A DNA stretch of 64,000 nt from a virus (lineage: Duplodnaviria; Caudoviricetes), in IMG/VR virus record IMGVR_UViG_2857375656_000002, positions 1,302-65,301 of that record. One strand, 5' to 3'. Shown here one piece after another: positions 1 through 64,000 of this stretch (positions are counted from its first letter, which is position 1; each line of letters starts with the position of its first letter). The notes under the pieces are model-generated. The model was not told the DNA's origin, searched no databases, and was given only the letters and a program-made list of their open reading frames with translations. A program made the position numbers and the translations under genes.

Positions 1-819
1 TTCGCGCCCCACTCGGCGCATCTCGCCCTCGGCAGCGGTTCTGGCTTCAGCCTCGTTCTGGTAACGCTGCGTCACCACCTTGAACGGCGCGATGCCCACC
101 TGCACCACTCGTTGTTTACCGGCTGCCGCGTCCCACCAGGACGTTTGTGCGCCCAGGTAAGTAGCGCGGCTGGTTTGGGTAAAGCTGGCGGTGATAAACG
201 CGCGATCACCCGGACGATTGTCGCGGGTGATCGACAACGGCACGACCGGCAAGACCTTGCCCGACAGCGATTTTGTCTGCCCTTTGCGGCCCAGCACATA
301 CAGCTCGTCGACAGGCTTGGCCACGGCATCGAAGCGATTGGCCAGACGCGTGAGAAACGCCATGTCACTTTCATTGGTCTGGTCGATGTGCGGGATATGC
401 TCGCCTTCCAGATCAGGCGCCACGCGCGGTGAAAAACCGTAGCGCGTGGTCAATTGGCGAAACAGCGCACCCAGGCTGATCGGCCCGTGACTGGCGGTGC
501 GCCGCTTCTTGAATTCGGGCTCATCAAAGGGCGCCGCCGTCGCCACCAACACCAGACGCAGCGGGAACAGTGACGGTGTGCGCTGGGTGATTTTGAAGCG
601 GCCCTTGTCCACCAGGCCCGACTCCCGATACCCGATGCGCAGGCCGATACGCCCGCCCAGGCTGGGCAGCCCTTCAAGGCCCTCGATGTCGAGTGTCAGC
701 TTGAGCTGGTCGGACGTAAACCCGGCCATGTCGGTATGCTCCCACTCCAATAGCCGCTCATTGAGGAGTGCGGCATTGGCACCGTAAATCTCCACCACGG
801 GTGTAAATCCAAGTGTCAT
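1..819 (-). CDS. Phage late control gene D protein (GpD), 3' part outside window
   Basis: Hand translation from ATG at 819: MTLGFTPVVEIYGANAALLNERLLEWEHTDMAGFTSDQLKLTLD...; follows tail X. Confidence 0.82.
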   Translation of the reverse strand, partial: MTLGFTPVVEIYGANAALLNERLLEWEHTDMAGFTSDQLKLTLDIEGLEGLPSLGGRIGLRIGYRESGLVDKGRFKITQRTPSLFPLRLVLVATAAPFDEPEFKKRRTASHGPISLGALFRQLTTRYGFSPRVAPDLEGEHIPHIDQTNESDMAFLTRLANRFDAVAKPVDELYVLGRKGQTKSLSGKVLPVVPLSITRDNRPGDRAFITASFTQTSRATYLGAQTSWWDAAAGKQRVVQVGIAPFKVVTQRYQNEAEARTAAEGEMRRVGRE

Positions 820-828
820 GGTTGCTCC

Positions 829-1041
829 TTAATCCCAGGCCCTAACCGGCTGCCTGGCCACGGGCTGGGTATCCAGCTCAGGCACAATCACATTGACGCC
901 TGCCGGCAATACCGCGCCCTGTTCGGCCAACTGCGGGTTCAAGCGCCACAGCACCTCTTCGGCGGCATCATCACAGCGACCGAGCTCGCGATAGAGCAAC
1001 AGGTTGACCGAGTCACCGGCAATACTTCGAACCTTACGCAT
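829..1041 (-). CDS. Tail protein X (P2 GpX-like)
   Basis: MRKVRSIAGDSVNLLLYRELGRCDD...LNPQLA; start trimmed to 1041. Confidence 0.85.
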   Translation of the reverse strand: MRKVRSIAGDSVNLLLYRELGRCDDAAEEVLWRLNPQLAEQGAVLPAGVNVIVPELDTQPVARQPVRAWD

Positions 1042-1420
1042 TGACGAACTCCTCCAGTACCAACACCCAATTGACCACCATGGCCGTGCCGTCATCGATC
1101 ACACAGGACTGTTTTTCGTCCACCGATTTGATGGTCCACAGCCCCCAGTTCAGGCCTACGCCATCGACCAGCGGCAACGGCACACGCAGGGCTTGCAGCG
1201 CACGCAATTCGTCCATCCGCGCCATGCCCAGCGCGCGTGCGGCCTTGCCGCCGAATGACAGCGTTTCGAGCGCCTGGCCAACTTGGGTGGATTTGGGCTT
1301 GCCGGAAACGATATCCAGGCTGCCCCAACCCCCACTGCTCAAACGGTCCAGGGTGTCGTAGGCAAACCCACGGGACAGCCCGAAAATAAACGGGCCCAAC
1401 GCCATTTGTTGTCGCATCAC
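1034..1420 (-). CDS. Tail protein GpU-like
   Basis: QMALGPFIF...GVGLNWGLWTIKSVDE, typical P2 GpU motifs; position after tape measure. Confidence 0.85.
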   Translation of the reverse strand: MMRQQMALGPFIFGLSRGFAYDTLDRLSSGGWGSLDIVSGKPKSTQVGQALETLSFGGKAARALGMARMDELRALQALRVPLPLVDGVGLNWGLWTIKSVDEKQSCVIDDGTAMVVNWVLVLEEFVNA

Positions 1421-3630
1421 ACCACTCCTGTATCGGTCAGGGCCGAGTCACGTCGCGTCGCCAGCAGGCTGTCCATCGACAGCGGCGAGAATTGCGCCTC
1501 GATCTGTTGCACCACGATCGCGGCCAGTTGTTGTGGGTTGGCCTGCTCGGGTGCGTTGATGGTGATTTGCGGCGCGAAGTTGACTTGGCGGTTGTCGGCT
1601 TGAGCGCTACTGAGGTTTTTGCTGGTCTCGCCGGGTGATGGCAGACGGTCATCGGAGCCCATCAGTTTTTCACTCAGCCAGGCGCCGATATCACTGCCGG
1701 CAAACGTACCCAGCGCGCCGCCGACCACTTTGCCGATGGCACCGCCAGCGACACCGCCCATGACCCCGCCCAGCACTGTGCCAGCCCCCGGCACCACCGA
1801 ACCGATCGCCGCCCCGGCGAGCGTGCCGAGCGCGCGGCCAACGGCCATGCCCGCAAATTCGCCAGCAACGCCACCGGCAACACCGCCGCCGACTGACCCT
1901 ACCGTGGTGCCGACGGCTTTACCCAGGTTCCCCGACATCGCGCCCTGGACAAGGTCAATGCCAGCACCCGCCAGCACCACGCCAAGGGAGCCTCTTCGCG
2001 CGACCTTACTGGCTCTCGCAGTTCGTGAAGGCTTGTCTGCGGAGCGATCACCGCGCGGCGTTTCGTTGCCTTTGGGTGTGTTCTGGCTGGCTGGCGCGCT
2101 CACCTTGCCTGGTGTGGTATTGCCGCCTCCGAGAATCTTGCCGGCGACCTTCTCGAACACCTTGTCCTTCACCGCATCGAACACACCAGAAAACACCGGC
2201 CCCAACGCCGCGCCAGCCAGCGTTACAGCGGCCGTGGTCTTGGGCAGCGCCTCGGCCAACCAGCCCACGCCCGTCACCAGCCCGGTCATCGCGGTTAGCG
2301 AGGTGTCCAAGATCGGCGCCAGCGCGGCATCCTTGGCGGTATCCAGCCGCGTGGTGCTGGCCTCGAAGGCTTGACGACGTGCTTGTGTGGAGTCTGCGCG
2401 AACCGCTGCCGAACGCAGGACCGAGCCTTGTTCGCCAAGTGCCGACGTCGCGTACACCGACTTGTCGGCCACCAGCGTAAACGCCTGCTTTACCGTATCG
2501 ATGGCGGGCACCAGGCTCAGAATCGACTGATTGCCATCGAACAATTGAGTGGCCAACGCCGCTTGTTTCTCAGCCGGTTGCGCCTTGAGCGCTTCAAGCA
2601 CCGTGAGCAGGGTCTGGGGCGCATCCTGCTGCATCCCGCCAGCGAGCAACGTGGGATCAAGCTTGAGCGCCGCCCACGCATTGCGCTGGCTTTCAGAAGC
2701 GCCGTCGCCTTTGGCCAGGGTGCTGCTGATTTTCTCCAGCCCGACACCGGCTGCACTCTTGCTGTTGCCGGCACTGAGCAATGCCGCCGAAAGCGCCGCT
2801 GCCTGCTCGGGGCTCATGCCCGCGGCGGTGGCCGTCCCCCCTGCGCGCTGCACAATCGCGCCGATATCCGCCGCTTCTGCCTTGAGCGAAACGTGGGTGC
2901 CCAACACATTGGTCGCGTCAGCCAGGTCCCGGGTTTGCTCGCGGTCGATTTTCATCGACTCGCGCCAGCCGCCCATCATGTCGCCGGCATTTTTGACGTC
3001 GACCTTGAAGGCCGTCGCCATGATGGCTGCGTCGCGGGCGAACTGGGTCAGGTCGTCCTGACGAGCCGCGCGGTCGATATTGCCCGAGGCATCCTTGCGG
3101 TCGCTGCCGATGCCGGACCGGGCGGCCACATACTCGACCTGTGCCAGGTCCACGGCGCTTGCACCGCTCGCCGCTACCATCGGTTCCGACGCCATGGCCA
3201 AGTTGGTTTCGCGCAGTTGTTTGCGCTGGCGGCCGACAAACATCAACAACTGATCCAGGTCAGTCATCGCGGCATCCAGTGCCTGCGAGGGTTTGCGCGC
3301 CTCAGCGGGGGCTGCAGCTTTTGCTGCTCCCGCGCCTTCGCCAGCTTCAACTTGCCGGGCGTCCATCATCTTGAGCAGTGAGGCGTTGAACAGCTCGAGG
3401 GTATTCACCAGCCGATCCTGCCCCGCCGCCAGGAGATTGATCTCAAGGCTGGCAGTCGCCAGGGCCAACCCCAGACTCGCGGCCTCTACCGGCATCGCGC
3501 CCGAGGGCCCGGCGAGTGTTGACGCAATGGGTTTGATACTGGCCTGCGCCACTGCGGTGTCACGTGAGCCCAGCGTCAGCTCGCCTTCCGTGGCGATGGC
3601 TGACGGGCTTGCATGGTTATTGCCTGCCAT
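1417..3630 (-). CDS. Tail tape measure protein
   Basis: 737 aa Ala/Gly-rich helical protein with TP901-like core and Gly-rich TM C-terminus, between chaperone and GpU. Confidence 0.9.
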   Translation of the reverse strand: MAGNNHASPSAIATEGELTLGSRDTAVAQASIKPIASTLAGPSGAMPVEAASLGLALATASLEINLLAAGQDRLVNTLELFNASLLKMMDARQVEAGEGAGAAKAAAPAEARKPSQALDAAMTDLDQLLMFVGRQRKQLRETNLAMASEPMVAASGASAVDLAQVEYVAARSGIGSDRKDASGNIDRAARQDDLTQFARDAAIMATAFKVDVKNAGDMMGGWRESMKIDREQTRDLADATNVLGTHVSLKAEAADIGAIVQRAGGTATAAGMSPEQAAALSAALLSAGNSKSAAGVGLEKISSTLAKGDGASESQRNAWAALKLDPTLLAGGMQQDAPQTLLTVLEALKAQPAEKQAALATQLFDGNQSILSLVPAIDTVKQAFTLVADKSVYATSALGEQGSVLRSAAVRADSTQARRQAFEASTTRLDTAKDAALAPILDTSLTAMTGLVTGVGWLAEALPKTTAAVTLAGAALGPVFSGVFDAVKDKVFEKVAGKILGGGNTTPGKVSAPASQNTPKGNETPRGDRSADKPSRTARASKVARRGSLGVVLAGAGIDLVQGAMSGNLGKAVGTTVGSVGGGVAGGVAGEFAGMAVGRALGTLAGAAIGSVVPGAGTVLGGVMGGVAGGAIGKVVGGALGTFAGSDIGAWLSEKLMGSDDRLPSPGETSKNLSSAQADNRQVNFAPQITINAPEQANPQQLAAIVVQQIEAQFSPLSMDSLLATRRDSALTDTGVV

Positions 3631-3636
3631 ACCGCT

Positions 3637-3807
3637 CTACTCCTGTTTGACGCCAAGGCGAGTGATCGCGATGTCGTAGCGGCGCAATGCTTTTCCGGCG
3701 TCCCAGTCGAGGATCTCCGCCTCATTGACCGAGTAAATCAGTGGCACCACATCGAGGATTACTTCGATGTCGCGCTCCGAAAGAAGTCCGCCGGTTGATT
3801 TAAAAAA
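3637..3807 (-). other. -1 programmed frameshift site (T TTT TTA at 3807-3801) and GpE' extension of the tail chaperone
   Basis: Slippery heptamer in the chaperone frame; -1 frame open to TAG at 3637, encoding LLSERDIEVILDVVPLIYSVNEAEILDWDAGKALRRYDIAITRLGVKQE. Confidence 0.7.
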
Positions 3808-4331
3808 TCGTCGATGCGCTCCTGCAGTTCCGTCCAGTCAGGAACGGTCAGCCCGGCCAGGTCCGGAATCATCAGGCCGGTGCAATGAGCGGTAATGAAT
3901 TCTGCGCGTTCTTTGTTGGTGGCGAGTTTCTTCATGGCCTTGGTAGCGCGCAGGGCGGGCATTTCCAGGCTCAGTGCGGTCAGGTTGCGGCCGGCGGCAT
4001 CAAGAGGCAGCATCAGGTGCACCTGTTCATGCTGCAACGGTTCATCGCGTTCGCCGAGGAAGAACGACGCAGGCCGCGTCGACATTTCATGCACGTACTG
4101 AGCAATGCTCACGTAGTCCGGGCGCTTGAGCTGATCGAGTTCTTTTTCCGACAGGCCGGTGGCGAGTTTCGCCAGTTCAAAAAACTGGTCGTCCTCGTCA
4201 TCACCGGCCCGGGCGAGTGCAGCTTTTTGCGCGGCGTAGAACAGCGGCTTGAGTTGAATCTGCTGGATCGTCGCGCCAGTGTCGGCGGTGATCGGAGACA
4301 GCAGAATGTGCAGCGGTGGCATCCAGGCCAT
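3759..4331 (-). CDS. Tail assembly chaperone (GpE-like)
   Basis: 190 aa between tube and tape measure, with internal duplication and terminal slippery site. Confidence 0.85.
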   Translation of the reverse strand: MAWMPPLHILLSPITADTGATIQQIQLKPLFYAAQKAALARAGDDEDDQFFELAKLATGLSEKELDQLKRPDYVSIAQYVHEMSTRPASFFLGERDEPLQHEQVHLMLPLDAAGRNLTALSLEMPALRATKAMKKLATNKERAEFITAHCTGLMIPDLAGLTVPDWTELQERIDDFLNQPADFFRSATSK

Positions 4332-4393
4332 GGGGCAATTCCTTGTTTAAGCGTTGTTGAAAGCAGCGCAAATCTAAAGCTGAGCGCGGTCGA

Positions 4394-4481
4394 TGTGGGA
4401 GCTGGCTTGCCTGCGATGGCATCAGCTCGGTACACCAGGCACACCGAGTCGCCTGCATCGCGGGCAAGCCCGGCTCCCACA
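4394..4481. repeat. Pseudomonas REP doublet (REPIN)
   Basis: TGTGGGAGCTGGCTTGCCTGCGATG...CATCGCGGGCAAGCCCGGCTCCCACA inverted pair. Confidence 0.85.
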
Positions 4482-4513
4482 TTGACTGTGCTCACTTCAG
4501 GTCACGGTAGCCC

Positions 4514-5020
4514 TTAAGGCATCAGCACCGCGCGGCGCGCATCGCCGAGAATGTCGACACCGTTGAGCATGAACTTCTGGGTGCGCACGTCGATGTCGAT
4601 CACCGAAATGCCGTTCTCCAGACGGTTGTAGGTACGGCAGGACAGTTCCAAAGTGGTGGTGACCTTGTCGCCCATCTTCAGCTTCGCCTCCTCCAGGGAT
4701 TTGAGTTTGCCGCCGACGGTGTGGTAGGTGAAGTAGGTCTTGCCATCCTGGTCCTGGCCGGCTTCACGCACGTTCAACAGGATGTCGTCGCCCATACGCA
4801 CGCCCAGGGCCAGCATGATTTCCGGCCCGGCACCTTGCAGAACCAACTTGGCATTGAGCACCTTGCCGCTCTTGGCCATCTCTTCGGCGATGAAGCGCCC
4901 GCCGGACATGGATTCCATGTCGAACTCGATCTTTGGCGGGGTGAACTCTTCCACCGTCGCGGACAACGGCAGGCCTTGAAGGGTGGCCGCAATGGCCTGT
5001 CTTACACGGTTGGTAAACAT
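4514..5020 (-). CDS. Major tail tube protein
   Basis: 168 aa, EEFTPPKIEFDME...; immediately after sheath. Confidence 0.9.
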   Translation of the reverse strand: MFTNRVRQAIAATLQGLPLSATVEEFTPPKIEFDMESMSGGRFIAEEMAKSGKVLNAKLVLQGAGPEIMLALGVRMGDDILLNVREAGQDQDGKTYFTYHTVGGKLKSLEEAKLKMGDKVTTTLELSCRTYNRLENGISVIDIDVRTQKFMLNGVDILGDARRAVLMP

Positions 5021-6186
5021 TAGAGAACGTCCTCCAGGAACTGCTCGATGATTTCATCGCGGGCATTGAGTTGGTAAATCATGTGCTCATTCGGCGCATA
5101 GCGGCCGTAGTCGATGACGATGAACCAGGTGCCGTTCTTGTACTTCTCGACACTGTTCAATTCCGGGTGCAGGTACACGCTGCCGCCGGGGATGGTTTCG
5201 TCGGCGACCAGGGTTTGCAGCCAGTCGTTGATGCGCTTGACCTCCTGGTCCATGAACGACTTGGTGAGGTTCTTGGCCATGGCTTTCTGGCCGGCCTTGA
5301 CCAGCTTGCGGCTGATGGCATCTTCCAGGCCGACGTAGCTGATGAACTTGCCGGTGATGGAGCGGTTACCCAGCAGCGAGAAGCCGCCGAGGATGGTGCG
5401 GGCGTAGTAGCTCACGCCATAGCGGTTGAGCAGGTCGCCTTCGGTGGAGGTGTCGAGGATGTTGTACTCGACCACGCGGGAAACGTCCTCGGCGAAGGTC
5501 ACCTGGTTGCCCGGGCTTTCCCATTGCTTGACCTTGGCCAATGCGGCGATGGCCAGCGAAGATGGCGACAGGAACACGTTTTTCTTCGCCGCCTTGGAGT
5601 ACACCGATGGCATGTTGTGCACCAGCAGGCAACGGTCGAAACCGAGGTCGGCACCGCCCAGCTCGCCGCTGTAGGTCACTTGGTCGGCAACGGACGCATC
5701 CTTGCCATCGAGCACCACACGGGCCTTAATGCGTTTGCCGAAAGAGGCGAACTCACCGGCCACGGCTTTGGTGCCGGTGAAGCCCGGGGCGCCGATGATG
5801 GTCAGGTCTTCAGGGACGCTGCTCAGGGCAGCCAGGCCCAGTTTGCGCCCGGTGGTTGGCTCGTTGCCACCGATCACATTGTTGAGGGTGTCGGCCGGGG
5901 TTGCGCCCTCCTCGACGATCACCACGTAAACCGGCACCTTCACCACTTTGAGGATCTGGTACACCGCCTGAAACAGCGTGCCCGACTCGGCGCCGGTCGG
6001 GTCCAGCAACGCCTGGGTGGTGAAGCTGTTGATACGGAATGGCGCATTTTTTGGGATCGACGCGTGGGCATTCGGCGCAGTGCCGACCAGGCCGATGACG
6101 TTATCGCCAAGACCACCCATGGCCTCGGGAGATTCAGTGGCATTCACGGTGATGCCGTTGTGCTCGAAGTTAAGAACCTCAGCCAT
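5020..6186 (-). CDS. Contractile tail sheath protein
   Basis: 388 aa, MAEVLNFEHNGITV...IGLVGTAP...YGRYAPNEHM. Confidence 0.93.
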   Translation of the reverse strand: MAEVLNFEHNGITVNATESPEAMGGLGDNVIGLVGTAPNAHASIPKNAPFRINSFTTQALLDPTGAESGTLFQAVYQILKVVKVPVYVVIVEEGATPADTLNNVIGGNEPTTGRKLGLAALSSVPEDLTIIGAPGFTGTKAVAGEFASFGKRIKARVVLDGKDASVADQVTYSGELGGADLGFDRCLLVHNMPSVYSKAAKKNVFLSPSSLAIAALAKVKQWESPGNQVTFAEDVSRVVEYNILDTSTEGDLLNRYGVSYYARTILGGFSLLGNRSITGKFISYVGLEDAISRKLVKAGQKAMAKNLTKSFMDQEVKRINDWLQTLVADETIPGGSVYLHPELNSVEKYKNGTWFIVIDYGRYAPNEHMIYQLNARDEIIEQFLEDVL

Positions 6187-6188
6187 GG

Positions 6189-6362
6189 TTAGTCAGCCTT
6201 CTTGGGGGTGGAGTTGAGGACGCTGGTCAGTTCCAGGCGGCCGGCGGTGCGCAGGGCGGATGCTTCGACGTCCAGCAGTTGCAGTTCTTCGCCGGCGGTG
6301 GACCAGTGGCCACCTCCGAGGGGGAATGGGATGAGGACGGTGTAGGTTTGGCGGTTGGCCAT
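6189..6362 (-). CDS. Small hypothetical tailocin protein
   Basis: MANRQTYTVLIPFPLGGGHWSTAGEELQLLDVEA...; start trimmed to 6362. Confidence 0.65.
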   Translation of the reverse strand: MANRQTYTVLIPFPLGGGHWSTAGEELQLLDVEASALRTAGRLELTSVLNSTPKKAD

Positions 6363-6416
6363 GTGTAAATTTCTCCAGATGCAAAAATCCCCGTTCAGCA
6401 GGGAATTTAATGGGCG

Positions 6417-6438
6417 AAAAAAAACCGCTTTCGCGGTT
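6417..6438 (-). terminator. Intrinsic terminator after fibre chaperone
   Basis: AACCGC-GAAA-GCGGTT followed by a T run on the minus strand. Confidence 0.6.
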
Positions 6439-6448
6439 ATGTCAGTCC

Positions 6449-6769
6449 CTAGATTGGCGCGATAGGCCAATTGATTGAGGCAGGAAAACCTTCCTGCTTA
6501 TCGATGCGGTTCAATTCGATTCGATACAGCTTCCAGGCTTGCAGCCGTGCCGCCTCGTCATCGGTTGCCTTCCCCAAGTCTTGTGCATCCAACAGGGGGG
6601 CGATACGTATCGCCGCGACTTGCAACAGTTCGTCTCGACGCTGCATGGCTTCGTTACTCACCAGCTGTGCCATAACCTCAGCTGCATCTTCAGCCGTCAA
6701 ACCCATCCCTTCCAAACTCTCTGCATCTGGATTGACGTATATCGACCCCTTGTAATTCACTGTTCTCAC
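6449..6769 (-). CDS. Tail fibre assembly chaperone (Tfa-like)
   Basis: RIAPLLDAQDLGKATDDEAARLQAWKLYRIELNRID...INWPIAP. Confidence 0.85.
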   Translation of the reverse strand: MRTVNYKGSIYVNPDAESLEGMGLTAEDAAEVMAQLVSNEAMQRRDELLQVAAIRIAPLLDAQDLGKATDDEAARLQAWKLYRIELNRIDKQEGFPASINWPIAPI

Positions 6770-6780
6770 TTAAACGCTCC

Positions 6781-7623
6781 TTATGCGGAAATAGTTGTAT
6801 ATGCCTGGCGCGCCGTGTAGGAACCTGGCGCCAAGGTAAGCAAACTATCAAGTGTCGCCCCAGTGCCGAAACCAACAATAGACACCGTGCTGATATCAAC
6901 CATTTTCGGCACACCAACATTGACAATTGTCGTCTGGGCTCCGCCTTTGCTAATGGTCGTCTGCGCGAGACTTAGCTGAATAAACCCGTAGTACGTGGAA
7001 AACAACGGAACGTCCTGAATCACGATCTCACACTTATGAAAAAACAACTTGAAGCTCACACTTTCGCCCACCCCACCATCACGAGAAAACAACCCGCCAT
7101 AATCAGGGCCATACTGCGAAACGCCATTTGCCAGGCCGGTTTCTATTCGGCAGTCGGTGAACTTAATCGACATTTCTGTGATCGCGGAGAAACCACCACA
7201 CACGTAGACATTCGAATCAGAAAAGCGCACCAACGCGCCTCGAACGACTGGTTTAGAGGCTTCTGTACCATACGGGATGAATAGAAGCGACATATTGTCA
7301 ACATTGGTCCCGCCCAAGCCCCGACCGACCTCATAGACTTTTCCACGACGGAGAAAAATAGTGGCGGAGCCGCACAACATGACCCTGCCCACCGCAGCAG
7401 CAATGGTTTTAAGTGGCTTATCCGGAGTGAGACCGCTATTGGTGTCCAGGCCACTGGAGGAGTCGACATATAAAACCTTGTTAACTTCTGCTCGAACAGC
7501 CGCTGGCACCTGCTCAGTGGCCGCAACTACTTTCTGATCGATTAACGATATCTTTTTACTTACCGTATCCGTTAGTGCATTGCATGCCGACACCAGGCCG
7601 GCGATTACCGTTTCCAAACTCAT
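6781..7623 (-). CDS. Tail fibre / receptor-binding protein
   Basis: 280 aa, N-terminal coiled coil then VLYVD...DTNSGLTPDKPLKTI beta-helix-like region; lower GC than neighbours. Confidence 0.78.
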   Translation of the reverse strand: MSLETVIAGLVSACNALTDTVSKKISLIDQKVVAATEQVPAAVRAEVNKVLYVDSSSGLDTNSGLTPDKPLKTIAAAVGRVMLCGSATIFLRRGKVYEVGRGLGGTNVDNMSLLFIPYGTEASKPVVRGALVRFSDSNVYVCGGFSAITEMSIKFTDCRIETGLANGVSQYGPDYGGLFSRDGGVGESVSFKLFFHKCEIVIQDVPLFSTYYGFIQLSLAQTTISKGGAQTTIVNVGVPKMVDISTVSIVGFGTGATLDSLLTLAPGSYTARQAYTTISA

Positions 7624-7674
7624 CTTTTACACTCCTTGTAAAACGTCGTTTTTTCCAGTAGCCAAAGGCGAGGA

Positions 7675-8205
7675 CTATTTAAGTTCTACGCTCATGACCC
7701 GAAACAACACCCCCATATGCCGCGCCATGTTATCAATACTTGCCGCGGCGAGCTGCGCAAACTCCCCTGCCATCAAGACATTAAGATTTTCATTGCCTAC
7801 TACAACCGTCACACTGTCCGTCGGCAACGGCGAAATATCTAACGTAAATCGTTGAAGCACTCGAGTCGCAGACGCTTTATAAGTCAGCAACTTTCCCGCC
7901 ACCGAGTAAATCGCCAGCAAGGTCCCACTGGCGAGATAAAAACCAAACTCGCCAATCTCATACTCGGCCTCGCCATCAAACAGCGCGGCCATCCTGAGTT
8001 GCCGGTCGCCCAAGTCCTCATAATCCACAATGGCGACACGCTGGCGTTCATCACGCAAGGCCACTTCCGTTCCGTCTGGGTTGTACCGGCCGGTACCGGC
8101 GCCGATGTGGGTAATTTCGCCTCTCAAACCCTGGTTCTTTGCCTGCAGCACTTCATCCAAACCTTTGGAGGTGAAGCGCACCAGGCGCGTAATGTCATCT
8201 GTCAT
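7675..8205 (-). CDS. Proximal tail fibre / baseplate-attachment protein
   Basis: RFTSKGLDEVLQAKNQGLRGEITHIGAGTGRY...EIGEFGFYLASGTLLA, typical fibre N-terminal domain. Confidence 0.75.
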   Translation of the reverse strand: MTDDITRLVRFTSKGLDEVLQAKNQGLRGEITHIGAGTGRYNPDGTEVALRDERQRVAIVDYEDLGDRQLRMAALFDGEAEYEIGEFGFYLASGTLLAIYSVAGKLLTYKASATRVLQRFTLDISPLPTDSVTVVVGNENLNVLMAGEFAQLAAASIDNMARHMGVLFRVMSVELK

Positions 8206-8840
8206 GGCTGCGCCCTGAGGTCGTAGTCGTTAATGGTGTAGTGCTGGGCCACCCCAGCGCTGTTAAGTCGGGCAACCAACGCCAACTCCGGCAACGCGCC
8301 GTGCAGGCACAGCTCGCCATCGCTTAACGGGGCGTGGAGGACCTGAGTGAGCGCAAGCCGACCTTCGGTTTCATGCACGATGGTGATAGTCGCCAGGTCC
8401 CGCTCGCTCTTGGCTGCGTTGATACGACGGATCAGTCGATTGTGATCACCGCTGGACCAACTGCGACCGATGATTGCCTGCACGTCGAAGGTGTAAGGCT
8501 TCTCCACCGGACGCTGCTGATACCACGCGCTGATGTTGGGCGTGAACCCCAGCGATTCCACCGCATGACTCAATGCTTGGGGCGTGCCGGCCTGGCGTTG
8601 GATTTGCCAAGACAAGGCTACGGTGAGGCGCTTTTCGGTTGCGCTGGCGGCCGCATCCCACTCACTCACACCCCGGTCGGCGGCAAGGTAAGGAAGAAAC
8701 TCAGTAGGCGTTTGCAGTGGGTTCATCAACGCCGGAAACGGCGGCATCACACGGTCGAGCAGCTTGCCAAACCCCAAGTCCAACGCCTTTTCCAACGGTG
8801 AACTGTTGGCGGGTAACAACGTCGTTTTGGGCTCACTCAT
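8202..8840 (-). CDS. Tail protein I (P2 GpI-like)
   Basis: LLPANSSPLE...LPYLAADRGVSEW...GTPQAL. Confidence 0.85.
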   Translation of the reverse strand: MSEPKTTLLPANSSPLEKALDLGFGKLLDRVMPPFPALMNPLQTPTEFLPYLAADRGVSEWDAAASATEKRLTVALSWQIQRQAGTPQALSHAVESLGFTPNISAWYQQRPVEKPYTFDVQAIIGRSWSSGDHNRLIRRINAAKSERDLATITIVHETEGRLALTQVLHAPLSDGELCLHGALPELALVARLNSAGVAQHYTINDYDLRAQP

Positions 8841-9832
8841 AGCGTGCGCACCTCCACCTCGACACCCTTGCAATACGGCGCCTGGAACGCGGTGCTGATG
8901 ATTGGCTCCAGCGGCTCAAGGATTTGCAGTTGCGCAGCGCCGGCGCTGTGAATCGCATAATCAATCCAGCTCGGATCCACCCGCCCTTCCAGCCGGTGAC
9001 AAGACTCCGCGTAGTCCTGCAGCAGCTTTTGAGCGGCAACCTGGGTAAGCCCCGAATCCGGGCCAGCGTTGATCTTGGCGACCACGCGGATTTTGTACGG
9101 CAGGATTTGCGCGCCTTGCACACTGACCAGATCCGTCTCCGGCCGTACATCCGGCCGTGCGAAATGGCGACGAACGCCGTCAAGCAAATCGGCAGAAGGC
9201 GTGCCGTCGCCCTCACGGGAAAGCACGGTGACCATCACTTCGCCGGGCGCTGTTCGACGCCCATTGCCGTCTTTGACCTGGGCCGCATAGCCGTCCGGGT
9301 CAAAGGTGTAGCTGACGGTTACCACACCTGGCGTAGCGCTTTGCACCTTCACCGACGGCCGTTCGCCTAGAGTGAAAACCTCACGCCGATACTGCATTCG
9401 CGAACCTGCCGCCGGGGCATGCGGCGCCAGGTAGTAACGCAGGCGAGCGTCGTCATCGCTCTCCAATGTTGGCGGCACAGGCGGAAATGCCGCCGGGTCG
9501 CCAGGGTCGAGTACTTGGCGTTCCAGGCCCATATCGGCCAGGCGTGCATCCAGGTTGCTGCCGGTGGCCCACCACGCCAGCATCTGCTTGATGCGTGCAT
9601 TGTATTTGCGCGCGTGGGTTTGCAGCCGCACACAAAACGCTTCCAGCGCCAGGGTCAGCAGCTCGCTTTCATTGTCGAGGCTGACCTTGAGTTTGGCCGC
9701 ACTTTGCGGCGCTCGGGTGGCGACGTAGTCAACGACAAACGCCTTGAACTCGGCCAACAACGGTTCGAACTCGTCCACCGCAATGATGGCCGGTTCCGCC
9801 AGTTGGTTCTGGCCGGGGATCAGCATGCTCAT
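8837..9832 (-). CDS. Baseplate J-like protein
   Basis: 331 aa, ESDDDARLRYYLAPHAPAAGSRMQY. Confidence 0.9.
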   Translation of the reverse strand: MSMLIPGQNQLAEPAIIAVDEFEPLLAEFKAFVVDYVATRAPQSAAKLKVSLDNESELLTLALEAFCVRLQTHARKYNARIKQMLAWWATGSNLDARLADMGLERQVLDPGDPAAFPPVPPTLESDDDARLRYYLAPHAPAAGSRMQYRREVFTLGERPSVKVQSATPGVVTVSYTFDPDGYAAQVKDGNGRRTAPGEVMVTVLSREGDGTPSADLLDGVRRHFARPDVRPETDLVSVQGAQILPYKIRVVAKINAGPDSGLTQVAAQKLLQDYAESCHRLEGRVDPSWIDYAIHSAGAAQLQILEPLEPIISTAFQAPYCKGVEVEVRTL

Positions 9833-10161
9833 GTCACGACCTCGAAGGTTTGTTGGCGGTTTTTCCAGGTGCCGGCGAAGCGCAACAACAAGCCGGCACC
9901 TTGGCGGGTGGCGACGATGACCTGGGGTTGGAAATCGCCGATGCCGTTCTGCGCGTTATAGAACGCTTGGGCGGCGTGGCTTTGGGCGAGAATCAGCAGG
10001 TCGTCGCCGAGGTTCTGGCCGAGCAGTTGCGGGATCTGCGAGCCGTACAGCGGGCGTTTTTGGCGAGTGCCCACGGGGGTGGTCAGCGCTCGGGTGGCGC
10101 GCTGCACGAATTGCAGCCAGTCATCAACGGCTGCGCCGGTGTTCCTGTCGATTCCGATCAT
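9829..10161 (-). CDS. Baseplate wedge protein (GpW/gp25-like)
   Basis: MIGIDRNTG...ALTTPVGTRQKRPLYGS. Confidence 0.85.
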   Translation of the reverse strand: MIGIDRNTGAAVDDWLQFVQRATRALTTPVGTRQKRPLYGSQIPQLLGQNLGDDLLILAQSHAAQAFYNAQNGIGDFQPQVIVATRQGAGLLLRFAGTWKNRQQTFEVVT

Positions 10162-10170
10162 GCGGTGTCC

Positions 10171-10782
10171 TTATCGGGGGCTGATGACGCGGCCTTGGTG
10201 GTCCACTACGGGGCCGCTGAAGTGTGCGCCGCCGGCATCGAGCAACAGGCGGGTGCCGCCGATTTGCAGGGTGATGCCCTGGGCGCTCATGGTCAGGCTG
10301 GCGGCGCCGACCTTGACGTCGACCTGCTCGCGGGAGCCGGTAAAGGTGGTGGGGCCGTTGACCCAGTTGAACGTGTGGCTGGCGTCGTCGTAATCGCTTT
10401 GAGTGCCGTCCTGATGGCGGCGCCGGGTCAAGCTGGCAACGCTGGAGACCGGCGGAAACTGACTAGTGTTCAGGCCGAACAAGGCCACAGACTGGCCGCC
10501 GCCTTCGCCGCCGCCGTAGTTGAGCAACAGGCATTGTTCGCCCACGGACGGAATGCGCGTTTCAGTCTGTGCACCGGCGCTGGGGTTGAAAAAACGGATG
10601 GCCGGCGTGAGCAACTCACCGTGGCTGACCTTGCAGGTATTGCTGGCGGCGTCGACCTCCTGACACACGCCAATGCGGCAGAAGCTTTCGGCACGCCGGT
10701 AAAGGTCTTCAAGCTGGGTTTCCATTTCCACCAGGCGCTCTACGATCGGCCCCAGTTGCATGCGTAACAGCGCGTCGAACAT
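10171..10782 (-). CDS. Baseplate spike protein V
   Basis: RIPSVGEQCLLL...HDHQ-like metal-binding tip (VVDHQG). Confidence 0.85.
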   Translation of the reverse strand: MFDALLRMQLGPIVERLVEMETQLEDLYRRAESFCRIGVCQEVDAASNTCKVSHGELLTPAIRFFNPSAGAQTETRIPSVGEQCLLLNYGGGEGGGQSVALFGLNTSQFPPVSSVASLTRRRHQDGTQSDYDDASHTFNWVNGPTTFTGSREQVDVKVGAASLTMSAQGITLQIGGTRLLLDAGGAHFSGPVVDHQGRVISPR

Positions 10783-10785
10783 GGG

Positions 10786-11301
10786 CTACTCCGCCAGGGG
10801 TTTGTATTGATCGGGGTCGTTGATGTTCGAGACTTCCCAGGTGCGGGCGAACAGCGGTTGACCTGTGGGATCGGTGAGTAATACAGGTCCCAAGTAAAGG
10901 GTTTGGGTGAAGGAAACGGTCCAGGTGTCGTAGTCCGTTTCCGCCGTGGTGCGCACAGACGGCGCGGCGACGATATTCATCGGCAAATCACACTGTGCCT
11001 GCGGCAGGTTCCAGCGGTTATCCAGCACCAGGTCCATCAGTTGGCTGGCCAGGTCGCACGCATCAAATGGCAATGCCCCGGGCGCAACCATGGCCTTGAG
11101 CGAAAGGGTCAACGCGTGAGCCTTGCGCCCTTCTCGGGAGCGAATGCCGGGGCCATTGCCCTCGACCGTGATCAATACGCCGGTGTTATCCCCGGTGCCG
11201 TTAAAGTCCTGGTGATTGCCGATCTTCAGGTCCGGGAAGGCCGCTTGCAGCGACTCGCCAATGGCGAGGGGCAGTTGAGAGGGCTTTTCGATGAGCATCA
11301 T
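10786..11301 (-). CDS. Tail terminator/completion-like protein
   Basis: YDTWTVSFTQTLYLG motif; first structural gene after holin; start trimmed to 11301. Confidence 0.65.
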   Translation of the reverse strand: MMLIEKPSQLPLAIGESLQAAFPDLKIGNHQDFNGTGDNTGVLITVEGNGPGIRSREGRKAHALTLSLKAMVAPGALPFDACDLASQLMDLVLDNRWNLPQAQCDLPMNIVAAPSVRTTAETDYDTWTVSFTQTLYLGPVLLTDPTGQPLFARTWEVSNINDPDQYKPLAE

Positions 11302-11324
11302 TTTAAGTAGCGTCCTTGCAACAG

Positions 11325-11663
11325 TTACTGCGGGTCCTGACGGGAGTTTTCGTTGATTCCGATGCGCTTGGCCGCCCACCGCTCATACAGGCCGATGGCT
11401 ACATCGGCACCGGCCATGGCAGTCAGGCAACCGATGGCGCCGGCTGTCCAGATCGACATGCCGGCGGCGTAGCACAGCATCAGCGCTGAAACGCCGCACA
11501 CCATGCAGGCCCCGGAGCGCAGGGCCAGACGGCGGATCAGCGACCAACCCCGTGCGCCCTCTTTGTCGGCGCGCCACATTTCACCGGATACCCCGCCGAT
11601 CACTGCCAATACGATGACCAGCCAGATAGGCATTTCCGCTAACGCTTGCTGTTCATTTGTCAT
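11325..11663 (-). CDS. Tailocin holin (LydA-like, 3 TM)
   Basis: MTNEQQALAEMPIWLVIVLAVIGGVSGEMWRADK...; start trimmed to 11663. Confidence 0.85.
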   Translation of the reverse strand: MTNEQQALAEMPIWLVIVLAVIGGVSGEMWRADKEGARGWSLIRRLALRSGACMVCGVSALMLCYAAGMSIWTAGAIGCLTAMAGADVAIGLYERWAAKRIGINENSRQDPQ

Positions 11664-11733
11664 GTCACGCCTCCTGGCTGAGCAATAGATAGTCCGTTTT
11701 TCATTTACAAATGCTTCGATAGGTAGGCATTCC

Positions 11734-11758
11734 AAAAAGCCCGGTCGCCCGGGCTTTT
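11734..11758 (-). terminator. Intrinsic terminator in the tailocin leader, upstream of holin
   Basis: AAAAGCCCGG-GCGA-CCGGGCTTTTT. Confidence 0.7.
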
Positions 11759-11963
11759 CAGTAATGCGGTCCAGATTCGGTCTTTCGGCGCTACTGGCGC
11801 GGTACGGACCTTTCCTCAATGTTTTTCCGACCACGATCCCTGTCTGCCGGATAACTGCTTCTGGTGCTTTACGCTGCACACCCGGGTCAGTTGCCAACCC
11901 TCTGAACCGTTATTAGGCCGGTTCATCGCTGCCTGTTTTTGAAGCGTTGAAACTAAAGAGCGT

Positions 11964-12070
11964 CGGCATCCTTGCCGCTGTTGCCTGGCATCCCTGCCAT
12001 CGCTTCGATGGCGTCCTTGCCGATGTTGCGTGCCGTCCTTGTCACTTTCCTTGGCAGCATCCTTGCCGCC
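11964..12070 (-). repeat. Array of six ANGGA motifs, several in hairpin loops (RsmA/CsrA-site-like)
   Basis: Minus strand CGGCA-AGGA-TGCCG, TGGCA-GGGA-TGCCA, GGC-AAGGAC-GCC plus three further CAAGGA motifs. Confidence 0.65.
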
Positions 12071-12100
12071 TCCACCACCTTGTTGGCTGGCTTGAGACGA

Positions 12101-12129
12101 AGAATATGCATGTATGCATATACAGTCAA
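12101..12129 (-). promoter_or_regulatory. Sigma70-like promoter of tailocin operon overlapped by a near-consensus LexA box (12110-12125)
   Basis: TTGACT-17 nt-TATTCT; CTGTATATGCATACAT is one mismatch from CTGT-N8-ACAG. Confidence 0.55.
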
Positions 12130-12216
12130 TGCACAAATGCATTTATTTTTGCCGTGGAAATGCATGCGTGCATTCGCGGCCTTGCGGGCAGAGGGCTTGG
12201 TGGTTTTCTGCAGGCG

Positions 12217-12243
12217 AAAAAAAGCCCGCGCAATGGCGGGCGT
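12217..12243 (-). terminator. Terminator after prtR-like gene
   Basis: GCCCGC-CATTGC-GCGGGC followed by T7. Confidence 0.7.
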
Positions 12244-12260
12244 TGTCTTACGTAAGGAGG

Positions 12261-12995
12261 TTAACGGGCGTACATGCCCCACCAGAACACATGACCGAGG
12301 ATGCTGATCTGCTCATCCTGGATATCCTGGAAACTGTAGTCCTCGTCCGGGTGTTCATCGCGATTGAAGCTGCGCAAGCGAATCCCGGTAGGCAGGCGGT
12401 AGAGCTGTTTCACCCGTAACTGGCCATTGTGGTTGATGGCATACAAATCGCCATCGACGATATCGCCAATGCCACTCTTGCCTGCGTTCACCCCGACCGT
12501 GGCGCCGTCGCGCAGCACCGGCAACATACTGTTGCCGCGCACCGTCACACACTTGGCCTGGTCGAACTGCACACCGTTATGCCGCAAGCTGCGCTTGCCG
12601 AACCGCAGGCTGGCCTTCTCGCTTTCCTCGATGACGAATCTTCCTGATCCAGCAGCCAATTCAACCTCGCGCAGAAAGGGGATCGACACCTCGTCATCAT
12701 TAACGGGCGTGTCGTCGTCCCACAGGCTTATGTCCTTGAGTTCCGAATGCATCGGGTCGCGCCCGTCATCGCGCAAAGCCCCCGCCGCCGCGCGCCCGCG
12801 CAGGTGGTCGGTGCTGACGCGAAAGTACTCGGCGATGCGCGAGATGTGCTTGTCCGACGGGTCAACGATCTTGCCGCTGAGGATCCGCGAGAGTGTGGAT
12901 TGAGGCACGCCGGTACGCCGGTGAAGCTCCGTGGGGGAGATCCGGTCGCGGTCCAGCAGTTCTCTTAAGACGATAGAAACGTTGCGTTTTTGCAT
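12261..12995 (-). CDS. prtR: PrtR-like XRE/S24 autocleaving repressor of the tailocin
   Basis: N-terminal HTH (GVPQSTLSRILSG), AAG cleavage site, VRGNSM Ser and RVKQL Lys of S24 peptidase. Confidence 0.85.
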   Translation of the reverse strand: MQKRNVSIVLRELLDRDRISPTELHRRTGVPQSTLSRILSGKIVDPSDKHISRIAEYFRVSTDHLRGRAAAGALRDDGRDPMHSELKDISLWDDDTPVNDDEVSIPFLREVELAAGSGRFVIEESEKASLRFGKRSLRHNGVQFDQAKCVTVRGNSMLPVLRDGATVGVNAGKSGIGDIVDGDLYAINHNGQLRVKQLYRLPTGIRLRSFNRDEHPDEDYSFQDIQDEQISILGHVFWWGMYAR

Positions 12996-13037
12996 AACGC
13001 GGATAGTGCCGGGAGTTTTAAGGGTTGGCAAATGCTA

Positions 13038-13058
13038 ATTTGCATAATTTATGCAAAT
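13038..13058. promoter_or_regulatory. Perfect palindrome upstream of prtR-like gene (candidate operator)
   Basis: ATTTGCATAA-T-TTATGCAAAT. Confidence 0.5.
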
Positions 13059-13373
13059 CAGAAAGCTACAGCCAAAATGTCAGTAAACGATGGGGGACTG
13101 GACACTCATCAACTTCAAAGTCTGAGAGGCTGTTATCAGCCAAAAGCAGTCATTCATCTGACCTTCAAACAAGGGGTATTTATACGGAGAACGACAATCG
13201 AGAAATTATGAGGCACCGGCGGTCGGACTCGTCTCAAGCACCGCTCTGGAAGGCCGATACCACAGGTGTTAATTTGCGCGGCTCCGGCCACGAACCGGAA
13301 CCGCAGACAGGGATGTTTGGACGTCTTTCACGCCCAACCAGGCGTGCCTAATTTCTGTCATGAGTATCATCCG

Positions 13374-14996
13374 ATGCTGCAAAGATCCCTAAGAACCCAA
13401 ATCCTCGCGCTGCTGAGCGGCAGCCTGTTGGCGATGTTGCTGATTGCTTTGGCATGCTTTCATTTCCTGTCCAGCGGGGTGCAAAACTACGCCAACCTAA
13501 TCGAAGGTCCGCTGCACACGTCGCAATTGATCGACGAAGCCAACCTGCAATTCAAGGTGCAGGTACAGGAATGGAAAAACGTATTACTACGGGGCAAGCA
13601 GCCGGCAGACCTGGATAAATATTGGAAGCAATTCGAAGAACGTCAGCGCGACGTGCAGGGGATCCTCGGCGAATTGGCTAACCAAAATGGCCTGGACGGC
13701 CAACTCAAGGCCCGCATCGAACGCCTGCGTGACGAACACCGTCAGCTGGGAAGCGCTTACCAGAAAGGTCGCGATGCCTATATCGCCGCGGGTGCAGACC
13801 CCACTGCTGGCGACGCCGCCGTTAAAGGCGTCGACCGTGCTACCAGCGACCAGATGAGCGAACTTGTCGGCGAACTGCGCAAACAGGGCACCGAGCAATC
13901 GACGCTGATCAGCGCTGCTGCAAAACGCACGGTGATGCTGGGGATTATCGTAATGCTCACCTCGGGTCTGTTGATCGGCCTGTTGAGCCTGTGGCTCATC
14001 AACCGCAACTTGGTTGACCCCATCCGCAAGCTGATCGACTACGTGGCGCAACTGAGCCAAGGCAAACTGACCGAACGCGTGGTCAGTAGCCGTGAAGACG
14101 AGTTGGGCAAACTGGCCATGGCCGCCAACACCTTGCGCGACTTTCTCGCCGAAACCTTCAACCGCTTGCAGCGCAGCGCCAAGGATCTGGACAGCGCAAG
14201 TGGCGAGTTAAACGCCATCGCCGGTCTCATGGCCAGCGGTACCAACGAGCAGTTCAACCGTACCGATCAGGTGGCTACGGCGATGAACGAAATGTCCGCC
14301 ACCGCCCAGGAAGTGGCTCGTCACGCAGCCGATGCCGCACGCGCTGCCGATGATGCCGACCAATCCGCGCAGCAGGGCGAAAAAGTCATGCGGGGCACCA
14401 TTCACACCATCACCCAAATGCGTGGCGAGATCGCCAACACAGCCACGGTGATCCGTCGCCTGGAAACCGACAGTGGCCGCATCGGCAAGGTGCTGGAAGT
14501 GATACGCGGCATCGCCGAACAGACTAATTTGCTGGCGCTGAACGCGGCGATCGAAGCGGCCCGCGCCGGTGAAGCCGGACGCGGTTTTGCGGTCGTGGCC
14601 GACGAAGTGCGAAGCCTGGCCCAGCGCACAGCGGCGTCGATCATCGAAATCAACCAGATCATCCAAACGGTGCAAACCGGCGCGGTGGACGCGGCTCAGG
14701 CGATTGAAAGTGGCCAGTCGCGCAGTGAAGAAAGTGTCGCGCAAGTGAATGAGGCCGGCGCCATGCTGGAGCGCATCACCCATGCCGTGGAAGCCATTCG
14801 CGACATGAACCGCCAGATTGCCACCGCCGCCGAAGAGCAAACCTCGGTGGCGGAAGACATCTCGCGCAACCTCACCGAAATCACCACGATTGCCAGCACC
14901 AACCTGGACAACATGCAGCGCACCGAAGCGGCAAGCCGCAACCTTCACGGGTTGTCAGGGCAGTTGAATGAAGTGACGGCACGCCTGAGTGCTTAG
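13374..14996 (+). CDS. Methyl-accepting chemotaxis protein (4HB sensor, HAMP, MA domain)
   Basis: Two TM segments, [47 protein letters not shown]. Confidence 0.95.
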
Positions 14997-15633
14997 CCGG
15001 ACCGTTAGCGGTTAGATCGGCTTCAGGCTGAGCAGTGTTGGAAGACCGAGCCCCGTATTTCATAGCCTTACACGGGGCAATGCTCAGACCAAAGACTCTC
15101 AGCATTTGCGTGACCTTGCGGCGGTGATACCTAATCGACGAAACGTAGGCTTTTTTTGCGGGCACGCTGGACAGCTTTTTTGCCAGGCTCTTTTGGCAGC
15201 AACTGCGTTAGATCCGATAATCGCGTCTCCGCTTTTTCGAGCGCGTTGATTGAGTAGCGCTGCCAAACCTTTTCAACTGGCCACAGGTCATGTTCAGTCG
15301 ACCTCTCGCGACGGGCATCTTTTGTCCGTTTCCACTTGATCAGTCGATTGATCGGTAGTGGCCTAAAGCTGCTTTCACCTTTAAGCCACTGACCAGGGCT
15401 CTTATCTTCAGGTGATCATTGGCGGGGCGTATCCCCCCGCATAGGCCCGCTGGCAACTGGCAAAGCAAAGAGGCCCCTCTTTTCCCAGTTGCACCCACCC
15501 CAGCACCACGCTACCCTCCTTCCCGTCGCTGCCAATTCAGCGACCGGGCCTGAGAACCCGGCAAGATGCAGGCGCACCAAGCGCCCCCAAACCCGATTTG
15601 CAGGCGTTTTTTTTCGCCTCACAATTCGTGCAA

Positions 15634-15710
15634 TGGCGGCTGTGCGTGGGAGACCTTCGGGTCTGCCGGGTTCCTGTATCTCCGGTTTCTCAGCCTGCGC
15701 ACAGCTGCCA
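15634..15710 (+). ncRNA. C4 antisense-like RNA
   Basis: Closing stem TGGCGGCTGTGCG/CGCACAGCTGCCA, AGACC-TTCG-GGTCT hairpin; loops complementary to CTGAGAACCCGG at 15550-15561 and GCCTGAGAAC at 15718-15727. Confidence 0.65.
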
Positions 15711-15765
15711 CCCATTCGCCTGAGAACGAACGTGGTAGCTCTCCACTGATATGGGAGTTTTACCG

Positions 15766-16047
15766 ATGACCGCTACAGATCCGTCTGCGTTAACCACCCT
15801 CGGCGTCACCCCCTTCTCCTTTCATTCCGACCAACCGCTATTCCGTGTCAACAGCGGTGTTTCCCTGCACGAAGCCTTGCACCATGCCTCCGACCTCCTC
15901 CATGTCGCCAAGCAGCTCGCAGAAGATGCGGCGATGACCAGGGAGACGGACCGTTACGCCTGGGCGTCGCATTACTTGCAGGAGATGGTGAAAGCGGTGG
16001 TTGATGATGCAGTGAAGGTGTTGGATTCGCCCGGCAACATTCAGTAA
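15766..16047 (+). CDS. DUF3077-like small protein
   Basis: TTLGVTPFS...LFRVNSGVSLHEALHHASDLLHVAKQLA. Confidence 0.75.
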   Translation: MTATDPSALTTLGVTPFSFHSDQPLFRVNSGVSLHEALHHASDLLHVAKQLAEDAAMTRETDRYAWASHYLQEMVKAVVDDAVKVLDSPGNIQ

Positions 16048-16058
16048 GGGGCAACCGT

Positions 16059-16099
16059 AAAAAAGGGCGGCGCTTTATATAAAGGCACCGCCCTTTTTT
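16059..16099. terminator. Bidirectional intrinsic terminator
   Basis: AAAAAAGGGCGG...CCGCCCTTTTTT. Confidence 0.7.
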
Positions 16100-16422
16100 G
16101 TGTTTTACCTGGCCGTTTGCGACCTGCGAAGGGCCGACTTCACGTGTTAACCTTGCGCCCATCGCAACAAATGCTGGGCCAAGCGCCCAATGCCGTTTAG
16201 TTAAGCGCCCCCGATTGGGCACGATGTTGAGCTTTCGAACTTCAGCGATGCAGGGGCTGCGGCCTGCAGGTACAGCGCGGCGATCCCTTCGCAGCCTCGC
16301 TAAGGCTCGACAGCTCCCACATTCGGCCTGCGTCGTTTGGAAGCCTGCGCTGCGCAACTGATCGACACTGGACCACGCGCGCCCTTTGCCCCATCACTTT
16401 CAACGAATTTGCCTACTATCCA

Positions 16423-16476
16423 ATGAGTAAAAACACGTCCGATCTGTCTTCCCACACGCCGATGATGCAGCAGTAT
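16423..16476 (+). pseudogene. mutS: mutS 5' fragment (18 codons) cut off by prophage integration
   Basis: MSKNTSDLSSHTPMMQQY matches the MutS N-terminal HTPMMQQY motif; similarity stops after the Tyr codon and the frame ends at TAA 16531-16533. Confidence 0.88.
16455..16475. other. Left prophage attachment junction (core extent approximate)
   Basis: Host sequence ends at ...ATGATGCAGCAGTA; TGTCTAA/TTAGACA motifs at 16527 and 16594 may be arm sites; partner att is outside the window. Confidence 0.55.
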
Positions 16477-16629
16477 GGGCTGCGTTGGTTTGCAGGCCGT
16501 GAAATCCGCGGGATTGATAGCTTTTCTGTCTAAAACTCTAACGGTAGATAGCGCGTTTTTCGATCAATGAATACGGGGTAAGCTAAGGTAGTATTAGACA
16601 CAGGTTAAATCAACGGAATGAGGTGCTCC

Positions 16630-16869
16630 ATGGGGTGGAACAGTCACGTAGATCATGAGTTTCACAGCGATATCCAGGACTTGGTAGATGAGGGGCTTCT
16701 GGAAGAGGGGTCTAGAGAGCACGGCATTGCACTTTTTGCTTGCGATAATGGATACGAAAATTTGTCACCCGCACAAAAATCCGTCTTTGATCGGTTCGTA
16801 CTGCCTTCCTTGAAGCGCCGCAAGCAGCAGTTGGAGATTCAGCGGATCATCGACTCCAACCCAGAGTAA
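16630..16869 (+). CDS. Hypothetical protein (79 aa)
   Basis: GAGGTG RBS; MGWNSHVDHEFHSDIQDLVDEGLLEEGSREHGIALF... Confidence 0.7.
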   Translation: MGWNSHVDHEFHSDIQDLVDEGLLEEGSREHGIALFACDNGYENLSPAQKSVFDRFVLPSLKRRKQQLEIQRIIDSNPE

Positions 16870-17019
16870 TGACCCTAACGTATGCCCGGCAAGTTTGCAG
16901 GGCGGTCAGTTTTTGTTCAGGGCCAGCCTGCTGGCTACGTCGCTTTACAGGCCCGTAATTGGCCCGTCCTGCCGATCGAACACAAACCCAAAAACTCAGA
17001 ACAAAAGCGGGCTGCCTTT

Positions 17020-17274
17020 TCAGGCTTGGCCAACTTCCTCCAGCGCAGCATCCCCTCGAAGTCTGACCTCTTCTTTTATCTCCGCAATGAGCCTGGCAAT
17101 TGCGCGACTTGATCCCAACGTTTTTGGATCAACCCCGGCGACCGTCAACAATTCCTGCTGAGTCATAGGGTCGATCAGCTGAATGTTGAGTGAGTCATAC
17201 CTGATCGAGCACACGCACCTGGTGGGAAGGAACGTCGTCTCAATTATATGGCGTAACTCTAAGGTAGAGATCAT
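17020..17274 (-). CDS. DUF1652-like protein
   Basis: MISTLELRHIIETTFLPTRCVCS...SSRAIARLIAEIKEE. Confidence 0.75.
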   Translation of the reverse strand: MISTLELRHIIETTFLPTRCVCSIRYDSLNIQLIDPMTQQELLTVAGVDPKTLGSSRAIARLIAEIKEEVRLRGDAALEEVGQA

Positions 17275-17501
17275 CACGTGACCCTTTAAAACCAATGGAT
17301 AGAGGCCTTTCGGCGCGGCGATGTGGCTTAGGGAACCTAAATGTAAAAACGTTCAAGTTAGTACATGTTAGTTTGATTTTTGAGACGTGGTTCACGCATC
17401 GTAGCCACCCTGGCAGCCGCCGGTCGCATGGCCATGGAGCTTAGAAGGCAAAAGCATAGTTCGCCTGCTGCTACGCTGTTCACTCCACCAGAGGTACGCC
17501 A

Positions 17502-17711
17502 ATGCCCAATTCAGACCTGCTCCCTTCCCTGCTCTCCAAACTGTACGAAAACCAGTTGGCCCTTGAGGCTTCCATCATGGAGCTATCGAACTGGGTAGAG
17601 CAACGTGGCTCCGCCGATGTAGCCGAGAACGTGCGCGGCGCTCTCCACACCATTGATGAGAACGAGGAGTTCATCAAGCTGACTCTGGCGGTCCTCATGT
17701 CGCCCGAGTGA
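17502..17711 (+). CDS. Small Pseudomonas prophage protein
   Basis: MPNSDLLPSLLSKLYENQLALEASIMELSNWVEQRGS. Confidence 0.75.
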   Translation: MPNSDLLPSLLSKLYENQLALEASIMELSNWVEQRGSADVAENVRGALHTIDENEEFIKLTLAVLMSPE

Positions 17712-17736
17712 AGTTGATCTGGCGCTGAGCGCATCA

Positions 17737-18696
17737 CTACTTGCAAGCAACCGACCACAGCTGATCGAGCTTCGTGGTGTAGCTCTGGCTCATCATTTCC
17801 CGGCGCATTCCCCAGTCGGGGTTCGTCGGCACACTGGCCGACCGCAGCGTTCCCCTTCCCCACCGGTCGTTGATCTGGTCCAGCACGGTCATCACTCGGG
17901 TGGCCTCGGCCGGCTGAGACACCGCGAATAGATCGTCCGTGTATTCGCCTGGCTGGCACAGGTTGAGCAACATCACCTCGGCCTTGCTGTATTTGAAGCC
18001 TGGGCGAAAAATCCGATCAAGGGCATCGACTGCGGCCTTGGTCAGCAGGCGCACGTCATCAGTCGGATACGGCATATCCACCACTACCCCACTGGCATAC
18101 TTGGCCTCCTCCGGATTGAACATGCCCGTTCGGATGCAGACACGGACCTTTTTGCAGAGCGAGTTCTGCGCCCGGAGCTTTTCCGAGGCTCGCATCATGT
18201 AGGTGGCCACCGCCTCCTTGATCGGCGGCAGCTCGGTCAGGCGCTTTCCGAACATCCGGCTGCAGCAGATTTCCTGCTTGGGTGGGTCGGGCTCGTCCAG
18301 CTCGAGGCATGACGTGCCGGCCAGCTCCCGCGCAGTCTTCTCGATCACCACGCTGAATTTCTTGCGGAGCGTCCAGGGGTCGGCCTTGGCCAAATCCATC
18401 GCTGTCTTGATGCCCATCGTGTCCAGGTGAAGTTTCATCTTTCTGCCAACACCCCACACCTCCGAAACGTCGGTGTTGCGCAATACCCAGTCACGCTTTA
18501 CCGGGTCGGTGATATTCACTACACCACCGGTCTGGGCCTGCAAGCGCTTCGCTGTATGGTTGGCCAGCTTGGCCAGGGTCTTCGTGTGGGCCATTCCGAC
18601 GCCCACCGGGATTCCGGTGCACTGAAAGACCCGTGCGCGGATCTGGCGCCCGAGCACATCCAGGCCGGCAATACCGGTCAGGTCGGCGAAGGCCTC
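17737..18696 (-). pseudogene. umuC: rulB/umuC Y-family DNA polymerase V, 3' part (starts at catalytic Glu)
   Basis: EAFADLTG...GIPVGVGMAHTKTLAKLAN...VWGVGRK...MMSQSYTT; N-terminus missing. Confidence 0.9.
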
Positions 18697-18921
18697 ATAA
18701 ATGTAAAGAAAAGATGTCAACCCATGGACATGAGTGGAAGCGGCGCTAACTCTAGTTTTTCGCTGAATAAACCGTGTCCATAGATATCCACCTATGGAGT
18801 GCTTTCAGAGTCTAATTTGTCCATACCGAAATCTGCGGTCGACTGCGAACAGCAACTCTTCTGGCCTGATGGAATCATTCATGACAGGCAGCTATGAGCC
18901 AGCCGCGCGGTGGCCGGTGGC

Positions 18922-19160
18922 AACTCGGTGCATGGCGTGAAGCGAGCTAGGATTCAAACTATCCAAGGCAAGACCCGGGCCCTAGATGGTCACTAGGCCT
19001 AGGCGATGCTTGATGCGCTGGATAATACGTCGGTGAGAGGGCTACGTGATGGGGCGATTCTAGCCGTGTTGCTAGGCCTGCGCCGCGAAGAAGCTGCTCA
19101 ACAGCACGTCAATCACATGGTAGAACGCAGAGGCATCCGGCACCTAACGGTCCAGGGCAA
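18922..19160 (+). pseudogene. XerD-like tyrosine recombinase remnant
   Basis: NSVHGVKRARIQTIQGKTRALDGH*A*AMLDALDNTSVRGLRDGAILAVLLGLRREE...ERRGIRHLTVQGK, two in-frame stops, truncated. Confidence 0.75.
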
Positions 19161-19233
19161 GGACCGCATGGTGATGCCTGATCGAGATAGAAAGTCTTGC
19201 GAAACTCCCGCAGGCAGTACACGTACTGTCAAA

Positions 19234-21021
19234 TTAATTCTCGTTAATGGATGTGGTAAAGTCGAAGCGTCCTGATCTGATTTCATCTCGAAAATTGTCG
19301 CCGTATTTCTGTTCCCAAAACTTGATGTAGGGCGTCAGAACCATTCGCAACACCAGCCACCACAGCATGACCGCTGCATCACCCTTGAAGACGTGGGCAG
19401 GCACGTATCCATGGGACAGGTGGTTGCGCATGTCCCCATACACTTTATCCAATAGAATAGCCCGTAAATTTCCGAGTAGCGGCGCCCCCAGATCAGCAAT
19501 CAGCAACTCTTCATCGAGCAGGGCCTTTAGGCCGTCTCGCTCCTGAGAGTTGTCCGGGTATCGCTTTGAAGGCTCCTTCTCGAACTGCTTTAAGCGATAA
19601 CGCAGGGAGTTCTCTAACTGGGGGATGAGATAATGGACTGCCGAAAGGTAATCGCCATTTAGTCCCGCCACCAGACCACGCGAAAAGAACTCCTGATGAC
19701 CATCCGGTACTAGCGGGTTTCTCGCCAAGAAAGAGTCCAAGATCTCCTCATGAAAATAATATTTGCTCGCAATACCGTCCAAGGCGGGCAGGATTCTGGC
19801 ATTGACCTCTAATGTATGATCGTTCCGTAGGCTCTGCATAGCCCAGTCATGGGCGGTATCTGCTTGCGCGTCCTCGCCTTCGGCAGCACTTGGCGTAACC
19901 GCGACTGTCATCCCCTCATGGTCGATATGAATCCCACCGAAATCAGCCAACAATGGATCCAAGCTCGATCCGACAGTATCTTTTAAGGTTTCAAGATCAG
20001 AAGGTTTTGATATGGCAAAAGCGAGTCGGAAGATCGAGTCATACACGTCTGTCCCTTCAGTAACCTTTTCTGCATGCTCGGCATATTCACGCAGACTTCC
20101 GAATGAATGAGAGAAAAGCCCCATCTCATGTTGGATATCACGTTGTGCCTCTCTCAATTCCTTGTAGAGTTCGTCTCGCTTAGACCGCGTACCCGGTATG
20201 CGCTCTAGGGCTTCGATGGCCTGCATGTAGCAGGACGCGGCGATAGAACCTTTATGCACCCGCGCTTCCGCTTCGTGGCACTCGGCAATTAGCTGGAGGA
20301 TTTGATGGGAGCGTGGTTTGTCCCCATGACAGCTTTTGAGTGATGTCTCGAGAACTGAAACTGCAATCCGATACTGTTTACTATCAAAGAAATGTCGATG
20401 TGTTTCGAGCGCCTTGGCATAGAGGAAATCATCATCTTTTATACGGTATTCCCAGCAAAGCCTCAGCAGATTGACGTCAGAGCGCAACAGTTCGTCCGAA
20501 GCTAAAAGCTCATTCATGTAATCATATACAGCGCTACGGTCTGTCAATTGTCGTAGCGAAGCAACGAGCATTAGCGCGCGCTCAACCCTGGCAAATGCGG
20601 GAAAGTTTCGTCCGGCCTCAAACAGTCGCTTGGCAGACTGTATGTATGCGCTGACAGCAATCTTTGGCTGCTCCTTGTCACGCACTTCCAGCCATACCAA
20701 ATCGCTGAGTCGAGCCCGCAACTCATGGTTTTTGATAAGAGGAGTGGCATTAGCGAGCGCTTGCATTGCCTTGCTATTGAAGTCGCCGATACGCGCGCTT
20801 GTCTCTCGCTCGGTACGCCATAGGGGCCTGAAGGGGACCCTCTTGTCACTAGGGTGCAGCATCATCGTTGCCGCGCACTGTAAGACGAACGCGGCAGGCT
20901 CACCTGCGAAATCAGCCAGCTTGACAGCCAGATCATGGCATTCGAGGATGTTCTCTGCCTCGAATCCTGTGAAGAACCGCTCGAACTCCTCCGAAGTTAC
21001 TTCCTGTTGCTTCAAATCCAT
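19234..21021 (-). CDS. DUF4209-type HEPN protein (595 aa)
   Basis: AGGAGG RBS; C-terminal HYLIPQLENSLR and RNHLSH (Rx4H) HEPN motif. Confidence 0.75.
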   Translation of the reverse strand: MDLKQQEVTSEEFERFFTGFEAENILECHDLAVKLADFAGEPAAFVLQCAATMMLHPSDKRVPFRPLWRTERETSARIGDFNSKAMQALANATPLIKNHELRARLSDLVWLEVRDKEQPKIAVSAYIQSAKRLFEAGRNFPAFARVERALMLVASLRQLTDRSAVYDYMNELLASDELLRSDVNLLRLCWEYRIKDDDFLYAKALETHRHFFDSKQYRIAVSVLETSLKSCHGDKPRSHQILQLIAECHEAEARVHKGSIAASCYMQAIEALERIPGTRSKRDELYKELREAQRDIQHEMGLFSHSFGSLREYAEHAEKVTEGTDVYDSIFRLAFAISKPSDLETLKDTVGSSLDPLLADFGGIHIDHEGMTVAVTPSAAEGEDAQADTAHDWAMQSLRNDHTLEVNARILPALDGIASKYYFHEEILDSFLARNPLVPDGHQEFFSRGLVAGLNGDYLSAVHYLIPQLENSLRYRLKQFEKEPSKRYPDNSQERDGLKALLDEELLIADLGAPLLGNLRAILLDKVYGDMRNHLSHGYVPAHVFKGDAAVMLWWLVLRMVLTPYIKFWEQKYGDNFRDEIRSGRFDFTTSINEN

Positions 21022-21065
21022 ATTTCCTCCTAGGCAAGAACGATATCTCGGCCATTTGCTCAAAA

Positions 21066-21287
21066 CTAACCGAACTGAAGTTGCTTGATGCGCTGGTAGT
21101 CTCGTAAAAATATCTCATGTAGCCTTGGGCCTTTCCTTCCTGGAGAAGGGCCAGTCGTGTACACCCACGACTGCCACCTCAAAGCTTCCTCGACCCGCGC
21201 GGATCCAATGAAATTATATTTGACGCAGGCATGCGGACTGAAATGAATATGTTCAACGGTAGCCAAGGGATATCTCTGTAAGAGCAA
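21066..21287 (-). CDS. Possible small ORF or gene remnant inside the element
   Basis: ORF upstream of DUF4209 gene; no recognised motif. Confidence 0.3.
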   Translation of the reverse strand: MLLQRYPLATVEHIHFSPHACVKYNFIGSARVEEALRWQSWVYTTGPSPGRKGPRLHEIFLRDYQRIKQLQFG

Positions 21288-21348
21288 GCGTCAATGTCCA
21301 TGGGCGCCCTATCTAGCTTTGGGCGTCCATAGTATGCAACTTATTCTT

Positions 21349-21408
21349 ATCAATGCTGTAGATCTCGACGGCGGGCACCAGGCGCTCGATCACCGTCATG
21401 ACCCGCTC
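21349..21408 (-). pseudogene. umuC: rulB/umuC internal fragment (20 codons up to catalytic Asp)
   Basis: ERVMTVIERLVPAVEIYSID. Confidence 0.85.
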
Positions 21409-21409
21409 A

Positions 21410-21490
21410 AAAGCCCGCTGGCACCTGGAACGAGCACAGGGGCAATTTGACGCCACCGGCACCTATCGGGCCCAAAATATTGAAGCCCAT
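21410..21490 (-). pseudogene. umuD: rulA/umuD 5' fragment (27 codons) joined to rulB by deletion
   Basis: MGFNILGPIGAGGVKLPLCSFQVPAGF then TGA at 21409-21407. Confidence 0.82.
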
Positions 21491-21511
21491 GCCGCGCGCC
21501 CTTTACAAAAT

Positions 21512-21527
21512 CTGTATGAATGTACAG
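21512..21527. promoter_or_regulatory. LexA (SOS) box of the rulAB promoter
   Basis: CTGT-ATGAATGT-ACAG, 21 bp upstream of the rulA ATG. Confidence 0.85.
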
Positions 21528-21730
21528 TTAACATCGGGCCGGGCGCGCGATCAATTTCGTGTAAGAGATATCTGACAAGCGGGGCAGGTTGCCCCGGGTC
21601 GTCTGCATATGCGACGCCAGCGCCAGGGGTTCATCGACGCCTGGGCCCGCGAGTAACGTAGAAAATCCAAAGGGAGCTCCCATTCAGCTGTGTTAGTTTG
21701 GAGGGATACACCGTTTAAAGAGTTGGCCCA

Positions 21731-22330
21731 ATGAGCACCCCAGATCCCAGAAGCATCGCGATGGCAGACGCATTTACGGCGATAGTCCAATCCTTAAAGG
21801 GTGAGTCAGATAGAGGAACGATAGTTTTGGCTGCTGCTTGGCTAGATGACTCACTGACAAAGATATTACGTGTTTATTTCAATACCTCTCCGTCCGAGAA
21901 GAACAGCATTTTTTCACCAGGCCAAGCCATTGGTGATTTTGGAACAAAGATAAAGATTGCGGCAAAGTTGAATCTAATAAACAGTCACATCGAAGATTCT
22001 CTTTCAATATGTAGAAAATTGCGCAACGAATTTGCTCACCTTGCGAGCGAGTTATCATTCCAAACGCCTAGCGTAAAGAGCAAGATTGAGAATCTTTTCC
22101 AGCTGAATCACAGCATCATCGATGCCATGGGTGAGACATTCGATGAACTGATGAATGCTGCTGACGAAGCAGGCAAAGCCTCTATCAAGACCATGCGTGA
22201 TCAACTCGGCGCGAAAGAGCTATTTCGCTTTTTGTGTGGCTCCCTAAGTAGTGGCTTGGCCGGATTGGAATTCGGACTTAAGGCTAGCGCCCCTGATTAC
22301 GACTTAGAGTTATTGGCTGATATTGAATAA
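21731..22330 (+). CDS. MltR-like HEPN protein
   Basis: ESDRGTIVLAAAWLD...GTKIKIAAKLNLI...RKLRNEFAH (Rx4H). Confidence 0.75.
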   Translation: MSTPDPRSIAMADAFTAIVQSLKGESDRGTIVLAAAWLDDSLTKILRVYFNTSPSEKNSIFSPGQAIGDFGTKIKIAAKLNLINSHIEDSLSICRKLRNEFAHLASELSFQTPSVKSKIENLFQLNHSIIDAMGETFDELMNAADEAGKASIKTMRDQLGAKELFRFLCGSLSSGLAGLEFGLKASAPDYDLELLADIE

Positions 22331-22420
22331 TTAACAGTTTTGGTGGTTTGATCACGCCCATTCGTACCTCGGGCGTTAACACTGATCAGAATCAAACTTC
22401 ACCGATTGGTGGTTCGCCCG

Positions 22421-23173
22421 CTAGCCAGCAGCTTCGGGTTGCTCAGTTTCCAGCAGTTCCCCTTCAACTTGCTCAGGTTCGACCGGCTGCTCGCCCGCCG
22501 CATCAAGCTGCTCGGCCTCGGCTATTTCCTGTGCCTGACGTTGCATCTCTGCCTGGTGTTGAATTTGGCGCCAGCGCGAGATCTGCCGGTCAACCGCCTG
22601 GTCGTAATCAGCCGCAGACATCTTGTGCTGTGGGAAGTCCTGTACGGCATCCCATGCGCTCTGGTCGAGCCGTAGCACGTCGCGGTGCATGGTGTAGCGG
22701 AGCTGGTCGTGCAGAATGGACTGAACAACGCCAGGAAACACATCAGGAGCAGCATCCTTCGGCAGGCCGATCAGCTTCATTGAGGCGTCAAATGCAGCTG
22801 CCTTTGCGGTGAGTGGCGTCTGGACGTCCTGCAGCGTTCGGCAATTTTGGACCGACTGATCCACCATCGCGCGCAGCGATATGCAGTCAATCTGGGCGCC
22901 CTTGAGTCGTTCACTGCTGTCGCTCAGCAACTTGACCAGGGTCTCGTAAACATGGATCACCGCCTTGCTGGGCGCTTTTGCCGCAGTAGAGCGACACGCG
23001 GGACACTCGCCGTCCTGGCGCTGCCCGGCGGGGCCGAACCAGCCACAACCGCATGAACAGAGCACCTGGCCGTCCAACGGCAGCGGGTTCAGCGCGCGGA
23101 TTGGCTCTCGCTCACCTGGTTTCAGGCGGTCTGAATCAGTGAAAAGTGTCGGATCTGGAGATTTTCCAGGCAT
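22421..23173 (-). CDS. Hypothetical protein with Zn-ribbon-like motif
   Basis: CSCGCGW...CPAC; acidic C-terminal tail. Confidence 0.6.
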   Translation of the reverse strand: MPGKSPDPTLFTDSDRLKPGEREPIRALNPLPLDGQVLCSCGCGWFGPAGQRQDGECPACRSTAAKAPSKAVIHVYETLVKLLSDSSERLKGAQIDCISLRAMVDQSVQNCRTLQDVQTPLTAKAAAFDASMKLIGLPKDAAPDVFPGVVQSILHDQLRYTMHRDVLRLDQSAWDAVQDFPQHKMSAADYDQAVDRQISRWRQIQHQAEMQRQAQEIAEAEQLDAAGEQPVEPEQVEGELLETEQPEAAG

Positions 23174-23249
23174 CTGGAGTACCTACTGGGTGGGGCCTCA
23201 CGGCCGGATTAAGTGGGGTGCGGCCCCTTTGCCAGCGGGCCGCTTTCGA

Positions 23250-26200
23250 TCAACTGGCGAGCTGGTCCCGGTCCTGGGCCAGCTTGGCCAGCTCCTGCTT
23301 CTTGCGTTCGGCGCTCATTCCTCCGAGGCGTACCGCTGCCATTTTGGCATTGATGGACTTCACAGTTGGCTTCGAAGCCGCGGCTGCCAGCGGCTTGGCG
23401 GTGTCGCCAGCCTTGAGCCAGGCCTTGAACTCCGGCATTTTCATCTCGGTGACGTCGCCCACGCTCCAGTCCTTGTCGAAGTTTGACTTGTAGGCTTTGA
23501 TCGCCGCCGTCTGGCTGGTGTAACCCAGCATGACCTTGTGCTCATCAAACTTGCCTGAGCCTTGGTCTTTCTGGTCCACGACGAACACACGCTGACTGAA
23601 AGGCTCAGGACCGACGTACACGTCAACCTGGTCGCCATCAGCACCGGTGGTGCGCTTGATGTAGCCGTAATGGTCGGACATGGAATGCGACCACTCCTTG
23701 CCGTTCGCATCGACGCCTTTCCGCTCAGAACCGCGTGGGTTTTCGATGGCGATGTTCAGCCCCTGCAGCTTGATATGCCCCTTGCGATAGTTGCCCGCTT
23801 CCTTCTGGGCAGTACTCGGTTCAGGCAGATCGTTATCCGGAGAGGTAGCGGCACTTCGAGCAGCGAGGTCCAGCGCTTTGGCAGGGGGCAAGGCGGCTTG
23901 ATCGTCACCAGCCTCCGGCAGAACGTCACCGGGCTTGGCGCCATCCTTGTCGCCATATTGCTCCGCCTGGTCCTCGTGCAGCTTTTCAGCGTACGCATTA
24001 GCGCTCTCGGGGTTCTTGAACATACCGAGGTGCTTGCCGGTGCGCTGATAAGTCTGGATCGCCTCGTCGTCCGACATGATCCTGCCGTCATCGCTTACTG
24101 TGGGAATGAGCACTTCCTTGCCATCGATGCCGATCGACATTGATCGAACGGTGCTGATCGAGCCGTCTGCGTTCCTGACCGTGGGCCTGGCGTTCAAATC
24201 AATGTTGCCCGCAGTGATTTGCCCTGGCACAGGTGCTGGGGAGGTGCGATCAGCCCCTTGAATACCAGCAGCGACTGACGCGCGCGACGCCTCGGGCGGG
24301 GTTGGTTGTTGTTCCGACTCATCGCCTCCCAGGGCTGAAATAACAGCACCCGGTGCAGCTATTTGCGACGGTGCCTCGATCGCGGGCATCGGCTGAACGT
24401 CTTGAGCCTTCGCAGCAACTTCGGGCTTGAGCAGGCGCTCAGCTACAGCGTCATCCGAACGAGCGTGCAATCGATCACGGGTGCCTTTGTAGCCAGCCGC
24501 GATAGTCTTGCCGGTCAACGCCAAGAACCGCCCGCCCATAAGATCAGCAAGCGCTCCGCCCGCCCTTTCCACCGCTCCGCTTTCATCATCAACTTCGGCC
24601 ATTCGCCGAGCGGTAGCGCTATTACCGGTTGCTCGCTGGCGGAGAGCAGTCGACGCCACTTCCTGATCGAGCAAGGTGTTCCAGCGGTCCCGCGCAGCCT
24701 TATTCGGCAACATTGCGCCGATTTTCTCGCGCATGTTCCGTGAGTTGAGATCTCGAACAACATCCGAATAGGTGCTGGTCTTGCTGCCCATTTTGCCGAT
24801 CACAGACGAAACCGCGCCGGTCGCGAAGCCTTCTCGGTCGGCAGGCGACATTCTACGGAACGTGTCTGCGAACTCCTCGGGACTCATTTTTTGATTGAAG
24901 ATCAGATCGCGCCCTTTCTCCGTTGCCCCCATATAGCTGGAGTCGTCAGACCAGACTTTCCGCGCTTTGGAATAGGTGGGGCTGTGCTCATCCATGATGC
25001 CGAGCAGCTTGTTTTTGATGTTGATGATGTCGCCTGCCCGGCCCTTCTCCCCCGACCGCATGAACGCGCCAATCTGGTCATCGAGGTTTTTCTTCATGAT
25101 GTCCAGGTCGCCGGTGCTGGGCACATCCTTGACGGTGAACGTTCCATCGTCGGCCAATTCTACAAACTTCCCGTAGAACGGGCGGCCTTGGTTTCCAGCG
25201 CGCGTCTTAGCATCACGGAATGCCGTCTGCATAGCCGGGCGGGCCATTAACTCCTCAAGCTCCTTGGTCCAGGGCACCGGTTCTTTGTAAGCCTGCTCGT
25301 ATAAGGGCGCGGCCGCTTTGGCGCGCTCTTTCATCGTATCTTCAAGGGCACGGTAGGCACTCCGGCGCTGTTCTGGTGTGCCGCCGGCGGCCATATCGTC
25401 GGCGACCTTCGACATCGCATCGCCCTCACGCGAGCCCGGTGCAGGCGGCTGCCAAATAGTCATCTCCTTGGAATCGGACATAGCCACCGGTTTGTCACGG
25501 CCACGACCTGCGCCGGTCAGCCTGTAGAGTTGCTCAGCTACGCGATCAGGTTGAGCTGCCTGGCGTTCATTCAGCGCAGGGATGATCTTGGTGCGCCCAG
25601 CACCTGGCGTATTCGCTACACGCTCCAGAAGGCCTGCTACGTTCTCGCCCCCAGCGTCGACGGGCAGAGCGGCCGGGTTTTCTTCACGCATGGCCTGAAC
25701 CCGACGCTGCCACTCCTCAAGGCTAATGCCGTCTCGCTCAAGCGCGCGCTGAAGTTGACGGTTTGCCGAGTTCTCTGATGAAGTCAGCGCACGCTTGACG
25801 GCGCCGGCGGCTACTGCTGCCACAGGTAAAGCACCGCCTACAACACCCCCGAGTGCCGCCCCTTCCACTGCGCTAGGAATGCGGTCAGCGAGATCCCCCT
25901 GGCCTGATCCCAGGCCATACAACCCGCCGTAAGCCGAACCGGTGGCTGCCGACCGACCAATAACTTGCGCGGTCGTGGGAGCTGCCGCTGCCGAAGCGCG
26001 AGCCGCCAGGCCTGGCAAGGCAGTGGTACCGCCGCTGGCAAGCATTGGAACAACACCACCGACTAATCCGCCGCCGATATTTGCAACCGGATGCTGGTCG
26101 CGTGAGGCCGCATCAAGGTTGCGCTCGCCCGCGACGTTCTGGTCATATCGCTCCCGCCAGGTCTTGCCTGGGTTGCCGGTACCGATCAATGGCTCCAGGG

Positions 26201-26444
26201 TTGCCGCAAGGCCGCCGGAAATTTCGTCAGCAAAACCGAAGGTCAGGCCGTCATTCAGGCCTCGCAAGCCCGCCCGAAAAGCGCCGACCTCTGGTGCTGC
26301 TGGCTTCTTTGGTGCGTCCGCGGCGGGCGCGCTCATCTTGGCCATCTGGGAGAACACTTCTTGAGCCTGCTCCGGGGTGGCTCCATCGGGCATCTCGAAA
26401 CGAGCAATACGGCCGTCCGGCATCTCAAACTTTGCGATTGGCAT
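23250..26444 (-). CDS. Large ejection/internal virion polyvalent protein (1064 aa) with C-terminal InPase-like domain
   Basis: [11 protein letters not shown] start, Gly/Ala TM-like segments, then GNYRKGH...IENPRGS...HYGYI...[12 protein letters not shown]...FDEHKVMLG. Confidence 0.75.
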
Positions 26445-26454
26445 GACTTGCTCC

Positions 26455-28002
26455 TTATTCGAAGCCGAGGAATTTGGCACCGTGAGGGAGTTCAGCAGGT
26501 GATGCCTTCGAGGTTGTTGCTGGCTGACGAGTCGGTGATCCAGCCGAAGGCATACTGAGGCCGCGCTGCTGGTCGACCTGCGGAATGACGGTGCCGATAT
26601 CCAGTGGCTCAGCACGTGCATTATGCCGGCGCTGCTGGATCATGTTGGTCTTGAGCTCCATTGCCTTTTCGTTCAGTGCACGGATTTCAGTCAGGCGCTG
26701 CTGCACCAGCGCCGGATCGTTGATGTTGGTGATGAGCTCATTCCAGGCCCGCTGGGCGTCACCGTCCGTCTGCACACCTGCATTGAGTCGCAGACTGGCG
26801 TTACGTAATTGCTCCAGTGTCGAGTTGAGCGAGCCGTAGTTCCTCGACTCCTCGGTACTCATGCCCATCGCGTTGCGCGCCGCTGCGAGTTTGTTATTGA
26901 CCGGGCCGAGGTTGAGCTTCCCGGATGTGATCTGCTCACCGATTTTCGACAACTGATCGTTCATGGTTGATGCGGCGGCGATCGCCTCCAGATCCTTGTC
27001 CTCGGCTTTTTGAACTGGCGCCGCAAGCGGTTTGCTCAGTTGATCTTTCGGGGCCAACCCCATTTGCTGACCATACCGCAGCGCGGCCTGCCTGTTTTCA
27101 GGGGTGTTGAAAACTCCGCTCAGCAGTTTGTAGCCGGACACACGGTCAGCCAACTTCTCAATGGGCACCTCGAGCACTTCGTCGTCAGCATCGTTCGCTG
27201 TGCCACGATTCTTGGTCATGGGCGCGGTGTATTTCTTCCCGTCATCACCGGTGACTTCCAGCTCAAACACCACCGTGCCCTCGGTCTGGCCGGGCATCAC
27301 CTGAACAATGCGTTTTTTGCCGCCGCCCCCCTTCTGGATGTCAGGACCGAACACCCGATTTACAGCATCCAAGGCTTCCGGGGCATTGGAGTTGAGCTCT
27401 CCGGTGAATACTTTGCCGGCGGTGGCCACGTCGCCTTGCATCGCGGGAGAAAGGACGTGCCGGGGGTCCATCCATGGGTTGCGCTTGAAGACTTCGAGGT
27501 CGTTGTCATCTAGGTCACCGCCGGCGGCGATTTTGGCATAAGCCGATTTCGCTGTGAGCGCATCCTGCTGTTGCATATCCGCTTTGTCCTGCCGGCCGAT
27601 CTGGCGGGTCAGCTGCTGTTGCTGAAGGTCAAAGCGCTGATCCTCGCGCTGCATCCTCGCCGCCGCCTGCCGTTGACCGGCCACCTGAAGGCCGTAGGTT
27701 GCCTGGAATTGGCGATCCTGGCGCGCAGCGTTATCGGCATCGCGCTGGTGGAGGTATTGACGCTGGGCCTGAGTGTCAGTGTAGTTTCGCTGATCAGTTT
27801 CCCGGCGATATGCCAAGTCGTCTTTGCGCAGGCCCATCTCCTGCTGCTGGATCTCGCGACCGTATTGCCGGTCCTCTGCCTGTTGAGCGAGTTGAGCCTG
27901 CTGGAGTGCTCGCTGGTCCTTCTGCGCGAGGAGATTGCTTACCAGGCCAAAGCCTTGGGTGAAGCCATCCATTCCGCCACGGGTATCTAATCCGCCTGCC
28001 AT
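26455..28002 (-). CDS. Ejection (internal virion) protein
   Basis: GFTQGFGL N-terminus, Gln-rich coiled coil, [11 protein letters not shown] motif, ends [11 protein letters not shown]. Confidence 0.72.
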
Positions 28003-28083
28003 TGTTGTCTCCCGACAATAGTATTTCCCGGACATCACTCGGCAGGATGACTGCTGTAGTCCAATGAAAAAGGTTGTTTGTGT

Positions 28084-28302
28084 TCACCGCTCCAGTTCAT
28101 GCGAGCGGTTTAAAGCGAGCGAATCTATGCTTCCGCGCACATCCTCTACCCGCTCCGTAACCTGATCTAATCGCTCTACATTCAGGTCTGAGGCAACCCT
28201 GATCAGCTTAGGTAGATCTTTCCTCAGCAGCTGTACCGCCTGACGGAGCAGCAAGTAAATGAGCAGAAGCAAGATGGCGATAACCCAAAGCGCAAGTTCC
28301 AT
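28084..28302 (-). CDS. Small membrane protein (moron-like)
   Basis: MELALWVIAILLLLIYLLL TM followed by short coiled coil; AT-rich flanks. Confidence 0.6.
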   Translation of the reverse strand: MELALWVIAILLLLIYLLLRQAVQLLRKDLPKLIRVASDLNVERLDQVTERVEDVRGSIDSLALNRSHELER

Positions 28303-28346
28303 GAGCGATTCTCAAAGAAATAAAAATTTGAGTGTAGCGCAGCTAT

Positions 28347-28595
28347 CTACATAAACGACCCAGCGATGTAGCCAATCCCCGCTCCGATTGCCGTACCAAC
28401 AGGGCCAAAAGCTGAGCCCACCATGGCGCCTGTTGTAGCCATGCCTACCTGGCTGGATTGAGTATTGGCCTTGGCTTGCTGATTCATCTGGTCCTCGGCA
28501 ATCTTGGCTTGCTGTTGCTGTTGAGACAGCTGCGAGAGGCCTTGCATGGCTTCTCCCTGTATTTCCTGCTTAAGACCAATCAGTCCATATCCCAT
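28347..28595 (-). CDS. Small ejection protein with glycine zipper
   Basis: GAMVGSAFGPVGTAIGAGIG. Confidence 0.7.
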   Translation of the reverse strand: MGYGLIGLKQEIQGEAMQGLSQLSQQQQQAKIAEDQMNQQAKANTQSSQVGMATTGAMVGSAFGPVGTAIGAGIGYIAGSFM

Positions 28596-28598
28596 AAT

Positions 28599-29015
28599 TT
28601 AACTCCCAGATTTCAATCCGCTGAGGCCCATCCCGCCAGCCATGATTTGCTCTTGCAGGTCGCGCGCCGAAACGCGGGCGTTGTTGCTCGCGTCCACAGT
28701 TGCAGATGCTCGGCCGAGTTGCATCTTCCGGTCCTGGGCGGCCTGCTGGGCGGGTGACAGCATCAAACCCATTCCCTGCTGCTGCATTTGCAAACCCTGC
28801 GCTGCGCTATCAAAGCTTTTATTTACCGAATCGGTGGCGGTTGCAGCCTGCTCGCCTGCGAAAGATTCGCTGGTGGCGATGTTGGCCAGCTTGTCGACGT
28901 ATGGTTGAAAACGAGCTTTCCAATCGTCCCACTGGGAGCGACTCAGTTGGCCCAGCACCGTGGAAGCACCTTGTTTTCCAGCGAACGCTGCATTCGGATC
29001 GACGTAGTAAGGCAT
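28599..29015 (-). CDS. Putative ejection protein
   Basis: Gln/Ala-rich, QWDDWKARFQPY. Confidence 0.68.
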   Translation of the reverse strand: MPYYVDPNAAFAGKQGASTVLGQLSRSQWDDWKARFQPYVDKLANIATSESFAGEQAATATDSVNKSFDSAAQGLQMQQQGMGLMLSPAQQAAQDRKMQLGRASATVDASNNARVSARDLQEQIMAGGMGLSGLKSGS

Positions 29016-29707
29016 TAGGCATACCCCCCAAAATTGGCGGCGCCGTTGGCGCTGTCGTAGATATTCCCGCTCAGCCCTTTAGGATTGAGGACGGTTGAGT
29101 TGGCCACATTTGTTTTGGCTGGGGCCATGTTGTTAAGCCCATAGGCTGCGCCGCCAGCAACAGCTCCCATAGCGGCACCTGCAAGTTGCAGGTTTGCAGA
29201 CTTGCGATTGAAATTCGTAAACGCTGCGGACTGGGCGTCTTGAGCCGCTTGGTTGGCGACGGTGTTGAGGCCCGCCTGTGCCTGGGATGATTGCCCTTGG
29301 CCGATCGCTGCCACACTGCTGAGCCCGGCGATTTTCTGCCCTTTCTGTTCGAACTGTGCACGGGCCATGGTATCGCCGCCCGCCGCACCCACGCTTGCGG
29401 CCAGATCGGCCTGGGCACCGACGGAGCGGCCGCTGTTTGGATTCAAGCCGTACTGCTGGGCCATGCCTTGGTCGACCTGCTTCAGGCCCGACGCCAGTGC
29501 TTGTTGAGTTCCCGCGTTCGCCTTGCCGCGGACGTAGGCCATGCTGCCGGCCGAATCCATGTCATCCACGCGCTTCATGTACGCGTTTTCAACCGGCGCC
29601 AGCCTTTCCTGGGCGTAGTTCCACTTTTCCGCAGCCACTTGAGCGGCATACTTCTGTTCTGGCGTGTCCTGTATCGAATTATCGGTTTTTCCACCACCGC
29701 CACTCAT
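29015..29707 (-). CDS. Putative ejection protein
   Basis: MSGGGGKTDNSIQDTPEQ start typical of P22 gp7-like pilot proteins; start trimmed to 29707. Confidence 0.7.
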   Translation of the reverse strand: MSGGGGKTDNSIQDTPEQKYAAQVAAEKWNYAQERLAPVENAYMKRVDDMDSAGSMAYVRGKANAGTQQALASGLKQVDQGMAQQYGLNPNSGRSVGAQADLAASVGAAGGDTMARAQFEQKGQKIAGLSSVAAIGQGQSSQAQAGLNTVANQAAQDAQSAAFTNFNRKSANLQLAGAAMGAVAGGAAYGLNNMAPAKTNVANSTVLNPKGLSGNIYDSANGAANFGGYA

Positions 29708-30168
29708 TGTGCACCTCCCTTGATCAATTCCTGGTTGTAGGCGGAAAAGGTCTCGTCGTGGAAAAACCGACGTATGCCGGCGGAAACCTCGGCCATCCAG
29801 GCGCTCCCGCCGATGAGGTAGGCGCATTGCACCACCAGACCAGTGAGCTGATCCCGCAAGACAAAGGCCAAGCTACGACCGTGGTGGTCCCCTTCTCTCT
29901 CCAGGGTGACGCTGTCGCGCCAGTCTTGGAGTGCCCCTGCCATCAGCGGGCGAACGAAGTGTTCGAAGTGGCGGTAGAACGGATTGATGGGCAGCTCAAT
30001 CAGCGCTAGCCAGAACGCCTGGTAGACGTCGTTGGGGGTCAGCGGTTTATCACCGTCCACGATGTCATCCAGGGTCTGCGAGATAGAGAACAGCGTCTCG
30101 CAAAATGAGATTGCATCAGGGTTGCCCTTGAGTACCCGGGCGAGCAATTGCTCTTGTGTTTCGATCAT
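29704..30168 (-). CDS. Hypothetical all-helical protein with DDxxD motif
   Basis: QTLDDIVDGDKP...INPFY. Confidence 0.72.
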   Translation of the reverse strand: MIETQEQLLARVLKGNPDAISFCETLFSISQTLDDIVDGDKPLTPNDVYQAFWLALIELPINPFYRHFEHFVRPLMAGALQDWRDSVTLEREGDHHGRSLAFVLRDQLTGLVVQCAYLIGGSAWMAEVSAGIRRFFHDETFSAYNQELIKGGAQ

Positions 30169-30178
30169 TGATAAGCCC

Positions 30179-31993
30179 TCACGCGAAAAGTCGGGTCAGA
30201 TCCGCCTGACGCAATTTGATCGTTGCGTCCTGGCCGGTGCCGGGTTTGAAAATGATGGACAGCCGAAGCTTGAGGCTGGTGGGCATCTCCGACAGGGCAA
30301 GCGTCTGCGTGACAAGCGTGCCGGCAATGGTCCCGATAGGCATTGCGTGATTTAGCTCCTGGTTCTGCCCGATCTGGGCAACGGTGGTGCCGCTCGCTCC
30401 CACAGCCACGATTTGGAGGGCCACCTGCAGCACACTGGTATTCACGCTGATGAACTCCCAACCAGCCACCGCACGCAGGCGTTGACCCACTGCGAGTTTC
30501 GAGACGTCCACCGACTGTTCTAAAGTCAGCGTCGGTGTGGTGCCGCTCGGCATACCGGTAATCCGCAGAACCTGTTTGAATCCAAAATCTGCCGCCTCCT
30601 TTGAAGCGGCCACGGCCAGGCCGTTGAGGTCCGACCCCAGCAACGTGCAGGATGAAGCCAACTGTCCGGTGGCATTGCTACCGCCACCCAGCACACCGTT
30701 GGTACCGGTTAGAAGCGAGTTAGGAATCAAGCTGCCGCCGGGAACCAGCGCCGCGTCGTAAGCAACGTTCGCGGTTGGGAGCACTGCCGGAAAGGTGAAT
30801 AGGCGTTTCAATGGCTCAGCGACCTTGCGGCCAATGATTCGCGCGCCTGCCGCAGTGGGATGGAGACCATCACCTGTAAGTCCGCCCAAAGGCCAAAAAT
30901 TCGAACCGGATGCTGGGTCAACCATTTCGTCCCAGGGGTTCACCACCACCACGCCCAGGCTGGGTGCAACGTTTAAATACCAGTTGTGGACTGCAAAATG
31001 GTTCGCGGTCTGCTGCGCAGGGAGCCCAACGTTAGCGCCCATTACTGGCGTTTCAGCAATGGCAATGACTATCTTGCCCCGCTTGATCAACGCCGAGTAC
31101 ATGTACTCCAGATTTCGAATCGTCTGTTCCAACGTCATGCCTTTGATCCGGTCGTTTCCGGTACCAAAATGCACCATCACGTCAAAGACATTGCTGTTTG
31201 CGATTACATCAGTTTGCAGCCGTGCCAGCATTTGCGAAGTGGTGTTGCCGTCGATCCCTTTGTTCAGGGACAGCGGAAACGCGGCAAGGCCGCCCGTTTC
31301 AGAGACAGCCCAGTCGGCAAAGCCTACGTTGCCCTTGGTGCACTGAAACGCGCGGCTATCACCGAGCACCAGCACATCAGTGAGCAAAGGCTTGTAGAGG
31401 CGAGCCAGCGCCTTCTGCACGGCACCATCAGCCAAACTGCCCTGGTCCGCTGTCGCCGCCCCGATATCGCCGGGGGTAACTGTAAGTTTACCGTTCTCAT
31501 CCGGTACAACGTCATTGAGCCTCTTGACCGTTCCGGCCCCGCCACCAACGCCGCCGGAACCCGCGATAACTGCGAGCCTGGCCGGGCATGCGGCCATGGT
31601 GACCGTGCCATACCGGTCAGTAAGCGGATATTTGCCGTCTTTGTTCGGCCCGCCGTTGGCTGAACCCGTGGCCCAGTCTGCGAACTCCCCGAGGCTCACC
31701 TGCCGATCCTTAAGGAACTCCTCGACCTTCTCGAGGAGGTCGCGCACGTTCTGAGCGGTAGCAAATCGGAGCAGGACATACGGCGCACCATTGACGGCCA
31801 CCGCCGGGCCCGCGTCGAGTGTCAGACGGTTGTCAGACTCGACCGTCACCAGTTCGAAGCATTGGCCGCTCGGGATCAGGAGCACGTCGCCCCTGGCGGC
31901 GTTGGATAGCCACGCTGTACCGGCGCCGGTCGCAATTACTGCGCCCGCAGCGATACTGACCGTGCCAGCGCGGTAGATATGAGTCGTAGCCAT
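30179..31993 (-). CDS. Tailspike/fibre with SGNH/GDSL esterase domain
   Basis: Blocks LGDSR, GIDGNTT, GTGND, GDGLHP; fibre-type N-terminus and beta-sandwich C-terminus. Confidence 0.82.
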   Translation of the reverse strand: MATTHIYRAGTVSIAAGAVIATGAGTAWLSNAARGDVLLIPSGQCFELVTVESDNRLTLDAGPAVAVNGAPYVLLRFATAQNVRDLLEKVEEFLKDRQVSLGEFADWATGSANGGPNKDGKYPLTDRYGTVTMAACPARLAVIAGSGGVGGGAGTVKRLNDVVPDENGKLTVTPGDIGAATADQGSLADGAVQKALARLYKPLLTDVLVLGDSRAFQCTKGNVGFADWAVSETGGLAAFPLSLNKGIDGNTTSQMLARLQTDVIANSNVFDVMVHFGTGNDRIKGMTLEQTIRNLEYMYSALIKRGKIVIAIAETPVMGANVGLPAQQTANHFAVHNWYLNVAPSLGVVVVNPWDEMVDPASGSNFWPLGGLTGDGLHPTAAGARIIGRKVAEPLKRLFTFPAVLPTANVAYDAALVPGGSLIPNSLLTGTNGVLGGGSNATGQLASSCTLLGSDLNGLAVAASKEAADFGFKQVLRITGMPSGTTPTLTLEQSVDVSKLAVGQRLRAVAGWEFISVNTSVLQVALQIVAVGASGTTVAQIGQNQELNHAMPIGTIAGTLVTQTLALSEMPTSLKLRLSIIFKPGTGQDATIKLRQADLTRLFA

Positions 31994-32010
31994 GATTTTT
32001 CCTGAAGAGT

Positions 32011-32847
32011 TTACGCTGGGCCGGGGCCGGTCGGCAGGACAACGCCCTGCTCGACCGGCCTTCTGGTTTCGATGAAGAGGAATGGCATATGAATCAGCGT
32101 GCCAGAACGGCCAGTAAGGATTAGCCGCTGCACGGGCTCGCCAATCAGGCCTGGAATAATCATCCTGCTACCAGCTACCTCACCGTTGTAGCGCATGTAA
32201 TAGCCCGTTCCGATAGAACTGATCAGCATCCACTCGTTCCGCGCGCCGAAAGTATCCGAACCGTTCCAAGCCTCGAGGTATTGGTCGTTGAGCACCTGGT
32301 CGCGGTGACTGTAGTTCCAGACGCCATTGGATCGCTTGTAGCTGACTGCATTGTTTCCGGAGTCGAACACCACCGTTGACGACCCTGGCGCCCAAACTCG
32401 CACGCCGTGGGTCTCGCCGCTGATATAACCGCCGGAAAACACCACCAGGAACTCGCACATATAGGCCCGCATAAGCGGATACAGCTGCGCGGTGTTCTGC
32501 GGGTTGCCTGGGAGGTTCGTGATGGTGAACACCACCACCATACCGGTCCATGCGCCTGGCGCGCCCTTAGCGGCAACGTAGCCAATGACGGTGTTAACCT
32601 GCGAGGCGACGTTGCGTGGCCTGGCGAACACCAGCGGCGGCGTCGGACTGGTTGATACGCCGTAAAACGTGTATTCCAGGAAGATCGCCACCGGCGGGAT
32701 GCCATCCCTTTCCTTGTAGAGGCGGATGTCAGTCCAGCCGGCGTTATCGACGTGCCCAGCGCTCTCGCCGACCGCGATGAAGATCGGATTGTTCTCATCG
32801 ACGGCGAGGTTACCCCAGTCGTTTTTGATCCTGAATCCGATGCTCAT
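32011..32847 (-). CDS. Minor tail protein
   Basis: MSIGFRIKNDWG...HGVRVW...VVFDSG, duplicated motif typical of tail-tip accessory proteins. Confidence 0.68.
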   Translation of the reverse strand: MSIGFRIKNDWGNLAVDENNPIFIAVGESAGHVDNAGWTDIRLYKERDGIPPVAIFLEYTFYGVSTSPTPPLVFARPRNVASQVNTVIGYVAAKGAPGAWTGMVVVFTITNLPGNPQNTAQLYPLMRAYMCEFLVVFSGGYISGETHGVRVWAPGSSTVVFDSGNNAVSYKRSNGVWNYSHRDQVLNDQYLEAWNGSDTFGARNEWMLISSIGTGYYMRYNGEVAGSRMIIPGLIGEPVQRLILTGRSGTLIHMPFLFIETRRPVEQGVVLPTGPGPA

Positions 32848-33125
32848 GAAGAAATCCCGAGGATCAGAAAGCAGGACACGGGCGCTGCGGACCATGTCAG
32901 CGTATTGCCGTCCGCACTGATCACCACAAGTGGCACAGGAGAGAACCCCACGTTTTCAGCAGGCATCAGGCTGATATCCAGTTTGAAACCCGCATACTGC
33001 GTCAGATCCAAGCTGCCACCGGCGTTGCTCTGCGTTCGGATCGACTCCATTTTTCGGATTGTTCGAACCGTGCTATCGAACGTGACCTGCTGATTCGCAT
33101 CACGGCACCGAATGATCGACGTCAT
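32844..33125 (-). CDS. Minor tail protein
   Basis: IRCRDANQQVTFDSTVR; follows DUF1983-like gene. Confidence 0.65.
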   Translation of the reverse strand: MTSIIRCRDANQQVTFDSTVRTIRKMESIRTQSNAGGSLDLTQYAGFKLDISLMPAENVGFSPVPLVVISADGNTLTWSAAPVSCFLILGISS

Positions 33126-34885
33126 ACCATCATCTCCCCGATTTCAATGCGCAGGCCGCCGGCGGCGTCGTACCAGTGCTGATATTGGTCCGTCATGACC
33201 ATGCGCGTCCCACCCACGAGCCCGTTCATGAATATCCCAGCCTGCGGGTCGATGACGAACCGTGGTAGCCCGCCGGCACCTATCTGCGAGCTCACCAACT
33301 GCCCGTAAATCTGGCCGAAACCGATAGTGATGCTCGCCACGTCAATGGCCTCGGCGCGCAGCTGGCCGCCAATCGTGGTAATCGGCGTGAATCCGTCATT
33401 GGCAGTCAGCTTGCCAATGCTGATGGGGCCGATCTGCGCTTGCTGGATGGATGCTTCTTTCACCAGCAGTGTGTTGATGTAGACCCGCTCGTTATCCACG
33501 GTAAATGGGTTCACGTAGTTCGGGCCGTGAGCACCTGGTGTGGCGAGCCAGAAGCGGTTGGCCAAGATGGAAAAGTCAGCCACCTGGCCATTGTTATAAG
33601 CGCCGAAACCACTGATAAGCCCGTTTACGTCGAGCCGGAGCGTGTATTGAGCAGACAGCCCCTCAAGCGCCGAGGAATGCGTGCTAAGGGTCTGCTCGAT
33701 AGCTGCTGACTGGTCATTCAGGTTGCTTTGCAGCGTTGTGATAGCTCGCGCGGTCGCTTCAAACTCGTTGACGATTGCCTGCTGATCGCTGACGTACTTC
33801 GCGTCGGAGTTATCCATCCGCGCGACCAGACTCATCATGTTGCGAACCTGGGTTTCCAAAGCACTTGCAAAGGTCTCGCTGTAACCGGTCAGCACCGCCT
33901 CAGCGGTCTCAAGGCGCGACGACATGCCGTTTAGTGCCTGGGTGGCGGCGTCCTGCAAAGTAATACGCGCCGAGCGCTCGCCGACGATATCGGCCTGGGC
34001 CTTACCGACGCTGACCTGCATCAGGTCGATTTGATGGGCGATTGCCTGCTGATCGGAGGTAATGACTTCCTGCAGCTGCGTGATAGCCGCCTTCACGTCT
34101 TCGCCGGTCTGCACCCGAATATCAGTGATTTGCCGGCGGATCTGGACGTTGTCGTCATCGCGCAGGAATCGCTCAGCGGACGTCAGAAGCCTCGCCGACT
34201 GCGCGGCCGCATCCAGCATTGCTATCGTCTGATTCAGCCCTTCCAGGTCGATGGCTTTCGCCAGCGCTTTTGCAAGCTCGCTCTGACTGGTCTGGCTGGT
34301 GATCAGCTTGAGCAGATAGTCGATATCGAGTTGCGCCTCGATGGCGGTGCCGGCCGGGCTGTTGGGCGGCCCCTCAATGCCCGAGGTGGAAACCCAGGTG
34401 ATCCAGTAGAAATACACTTTCCCTTTCTTGGGATCGTTGGGGTCTACCGCATCGCCTCGAATTGGGTCGCTGTACATCATGCCCGTGGCGCGGCTGATCT
34501 GCGTCGCCTGACCGAAGTTATCGGTTTCACTGCGGTAAATGTTGGTCAGCGAGTGGTTTCGATAGAGCTTGTAGGGGTTATCCCAGGTCAGGGTGTTCAT
34601 GCCGAACACACCAGCACCTTGGAACCCCACAGGGGCAGGCGGTATTGCCCGGTCTGGCACGCCAGGGCTGGGAACCAATCCGCCGTTACCACCTGGCTTC
34701 CAGCCTGGCCGGAGCGTAAACGCACCGCTTTCCAGCAAATCCCGGTAGGTCAGCTTCTTGTCGAGGCCATTCCCGCGATTCCCCTCGCCCGTCTCAATGA
34801 TCTCAGTCAGAGCACTGAAAAACGGGCGCAACTCCGCCGAAACCTTACTGCTGGGTGCAGGAAGGCTTGAGCGCTTTGTCGTCAT
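33122..34885 (-). CDS. Tail tip protein (Fn3-like, coiled coil, DUF1983-like C-terminus)
   Basis: LSAQYTLRLDVNGLISGFG...FSILANRF...PFTVDNERVYINTLLVKEASI. Confidence 0.75.
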   Translation of the reverse strand: MTTKRSSLPAPSSKVSAELRPFFSALTEIIETGEGNRGNGLDKKLTYRDLLESGAFTLRPGWKPGGNGGLVPSPGVPDRAIPPAPVGFQGAGVFGMNTLTWDNPYKLYRNHSLTNIYRSETDNFGQATQISRATGMMYSDPIRGDAVDPNDPKKGKVYFYWITWVSTSGIEGPPNSPAGTAIEAQLDIDYLLKLITSQTSQSELAKALAKAIDLEGLNQTIAMLDAAAQSARLLTSAERFLRDDDNVQIRRQITDIRVQTGEDVKAAITQLQEVITSDQQAIAHQIDLMQVSVGKAQADIVGERSARITLQDAATQALNGMSSRLETAEAVLTGYSETFASALETQVRNMMSLVARMDNSDAKYVSDQQAIVNEFEATARAITTLQSNLNDQSAAIEQTLSTHSSALEGLSAQYTLRLDVNGLISGFGAYNNGQVADFSILANRFWLATPGAHGPNYVNPFTVDNERVYINTLLVKEASIQQAQIGPISIGKLTANDGFTPITTIGGQLRAEAIDVASITIGFGQIYGQLVSSQIGAGGLPRFVIDPQAGIFMNGLVGGTRMVMTDQYQHWYDAAGGLRIEIGEMMV

Positions 34886-36501
34886 TAGGTCAACTCAGAG
34901 GGTGTGTTCGCAATTTGGATAGAGAAAACTTCGGTCGAGCCGGACGCTTCCACCTGCCATTCGCGCGCATCCGCGAAACCCGGCGGCAGCCTGAACATCT
35001 GGTTACTGCCAATTTCGGCGTCGAGCGCGGTGTTGCCATCGGCGATCACCCGGAACCGGACAGGAAAGGCCGCCGCCACCACCTTTCCGCAGCTGAAATT
35101 CGCGGAGCCTGGTGGAAACTCGAATACCTTCGAGCGCCACCGGTAGGTCATGGGCGGCCCGCCTCGCCACTTGGCAATCGTGCTGCCCTGGATCAGATAC
35201 AGCGTGGAGGCCGCAATGTCGTAGTAGGAGTTGGCCGCCTGGGCGTCAATGAACTCAATCCCCTCGCCTGGGGCCAGTGCAAAGCACCCGCCGTCGTAAA
35301 ACGCGAGATACCGACCTTCGTATCGACACGCATGAATCGATGCAGGATTCAGCGCTTGCCACTGCTCCGGCGTCAGCACCCCGTCGGTGATCAGTTGAGG
35401 CTCACCGCCAGACACCGCCACCAGCCCCTCGGTCGACGCATAGACGACGTACTCGCCCATATCGACCACCGACCCCCTGGACACGCACACACGGTCTGCA
35501 TCCGGGTCAGCAGCGCTCATCGCCGCAGGCGTTGTGCCGGTGACCAGTCGCGGACGTCCGGTGGTGGCAACCACCAGCCCGGCAGTGGTGACGCCGATCC
35601 CGACTATTTTGTCAGGAAAGGAAATTTGGTAATCAACCGGCCAGGCGTGCGGGTGATACGGCTCGCAAAAGCACAGCGTGTTGTCGAAGAACCCGGCAAA
35701 TATGCCGTTTGGCATCTCGACCAGGCCGACCATCGCCGGATCTGGCATATCCCAGGTGAGCGACGGGCAGGCAATACCCAGCTCATCGCTATTCACGTCG
35801 TCCACCCAACTGCCTTGGGCCACAGGGAAGTCAGCCAAATACAGGAATTCACCGCCACTTTCCGACCGGTAGAGCCGTTTGGTGACGATGTTGTACGGAC
35901 CGTTGGGCGACGGCGGCAGTTGAACGTTGACCTTACCAGGCAGTTGGTCGCCCGCGCCGTCCCAGCGGTTGATGATGTTTGACGCAGGGCTGGGCGGCCC
36001 CTCTTCGCCATAGGCTGAGACATAGGTCACCACATACGTCGCGCCCACGGTGGTGGTCGGCGGTGCTTCACCGCCGGCTGGCTCTGTCACCAATGGCGCG
36101 CTGACCGGAGCAGGGATGCCCAGCCGATAAAACCCGGATGGGTATGGTCCGGCGCCCTGAGTGGCGACACCGATGGGGGCCATCTTGGGAAACGAGTCGC
36201 CGGTCCAGTACACCCGCGACCAAGCATCCCTCGCCAGCGGGCTTTTTGCTGCATTGACCTGCTGACCATCGCCCCAGGCAAACCAGAACCCGGCGCCGTT
36301 GTTGCCGAATGGGTACCGGTAGATAGATGACGGATTGATCACGCCGCCAATCCCAAGCACGGGCAGCGGCGCGTTTTCAGCCCGCAGCGACCCCTTGCGC
36401 AGGTTTACGTTGCGGGCCGCCTGGGCGTTGGTCGGCTGCAAAAGACGCGGGGTCAGTGCCGGCAGCTCGCCCTTGAAAGACGTGATCGCAATCGATGTCA
36501 T
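34885..36501 (-). CDS. Tail nozzle/stabilization protein (P22 gp10-like)
   Basis: FKGELPALTPRLL...FCEPYHPHAWP...YRWRSKVF. Confidence 0.72.
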   Translation of the reverse strand: MTSIAITSFKGELPALTPRLLQPTNAQAARNVNLRKGSLRAENAPLPVLGIGGVINPSSIYRYPFGNNGAGFWFAWGDGQQVNAAKSPLARDAWSRVYWTGDSFPKMAPIGVATQGAGPYPSGFYRLGIPAPVSAPLVTEPAGGEAPPTTTVGATYVVTYVSAYGEEGPPSPASNIINRWDGAGDQLPGKVNVQLPPSPNGPYNIVTKRLYRSESGGEFLYLADFPVAQGSWVDDVNSDELGIACPSLTWDMPDPAMVGLVEMPNGIFAGFFDNTLCFCEPYHPHAWPVDYQISFPDKIVGIGVTTAGLVVATTGRPRLVTGTTPAAMSAADPDADRVCVSRGSVVDMGEYVVYASTEGLVAVSGGEPQLITDGVLTPEQWQALNPASIHACRYEGRYLAFYDGGCFALAPGEGIEFIDAQAANSYYDIAASTLYLIQGSTIAKWRGGPPMTYRWRSKVFEFPPGSANFSCGKVVAAAFPVRFRVIADGNTALDAEIGSNQMFRLPPGFADAREWQVEASGSTEVFSIQIANTPSELT

Positions 36502-37043
36502 GGAAACCTCGGTGTTTTCATCCTTATGCTGCCGGACTGGTGGCCGGCGAGCGCCTCAGATCGGGCATTGGTGCAGAGGGCATAGAACGCTGCCTGATCC
36601 ATCAGGGCGCGCTGCATGTCGGACCAGGGTTTCTCGGGCATCTTGCGCAGCCAGTACTGGGCGCCGAGCATCAACGCCTCACAGTAGCGGTCCAGCAGCC
36701 AGTCCGGGGGCACCGCCACAGTGGAGCCAAACGTGGGTCGCACTACCACATCAGCGGTCAGCCCCGAAGGGCCACCGGTGACAATCACAGTGTCCGGCGA
36801 AGGCTGGAACACTTGGTAAAGTGCAGGCCGACCATCCTGATACAGCGCTTGGATGCGGATCGGCTCAAGGCCTGGACCGGCGGTGATCTGCTGCTCACCA
36901 TCGGACAGCTGGATTCTGACTTTCCAAGCCGGCACCTCTGTGCACAGCTCGCGCAGCGCCCAGGCCACACCGTCACGGATAGAGGCGATTACCACCCCCG
37001 GCACGTTTGGCAGGATCTGGTCGACCAGCTGGCTCACGTTCAT
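36498..37043 (-). CDS. Head-tail adaptor-like protein
   Basis: Position and YWLRKMPEKPWSD motif. Confidence 0.6.
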   Translation of the reverse strand: MNVSQLVDQILPNVPGVVIASIRDGVAWALRELCTEVPAWKVRIQLSDGEQQITAGPGLEPIRIQALYQDGRPALYQVFQPSPDTVIVTGGPSGLTADVVVRPTFGSTVAVPPDWLLDRYCEALMLGAQYWLRKMPEKPWSDMQRALMDQAAFYALCTNARSEALAGHQSGSIRMKTPRFP

Positions 37044-37738
37044 TGCTGCGGTACCTGTTGTTGGGATGTGGCGGCGACCGGCAGAGGGCCAAGCATGCGA
37101 TCTGTCTGCACTTTCATGCCCAGGGCAGCCTGGAACATCTGGAAGTGCATCGTTGCGCGGTTGAGGTTGGCCGCGTGTTCGGCGTCTTTCGCGTAGGCTC
37201 TGGAGAGGATGTAATCCACCAGCACCGGCGCAAACGAGTCATCGAGGCGGATCTTTTCAGCGGCCGAGTCGGTGGCCATCGCCTGGGCGTGCGGGTCTGG
37301 CACCGACGAGTAAATGATCTCCAGCTTGCTGGTGGCCATCGCCGGCGGGTAGACATAAAACTGCCGCGGTGCCGCTTCGTCGAAGATGTATTGCTCGATC
37401 TCTTCAACCTGTTGCTCGGCGTGCCACCGGCGCCTGGTTGAATCGATGGCGCCCCGGGTCGTGAGAATCACGCTCAGCCCACCGCCCGCGGGGGTGATGT
37501 TGCGCACCACTTCCAGCAGGCGCAGGCCGCCCTCGGGGATGGATTGCCTGGTGCCCGGGGCGCAAGTAATTTCGGCCGTGACGGAACTGGCATTGGGCTT
37601 GATGTTGCAAATTGCCGCATACCCTTCATTCAGCCAATCCAGCAGCTCGGTGTTTGCCCACCGGGTGCCGTTGGAAGTGACTTCCTGCAGGATCTTTTTG
37701 GCGCGGGTCAGGATGTTGCCTACAGTCGTCACGGCCAC
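37040..37738 (-). CDS. Head-tail adaptor protein (DUF6682-like)
   Basis: RWANTELLDWLNEG...LVDYILSRAYAKDAE. Confidence 0.72.
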   Translation of the reverse strand: MAVTTVGNILTRAKKILQEVTSNGTRWANTELLDWLNEGYAAICNIKPNASSVTAEITCAPGTRQSIPEGGLRLLEVVRNITPAGGGLSVILTTRGAIDSTRRRWHAEQQVEEIEQYIFDEAAPRQFYVYPPAMATSKLEIIYSSVPDPHAQAMATDSAAEKIRLDDSFAPVLVDYILSRAYAKDAEHAANLNRATMHFQMFQAALGMKVQTDRMLGPLPVAATSQQQVPQQ

Positions 37739-37741
37739 GTT

Positions 37742-38425
37742 TTACACCTCTTGCATGTAGGAGAGTTTCGCCAGCTCGGTAGTCCATACGAACTCGCAGC
37801 CGGTCCTGGTGTTGCGCAGCAGACGATTGCCGGTGACCGGCGCCTGGCGTTCTTGATCATCGTCAACGTCTTCGAGATCAGGCGCCTGGGCCTCGGCCAA
37901 AGCAGAGGCTGTTGGCGGGTCGCCTGCTACCAACTTCATGTTGATGCCTGAGATGCTGACATCGCGCACAAGCGCCTCGGGCAGATACACCTGACCGTCC
38001 TCGCCGTTCACGGTGACAGGCCCGACGTGACGCCCGGGGCCAGGGTCGGCTGCCACCTGCACAGTCTCAACAGCAGCAGTTTGGGCAGCCGCGGCGTCGC
38101 CGGTTGGTTGGTCGCCCTCCGCCGCTTGATCAGCACCATCACCCGATGCCGCGTGCGCAGCGGAGTCAGTACCGGCTAAAGGATCGCCGGTAGTCTTGGG
38201 ATCAGCGAGGCCAGCAGTGCCGGCATTGCCAGGTTCCAGATCAGGGTTCGGCGCGTTTTCGTCGTCGGCTTCATCAGCCAGGGCCTTTTCGAGCCCTGCG
38301 AGCAATTCGGAGCGTAGTGTGTCCTCGCTCTTGCGTTGGTCAGCCTTCAAGCCCAGATCTTTGAGCATTTCGAGCAAACCGTCTTTGTCGGCTGTTTTTG
38401 CCTTATCAATCAATTCGCGAATCAT
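37742..38425 (-). CDS. Hypothetical head-associated protein
   Basis: Follows capsid; HeH-like N-terminus and low-complexity linker. Confidence 0.6.
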   Translation of the reverse strand: MIRELIDKAKTADKDGLLEMLKDLGLKADQRKSEDTLRSELLAGLEKALADEADDENAPNPDLEPGNAGTAGLADPKTTGDPLAGTDSAAHAASGDGADQAAEGDQPTGDAAAAQTAAVETVQVAADPGPGRHVGPVTVNGEDGQVYLPEALVRDVSISGINMKLVAGDPPTASALAEAQAPDLEDVDDDQERQAPVTGNRLLRNTRTGCEFVWTTELAKLSYMQEV

Positions 38426-38488
38426 GATTTTCTCCGAGGAAAGCAAAAAGCGGCCTGGTGGCCGCTTATGGGGTGGAGATGATGGTGA

Positions 38489-39427
38489 TCAGCGGCTGCA
38501 GTACAGGTTGCCGATCGCTTTCGGGTCGATGACGCCGGAGCCGAACACGTTCAAACCACGAACGAGTTTGCCGAAGTCGTTAGGGTTCGGCAGGGTTTCC
38601 ATCTTGGTCATCTGGCTGGCAAAGGTGAGGCCTTTCTTGTGACCGAACATCACGTTGCTCGCCCGCTTTGCCGCGACCGCATCGTCCACTGCGGTGGTGT
38701 TGTTGCTGATGTACACCGTGAAGCGATCGAGCATGCCGACCTTGCCGTTGCGGAAGACCGAAGTGGCATCACCCATGATGCTCGCATCACGCAGATCAGA
38801 CTTCTTCAGCATGCCGTTCATCCAGGCCGGCAGCACTACCCAGCGGCCTTGCTCGGGTACGTTTTGCTCGTCGAGAACGGTGCCGCAGTCCACCAACACA
38901 TCCAGGATGTTGTCCTTGGTGATCTGCACGGGCGCGCCAGCTTTGCCGAGGTTGATGCCGCCGGACTTGGCGCCGGCGTTGTCGCCGCGGTTGGCCGCTG
39001 CAGCGTCGGCGTAGTGGCGGTTCAGCAGTTGGGTGTCGATAGCCACCTTCATCTGCTCACCGCCATCGGTGCTGAACTCGTCCATGAGCTTGATATCGGC
39101 CTGGTAAGCATCGACGTCATTCACCTCGAACGCGAAGTACTTGCCCTGGTCGATCTGCAGCGTAACTTTGTCGCTGACCGGCTTTTCGTAGACCACACCG
39201 CCGCCGATCTTGTAGTCCTTGATGACAATCGACGGCACGGTGCGGATGTTGATGGTATCGCCCTGGTTCTTGATTTCGCCTTCGTAGTCGGTGTTGGCGA
39301 TTTCACCGAAAACGGTTGCGGCGTACAGCTTCTGCACCAGCTTGCCCGACCAGAGCGCCGGGATAAAACCCGAGGCACTGGTAGAGCTGTAGTCTGGATG
39401 CCCTGCGGCGCGTGCTGGACCTGCCAT
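38489..39427 (-). CDS. Major capsid protein
   Basis: FIPALWSGKL...NTDYEGEIKNQGDTINIRTVP...VRGLNVFGSGVI. Confidence 0.88.
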   Translation of the reverse strand: MAGPARAAGHPDYSSTSASGFIPALWSGKLVQKLYAATVFGEIANTDYEGEIKNQGDTINIRTVPSIVIKDYKIGGGVVYEKPVSDKVTLQIDQGKYFAFEVNDVDAYQADIKLMDEFSTDGGEQMKVAIDTQLLNRHYADAAAANRGDNAGAKSGGINLGKAGAPVQITKDNILDVLVDCGTVLDEQNVPEQGRWVVLPAWMNGMLKKSDLRDASIMGDATSVFRNGKVGMLDRFTVYISNNTTAVDDAVAAKRASNVMFGHKKGLTFASQMTKMETLPNPNDFGKLVRGLNVFGSGVIDPKAIGNLYCSR

Positions 39428-39474
39428 GGTGTAGCTCCTATTTCCTGACGCCTCGCGGCGTTACAGAGCGCGTG

Positions 39475-40416
39475 CTATCGCGAAATGCGACCGTTTGCTA
39501 CCGCGCCTGAAATGTCCTGTTCAATCGCAGCCGCTTCGGCTTTGGTGTACCGCTTGCCCAACGCCACATCCTTATAGAACTCGTTGATTTCAGCATTGCT
39601 CCACCACTTGCCCTCCGCCGGCGGCGTAGGATCGGTGCGAGTGGAGCGTGGCTGAACGTTTTCCGGTGGGATGGTGCGATCTGGGCTCGGTGCCGCCGGT
39701 GCGGGCTGCGCGTCTTTGAAGGCCTGGAACAGCGCGGCGGCGCGGTATGCGTCGTTGGCTGTCTGGGCCTCGATCAAAAGCTGCTGCCGCTCTTTGCCGG
39801 TGAACGTGTCCATGTGGCTGAGCCACTCATGGAACGCGGGCAATCCGTTGATCTCAACTGCGTCAGGAACACGCTGAATCAGTTGCCGGAAGAATTCTTC
39901 CTGCGCCTGCTCGGCCTTTTCCTGCTCGCTTTTCTGGGTTTTTTGCTTCAACCCCTCGAGTTCGGTTTTGATCGTGTCCAGCTCTGCGGGATTGGCGGCA
40001 GATGCCTGGCCACCAGCCACTCGCTGAATGAGTGCAACGAGGTCCGGCCCGTAGCTCTCGATCTCCTCGGGGGTTAGATCCGACACTGCGCGCTGCACGG
40101 CATTGCCTGCGGGCTTTTGCGCCTTTGCCAGTTCTGCGGTCAGCCGGGACACTTCCTGTTGCAGCGCCGGTACTTCGGCGTTGTATTTCCCTTGCATGAC
40201 TTTGAAGCGTTGCTGCCAGTAATCAGCACCATCGTCGCGGGCGGCCGGGGCCAGGTCCGTTTTGGTGGGAGCTTGTGGATCTGAGATCACCGGCGCGTCG
40301 GGATTTGCTGCCGGAGCCGCATCTGGTGCGGGGTTCTCGGCCGGCTTGTTCAGTGCTTCCTGAATCGCCGTTGCTTCATCGATTTGCGCCTGTACGTTGC
40401 GGGGTAGCGTGCTCAT
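39475..40416 (-). CDS. Capsid scaffolding protein
   Basis: Pro/Ala-rich then coiled coil, QGKYNAEVP, ends ANGRISR; upstream of capsid. Confidence 0.78.
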   Translation of the reverse strand: MSTLPRNVQAQIDEATAIQEALNKPAENPAPDAAPAANPDAPVISDPQAPTKTDLAPAARDDGADYWQQRFKVMQGKYNAEVPALQQEVSRLTAELAKAQKPAGNAVQRAVSDLTPEEIESYGPDLVALIQRVAGGQASAANPAELDTIKTELEGLKQKTQKSEQEKAEQAQEEFFRQLIQRVPDAVEINGLPAFHEWLSHMDTFTGKERQQLLIEAQTANDAYRAAALFQAFKDAQPAPAAPSPDRTIPPENVQPRSTRTDPTPPAEGKWWSNAEINEFYKDVALGKRYTKAEAAAIEQDISGAVANGRISR

Positions 40417-40545
40417 TGATCGTGTTCTCCTTGGGTAGAGCCGGCAGGTCCGGGCTTCTGGGTGTGCTACTGGTTCCGGGCACTTGGCCGAATGTCCGGA
40501 GAGTGGCCACAAAAAAACCGCCTCAAGTGGGCGGCTTTTCTGTAG

Positions 40546-40797
40546 CTACTGGGATGACCGCGAGGTGCTTGCCTGGATTCGCTCAAGCGCCTCGCGGGAT
40601 TCTTCAAACGACTTGATCAGCTCCCTGGCCAGGCTCGCCCGGCCCTGAGCCCTGAATAAGCTCTCCAGGTTGTTCACCCCCTCCAGGCTCTGCTGGGCCT
40701 CCATCAAATGGCTGCTCAGTATCTCCTTGAGGTGCTTCCATTCCGGGCTGTTGGTCAGATTGACCAGGGCTTGCCACTGTTGGTTGCTGGGTTTCAT
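40546..40797 (-). CDS. Small post-portal protein overlapping the portal C-terminus
   Basis: MKPSNQQWQALVNL...FRAQGRASLARELI, amphipathic helices; GGAG RBS. Confidence 0.6.
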   Translation of the reverse strand: MKPSNQQWQALVNLTNSPEWKHLKEILSSHLMEAQQSLEGVNNLESLFRAQGRASLARELIKSFEESREALERIQASTSRSSQ

Positions 40798-42964
40798 TGG
40801 CTCCGCCACCTGCATGTTGAAGTTGGGCGACCACGGCGCCGTTGCTCATGCCGAGGCGCTGGGCCTCAGCGCGGGTTTTCTCGGCCTTCGCGGTCAGTTC
40901 AGCCGTTTGTGCGGCAGTTTTCTCGGTTTCCGCTTCGACCTGCTGTCCCACGGCAGCGGCTTGCTGTTGCTGCTGTTGGGCCTGCTGCGCCTGCTGTTGC
41001 TCCTCCCGTGCCTTCATCTCGGCTTTCGTTGGAATCAGGCCGGGCATATCCAAGCTTTCAGCAACTTTGCGCAGGATCGCTGCCCTGCCTTCAAGACCGA
41101 GAATCTGCATGTCGGTCGGGTTGTTGGTGAAGCTCAGGAACTGCGTGCGCGCGTTCAGCGTTTGCTCACGCTGGAGCATCGCGTTTGCGCCCCGGGCCAC
41201 GACCTTGCAATCGCCCTTGATGGCGTTGTCATCGGAGTAGCGCATGTTGAACAGCCACAACGCTTCGATGACGCGGCGAACCACCCCACGGTCAATATGG
41301 CGGATCGCATCCTTGATCCCCTTGTTGGCCGACTCCATGAGCATCGACAGGCCGCTGGCCGTGTTGCCTGCACCGCCGACCTTCTCCGCGCCGTAGATGT
41401 AACGCGGGATGTTCGTCGCGTCGTCCGCGCGCTTCTCCCATGAGTCATAGACCGCCTGGAGCTCTCCAGCCATGCTGACGGGCTGGTAAAAGCGAATCAC
41501 CGGTGACGTCGCCCCTCCTTGCATTCCTGGCGTCTGGCCGCTTTTCACCCGCCAGCGTTTCAACGGGTACATCTCGTTCGGGTTTTCACCTGGCTGCAAG
41601 CGGTCTTCATCCACTTCCACCTGCGGGCCACTGGCAAACGCCATGTTATTGGCCTGGGCACGAGCTGTTGAGCCACAGAAGTCCTGCACGTCACTCATCA
41701 GCTCAGGAATTGCCATGCCCCAGAACGAGCCAGGCACGATCTGAAACGACGCCTTGTGATATGGCCGGCCGCCCAAAGGGTTGCGGTTGAACACACAGCG
41801 GATAACGTGATTGCCGATCAGGATTGCATCTACCTGGTACTCATCAAGCACGTCCGGCACCTGGGACGGATCAATTCCCCATTGCAGCAGCATCAGCCCT
41901 TGGGCGCCGCCCCAATAGTGCAAGCCTTCGATGGTTTCGCCGTTGTTGATCATCCAGTCGCCGGCTTTATCCTCAAGCCGTGCGCGCTGCGAATCCGTTG
42001 CGAGCCATTCGCGCAGGCCACCCTGGCCATGTTCGGTAAGCACGGCACGAACCGCGTTGTCGCTGTAGCCTGGAACACCCGTGAGAGCGTTCAGGCGCGA
42101 CCGTGTATAGCGTTCGCGCTCGATGATGAATGCGCCGTCATCGGTGTTCGTCGAGTCTGGCGACGGGTAGATATCGAAGGGCGAGACCCGGTGAAACAGG
42201 GGCTGAATCTCCTCTGTTTCGATCATCTGCCAGTTTTGGCCCCAGGCAATCTGCGGCACACGTTGAAGCAATGGCCCTTTAACGAATGCCGCCGGATAGA
42301 TAGTGAAGTCGTCGATGAACTCCTCGAGCGCGGTTTCCCACCCGCCCTCGGCCAACTGGTCGGCGATAAGCGTTTCATGGGCCTCGCTTGCCTCCTTGGC
42401 CTTGGCCTGGATGAGTTCACGCAGCTTCACTTCCAGTTCGGTCGGGTCAGGCATCGTCTGTGGCGGCGCTTCTTGCCCCTGCTCTCCCGGCTCACCCTGC
42501 TGGGCATGTTCACCCTGCTGAGATTGCTGGGACTGCATCATCTGCTGGGCGAGCTTCTGCTGAAATGCAGCAAGAAACTCGGGCGGGATGTCCGCCACCG
42601 GTGTTGGATCAAGTCCCCACGGGTGACCATTGACCGGGATCAGGATGTCACGAATCCATGAAGCACCCGCTCGGCACTTGGTGGTTGTCAGCTTGGGATA
42701 AATCTCGCTGCCGCCAGCTTCCCGAATCGCCTGGAGCTTCGTCTCCTCATGCTTTCCTTTCTGGCGCCGCGCGCAGTCCAGCAGCCGATCATCGATTTCA
42801 CGCTTGGCGTTTTTGGCAGACTCGAAGCACCGACGGATGTGCGCTGCCAAAGACGACTGCACCTGTAGAGCGCGCCGGCTTTGCAGCGCCTGCTCCTCAG
42901 CGGCGACGTCATCAGCATGCAGGTCTGCGGCGCTCCTGAATTGCAGCAAACCTAATTCAGCCAT
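40604..42964 (-). CDS. Portal protein
   Basis: 786 aa after terminase; RVSPFDIYPSPD, GSFWGMAIPELM, Gln-rich barrel. Confidence 0.88.
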   Translation of the reverse strand: MAELGLLQFRSAADLHADDVAAEEQALQSRRALQVQSSLAAHIRRCFESAKNAKREIDDRLLDCARRQKGKHEETKLQAIREAGGSEIYPKLTTTKCRAGASWIRDILIPVNGHPWGLDPTPVADIPPEFLAAFQQKLAQQMMQSQQSQQGEHAQQGEPGEQGQEAPPQTMPDPTELEVKLRELIQAKAKEASEAHETLIADQLAEGGWETALEEFIDDFTIYPAAFVKGPLLQRVPQIAWGQNWQMIETEEIQPLFHRVSPFDIYPSPDSTNTDDGAFIIERERYTRSRLNALTGVPGYSDNAVRAVLTEHGQGGLREWLATDSQRARLEDKAGDWMINNGETIEGLHYWGGAQGLMLLQWGIDPSQVPDVLDEYQVDAILIGNHVIRCVFNRNPLGGRPYHKASFQIVPGSFWGMAIPELMSDVQDFCGSTARAQANNMAFASGPQVEVDEDRLQPGENPNEMYPLKRWRVKSGQTPGMQGGATSPVIRFYQPVSMAGELQAVYDSWEKRADDATNIPRYIYGAEKVGGAGNTASGLSMLMESANKGIKDAIRHIDRGVVRRVIEALWLFNMRYSDDNAIKGDCKVVARGANAMLQREQTLNARTQFLSFTNNPTDMQILGLEGRAAILRKVAESLDMPGLIPTKAEMKAREEQQQAQQAQQQQQQAAAVGQQVEAETEKTAAQTAELTAKAEKTRAEAQRLGMSNGAVVAQLQHAGGGANETQQPTVASPGQSDQQPGMEAPQGDTEQPFDGGPAEPGGGEQPGELIQGSGPGEPGQGADQVV

Positions 42965-43310
42965 GGATCATTGCCTCATGAACATTGTTGATTTCAGCCT
43001 GCCGGCCGGAGCGGCGCAATTTCGCGCCGTGCTCTAGTTGCCGCAGGTTGGCCAGCAGATCCTGCATGTAGTTGACAGGGTCGGCCGCAAACTCGGCCAA
43101 CTTGACGTTGAGTGTCACGCCCAGGTCGTGAGCCATCTCGAACTGCACCCGAACTGCAGGGTGCGCGCCATCCGGCTCCTTGATCTCTACCGCGTCGACT
43201 TGGACCAAACCGATATTTCGACGCAGCTGAAAGCTCTGGACGGTGAGCGGGGCAACCAGGCGGGCTATGACGTCGGCGACCTGCTTCCATTCAATAAACA
43301 TAGTGGTCAT
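42957..43310 (-). CDS. Hypothetical protein between terminase and portal
   Basis: Overlapping start/stop with both neighbours. Confidence 0.65.
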   Translation of the reverse strand: MTTMFIEWKQVADVIARLVAPLTVQSFQLRRNIGLVQVDAVEIKEPDGAHPAVRVQFEMAHDLGVTLNVKLAEFAADPVNYMQDLLANLRQLEHGAKLRRSGRQAEINNVHEAMIHG

Positions 43311-44989
43311 GTGTGCGCGCTCCAGTTGCGTCGGGCTCGATCTGTGTTTGATGTTGTTGGGGTCGAGGGAATTGCCCCTGCCGTAGCCTCGAAGACTCCG
43401 CAGCGGGCCAGGGTTTCAAATGCCTTGGCCCCGTGGCTTGCCCAGTCGTGGCGCGGCTGTTCCTTGTACACGCCCAACCTCAAATCCCACTCCTTGCGGT
43501 AGTTATCGATGCAGTCAATCAGCCGTGACACGCCCGCGGTTCGGGGCTTGCCGGTGTCCGCATCGCCGGTTGATTCCCGGGTGTCCTGCTCATCCTCGGC
43601 GAACCAGCACAGCGGCAGGAAGTTACGCACCGCCTGCACCCCCTCGCTGTTTCGAGAGACGCGCGGAACGATTTGGAACGTGATCCCGTACTGCTTTGCT
43701 ACGTCGATTCGGGATTTCCCTGTACCGATCTCGCGCACCACGATGTCGTGCGGGGCGTAGTGCGCGCCGTAGGAATACCCCAGCTTTTTGAGCAGATCGC
43801 CGTAGTACTCCATGCCCTCGCCTGAATGCTCGATGTAATCGATGATGTGCACTTGGCGGCCCACCACCTGGAACAGCACGATGGACATAGCGTCCCCCAT
43901 ACCCAAGTCCCAGGCCGTGAATACCGGCAGCGTAGGGTTGCGAGTCACCGCCTTGGTGATTCGGCCCTGTTGCCGCAGGAATCGCATCTGCGTGAGGTAG
44001 TAAGCGCCTTTGATGCCCTGATCGAACGCCTCATCCGGCGTGGCCGGATATTCGCGTTTCATGTCGTCGTGCAGCGCCTCGGCCTTTTTGGCGTACCAGG
44101 CTTGCTGGGCGCGATCGAGGCGGATGCCATGCTTGGCAGACAGCTCGGCGAAGTACTCCTGCAACCATTGCGGCACCACCACCTGGTCAAATGCCTCCAG
44201 GCGGTAGGTGGGATCTTTGAACCACGGGAAGAAGTGGAACTGCCAATCCATCACCGTCGGCGTGCGGCCGGCGTCTTTGATGGCCCTTGCCAACTCGCAA
44301 TAGGTGAAAAAGTAGCCTTCGCGACCCTCTGCCGTGCTTTCGATTGTGACCCGGTTGCCCAGGCCCACCGCTTCAAAAGCACCGGTGACAATCTCCTGGG
44401 CCTTGTCCGGGCTCAGTTTGCAGATCTTGCCGAACTCCGACACATGCAAGCGCTGGAGTGTCCCGCCTCGGAATGAGGTCGACACCTGGATGCTTGAGCC
44501 GTTGTCGAAGATATAGCCTTGGTCCTTGTCACTGCGCGGTACCGGCAGGCGCATGCCGATCAGCTTGAAAATTGCCGACCATGCCGGGTCGCCTGACAGC
44601 TTTTCGTAGGCGAACCGTATCTTGTTGCGGTAGATCTCTTTGGCGTCCGGCAGCGTGTGGCAGATGCAGCCGGCGCTGTAGTTCCTGATGAACAGGCAAT
44701 CGTCGAGCGCGTCGATCATCTCGAAAGTGGTAAAGCCCAACTGCCGGGCCTTGAGGATGATGTCGCGGTTATGCTCGTCGAGGAATCGTTCGCGCTGCTG
44801 CTGGTTGGGCTTGAAGCGCTGGACCTTGCCGTTCTTGTCCTTGATTTTGTACAGGGCGTTGAGCCTGTACCACTTGTTACTCAAGGCTTTCAGCAGTAAA
44901 GCGTTGCCCTTGAGCTGCTTGGCGAGGTGTAGGGCGATTAACTCGTCACCCTCACGCACCAGGCGCTGGCGGTCGGTTTCATTCCCCAT
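43307..44989 (-). CDS. Terminase large subunit
   Basis: ILKARQLGFTT Walker A, LHVSEFG Walker B, ESTAEG, AWDLG nuclease. Confidence 0.92.
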   Translation of the reverse strand: MGNETDRQRLVREGDELIALHLAKQLKGNALLLKALSNKWYRLNALYKIKDKNGKVQRFKPNQQQRERFLDEHNRDIILKARQLGFTTFEMIDALDDCLFIRNYSAGCICHTLPDAKEIYRNKIRFAYEKLSGDPAWSAIFKLIGMRLPVPRSDKDQGYIFDNGSSIQVSTSFRGGTLQRLHVSEFGKICKLSPDKAQEIVTGAFEAVGLGNRVTIESTAEGREGYFFTYCELARAIKDAGRTPTVMDWQFHFFPWFKDPTYRLEAFDQVVVPQWLQEYFAELSAKHGIRLDRAQQAWYAKKAEALHDDMKREYPATPDEAFDQGIKGAYYLTQMRFLRQQGRITKAVTRNPTLPVFTAWDLGMGDAMSIVLFQVVGRQVHIIDYIEHSGEGMEYYGDLLKKLGYSYGAHYAPHDIVVREIGTGKSRIDVAKQYGITFQIVPRVSRNSEGVQAVRNFLPLCWFAEDEQDTRESTGDADTGKPRTAGVSRLIDCIDNYRKEWDLRLGVYKEQPRHDWASHGAKAFETLARCGVFEATAGAIPSTPTTSNTDRARRNWSAHT

Positions 44990-45542
44990 CACCAGCTGCC
45001 TCAGCCAGCAGATCCTCAAGGGATTTGCCTGTGCTTTCCCGTTCTTTGTCGGTGTCCAGACCGTGGGCCTGGCGTTCGAGCTTGATCAGACGCTCCAGGG
45101 ACTGCGTGGCGTGGCCGATGCTCTTGCCCACGTAGTCCAGCGGAATGTCGATCTCGACCGGCTCCCCCTTCTGGGTCATGACGGTGATCTTGCCGGCCGC
45201 AATCTGCTCATGGATACGCTCGACATACTGCTGGGTCAGGTCGCGGGTTCTGGCAATCACTACCTGGTGACCACGTACCAGTTGGGCACCGGCCTCGGCT
45301 GCCTGCTCGACGATCTCGGCGTCGTTGGTTGCCTCAGCGACAGCAGCAGCGGCGGCGCGCCCGGTCTTCTCCCGTACACGCTGACGGATCATCTCGGAAA
45401 GGTCTTTCTGCCACTCGTGCTTGTCGGCACGGTTGCGGATCGAACTTTCCGACACATTGTGCCGGCGGCCCAACTCGCGGTTCGTAAAGCAGCCCGTCCG
45501 GTAATCCCTTTCGACGGCTGCCCAATCACATTTAGCAGCCAT
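44979..45542 (-). CDS. Terminase small subunit
   Basis: DWAAVERDYRTG...HTH...RADKHEWQKDL. Confidence 0.85.
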   Translation of the reverse strand: MAAKCDWAAVERDYRTGCFTNRELGRRHNVSESSIRNRADKHEWQKDLSEMIRQRVREKTGRAAAAAVAEATNDAEIVEQAAEAGAQLVRGHQVVIARTRDLTQQYVERIHEQIAAGKITVMTQKGEPVEIDIPLDYVGKSIGHATQSLERLIKLERQAHGLDTDKERESTGKSLEDLLAEAAGDGE

Positions 45543-45576
45543 GGGGGCGCATCCTTTGCGTGAGTATTGTGGGGTG

Positions 45577-46032
45577 TTACTGCTTGGGCGTTTGGCAGAA
45601 GGTGTTGATGTAGTCCTGGGCGGCGCGCAGCGCTATCAGTCCTTCGTCACCGTCGTTGGCGATGGCGACAATTCTTTCTCCAGCCGCAGGGTCAAGTTCG
45701 GTTCTCGCTTTTTCATGACCCATGCCGGAGGCGGCGGTGGTGGCTCCCACTGCGGGACAGGTGGCTTCGACTGACAACCGGCGAGCGCCAGTACCAACAG
45801 CAGTGCGAAGACGCTGATTATCGGCTTGGGCATTCACCAATTCCTTTGTGTGGTCCGTGTCGAGCTGGGCGAGCAGCCGCTGAGTATTACGGCGCGAGTC
45901 GGCCGCCTTGTTCAGTGCTGTGACCAGAGATTTAGCGGTGGCCAAGTCCTCAGACTGAGACTGGATGCGCTGATAGCCGCCGTAGATGATGATCAGGCAA
46001 CCAATCAGGGCTGCGATCAGATAGCGGATCAT
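45577..46032 (-). CDS. Rz inner-membrane spanin
   Basis: N-terminal TM, coiled coil, RLSVEATCP. Confidence 0.85.
   Translation of the reverse strand: MIRYLIAALIGCLIIIYGGYQRIQSQSEDLATAKSLVTALNKAADSRRNTQRLLAQLDTDHTKELVNAQADNQRLRTAVGTGARRLSVEATCPAVGATTAASGMGHEKARTELDPAAGERIVAIANDGDEGLIALRAAQDYINTFCQTPKQ
45636..45833 (-). CDS. Rz1 outer-membrane lipoprotein spanin (nested in Rz)
   Basis: Lipobox LALAGC, Pro-rich PPPPPPAWVM. Confidence 0.8.
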   Translation of the reverse strand: MPKPIISVFALLLVLALAGCQSKPPVPQWEPPPPPPAWVMKKREPNLTLRLEKELSPSPTTVTKD

Positions 46033-46478
46033 GACAACGCTCGGCGGAGCCCTTCCGCTAAAACGGCCTCTGGATAAGCGAACCCTGCGCATTCATGGGC
46101 GATGATGCTGGACACCATTACGCCCAGCGTTGCCGGCTTCCGGACGTCGATCACGTCATTGGCGCTCACGCCCAGGCGGCGGGCCACGGCCGCTATGTAG
46201 GCCGCAGTGTTGTTCTCGTTGCCCGGCGCCCACCTGGTGATGGTTTCGCGTACCGTGTCGATGCCCGGTCCACCCACGCCAGGCATGCCGTCTTTGCCGC
46301 GGTAGTTGATCAGCAGCTTGCCCAGGGCGCGGATGCCGTTTTCAGGTGTGTCAAAGCGTGCAAATCGTGGGGATGGCACGCCGACTTCCAGCCCAAGCTG
46401 CCCTTGCCAGGCATTGAGCGGGTTGTAGTCGATATTGCCGGGATTGTTGTTGCGTACGCCGCGGGTTGTGCTGGTCAT
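46029..46478 (-). CDS. Putative endolysin (RNNNPGNI family)
   Basis: RGVRNNNPGNI...RFDTPENGIRAL...ITRWAPGNENNT; at endolysin position before Rz. Confidence 0.7.
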   Translation of the reverse strand: MTSTTRGVRNNNPGNIDYNPLNAWQGQLGLEVGVPSPRFARFDTPENGIRALGKLLINYRGKDGMPGVGGPGIDTVRETITRWAPGNENNTAAYIAAVARRLGVSANDVIDVRKPATLGVMVSSIIAHECAGFAYPEAVLAEGLRRALS

Positions 46479-46714
46479 GATTTTTCGGCCTGGCCTTGAT
46501 GAACGATTTGGGACGGGTGGCAGAAGACGCGATGGTCATCTGCGGACAAATCGAGTGCACCGGATAGGAATAGCTATGAGGATAAGTGTGTATTTGCCAA
46601 TTCGTTCGGTGAGCACGACTAGAATTGCACGCACTGTAATTTTGAAAACGCTAAGGAGACGCCTCTATAATGAATTTGCGAAGTAACGACACTTAATCGG
46701 AGCAATCACACCAA

Positions 46715-47293
46715 ATGGCACGTAGAGACCATCACATCAACAGCATGCGAGGAAGCAATGGGGTCAACGATCCCAACTCAGGTTCTAGGCTTTCCAAAGT
46801 AATGAACTGGCTCGGCAGCGCTTTTGTAATCGCACTCCTCGCAACCGTTGCTTCTATGTGGCAATCGTCGATCGAAAGATCAGCGGAGGATGGCGAGAGA
46901 AAAGCACTTTTGAAATCTACTACTCAAGAACTCGCAGATAGTAAAGCCGAAACCAGAAGACTTACTGAACAGAAAGATCAGCTACAAAGAGATATAGACA
47001 CTTTGCGGAAAGAGCTATTAGAAGAAAAAAGCTCAAATTTTTATAACCAAAAAATGTTAAAAGATGCAGAAACAAATATTGCAAAATTAGACGCAGAAAA
47101 AAATAGCCTTACACTACTCGTTAACAAAAACGATCCATGCGAGGCCGAAAGACTGCAGATTAAGAAGATTGAAGAGCAACTCAGCGTGCAGCCTTTTTGG
47201 TCTCATGCACTTCAGGGAACACAACGCGAAGAAGCAATCGTCGCTCGGGATAAAAAATACGAAGCGTTGAATACTTGCCTGAGTCGCAGATGA
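46715..47293 (+). CDS. Low-GC membrane-anchored coiled-coil protein (moron)
   Basis: Single TM then long coiled coil; opposite strand inside lysis cassette. Confidence 0.7.
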   Translation: MARRDHHINSMRGSNGVNDPNSGSRLSKVMNWLGSAFVIALLATVASMWQSSIERSAEDGERKALLKSTTQELADSKAETRRLTEQKDQLQRDIDTLRKELLEEKSSNFYNQKMLKDAETNIAKLDAEKNSLTLLVNKNDPCEAERLQIKKIEEQLSVQPFWSHALQGTQREEAIVARDKKYEALNTCLSRR

Positions 47294-47392
47294 ATTATTT
47301 CTCCACCTCATAAAGTCAGAAATATGCACGCAGACCCTGTTAGCTTCAGGTTCGCGTCACGTTTTGGCGCATTCGAAAACGTGGCGCGGATT

Positions 47393-47584
47393 TCAGCTCG
47401 GCTGCCTGATCTTGCTGACGATGGATTGGGCAGATTCCCGCACCTCTGTCTCGCGACCGTCGAAGGTGCGGACAATTGCGTGGATACCCCGGTATTGCGT
47501 GCTGGTTGAGGTCTCTTGCACATGAGCGATGGCGTTGGGGGCAAAGTAGTGGCTTTACCCGTTGTGGTCGGTCAGCTCGATCAT
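47393..47584 (-). pseudogene. Small prophage gene with in-frame TAA at codon 10
   Basis: MIELTDHNG*SHYFAPNAIAHVQETSTSTQYRGIHAIVRTFDGRETEVRESAQSIVSKIRQPS; ATGA overlap with upstream gene. Confidence 0.6.
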
Positions 47585-47931
47585 GGTCGTTCCTCAGTCT
47601 GTGCCCGCGTCAGCGCCTCACCGGCCTTGTCAGCTGCTTTGCTAGCCGTGTCAGCTGCCTGGACGGCGGTGTGGGATGCCTCTTGCACCTTCACTGCTGC
47701 GTCCTGGGTCTTCTCTGCCAGGTTGGTCAATCGCAGGTCACGCTTGCCCAGGGCGGCGTCATATGCGGCGCGAACCTCAGCAAGCTGCTTGGTGTGTTCG
47801 GCGGTGGCTGACCACACGCCAGCTTGCCAGCCCAGGGTCGCACCTCCGACCACCAGTAAGAGGGCAATCAGCCAAATCTCGAGCCGACGCCACCAGTGAC
47901 GGGCGATGAACTCCATTGCGCATCTATCCAT
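47581..47931 (-). CDS. Lysis-cassette membrane protein
   Basis: Single TM then coiled coil. Confidence 0.68.
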   Translation of the reverse strand: MDRCAMEFIARHWWRRLEIWLIALLLVVGGATLGWQAGVWSATAEHTKQLAEVRAAYDAALGKRDLRLTNLAEKTQDAAVKVQEASHTAVQAADTASKAADKAGEALTRAQTEERP

Positions 47932-48302
47932 TAGTTATCGTCTCCCAGCTTCGTGCGCAGGCGGGCAATCTCAGCGCTCTGCGTGGACACCTTCTCGGTC
48001 AGGGTGGCGATCTGACTGATCAGCGCCTCAACCTTCCCTTCCATCCGGCCAACAGCTGCAGCCAGCTCGTTGCGTTCCTTGGCGAACTGATCAGCGCGAG
48101 CCTCGGCTTCTTTGCGGGCGGCGCGCTCTTGGTTCAGCAACTCATTCAGGCGCTTCAGCGTGCCGATATCGGCGCTATCCATTGCGCGGTCAGTCGCATC
48201 CTTGGAGAGAAATCTCCTCAGCCACAGCAGGCCACCAAGCAGCACGGTGCCGGTACCGCCCAGCCATGCGAACGTCCCTGGGCCGAGGTCGTTTGGGTCC
48301 AT
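47931..48302 (-). CDS. Putative holin-like membrane protein
   Basis: MDPNDLGPGTFAWLGGTGTVLLGGLLWL then coiled coil; first gene of lysis cassette. Confidence 0.6.
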   Translation of the reverse strand: MDPNDLGPGTFAWLGGTGTVLLGGLLWLRRFLSKDATDRAMDSADIGTLKRLNELLNQERAARKEAEARADQFAKERNELAAAVGRMEGKVEALISQIATLTEKVSTQSAEIARLRTKLGDDN

Positions 48303-48390
48303 CCGTCTCTCCACATAAAAACACAACAAATGTGTTGTATAACAACAAAAGTGTTGTAGAATGAACTCACCCCAACAACGAGGCGAGGTG

Positions 48391-48570
48391 ATGAAGTTCA
48401 GCGAATTCAGACGATGGTTGAAGGCTCAAGGGGTGACCTTCGAAGCGGGCAAGGGAAGCCACTTCAAAGTAACCGCCCCAAATGGCAACAGGACCACCTT
48501 CGCGGATCACGGAAGCAAGGAAATGCCCGAACCGACCCGCAAGGCGATCATTAAACAACTGGGGCTCTGA
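48391..48570 (+). CDS. hicA: HicA toxin
   Basis: GKGSHFK motif, 59 aa. Confidence 0.88.
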   Translation: MKFSEFRRWLKAQGVTFEAGKGSHFKVTAPNGNRTTFADHGSKEMPEPTRKAIIKQLGL

Positions 48571-48623
48571 TGAGCCCCTTCACCACATCTGCACGCTGAG
48601 CGATCACCTCCAGAGGAGTGACC

Positions 48624-56607: not shown

Positions 56608-57200
56608 TGCAGCGTCTCCCCTGGCTTGCGGCTGATCTGCGCAGCCATTGCTTCAACCGATCCGCCAGAAAGGCGCAACACGAGCAGGCGCAGCGCGGTG
56701 GTGGCATCAATGGAGAACGTTCGGGCTTCGTCGACCTCAAGGCCTGTCGGTGAGTGGCCCATGATCAAGGTTCGAACACGGTCGCTGTAGTTGAACGCCG
56801 CGCAAGCCAACTGTTGGTCAGTCAGGCCGTCGAACGCTTCGTCAGGCAGGCATTCAGCCGAGTACACGACGACTGGAATCTTGTTTTCGGGGCGCGGCTC
56901 TCCCCCCAGCAGATGGCGGGTCATCGCCTCATAGTGTTCTTCGGCAACCTGATCTGCATCGTGCCCAGTCCTGCGGCGAAACAGCACCTTCAGCGCATAA
57001 AACGCGCGGATCAGGCCGATGTGGGTGTCATCCTCCTTCTCGATGGAATATTCAGTTTCATCGATCACCTCCAGCGCGTCCTTGACCACTTCGAAGCACT
57101 TCAGCAACAGCGCGGCGTCGTTGTTTTTTTCAAAGAGCGCCTCATCGATGTGCTCCACGGGCTGCGTATGCTGGGCAGGGAAATTCAATACGTTTTTCAT
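56604..57200 (-). CDS. Hypothetical phage protein
   Basis: MKNVLNFP start; ATGA overlap with Rha gene. Confidence 0.62.
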   Translation of the reverse strand: MKNVLNFPAQHTQPVEHIDEALFEKNNDAALLLKCFEVVKDALEVIDETEYSIEKEDDTHIGLIRAFYALKVLFRRRTGHDADQVAEEHYEAMTRHLLGGEPRPENKIPVVVYSAECLPDEAFDGLTDQQLACAAFNYSDRVRTLIMGHSPTGLEVDEARTFSIDATTALRLLVLRLSGGSVEAMAAQISRKPGETLQ

Positions 57201-57934
57201 GTGAGATTCCTCTGGCGCAGCTTGAACCGGCCTTGCTGAATATCGGGATGGGTGGCGCGCTCTGCGGTCACCAACGTGCACTCGGTGACGAAGCGGTCGA
57301 AGCGGCGGGTGATATCGGCCTTTGGCCAGATCGCGTACGGCTGCGCGCCGTCCTCAGCGTGATTGCTGCGCACCATGGCGAACGGCAACGGCGCGCCCGG
57401 GATGTCGCGCATCACGGCGTTGATTACCCAGGGTGGAATGCCGTGCCGAAGGTTGATGCGCTCGCGGATCGTGGTCATCGACTCAAAGCCGGCCGGTCTT
57501 GAGTCGAGGTAGCGGACCTGCTCAACGTTGGCCACCCGAGTTTCAATCCGCTCCAGCGCCACCTGCTGCTCACGCTGCTGGCGCTCCACGGCCACCAGGT
57601 GGTTCGCATTTGCGGCAGTAATCTCGGCCTGAGTCATCGGGCGGGCGGCCTGTTCTTCCAGATCGTGAAGTCGGCGAATCACTTTGTGCCGCAGGGGGAT
57701 GCTGTACCCGGTGATCAGCGTTTCGGTCAGCTCTTTGTCCAGGTGGTACTCGACCTGCTCCCGATTCATGCTGTCCAAATAGATGCCCCCAAAACTGGGG
57801 ATATCTTTTTTAAGCTCTGAGAGCATGTTTTCAATGTCGCGCTTGACGTGGTCATGACGCTTTTCGGTCAGCTCCGAAATCTCGCGAGAGGACATGGTGA
57901 AGGCGGCACCACCTTGGAATTGGGCGATGGTCAT
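57197..57934 (-). CDS. Rha family regulatory/antirepressor protein
   Basis: TMSSREISELTEKRHDHVKRDIE...LITGYSIPLRHKVIRR. Confidence 0.85.
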   Translation of the reverse strand: MTIAQFQGGAAFTMSSREISELTEKRHDHVKRDIENMLSELKKDIPSFGGIYLDSMNREQVEYHLDKELTETLITGYSIPLRHKVIRRLHDLEEQAARPMTQAEITAANANHLVAVERQQREQQVALERIETRVANVEQVRYLDSRPAGFESMTTIRERINLRHGIPPWVINAVMRDIPGAPLPFAMVRSNHAEDGAQPYAIWPKADITRRFDRFVTECTLVTAERATHPDIQQGRFKLRQRNLT

Positions 57935-58236
57935 TGAACACCCCCAATTTCCCGCGCTACGTTTTCGGATCGCGCAGAACGTGGCGCCGGGTTCACCACA
58001 CCAACTTCCTTGAAGTGATCAATCGCTGACTCAATTGAAGAGACTCCAGTGTCATCGAGATACTTGGCCAGGCCTGCGAGCACCTGAACATCCCGGCCCT
58101 TACCGTGCTCAACGTTCATCGCGATGGCACGGGCAAGCGCTCCGAGCCATTCGAGTTGTTCCTTGGCGCAGATCAGCTGAAATTCTGCCTCAGAAGCAAC
58201 CGCATGGATTTCTGGCGCGTTAAGGACAGCATTCAT
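57931..58236 (-). CDS. Hypothetical phage protein
   Basis: KEQLEWLGALARAI; co-oriented overlap. Confidence 0.62.
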   Translation of the reverse strand: MNAVLNAPEIHAVASEAEFQLICAKEQLEWLGALARAIAMNVEHGKGRDVQVLAGLAKYLDDTGVSSIESAIDHFKEVGVVNPAPRSARSENVAREIGGVQ

Positions 58237-58502
58237 GCGGCACCTCCGGCCGCCGGTTCAACGGCGGCATGTGAGGCGTAAACGAGTGCAAGGGCGTTCT
58301 CGGCGGCGAAGTACGCCAGCGTCGCCTGGTTGGATACGGCCGGAACACACATCAATTCCCGCAGGCCAGCAGATACTGCTTCAAGCAGATTGGTCGCTGC
58401 GTCGAGCGACTCGTGAACGGGCACGCCACCTGCTGCTGAAAGGACAGCGTGGCTACCGCTGACCATGAACTCATGCTCAAGTGTGAGGGATTGACTTTTC
58501 AT
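58233..58502 (-). CDS. DUF3077-like protein
   Basis: GVPVHESLDAATNLL...AYFAAENALALV. Confidence 0.6.
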   Translation of the reverse strand: MKSQSLTLEHEFMVSGSHAVLSAAGGVPVHESLDAATNLLEAVSAGLRELMCVPAVSNQATLAYFAAENALALVYASHAAVEPAAGGAA

Positions 58503-58831
58503 GCTTGCCCCCTCTCTGCGATTTCCGAGGGAAGGCCTTTCTGAACGGACCAGAGCAAAGCACTGACGCTGTCGGCTACAAACCTCAATGTGGCCATGCC
58601 ATCGCAATACACCATCTCACCGTAGTTAAGGCTTTCGTGCATGTGCTGGCAGATCTGGCCGAGACCAGAAGCGAGGGTGCGCGCCTGCTGAATAGCGTCA
58701 CGGGAGCCAATACCGGGAACGACCTGGAGCATGCACTCCCCTTTGTTATCGATAGGGGTTTCGCAAAAACCGACCTCAGTTGTGAGAGTGTCTTGCGCTT
58801 CGGATTGTTTGTTGCTATTTTTTGGGTGCAT
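58499..58831 (-). CDS. DUF3077-like protein
   Basis: LQVVPGIGSRDAIQQARTLASG. Confidence 0.6.
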   Translation of the reverse strand: MHPKNSNKQSEAQDTLTTEVGFCETPIDNKGECMLQVVPGIGSRDAIQQARTLASGLGQICQHMHESLNYGEMVYCDGMATLRFVADSVSALLWSVQKGLPSEIAERGQA

Positions 58832-59107
58832 GAAATCGTCCTCTAGACGAAGAAATACCTAAGCGCTTGCGTCAACAAGTGCCGATTGAGAACCCGCTGC
58901 CAGGCGGGTTTTCTGCTTTTTGGACTACGCCAAAAACAGAGTTTGAAGCAGGCGCACTATCAGGGCGGTCCTGTTATTTGTTGGTCTGGTGCGTCTGCGT
59001 GCTTCATTCTTGAATCCTTGCACTGGGGTTACATCCAGTAGCCATAGAATACTTCAGGTATCCAGCCATAGGGCGGCCAGACCTGCGCATCCGAGGAACA
59101 CACCTCA

Positions 59108-59302
59108 TCAACGACTTGGAAACTTGCTGATTTCTGTTGCTGAAACTAAGCCGCATTCCGCCAGGTCCACGAAAATGGTTCTACCCGCCGCAATTGCTTT
59201 GGATAGAGCTGGGCCAGTACAGTCCAGCGCCAGCGCAGCTTTTTTCCTGCCTTCTCGCTCGACATACTCGGCGAGCGGAACGCGGACACACGCACCGATC
59301 AC
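59108..59302 (-). CDS. Cro-like protein 2
   Basis: LAEYVEREGRKKAALALDCTGPALSKAIAAGRTIFV...KFPS. Confidence 0.72.
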   Translation of the reverse strand: MIGACVRVPLAEYVEREGRKKAALALDCTGPALSKAIAAGRTIFVDLAECGLVSATEISKFPSR

Positions 59303-59595
59303 AGAACTGCCTGCTGGATACTGGATGCATCCACAGCACCAACAGCGGACTCGCCTACTTTGGTGATCTGGCTCAAAATTTCTTCAAGGTCGAGGCGGGG
59401 CTTTTCTCGGTCTCCTCCAGATGGGAACCCCTTCAGCTCAACACCGGTAAAGCAGCCGGGCTGCTCTTCGGATATGAGAATTAAGCGCCCGGCCTTAATG
59501 GCTTTACTGATTGCAGCCTGGCTTGAGCCCAAGACTTTTGCGGCCTCGTCCTGACCATGCAGATCTACAAATTCGTGAAGTTGGATGGGCGTCAT
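59299..59595 (-). CDS. cro: Cro-like protein 1
   Basis: LHEFVDLHGQDEAAKVLGSSQAAISKAIKAGRLILI...KGFPS; divergent from cI. Confidence 0.8.
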   Translation of the reverse strand: MTPIQLHEFVDLHGQDEAAKVLGSSQAAISKAIKAGRLILISEEQPGCFTGVELKGFPSGGDREKPRLDLEEILSQITKVGESAVGAVDASSIQQAVL

Positions 59596-59630
59596 GGGCT
59601 CACCTGAAAATGGCTAATGGCGCGAATAAT

Positions 59631-59688
59631 AACTATCGGTATTGTTTTTGTCCATACCGATGGTTTTTGCAAAGGTCTACTAATGGTT
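59631..59688. promoter_or_regulatory. OR-like operator cluster (3 sites)
   Basis: AACTATCGGTAT, AACCATCGGTAT (rc), AACCATTAGTAG (rc). Confidence 0.6.
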
Positions 59689-59701
59689 ATAAATTTACCT
59701 C

Positions 59702-60430
59702 ATGAAAAAACGAACCCTCCCAGATGCACTTGCAAACGAGTGCGCGCTCCTAAAGGCGCTTTACGTTGCGAAACGTAAAGAAATGAATCTGACCCAGTCA
59801 GATCTCGCGGATGCGCTGGGCGTGAGCCAGGCGGCGGTTAGCCATTATTTGAATGGCGAGAATCCGTTAAATACAAGAGTGGCCGCGATCTTCGCGCAAA
59901 AGCTTGGCGTCCCCGTTCAAGCCTTCAGCCCTCGCCTTGCAAGGCAGATTGAGCAGAGTGCTGCGGCCGCCAACCTTGGCGCCGGCCTTAGCAACGACGC
60001 GAACATTCAATACGTGGGACAGCCAAGGCTGTCGTTTAGCTATCCATTCCTAAGCTGGGTAGCAGCTGGCTCATGGGCAGAAGCCAATGAGCCTTACCCG
60101 CCCGGCTTTTCGGATCGATACGAACTGTCCGACTATGAAGCCAAGGGCGCGGCCTTCTGGCTCGAAGTAAAAGGCGACTCTATGACTTCTCTGTCAGGAA
60201 TGAGCATTCCTGAGGGGATGCTGATACTTGTGGACACAGAAGAAGAAGCACGCCATGGCAAGCTTGTCGTGGCAAAGCTTACCGATAGCAACGAGGCAAC
60301 CTTCAAAAAGCTTGTAGAGGATGGCGGTCAGCGCTTCTTAAAGCCGCTCAACCCCGCCTACCCGATGATGGCAATCAACGGCAATTGCAAAATAATTGGC
60401 GTTGTCGTCCGGGCGCTGATGAAACTCTGA
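59702..60430 (+). CDS. CI-like XRE/S24 prophage repressor
   Basis: HTH LGVSQAAVSHYLNG; AGSW cleavage region; VKGDSM and TFKKL catalytic motifs. Confidence 0.92.
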   Translation: MKKRTLPDALANECALLKALYVAKRKEMNLTQSDLADALGVSQAAVSHYLNGENPLNTRVAAIFAQKLGVPVQAFSPRLARQIEQSAAAANLGAGLSNDANIQYVGQPRLSFSYPFLSWVAAGSWAEANEPYPPGFSDRYELSDYEAKGAAFWLEVKGDSMTSLSGMSIPEGMLILVDTEEEARHGKLVVAKLTDSNEATFKKLVEDGGQRFLKPLNPAYPMMAINGNCKIIGVVVRALMKL

Positions 60431-60492
60431 GTAAGAACACTCCCGAAACGCCCGCACCCCAGCGGGTTTTTTTTGGCCCGGGAAAATAAAAT

Positions 60493-60530
60493 AACCATAA
60501 GTATTGATTTGATAATATAACCGCTAGTAT
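60493..60530. promoter_or_regulatory. OL-like operator pair
   Basis: AACCATAAGTAT and AACCGCTAGTAT. Confidence 0.55.
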
Positions 60531-60565
60531 ATTTGCTCCATCGCAACCCGTATGGAGCTACAAGG

Positions 60566-60886
60566 ATGACCACCACAACCATCAACTTCGCAGGCTTCAC
60601 CGGCTTCCTGGGCCGCGGAGCAGCTCCGCGTGAGCTGCAGTGTTTGATGGCAGTGGCGGCTGGTAAGACCTCAAAAGAGGCCGCTCGCGAGCTTGGGGTT
60701 TCAGCTGACGCCATCGATAAACGCCTTCTGGCACTGACAACCAAACTGGGTGTCACTCGGCGGGCCGCTCTCGTAGCAAAAGCTTTCGCGCTAGGCCTGA
60801 TTCAGGCTGCCTGCGTTATTGCCCCCAACCCCGGACCGCAGCGCCAAGAAGACAGCGACCAGTTCCTGGGCACCTTTATCGCCTAA
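60566..60886 (+). CDS. LuxR-type HTH protein
   Basis: APRELQCLMAVAAGKTSKEAARELGVS...KLGVTRRAALVAKA. Confidence 0.8.
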   Translation: MTTTTINFAGFTGFLGRGAAPRELQCLMAVAAGKTSKEAARELGVSADAIDKRLLALTTKLGVTRRAALVAKAFALGLIQAACVIAPNPGPQRQEDSDQFLGTFIA

Positions 60887-60951
60887 ACCAAACCTGATTT
60901 TTGCGAATGCCAAAAACGCGGCCGGGATCTGTTCGGCCCAGGGAAAGTGAA

Positions 60952-61110
60952 ATGGAAACCTACGAAGAGAGCTGGCCGACCGTCGTCACCCCCGCAGAGG
61001 CCCTGGCAGAAGTGAAAAAGCACGGATCAAGCGTCGATGAGTTCGACGAAGACCTCGGTGTTCACGAGCAATACAAGTCGGCGGATGTCCTCGCCAGGCT
61101 GGGCTACTAA
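60952..61110 (+). CDS. Small acidic hypothetical protein
   Basis: METYEESWPTVVTPAEALAEVKKHG. Confidence 0.55.
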   Translation: METYEESWPTVVTPAEALAEVKKHGSSVDEFDEDLGVHEQYKSADVLARLGY

Positions 61111-61150
61111 CCCCCTCCACCATCATCAAAATTAACAGCAGGAGTTGGAC

Positions 61151-61603
61151 ATGGACCGTAAGAAATTCAACCTCTGGAGGCTTCTCCGGAACGTGATCAT
61201 CGGGGCAGTTGTGGCCGCCATTATCAGTGCTGTGCTGATGGAGACCTCGCCCGATGTAGTAAGCCCATCGTGCGGCGAAAACGCGATGTTTGCGTTTCTG
61301 TTTATCGCTCTTTCAGCAGGCATGTACGGCATATTCGCGATGCTCGGCGCTGCCGATAAGGGTGACGAAGGAAAGATACGGGGTGAGGCCGAAGTCGCGG
61401 CTGAATCGCTGCATATCGACCAGCGCATCAAGATGGCCGCGAATGCCCGTCGCTACGAGTTTCTGCGCGACGTCGCATTCAGTCTGACGCTGCCGATCAA
61501 GGTGCGTGACTTCTACGGCAATCTGCTGGTGAAAGACGGCCTCGACAGCGAGCTCGATCGCGTCATGAGGGCATTTGCTGTCGGCGCGGATGCGCAGCCA
61601 TGA
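61151..61603 (+). CDS. Two-TM membrane protein
   Basis: Two hydrophobic segments then ARRYEFLRD motif. Confidence 0.62.
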   Translation: MDRKKFNLWRLLRNVIIGAVVAAIISAVLMETSPDVVSPSCGENAMFAFLFIALSAGMYGIFAMLGAADKGDEGKIRGEAEVAAESLHIDQRIKMAANARRYEFLRDVAFSLTLPIKVRDFYGNLLVKDGLDSELDRVMRAFAVGADAQP

Positions 61604-61944
61604 AGCGCCGTCAGATCTCCTCCTCCCTTCTCGCGCTGCTGCTGATCGCGGGCCAGGCTACCGCCGGCGAGCAGGTAATCAGCGTCCAGCATGACAGCGT
61701 GCGCGGCGTCACCTGCTGGATCTTGAACAACACCGGGATCAGCTGCTTGCCGGACAGTTTGCTCCTACAGCAGGCCACCCCTGCGAGAGAGACAGGCCGG
61801 GCCTCTCACGCTGATTCAGGTCCAAAAAGAGGACTTCAAATGGCCGCCCCGCTCCCGTGCGAAACCAGCGAATCGTCAACTTGCGCAAAATCGCAGATTA
61901 GCGTGCCGGCAGGTCGGCCATATGAAAAGGGGTTCCATCTATGA
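61600..61944 (+). CDS. Secreted hypothetical phage protein
   Basis: Signal peptide, HDSVRGVTCWILNNTGISCLPDS. Confidence 0.65.
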   Translation: MKRRQISSSLLALLLIAGQATAGEQVISVQHDSVRGVTCWILNNTGISCLPDSLLLQQATPARETGRASHADSGPKRGLQMAAPLPCETSESSTCAKSQISVPAGRPYEKGFHL

Positions 61945-62108
61945 GCCGCCGCAACGGTACCAAGGGCCAGCGCCTGATCGAACTGTTCAACGCCCTGCAG
62001 CGCCGGGAAACCACCTTCGGCCAGATCTATGCAATGTCGGCTTCGTGCGGGATCGACGCGCGCCGGGTACTCGCTGACCACTTTCAGCGGGGTGCGAGCC
62101 ATGACTGA
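61941..62108 (+). CDS. Small hypothetical phage protein (55 aa)
   Basis: Hand translated MSRRNGTKGQRLIELFNALQRRETTFGQIY...; ATGA overlaps on both sides. Confidence 0.6.
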   Translation: MSRRNGTKGQRLIELFNALQRRETTFGQIYAMSASCGIDARRVLADHFQRGASHD

Positions 62109-62778
62109 CTTGATCTGTCGTAAATCCATGACGCGCTGCCTGACGCCGGGTATGTGCTCTCCCCATGGTGGCTGCCAACCCCCAGAAACGGCATCTGCAT
62201 TCCGCTCGCTGCTGGCCGAGCGGAACTCGCTGGCCTTCTTGCTGAAGCGCTTCGTGGATGGCGAGCACGACCAAGACGAGAATCAGGCCGAGCGCCACAT
62301 GTACCACGACGAGGCGCAGGCCGTGCTGGTGTACCTGGGCGGCGAGGTGCACGGCCACACCCTGGTGCCGGACGAGGCCTTACTGATGTTGAGGGCCGAA
62401 AACGAGCGGCTGCATACCCTGGCTCAGACCGAGATCGACAAAGCTTGCGAAAGTGCAAAGGAGGTAGCGGGTGCGCGAATGACGCTTCACTCGCTAGAGC
62501 AGGAGCGCAATCAACTGAGAGCGTTCGCCGTAGAAATGATCAACACCAGCTTCGAGGGCGGCAGTTTTGATGGCGGCGATATACAAGACATCGCGGTGGT
62601 GCACGGCCTGTTGCGCGTCGAGCTGCGCGAAGATGAATGTGGCGAGGGTTGTGCCTGTCGGGAGTATGGTTTTCCGGCCGAGTGTTACCGCAAGACACCG
62701 ATACTTGGCGCTGGACCGAACGAGGTCGCGACACAATACACGGATAATGAAAACGTGTTACGACACGAAAGGAGGTAG
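62101..62778 (+). CDS. Ead/Ea22-like early protein
   Basis: Cys-rich N-terminus, coiled coil, SFDGGDIQDIAV...CACREYG. Confidence 0.55.
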   Translation: MTDLICRKSMTRCLTPGMCSPHGGCQPPETASAFRSLLAERNSLAFLLKRFVDGEHDQDENQAERHMYHDEAQAVLVYLGGEVHGHTLVPDEALLMLRAENERLHTLAQTEIDKACESAKEVAGARMTLHSLEQERNQLRAFAVEMINTSFEGGSFDGGDIQDIAVVHGLLRVELREDECGEGCACREYGFPAECYRKTPILGAGPNEVATQYTDNENVLRHERR

Positions 62779-62780
62779 GT

Positions 62781-62975
62781 ATGTTTCTGACGGCAGAGGA
62801 AGTTGCCGACCTGACCGGCTACAAGAAGCCAGGGGCGCAGATAAAGTGGCTGACCGCCGAACGATACGGTTTCGCGATAGGTGGTGATGGTCACCCGAAG
62901 GTGCTGCGCCAAGTTGTAATCGGGCGGCTGGGTGGTATTCAATCAAGGAAGGGGCCAGAGCTTCGGCTGGGTTGA
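62781..62975 (+). CDS. Excisionase-like protein (DUF4224-like)
   Basis: MFLTAEEVADLTGYKKPGAQIKWL...DGHPKVLR; upstream of integrase. Confidence 0.82.
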   Translation: MFLTAEEVADLTGYKKPGAQIKWLTAERYGFAIGGDGHPKVLRQVVIGRLGGIQSRKGPELRLG

Positions 62976-62986
62976 GGTGAGGATCG

Positions 62987-64000
62987 ATGCGTCCGCGTAA
63001 GAAGGACCGGCACCTGCCGGCGTGCATGTACCAGAAGCACGGCGCTTACTACCTGGTCCGCAAGGGCAAGTGGAAGCGTCTGGGCACCGATTTTCAGGCA
63101 TCCCTGGCCGAGTACGCCAAGTTGCTGGACAAGGGCAGTCAGGGCGGCATGCCCAAGCTGATCGACGACGCGCTCGAGCAGATGCGCACCAGGACGAAGC
63201 CACCCCTGAAGCCGAACACGCTCAAGCAGTACGAGGCAGCATGCGAGCGCCTGAAGGAAAACTTCGCCGATTTCGAGCCTCGCGAGGTTCTTCAGCGCCA
63301 TGTCGTTGCACTCAAGCTTCACATGGCGGACACGCCGAATATGTCGAACCGCGTTATCTCTGTGCTGCGCGCGGTGTTCACCTATGCCCTCGAGCAACAG
63401 ATCGTCGACTCAAACCCATGCATCGGCGTACGGCGGCACCTGGAGCACAAGCGCGACAGGTACATCACCCACGGCGAGTTCCAGGCGATCTGCGCCAACT
63501 CAAGCGACAACATGCGCGTCATCTACGAGATGTGCTACCTGACCGGTCAACGCATCGGTGACGTGCTGGCCATCCGGCTGGCCGACATAAGCCCCGAGGG
63601 CATCGCTTTCAAACAGGAGAAGACGAACGCGAGGCTGCTGGTGCAGATGACGCCAGACTTGGAAGACCTGGTAGCCCGTGCAAAGGCGCTTCCACGGAAG
63701 ATCCGCGGGCTCACGTTGTTCTGCTCGCCGCGCGGCGGCAAGCCGGTGCACTACAGCTCGGTTAAAGATGCGTTTGCGATCAGTTGCAAGAAGGCCGGCG
63801 TCGAGGATGCGAGCCTCCATGACCTGCGCGCCAAGTCGCTTTCCGACACCGACGACCAAGGCAACGATGCGCAGAAACTAGGCGGCCACACCGACGCCAA
63901 GATGACGCAACGTTATCTGCGCCTGCGAAAAATCCATGTTGGCCTTCCTCCGACGATGCCAAAGGATCTGCGCCTGAAAACGCCCCCAAAACAACTTTAG
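62987..64000 (+). CDS. int: Tyrosine integrase
   Basis: TGQRIGD (R), QEKT (K), HDLR, LGGH, TQRY; stop TAG at 63998-64000. Confidence 0.93.
   Translation: MRPRKKDRHLPACMYQKHGAYYLVRKGKWKRLGTDFQASLAEYAKLLDKGSQGGMPKLIDDALEQMRTRTKPPLKPNTLKQYEAACERLKENFADFEPREVLQRHVVALKLHMADTPNMSNRVISVLRAVFTYALEQQIVDSNPCIGVRRHLEHKRDRYITHGEFQAICANSSDNMRVIYEMCYLTGQRIGDVLAIRLADISPEGIAFKQEKTNARLLVQMTPDLEDLVARAKALPRKIRGLTLFCSPRGGKPVHYSSVKDAFAISCKKAGVEDASLHDLRAKSLSDTDDQGNDAQKLGGHTDAKMTQRYLRLRKIHVGLPPTMPKDLRLKTPPKQL

Follow-up and report, generated by a model that had tools for sequence, protein, structure and literature searches.

In enterobacteria, clusters of CsrA sites are known from operon leaders: the Salmonella fim 5′ UTR is a CsrA decoy, and in the Escherichia coli pgaA leader CsrA alters Rho-dependent termination, in both cases with effects beyond occlusion of a ribosome-binding site. 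A different kind of leader element is represented by HK022 putL and putR, cis-encoded structured antiterminator RNAs that come just after an early promoter of the phage and have no protein of their own encoded close by. The small RNAs RsmX, RsmY and RsmZ (Rfam clan CL00106), which titrate Rsm dimers, present A(N)GGA motifs in hexaloops and in short single-stranded linkers and have a rho-independent terminator downstream; a hexaloop ANGGAX placed directly on a stem is the high-affinity site of RsmE (Duss 2014, PMC4005645). NusB-NusE binds to boxA in antitermination elements of the nut and rrn types (PMC8632103).

The leader RNA of a Pseudomonas tailocin operon, analysed here in a window of 64,000 nucleotides of viral DNA, shares features with each of these systems. 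Like the fim and pgaA leaders, it carries a cluster of predicted CsrA-family sites, but those leaders are enterobacterial, are not SOS-controlled and are not tied to boxA or phage-tail bacteriocins. The cluster, referred to as the GGA array, has the motif arrangement and the downstream terminator of RsmX/Y/Z. It differs from them in having a promoter of SOS/PrtR type and in being part of an operon leader, of which it makes up the 5′ third; 230 nt of structured, unrelated RNA separate it from the terminator. As in lambda nut and rrn leaders, a boxA lies upstream of terminators and a long operon, and as in lambda nut it is found just downstream of a repressor-controlled promoter. The tailocin leader, on the other hand, has no N-like gene and no recognisable boxB or boxC, a large multi-helix RNA follows its boxA, and some copies of this structured core occur without boxA. 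Like HK022 put, the core is cis-encoded, structured and very highly conserved across different elements, which suggests contact with a host machine, but at ~160 nt and six helices it is far larger, and no similarity to put was detected. The best reading of the array is that of a module for Rsm binding, which would serve as a sponge induced by the SOS response, as a read-through gate, or as both; what appears to be new is an array of Rsm-type sites under SOS control within a phage-type leader of boxA and structured RNA.

The leader lies on the minus strand between a repressor gene and the tailocin operon, and its inferred start near 12094 and its end at the terminator (11758..11734) give a length of ~365 nt. 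The features of the locus are as follows:

12261..13031, minus strand: PrtR-type repressor gene, with HTH and S24 peptidase domains (Pfam Peptidase_S24, 1.3e-18; HTH_3/HTH_26, 1.2e-08)
12224..12241, minus strand: intrinsic terminator of the prtR-type repressor gene, an all-GC 6-bp stem followed by seven T
12101..12129, minus strand: leader promoter TTGACT-17-TATTCT, with 9/12 consensus positions
12110..12125, minus strand: LexA-type box CTG-N10-CAT overlapping the leader promoter, with one mismatch to CTGTAT-N4-ATACAG
12074..12091, minus strand: 5′ hairpin H0 at the transcript start, with pairs kept in 101-103 of 103 loci
11964..12072, minus strand: GGA array of four ANGGAX hexaloop hairpins and two single-stranded AAGGA motifs
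11954..11962, minus strand: boxA CGCTCTTTA, one nucleotide after the last array hairpin (H4)
11775..11935, minus strand: structured core RNA of ~160 nt with six helices
11734..11758, minus strand: intrinsic leader terminator, GCCCGG-GCGA-CCGGGC followed by five T, with the stem paired in 103/103 loci
11325..11663, minus strand: holin, the first gene of the tailocin operon (Pfam Phage_holin_3_5, 2.1e-52), with its ATG at 11663

Downstream of the holin are genes for baseplate V/J/I, and 70 nt separate the leader terminator from the holin. A promoter with an overlapping near-LexA box had been proposed in an earlier reading of the sequence alone, and both were confirmed, at 12129..12101 and 12125..12110 on the minus strand. 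This promoter was the only sigma-70-like site in the region 11000..13500. ATGCAT repeats also overlap it, and a palindrome, TTGCATAAATTATGCAA (13056..13040, minus strand), upstream of prtR has ATGCA half-sites in common with these repeats. Since such half-sites occur at both promoters, the repeats and the palindrome are probably PrtR operators. The spacer of ~95 nt between the prtR terminator and the leader promoter is poorly conserved, and among 103 loci the nucleotide diversity was 0.056 in the promoter versus 0.27 in the spacer just upstream. Elsewhere in the window, Rfam matches above threshold were obtained on the plus strand at 15511-15564 and 15629-15715, with 83.1 bits for a C4 antisense RNA and 47 bits for its a1/b1 target; together they constitute a P1/P7-type immunity system of a neighbouring prophage.

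Six ANGGA motifs, at least three of them in hairpin loops, had been claimed for the array by the sequence-only reading. All six were found, within 96 nt (12064..11969), with starts at 12064, 12052, 12040, 12018, 11995 and 11973 on the minus strand, and the number of hairpin loops on GC stems was four:

12053..12070, minus strand: hairpin H1, GC stem, ANGGAX hexaloop AAGGAU
12047..12052 and 12035..12040, minus strand: two single-stranded AAGGA motifs
12010..12021, minus strand: hairpin H2, GC stem, ANGGAX hexaloop AAGGAC
11987..11998, minus strand: hairpin H3, GC stem, ANGGAX hexaloop AGGGAU
11964..11977, minus strand: hairpin H4, GC stem, ANGGAX hexaloop AAGGAU

This density is non-random: first-order Markov simulations of the same stretch yielded a mean of 1.1 motifs (P = 0.0008), and no other stretch on either strand of the 64-kb window reached six ANGGA per 130 nt. 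All four hairpins contain a common 12-nt unit, GGCA-NGGA-UGCC, and their geometry fits the high-affinity consensus of RsmE (Duss 2014). In the nascent 5′ part of the RNA, the GGA of the four loops had a predicted probability of being unpaired of at least 0.90. Taking the identity of the motifs together with the pattern of selection described below, it is likely that Rsm proteins bind the array. Related hosts have three CsrA-family genes each.

The array was compared with the Rsm small RNAs. The true RsmZ of a related genome contains six ANGGA in 136 nt, the same number as the array; it scores 122.6 bits and has the GacA box TGTAAGCATTCGCTTACT upstream. With the Rfam PrrB_RsmZ model the window array reached 23.8 bits, below the membership threshold of 44, and in five homologous leaders the Rfam Rsm models gave nothing at E <= 1. 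Membership in the RsmZ, RsmX or RsmY families was rejected because the 23.8-bit match was not reproduced in these homologs. A search for the GacA box TGTAAG-N6-CTTACA with up to three mismatches found none near 11900..12400, which places the array outside the canonical set of Gac-controlled sponges. In the related genome, rsmZ (L227, G001:C5:102052-102186) is located ~4.3 kb from the leader array (G001:C5:106440-106550). An origin of the array by copying from the nearby rsmZ was rejected, as the local alignment was not significant (P = 0.07). A stand-alone sRNA gene was rejected as well, given that boxA and the 160-nt core precede the terminator and the holin follows it. The initial proposal of an SOS-induced Rsm sponge or Rsm-controlled leader is thus upheld by the motif match, the RsmZ-like motif count, the selection pattern and the repressor/LexA-type promoter, but not as regards a separate sRNA gene, a GacA box, Rfam membership or homology to rsmZ.

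With the holin protein as query, 80 loci from viral contigs and 80 from genomes were collected, and diversity was calculated for a sample of 103 distinct loci of the P. fluorescens subgroup that covers many named species. Over these 103 loci the nucleotide diversity was 0.265 at third codon positions of the holin and 0.23-0.30 in three flanking spacers, compared with 0.065 in the GGA array, 0.043 in the structured core, 0.034 in the leader terminator and 0.003 in boxA. The array is hence about 4 times less variable than neutral sites. Within it, the A of the motif had a diversity of 0.000, the GGA of 0.025 and the stems of 0.010, compared with 0.100 for the linkers and 0.178 for each of the positions N and X. 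The GGA triplet was kept in 102-103 of the 103 loci for five of the motifs, and the sixth was lost in 9. The array is under purifying selection, and the pattern is that of the Rsm-binding consensus. Conservation of the GGA loops, on which the sequence-only reading had made its proposal depend, was therefore near complete. As to the covariation it had called for, motifs and stems are conserved, but there was not a single compensatory change in the array stems among the 103 loci, because these stems hardly vary. The case for the array hairpins is consequently one of thermodynamics and conservation.

Could the array be a neutral, young tandem expansion of the GGCA-NGGA-UGCC unit with no function of its own? 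The derivation of four hairpins from one 12-nt unit, the confinement to one subgroup and the existence of copy-number variants between repeats (L001 is short of ~30 nt and L057 of 45 nt) would all agree with such an origin. It is largely refuted by the purifying selection, as the diversity is four times below that of neutral sites in 103 distinct loci from many named species, and exactly six ANGGA are kept in 83 of the 102 unique array-bearing leaders; we regard it as highly improbable. Purifying selection alone does not identify a ligand, however, and the array could be functional in a manner unrelated to Rsm, as a 5′ stabiliser, a spacer or folding aid for boxA and core, a shield against Rho or RNase, or the site of another protein. 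The stems are conserved as much as the GGA triplets, the array fails Rfam family membership, and one intermediate lineage (L144) has non-GGA hairpins at the insertion point of the array. Yet the combination of a fixed A and GGA with free N and X is specifically the Rsm consensus, and a generic structure would not be expected to fix the triplet in six units, two of which lie outside hairpins. A role of this kind is for these reasons considered rather unlikely.

The statement that the array has no credible open reading frame required qualification, since a 35-codon frame runs over the array from ATG 12060 to TAG 11953 on the minus strand, with a GGAGG 8 nt upstream. In the window the Shine-Dalgarno spacing of a peptide of 34-35 residues would thus be good, and the frame is intact in 68 of 103 loci. 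The other 35, however, comprise 23 with a frameshift, 9 with internal stops and 3 without the start, and the diversity by codon position (0.058/0.081/0.054) has no excess at third positions. The start codon is part of an AAGGAUG binding motif and the stop codon part of boxA, so that the frame is explained as a by-product of these elements. The array as a small-protein gene was accordingly rejected on the broken frames and the missing codon periodicity, which makes a peptide the least credible of the explanations considered, with next to no probability. A 36-codon frame in the core was rejected as coding on account of a 2-nt indel.

The array was found in 102 unique leaders of the fluorescens subgroup and was absent from 34 leaders of a short type. 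The loci with the array are assigned to P. fluorescens- and gessardii-subgroup species, and the array is present in a single copy per genome, always at the tailocin. Leaders without it occur in the koreensis, brassicacearum/corrugata, mandelii-type and other lineages. They retain the promoter, the first hairpin (an equivalent of H0), a (C/A)GCTCTTTAG motif, the 3′ domain and the terminator, but have ~40 nt where the window has ~140 nt, with zero ANGGA there in 34/34 unique leaders. The array is an insertion made by the P. fluorescens subgroup into an older, phage-type leader RNA. The tailocin architecture is the same in lineages that lack the array, which makes the array an accessory element.

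Several individual loci depart from these two layouts. In a P. cyclaminis locus (L124, 2169-2439) the promoter, array, boxA and terminator are kept and the whole core is lost, which gives the leader a layout like that of a stand-alone Rsm-type sRNA ahead of the holin. In L086 and L118, an extra insertion of ~115 nt with its own hairpins is situated between core and terminator. Koreensis-type loci (L126, L130 and others) have cargo genes between leader and holin with duplicated leader terminators on the flanks; the cargo encodes proteins of 150-190 residues, one of which by eye resembles a tail-fibre-assembly protein. Koreensis-type leaders (L126, L131, L139 and others) also contain a hairpin formed by GCUUCCUU/AAGGAAGC just before the terminator, whose loop always ends in ACAGGAU; GAAGGAG comes next. 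It seems that GGA sites were acquired independently here, again on this leader.

The part of the leader downstream of the array begins with boxA, in which CGCTCTTTA matches the rrn leader boxA CGCTCTTTAACAA at 9/9 positions; in a related genome the rrn boxA is located 150 nt before the 16S gene. The helices of the structured core are:

11925-11919/11909-11903, minus strand: core helix
11900-11894/11890-11884, minus strand: core helix
11882-11878/11867-11863, minus strand: core helix
11851-11843/11836-11826, minus strand: core helix
11799-11797/11791-11789, minus strand: core helix
11810-11807/11782-11779, minus strand: core stem F, paired in 102/102 loci with AU/GC and UA/AU swaps

RNAalifold on 42 diverse core copies returned five helices with 31 pairs, 11 of which had compensatory changes, and 99.2% of cells were paired. 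None of 500 shuffles reached any of these measures, and slid controls paired at most 46% of cells. The core is thus a conserved structured RNA supported by covariation, in which it differs from the GGA array. No Rfam family matched 11760..11935 at E <= 10. The loop of helix 5, CAGUA (11792-11796, minus strand), is complementary to UACUG (11759-11763, minus strand) just 5′ of the terminator hairpin, and pairing of the two could link core and terminator in a pseudoknot; neither segment varies enough for covariation to be seen. Many Pseudomonas genomes have further copies of the core at a second and a third locus (L195-L206), directly after different phage-type promoters and operators and near DUF1654, LuxR-type and HNH genes. 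These extra copies are with or without boxA and never have the array.

The most economical reading of the leader is that of a boxA/RNA-based element for processive antitermination. It is drawn from the cargo genes enclosed by duplicated terminators, from the region 1..11800, in which no sigma-70-like promoter was found compared with 3.3 expected by chance, and from an internal terminator-like site. Two terminator-like hairpins are present between tail genes within the tailocin operon (6388-6438, minus strand), one of them at 6438..6423.

In the mechanism proposed for the array, it would serve as a platform for the host CsrA-family proteins RsmA/E/I in the 5′ part of the leader. DNA damage would lift the PrtR/LexA-type repression, the strong promoter at 12129..12101 would fire, and the first ~130 nt of the RNA would expose the four high-affinity ANGGAX hexaloops and the two single-stranded GGA sites, with boxA, the structured core and the intrinsic terminator to follow. 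Terminated transcripts of ~365 nt would build up and titrate Rsm dimers in the manner of RsmX/Y/Z, since six high-affinity sites on a strongly induced, terminated RNA could soak up the dimers by mass action. The SOS response would then relieve Rsm repression of Gac/Rsm-controlled traits, besides the read-through that makes tailocin. Titration as the main selected effect of the array is ranked first among the explanations, albeit tentatively, with a weight somewhat short of even.

The array sites overlap no conserved translation start, for which reason a decoy fits better than a classic Rsm target; the ribosome-binding site of the holin lies ~300 nt away from the array, past the terminator. The strong and conserved terminator would produce a discrete RNA. 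Both the P. cyclaminis variant with array, boxA and terminator but no core and the koreensis-type ACAGGAU hairpin near the 3′ end of the leader would count in favour of titration. Against it count the missing GacA box, the sub-threshold RsmZ score, the stems without covariation and the accessory nature of the array. Moreover, cells lyse once fully induced, which would largely confine the importance of a sponge to induction that is sub-lethal or heterogeneous, and a role in cis would fit at least as well, as the array adjoins boxA and the tailocin copy of the leader is the only one to carry it.

Such a role in cis is the alternative placed close behind titration, as possible if somewhat unlikely. 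Binding of Rsm to the nascent array would alter the resistance of RNA polymerase to the terminator or to Rho at boxA and core, so that expression of holin and tailocin would be limited to low levels of free Rsm (Gac on, high density) or would follow the opposite rule, and titration would be a by-product. The position of the array speaks for it, because H4 ends one nucleotide before a boxA identical to that of rrn, and the array is found on the tailocin copy only and not on other core copies in the same genomes. In 102/102 long and 26/34 short leaders a GGA is found at most 16 nt from the terminator, and the koreensis lineage has inserted its ACAGGAU-loop hairpin just before the terminator. The leader ends in a strong terminator, and the prtR-holin interval has no open reading frame with a protein-family match and none for an activator or antiterminator; beyond it, the promoterless region 1..11800 contains the terminator-like site at 6438..6423. 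A lethal, domesticated operon would also be a place where added gating by the host makes sense, and the effect of CsrA on Rho-dependent termination in the pgaA leader offers a parallel. On the other hand, no CsrA-family protein is known to us to control a boxA/Nus complex, six sites exceed the need of control in cis, and antitermination by the leader is itself inferred. In SBW25, moreover, loss of gacS ameliorates plasmid cost, and Hall 2021 (PMC8544851) ascribes this gacS effect on SOS/tailocin cost to PFLU4242 and not to the leader. A combined version, in which RsmA/E on the array would decide whether boxA and core convert RNA polymerase to terminator resistance while the terminated leader feeds back as a sponge, is held to be doubtful.

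Literature on tailocins together with RsmA, gacA or antitermination, on prtR together with sRNA, and on RIP/CLIP of RsmE in SBW25 contained no description that we could find of the leader RNA or its Rsm sites. The paper on PrtR1 of P. protegens takes all 516 bp of the prtR1-hol region as the ‘promoter’, with no mention of a leader or terminator. Nor did we find a paper that draws the link between the SOS response and Gac/Rsm that the array, if it is an array of Rsm sites, would directly provide at the molecular level; a further consequence would be a sponge-type RNA outside Gac control.

The boxA, together with a core that has no Rfam match and also occurs in other prophage-like operons, is a candidate RNA-based antitermination element in its own right. 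If Rsm gates boxA, a CsrA-family protein would for the first time be placed in control of a switch for processive antitermination. How cells decide to produce tailocin also bears on the fitness costs of plasmids, as SOS induction of the holin of this operon underlies plasmid cost in SBW25 (Hall 2021, PMC8544851). Tailocin production kills the producer, which makes the decision to fire central to kin competition in Pseudomonas. The array probably ties DNA-damage-induced self-lysis to the Gac/Rsm lifestyle switch, and if it gates boxA, altruistic lysis and tailocin release would respond jointly to DNA damage, through PrtR/LexA, and to population state, through Gac/Rsm.

Follow-up and report, generated by a model that had tools for sequence, protein, structure and literature searches.

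A probable GInt/ILE-type island remnant carrying a candidate defence gene in the rulB gene of a Pseudomonas prophage

Results

The window, that is, the whole stretch of 64,000 nucleotides of tailed-phage DNA analysed here, carries a rulB gene interrupted by 2,652 bp (18697-21348). Residues of rulB were numbered according to P0007, an intact RulB/UmuC of 425 aa, in which the split falls at Asp106|Glu107. On the minus strand, ...VEIYSID closes with GAT at 21351-21349 and is followed by AAGAATAAG, the junction at Asp106 reading ATTGAT|AAGAATAAG, and EAFADLTG begins at 18696, directly after ...ACATTTAT. When P0007 was used as the tblastn query, residues 87-106 mapped to 21408-21349 and residues 107-425 to 18696-17740, the latter with 91% identity. 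Because both flanks landed on the same 10-base stretch (10312-10321) of L006, a related prophage with intact rulAB, it could be concluded that they join as a collinear rulB. A sequence-only reading of this DNA had put the end of one piece at 21349 and the resumption of the other at 18696, about 2.65 kb apart, had quoted the junction strings GATAAG and TATGAGG, and had proposed comparison of the flanks with intact rulB; it was correct in all these respects. It had also described the split as lying exactly between the Asp and Glu codons. Flank homology does stop there, but the crossover lies somewhere inside a shared 10-nt core.

The 3' piece, 'rulB (17737-18696, minus strand), comprises codons 107-425 and the stop codon, without the N-terminal catalytic part of the polymerase. 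Starting from a TTG at 18720, which belongs to the island end, it can be called as an ORF of 327 aa, and the same ORF has been annotated in Pseudomonas sp. G1002 (P0001). The 5' piece is only a 60-nt stub of codons 87-106 (ERVMTVIERLVPAVEIYSID; 21349-21408, minus strand), detected by tblastn with P0007 and sharing 95% nucleotide identity with L006 10258-10321. A second deletion was also found: 594 bp of L006 (9664-10257) are absent from the window, which affects rulA codons 28-141 and rulB codons 1-86, and these codons were not found anywhere in the whole record. A complete IMS catalytic domain, with the N-terminal Asp and the SIDE Asp-Glu pair, is not left, since residues 87-106 and 107-425 are separated and residues 1-86 are gone. 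The decay of rulAB is greater than first described, the 594-bp deletion having been missed.

The island and its target have a common 10-nt core, CATCGAT(A/G)AG, and short imperfect direct repeats of the GInt type flank the island. The attL core CATTGATAAG (21346-21355, minus strand), placed by alignment with L006, lies at a boundary, ...GAT|AAGA(A/G)TAAGTT, that is identical in 29 loci. The attR core CATTTATGAG (18694-18703, minus strand) differs by two substitutions from the family consensus CATCGATGAG. The left end of the island (21231-21348, minus strand) is 83-86% identical to that of L008 (4286-4404), nearly identical to that of L024, and contains the opening 12 codons of recombinase gene 1 (21266-21231). 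The right end (18697-18906, minus strand) has a conserved terminus of about 35 nt, its attR was found to be conserved in an alignment of six loci, and it has 158 nt in common with a plasmid locus (L004). Inverted repeats (I6) lie near both ends, with the conserved left arm CCCATGGACAT at 21294-21304 and the right arm ATGTCCATGGG at 18721-18731, both read on the minus strand. A 40-aa ORF at 21301-21179 was considered as an in-frame fusion of genes 1 and 4 and rejected, since the true gene-1 frame, from the TTG at 21266, enters the gene-4 remnant out of frame; ATGGACAT, the conserved sequence at 21301, does not encode protein and has its inverted counterpart in the right end.

What the island once contained was apparent from its intact relatives. 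L008 and L009 carry, in this order, rulA, rulB' (116 aa), genes of 430, 578, 673 and 148 aa, the cargo gene, a recombinase pseudogene and 'rulB, the module after rulB' consisting of three tyrosine-recombinase-like genes and a small one. Window positions 21408-21230 match L008 4226-4404, and positions 21231-17468 match L008 9791-13531. The intervening L008 sequence (4405-9790) is missing, which amounts to one internal deletion of about 5.4 kb that retained both island ends; at its junction (21231/21230) the microhomology is TG only. The last 16 or so codons and the stop codon of the ginD-like fourth gene (21179-21230, minus strand) were recognized by alignment with L008 9791-9843 and by tblastn with GinD residues 131-148. 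Thus the window contains no GInt-type ginABCD-like operon, gene 1 being reduced to 12 codons and gene 4 to about 16, and no recombinase module was found elsewhere in its record. All four genes are present in the intact relatives L008, L009, L014 and L018-L045. With 9843 as the end of the fourth gene and 10001 as the start of the cargo gene, L008 shows the GInt-type cargo position, with a short 3' end. The expected loss of the recombinases with retention of one cargo gene was therefore borne out. L008 is evidently not the direct parent of the window copy, to judge from the alignments, since its left end is only 86% identical, whereas its cargo gene is 99% identical.

Pfam Phage_integrase (PF00589) matched the first recombinase of the intact relatives with an E value of 2e-7 and the second with 1e-3, and a Pfam search with the third protein returned no match. 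The third protein has invariant R320, H472xxR475, H499 and Y507/508, in the order R...HxxR...H...Y. Its AF2 model had a pLDDT of 64, with Cre recombinase as the top Foldseek match, a weak one (E 0.02), whereas hhalign gave no significant alignment between genes 3 and 1. The third protein may be a recombinase. Neither the third nor the fourth island protein found a match in PDB profile searches, and no NCBIfam model matched an island protein or the cargo.

On the plus strand, the remnant holds a tyrosine-recombinase pseudogene fragment (18907-19161) that corresponds to residues 108-194 of an unrelated 320-aa recombinase, with two in-frame stops and a 2-codon gap. Its tblastn match to a recombinase of plasmid pPNP1 (L003) reached 64% identity (E 3e-29), and tblastn detected no match to GinA, GinB or GinC of the island. 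The fragment also occurs in the intact copies and is called as an 89-aa ORF in L009. The XerD-like remnant noticed earlier is thus real, but it was ruled out as the island's own recombinase.

The single intact gene (19234-21021, minus strand) encodes a 595-aa protein with DUF7380 (E 5e-24) and DUF4209 (28.6 bits, cut-off 22.3) according to Pfam. The PADLOC model PDLC05011 (PDC-S39) gave a full-length match, with E 1.2e-89 over residues 46-567. DUF4209 has been classed as HEPN (PMC3710099). The Rx4H motif R532-x4-H537 is intact, both residues being invariant in 15 homologues, and the AF2 model (pLDDT 84) matched TPR-like folds. The cargo is therefore assigned as a helical-repeat/HEPN protein of the PADLOC candidate system PDC-S39. 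No close relative of it was detected in species-representative genomes, and the literature yielded no experimental paper on PDC-S39.

Upstream of the stub lies rulA' (21407-21490, minus strand), the first 27 codons of RulA/UmuD (MGFNILGP...VPAGF; 74% identity in tblastn with RulA 1-27), followed by a TGA made at the deletion junction. The rulA promoter contains a LexA-box-like palindrome, CTGTACATTCATACAG (21512-21527, minus strand), that matches CTG-N10-CAG and whose position upstream of rulA is conserved in L006 and L008. Since this palindrome and the start of rulA are preserved about 490 bp ahead of the cargo gene, SOS-driven transcription of the cargo from the rulA promoter is plausible; no terminator was predicted on the minus strand between 17400 and 22500. 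An unrelated P. syringae locus has the cargo gene together with about 100 nt of its upstream sequence, and the gene may rely on this upstream region of its own.

The island family was seen in 29 loci, always placed after rulB residues 1-106, a segment that is 43-93% identical to P0007 at these loci. The SIDE codons are conserved even among rulB/umuC alleles that are less than 50% identical over the N-terminal segment. Within the phage collection, the first recombinase of the island is carried by a single metagenomic "Bacteriophage sp." record and by no isolated phage. Exact-pattern scans of IMG/VR and JGI metagenomes for the right end and the deletion junction gave no match; therefore, the mini form is known only from the window and G1002. 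As for the outer level of nesting, a prophage at mutS had been proposed, and the prophage indeed borders on 18 codons of a MutS N-terminus (about 16423-16476). A Pfam search for MutS_V was negative because only these 18 codons are present.

Discussion

The results above establish the anatomy of the locus, the structure of its parent, the target site used across the family and what the cargo is. The locus is very probably a GInt/ILE-type island that entered a phage rulB at the SIDE core and then suffered two deletions, which left an immobile PDC-S39 remnant near a LexA-box promoter. In this sequence of events, the island would have integrated site-specifically into rulB of a temperate Pseudomonas phage via the 10-nt core CATCGAT-R-AG, which spans the Ile-Asp-Glu codons of SIDE. 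A later 5.4-kb deletion would have removed all four recombination genes and kept both island ends, and a later 594-bp deletion most of rulA and the first 86 rulB codons. The presumed outcome is an immobile 2.65-kb remnant whose sole intact gene encodes the helical-repeat/HEPN protein; the retained promoter now lies about 490 bp ahead of this gene, and no terminator is predicted in the interval. The earlier proposal of a site-specific integron-like island in a phage-borne rulAB agrees with this.

How the remnant reached this phage is a separate matter. Pseudomonas sp. G1002 has the same decayed arrangement, with one difference across 2.65 kb and no nonsynonymous one in the cargo gene. Between about 18281 and 26400 there is hardly any difference between the two sequences, which diverge sharply on both sides, by about 15% within 'rulB (pN/pS 0.05). 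It is quite conceivable, though somewhat short of an even chance, that the decayed block was obtained ready-made by homologous recombination between phages, for which a structural gene and the 3' piece of rulB would have provided the homology arms. Such a transfer bears on the spread of the remnant and not on its identity, and the deletions would still have been needed once in some phage-borne rulAB.

The cargo of the proposed remnant is inferred to be an RNase-type defence or abortive-infection effector retained by the phage. It is rather unlikely that it is instead a passenger of another function or is decaying like its neighbours. PDC-S39 is a predicted candidate system, and other family members carry chromate, arsenic, transporter or rulAB cargo. 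However, the frame of 595 codons is unbroken and all 20 of the 20 family-invariant residues are kept, while the adjacent genes are pseudogenes; the nearest non-island homologue adjoins a NERD/UvrD-type giant helicase, and sister islands carry Gabija and PDC-S06.

That the 2.65-kb remnant is a non-autonomous mini-island, still movable in trans by the four proteins of an intact relative, appears very improbable. Both ends survive with their conserved inverted-repeat arms, intact relatives are common in Pseudomonas, and in L008 a 99% identical cargo gene occupies another rulB allele in another phage. Nevertheless, the attR core carries two substitutions relative to the family consensus, no exact copy of the deletion junction turned up in the viral or JGI metagenome collections, and the record offers no recombinase module elsewhere. 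Moreover, the mini form is found in one flank context only, since the left flank of G1002 is identical to that seen here and the initial 416 nt of 'rulB are shared as well. An unrelated rearrangement that fell at SIDE by chance has nothing in its favour but the decayed state of the locus, and the survey, with 29 loci sharing the boundary and left end, six a common right end, and an imperfect 10-nt direct repeat, refutes it for practical purposes.

The reading of the locus as an inactivated site-specific island makes it a tidy example of a known process and no new kind of system. It shows that recombinase islands land in rulB/umuC at no fewer than three distinct sites, each specific to one family, near codons 41, 80 and 106/107. 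Targeting of invariant catalytic codons may explain entry into very divergent alleles on phages, plasmids and chromosomes. A route by which a temperate phage could come by a candidate defence gene is also suggested, namely entry of an island into an accessory operon followed by loss of the mobility genes, and the SOS promoter before a HEPN protein gives a testable hypothesis of damage-triggered defence. More tentatively, and with considerable doubt, there might be a distinct GInt-like family that homes to the SIDE codons of any rulB/umuC, uses the LexA promoter of its target and often brings in defence genes (Gabija, PDC-S06, PDC-S39); here, shedding of the module would have left the HEPN effector as an SOS-wired, phage-owned defence or abortive-infection cassette.

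Comparison with known systems

GInts, as described by Bardaji et al. 2017 (PMC5385486), have a four-gene operon, cargo from after ginD, and imperfect repeats of 10-17 nt. Further criteria for a GInt are that the repeats are attB/attI hybrids and that it is excised as a circle, with all four genes required. The intact relatives resemble them in having four co-directional 5' genes (three recombinase-like and a small one), cargo right after the fourth gene, a short 3' end, imperfect direct repeats of about 10 nt, high target specificity and very variable cargo. They differ in their target, the SIDE codons of rulB/umuC, whereas targets named in that paper include ABC transporter, ssb and ribonucleotide reductase genes. 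The window copy lacks the defining operon, and the likeness drawn here is one of layout.

The ILEs of pWW0 and of P. fluorescens-group chromosomes (Rhodes et al. 2014, PMC4542609) share the target gene, the gene order (three recombinases and a small ORF, then variable cargo), the orientation with rulAB downstream of a LexA-box promoter, and the GAT at the junction. However, published ILEs enter 123 bp into rulB (about codon 41; SNND|G, the Asp of LSNSDG, 6488-6490 in pWW0) and begin with CTGAGGG, as in the L041 junction AACGAT|CTGAGGG; the window does not have GAT at that position with CTGAGGG just inside. The family described here has its entry point some 200 bp downstream of that position, at SID|E, its first bases are AAGA(A/G)TAAG, and the first recombinases are only about 25% identical (L041). 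The earlier link to published integron-like elements of rulB stands as to the ILE/GInt kind, but the codon is another one and the family is separate.

Effector-carrying rulB elements on P. syringae plasmids, such as pDC3000A, likewise have recombinase genes and then cargo inside rulB; pDC3000A differs in having two recombinase genes (336 and 713 aa) and in a split of rulB near codon 80, the third site. With the PDC-S39/C6orf70-type (DUF4209) HEPN proteins (Anantharaman et al. 2013, PMC3710099), the cargo shares the Rx4H motif and the helical-repeat N-terminal part, the difference being that here the gene is phage-borne and lies behind an SOS promoter.

Interruption of rulB and decay of rulAB

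On the minus strand, the frame ...VEIYSID has its last base at 21349 and resumes as EAFADLTG at 18696. When P0007, an intact 425-aa RulB/UmuC reference encoded by a related prophage, was aligned to the window, residues 87-106 matched 21408-21349 and residues 107-425 matched 18696-17740 with 91% identity. At the DNA level, 21409-21346 and 18703-17750 corresponded to 10258-10321 and 10312-11265, respectively, of L006, a related prophage with intact rulAB. Because both flanks overlapped on the same 10 bases of L006, they are collinear and enclose an interruption at 18697-21348. The left junction was TACAGCATTGAT/AAGAATAAG, the right junction was CTTTACATTTAT/GAGGCC (slashes mark breakpoints), and the empty site in L006 was TACAGCATTGATGAGGCC. 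The split of rulB proposed in the sequence-only reading was thus confirmed against both references.

The extent of rulAB decay had been understated in that reading. RulB residues 1-86 were not found anywhere in the record in a search with P0007. Segment 21616-21410 showed a 73% match to the rulA promoter and first 27 rulA codons of L006; the next 594 bp of L006 (9664-10257), upstream of the rulB stub, were missing. The truncated rulA translates as MGFNILGP...VPAGF and is terminated by a TGA created at the deletion junction. A LexA-type box (CTGTACATTCATACAG, 21527-21512, minus strand) is retained, positioned as in L006 and in L008, a contig with an intact copy of the island.

Loss of the four-gene module

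Two assembled contigs, L008 and L009, encode a 99%-identical relative of the cargo protein. Both carry an SRAP gene on the opposite strand, rulA (141 aa) and rulB' (116 aa), then four co-directional genes (430, 578, 673 and 148 aa), and then the cargo gene, an 89-aa reverse ORF and 'rulB (327 aa). Since window positions 21408-21230 matched L008 4226-4404 and positions 21231-17468 matched L008 9791-13531, the window lacks L008 4405-9790, almost the whole four-gene block. The deletion junction was ...CAGTCCGCATG/CCTGCGTCAAAT..., with only TG common to both sides. On the minus strand, gene 1 retains twelve codons (21266-21231) and gene 4 approximately 16 (21230-21179), out of frame with each other; a 40-aa ORF at 21301-21179 was therefore rejected as a gene and regarded as an accident of the junction. 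No further copy of the four genes was detected in a window-wide search. The earlier proposal that the island had lost its recombinases and kept one cargo gene was thereby borne out.

The proposal that a XerD-like remnant represented the lost recombinase failed under the refuting condition set in the sequence-only reading, namely a match to an unrelated recombinase. The fragment at 18907-19161 (plus strand, antisense to rulB) corresponded to part of a 320-aa tyrosine recombinase encoded by plasmid pPNP1 (residues 108-194; 64% identity), with two in-frame stops and a gap of two codons. It lacked the region expected to hold the catalytic His-x-x-Arg and Tyr, and it did not resemble the recombinases of the island in a sequence comparison. 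Because L009 carries the same fragment alongside the full four-gene module, it is old cargo-side debris from an unrelated recombinase and not the island integrase. The island reading survives this misassignment on better evidence.

The attR core of the window contained two substitutions. Given these and the absence of the four recombination genes, the 2.65-kb remnant should be immobile.

Cargo gene and its possible expression

The 595-aa cargo protein (19234-21021, minus strand) contains DUF7380 and DUF4209 domains, the latter a HEPN family (PMC3710099), and matched the PADLOC candidate PDC-S39 (E 1e-89). Its RNxxxH motif (R532, H537) was among 20 positions invariant in 15 homologues, down to 21% identity. 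The AF2 model (pLDDT 84) was helical, and its fold matches were TPR-type repeat proteins. In P. syringae pv. dysoxyli, a relative with 79% identity lies outside rulB and adjoins an Xre-like gene and a gene for a 1677-aa NERD/UvrD protein. Approximately 65 nt of the window (21124-21059) are homologous to the 3' end of this Xre-like gene (L007 9896-9961), which stands ahead of the cargo homologue; the cargo may formerly have been part of a two-gene module. No experimental report on PDC-S39 was found in a literature search.

Approximately 490 bp separate the cargo ATG (21021) from the upstream LexA-box promoter of rulA, AGGAGG stands 5 nt ahead of this ATG, and no terminator was predicted between promoter and gene. 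These features make damage-induced read-through plausible: DNA damage would activate the rulA promoter, and transcription would continue into the cargo gene. The protein may act as an RNase or in defence. The same promoter logic has been proposed for the integrases of integron-like elements (ILEs) behind rulAB promoters (PMC4542609).

Sister islands carried Gabija, PDC-S06, chromate genes, transporters or a complete spare rulAB. The Gabija pair of Pseudomonas tremae (L024 13878-18166) was complete (GajA E 1e-253, GajB E 6e-216), and the 955-aa PDC-S06 candidate was located at 15562-18429 in L032 and its relatives L034, L035, L036 and L043. In three islands (L030, L031 and L045, approximately 15580-17370 each), the first cargo after gene 4 was a complete rulA with a full-length rulB, the latter approximately 72% identical to P0007; these islands replace the gene that they break.

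Prophage setting and history

The source record is classed as a provirus in IMG/VR. A tailocin-like tail cluster with a PrtR-like repressor occupies 1-13031, and an integrase lies at 62987-64000. At approximately 16423-16476 (plus strand), 18 codons of a MutS N-terminus (MSKNTSDLSSHTPMMQQY) break off abruptly, and phage genes for portal, DnaB, CI-like repressor, Rha and an InPase-domain ejection protein lie between this stub and the integrase. The rulB remnant is approximately 1.3 kb inward from the left prophage end. Of the three-level nesting proposed earlier, the island in a prophage rulB stood; as MutS_V was absent from the record in a Pfam search, the mutS level is represented by the 18 codons only. 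Their sudden end is consistent with an attachment site inside mutS.

Back-to-back with the rulA promoter is a 199-aa gene (21731-22330, plus strand) of low GC content (43-47%), whose product has an RNEFAH (Rx4H) motif and matches HEPN/AbiC weakly; L006 has a 320-aa gene and an SRAP gene in its place. One SOS-regulated region thus has a HEPN-type gene on either side, this gene and the cargo.

The same decayed form of the locus is present in Pseudomonas sp. G1002 (L005), with one difference across 2.65 kb and unchanged cargo amino acids. Near-identity extended from approximately 18281 to 26400, with sharp divergence beyond; at 18281-17752, 'rulB diverged by approximately 15% (pN/pS 0.05). The switch inside 'rulB marks a homologous-recombination breakpoint, and the dead gene fragment apparently acts as a homology arm when phages exchange DNA. 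Identity to L008 was 99% in the cargo part, 86% at the left end and 80-85% in the rulB flanks, a contrast indicating that the same cargo island has sat in different rulB alleles and in another phage. The left end of the island was near-identical to that of L024.

Island family, target site and comparison with known elements

A gene 1 query retrieved 32 loci in species-representative genomes, and a left-junction query retrieved six IMG/VR contigs. In most loci, rulB residues 1-106 lay directly upstream of the island, although this segment was only 43-93% identical to P0007. The boundary was ...GAT/AAGA(A/G)TAAGTT in 29 loci, and the right end was ATGTCCATGGGTTGACATCTTTCCTTTACATCGAT/GAG, with small variations, in six. 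These sequences define a core, CATCGAT(A/G)AG, common to element and target, which reads CATTGATAAG and CATTTATGAG in the window. Near each end of the island is one arm of an 11-nt inverted repeat (CCCATGGACAT), 45 nt in from the left boundary and 25 nt in from the right; its core ATGGACAT was kept in 29/29 left ends. The SID/E target is a trait of the family.

The metagenomic 'Bacteriophage sp.' contig MT836836.1, a hit in a phage collection, begins with rulB residues 105-423 only (117-1076) and may be another right junction of this family. Pseudomonas-type island genes also occurred on contigs labelled Streptomyces hayashii, Streptomyces hilarionis and Planctomycetaceae MAG (L027, L049, L050 and L035). 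The L027 proteins gave identity values equal to those of Pseudomonas loci L026 and L028, and these labels probably reflect contamination or mis-binning.

Genomic islands with three integrases (GInts) have four 5' genes, cargo starting from the gene 4 stop, a short 3' end and imperfect repeats of roughly 10 nt on either side (PMC5385486), and the present family has the same layout. Genes 1 and 2 matched Pfam Phage_integrase (E 2e-7 and 1e-3); genes 3 and 4 had no Pfam match. In gene 3, R...HxxR...H...Y residues were invariant across ten relatives, and its predicted structure (pLDDT 64) had Cre recombinase as top Foldseek matches, only at E 0.02; its profile comparison with gene 1 was not significant. 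The island is GInt-like by architecture, an assignment based on layout.

The sequence-only reading thus held in outline but erred on three points: what the remnant is, which site and family had been published, and how far rulAB had decayed. The island is a decayed example from an established class, and its novelty is accordingly modest; new are the distinct target site common to a sizeable island family and the clear retention of island cargo by a phage.

The published rulB site and family had been wrongly equated with those of the window. Rhodes et al. reported ILEs inserted 123 bp into rulB of pWW0 (PMC4542609), and the pWW0 sequence showed that 6488-6490 is the Asp codon of LSNSDG, whereas the present family inserts at SIDE. 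Both families occur in one rulAB locus of Pseudomonas khavaziana (L041 4130-21267), with a Rhodes-type ILE after rulB codon 40 (GAT/CTGAGGG) and a SID/E-family island behind further rulB fragments. The Rhodes-type site there, AATAACGAT/CTGAGGG, precedes four genes (388, 550, 623 and 145 aa), of which the first is only approximately 25% identical to that of the SID/E family. In pDC3000A, rulB is split near codon 80 by an element with two recombinase genes. Therefore, rulB contains at least three family-specific sites: at LSNSDG, near codon 80 and at SID/E.
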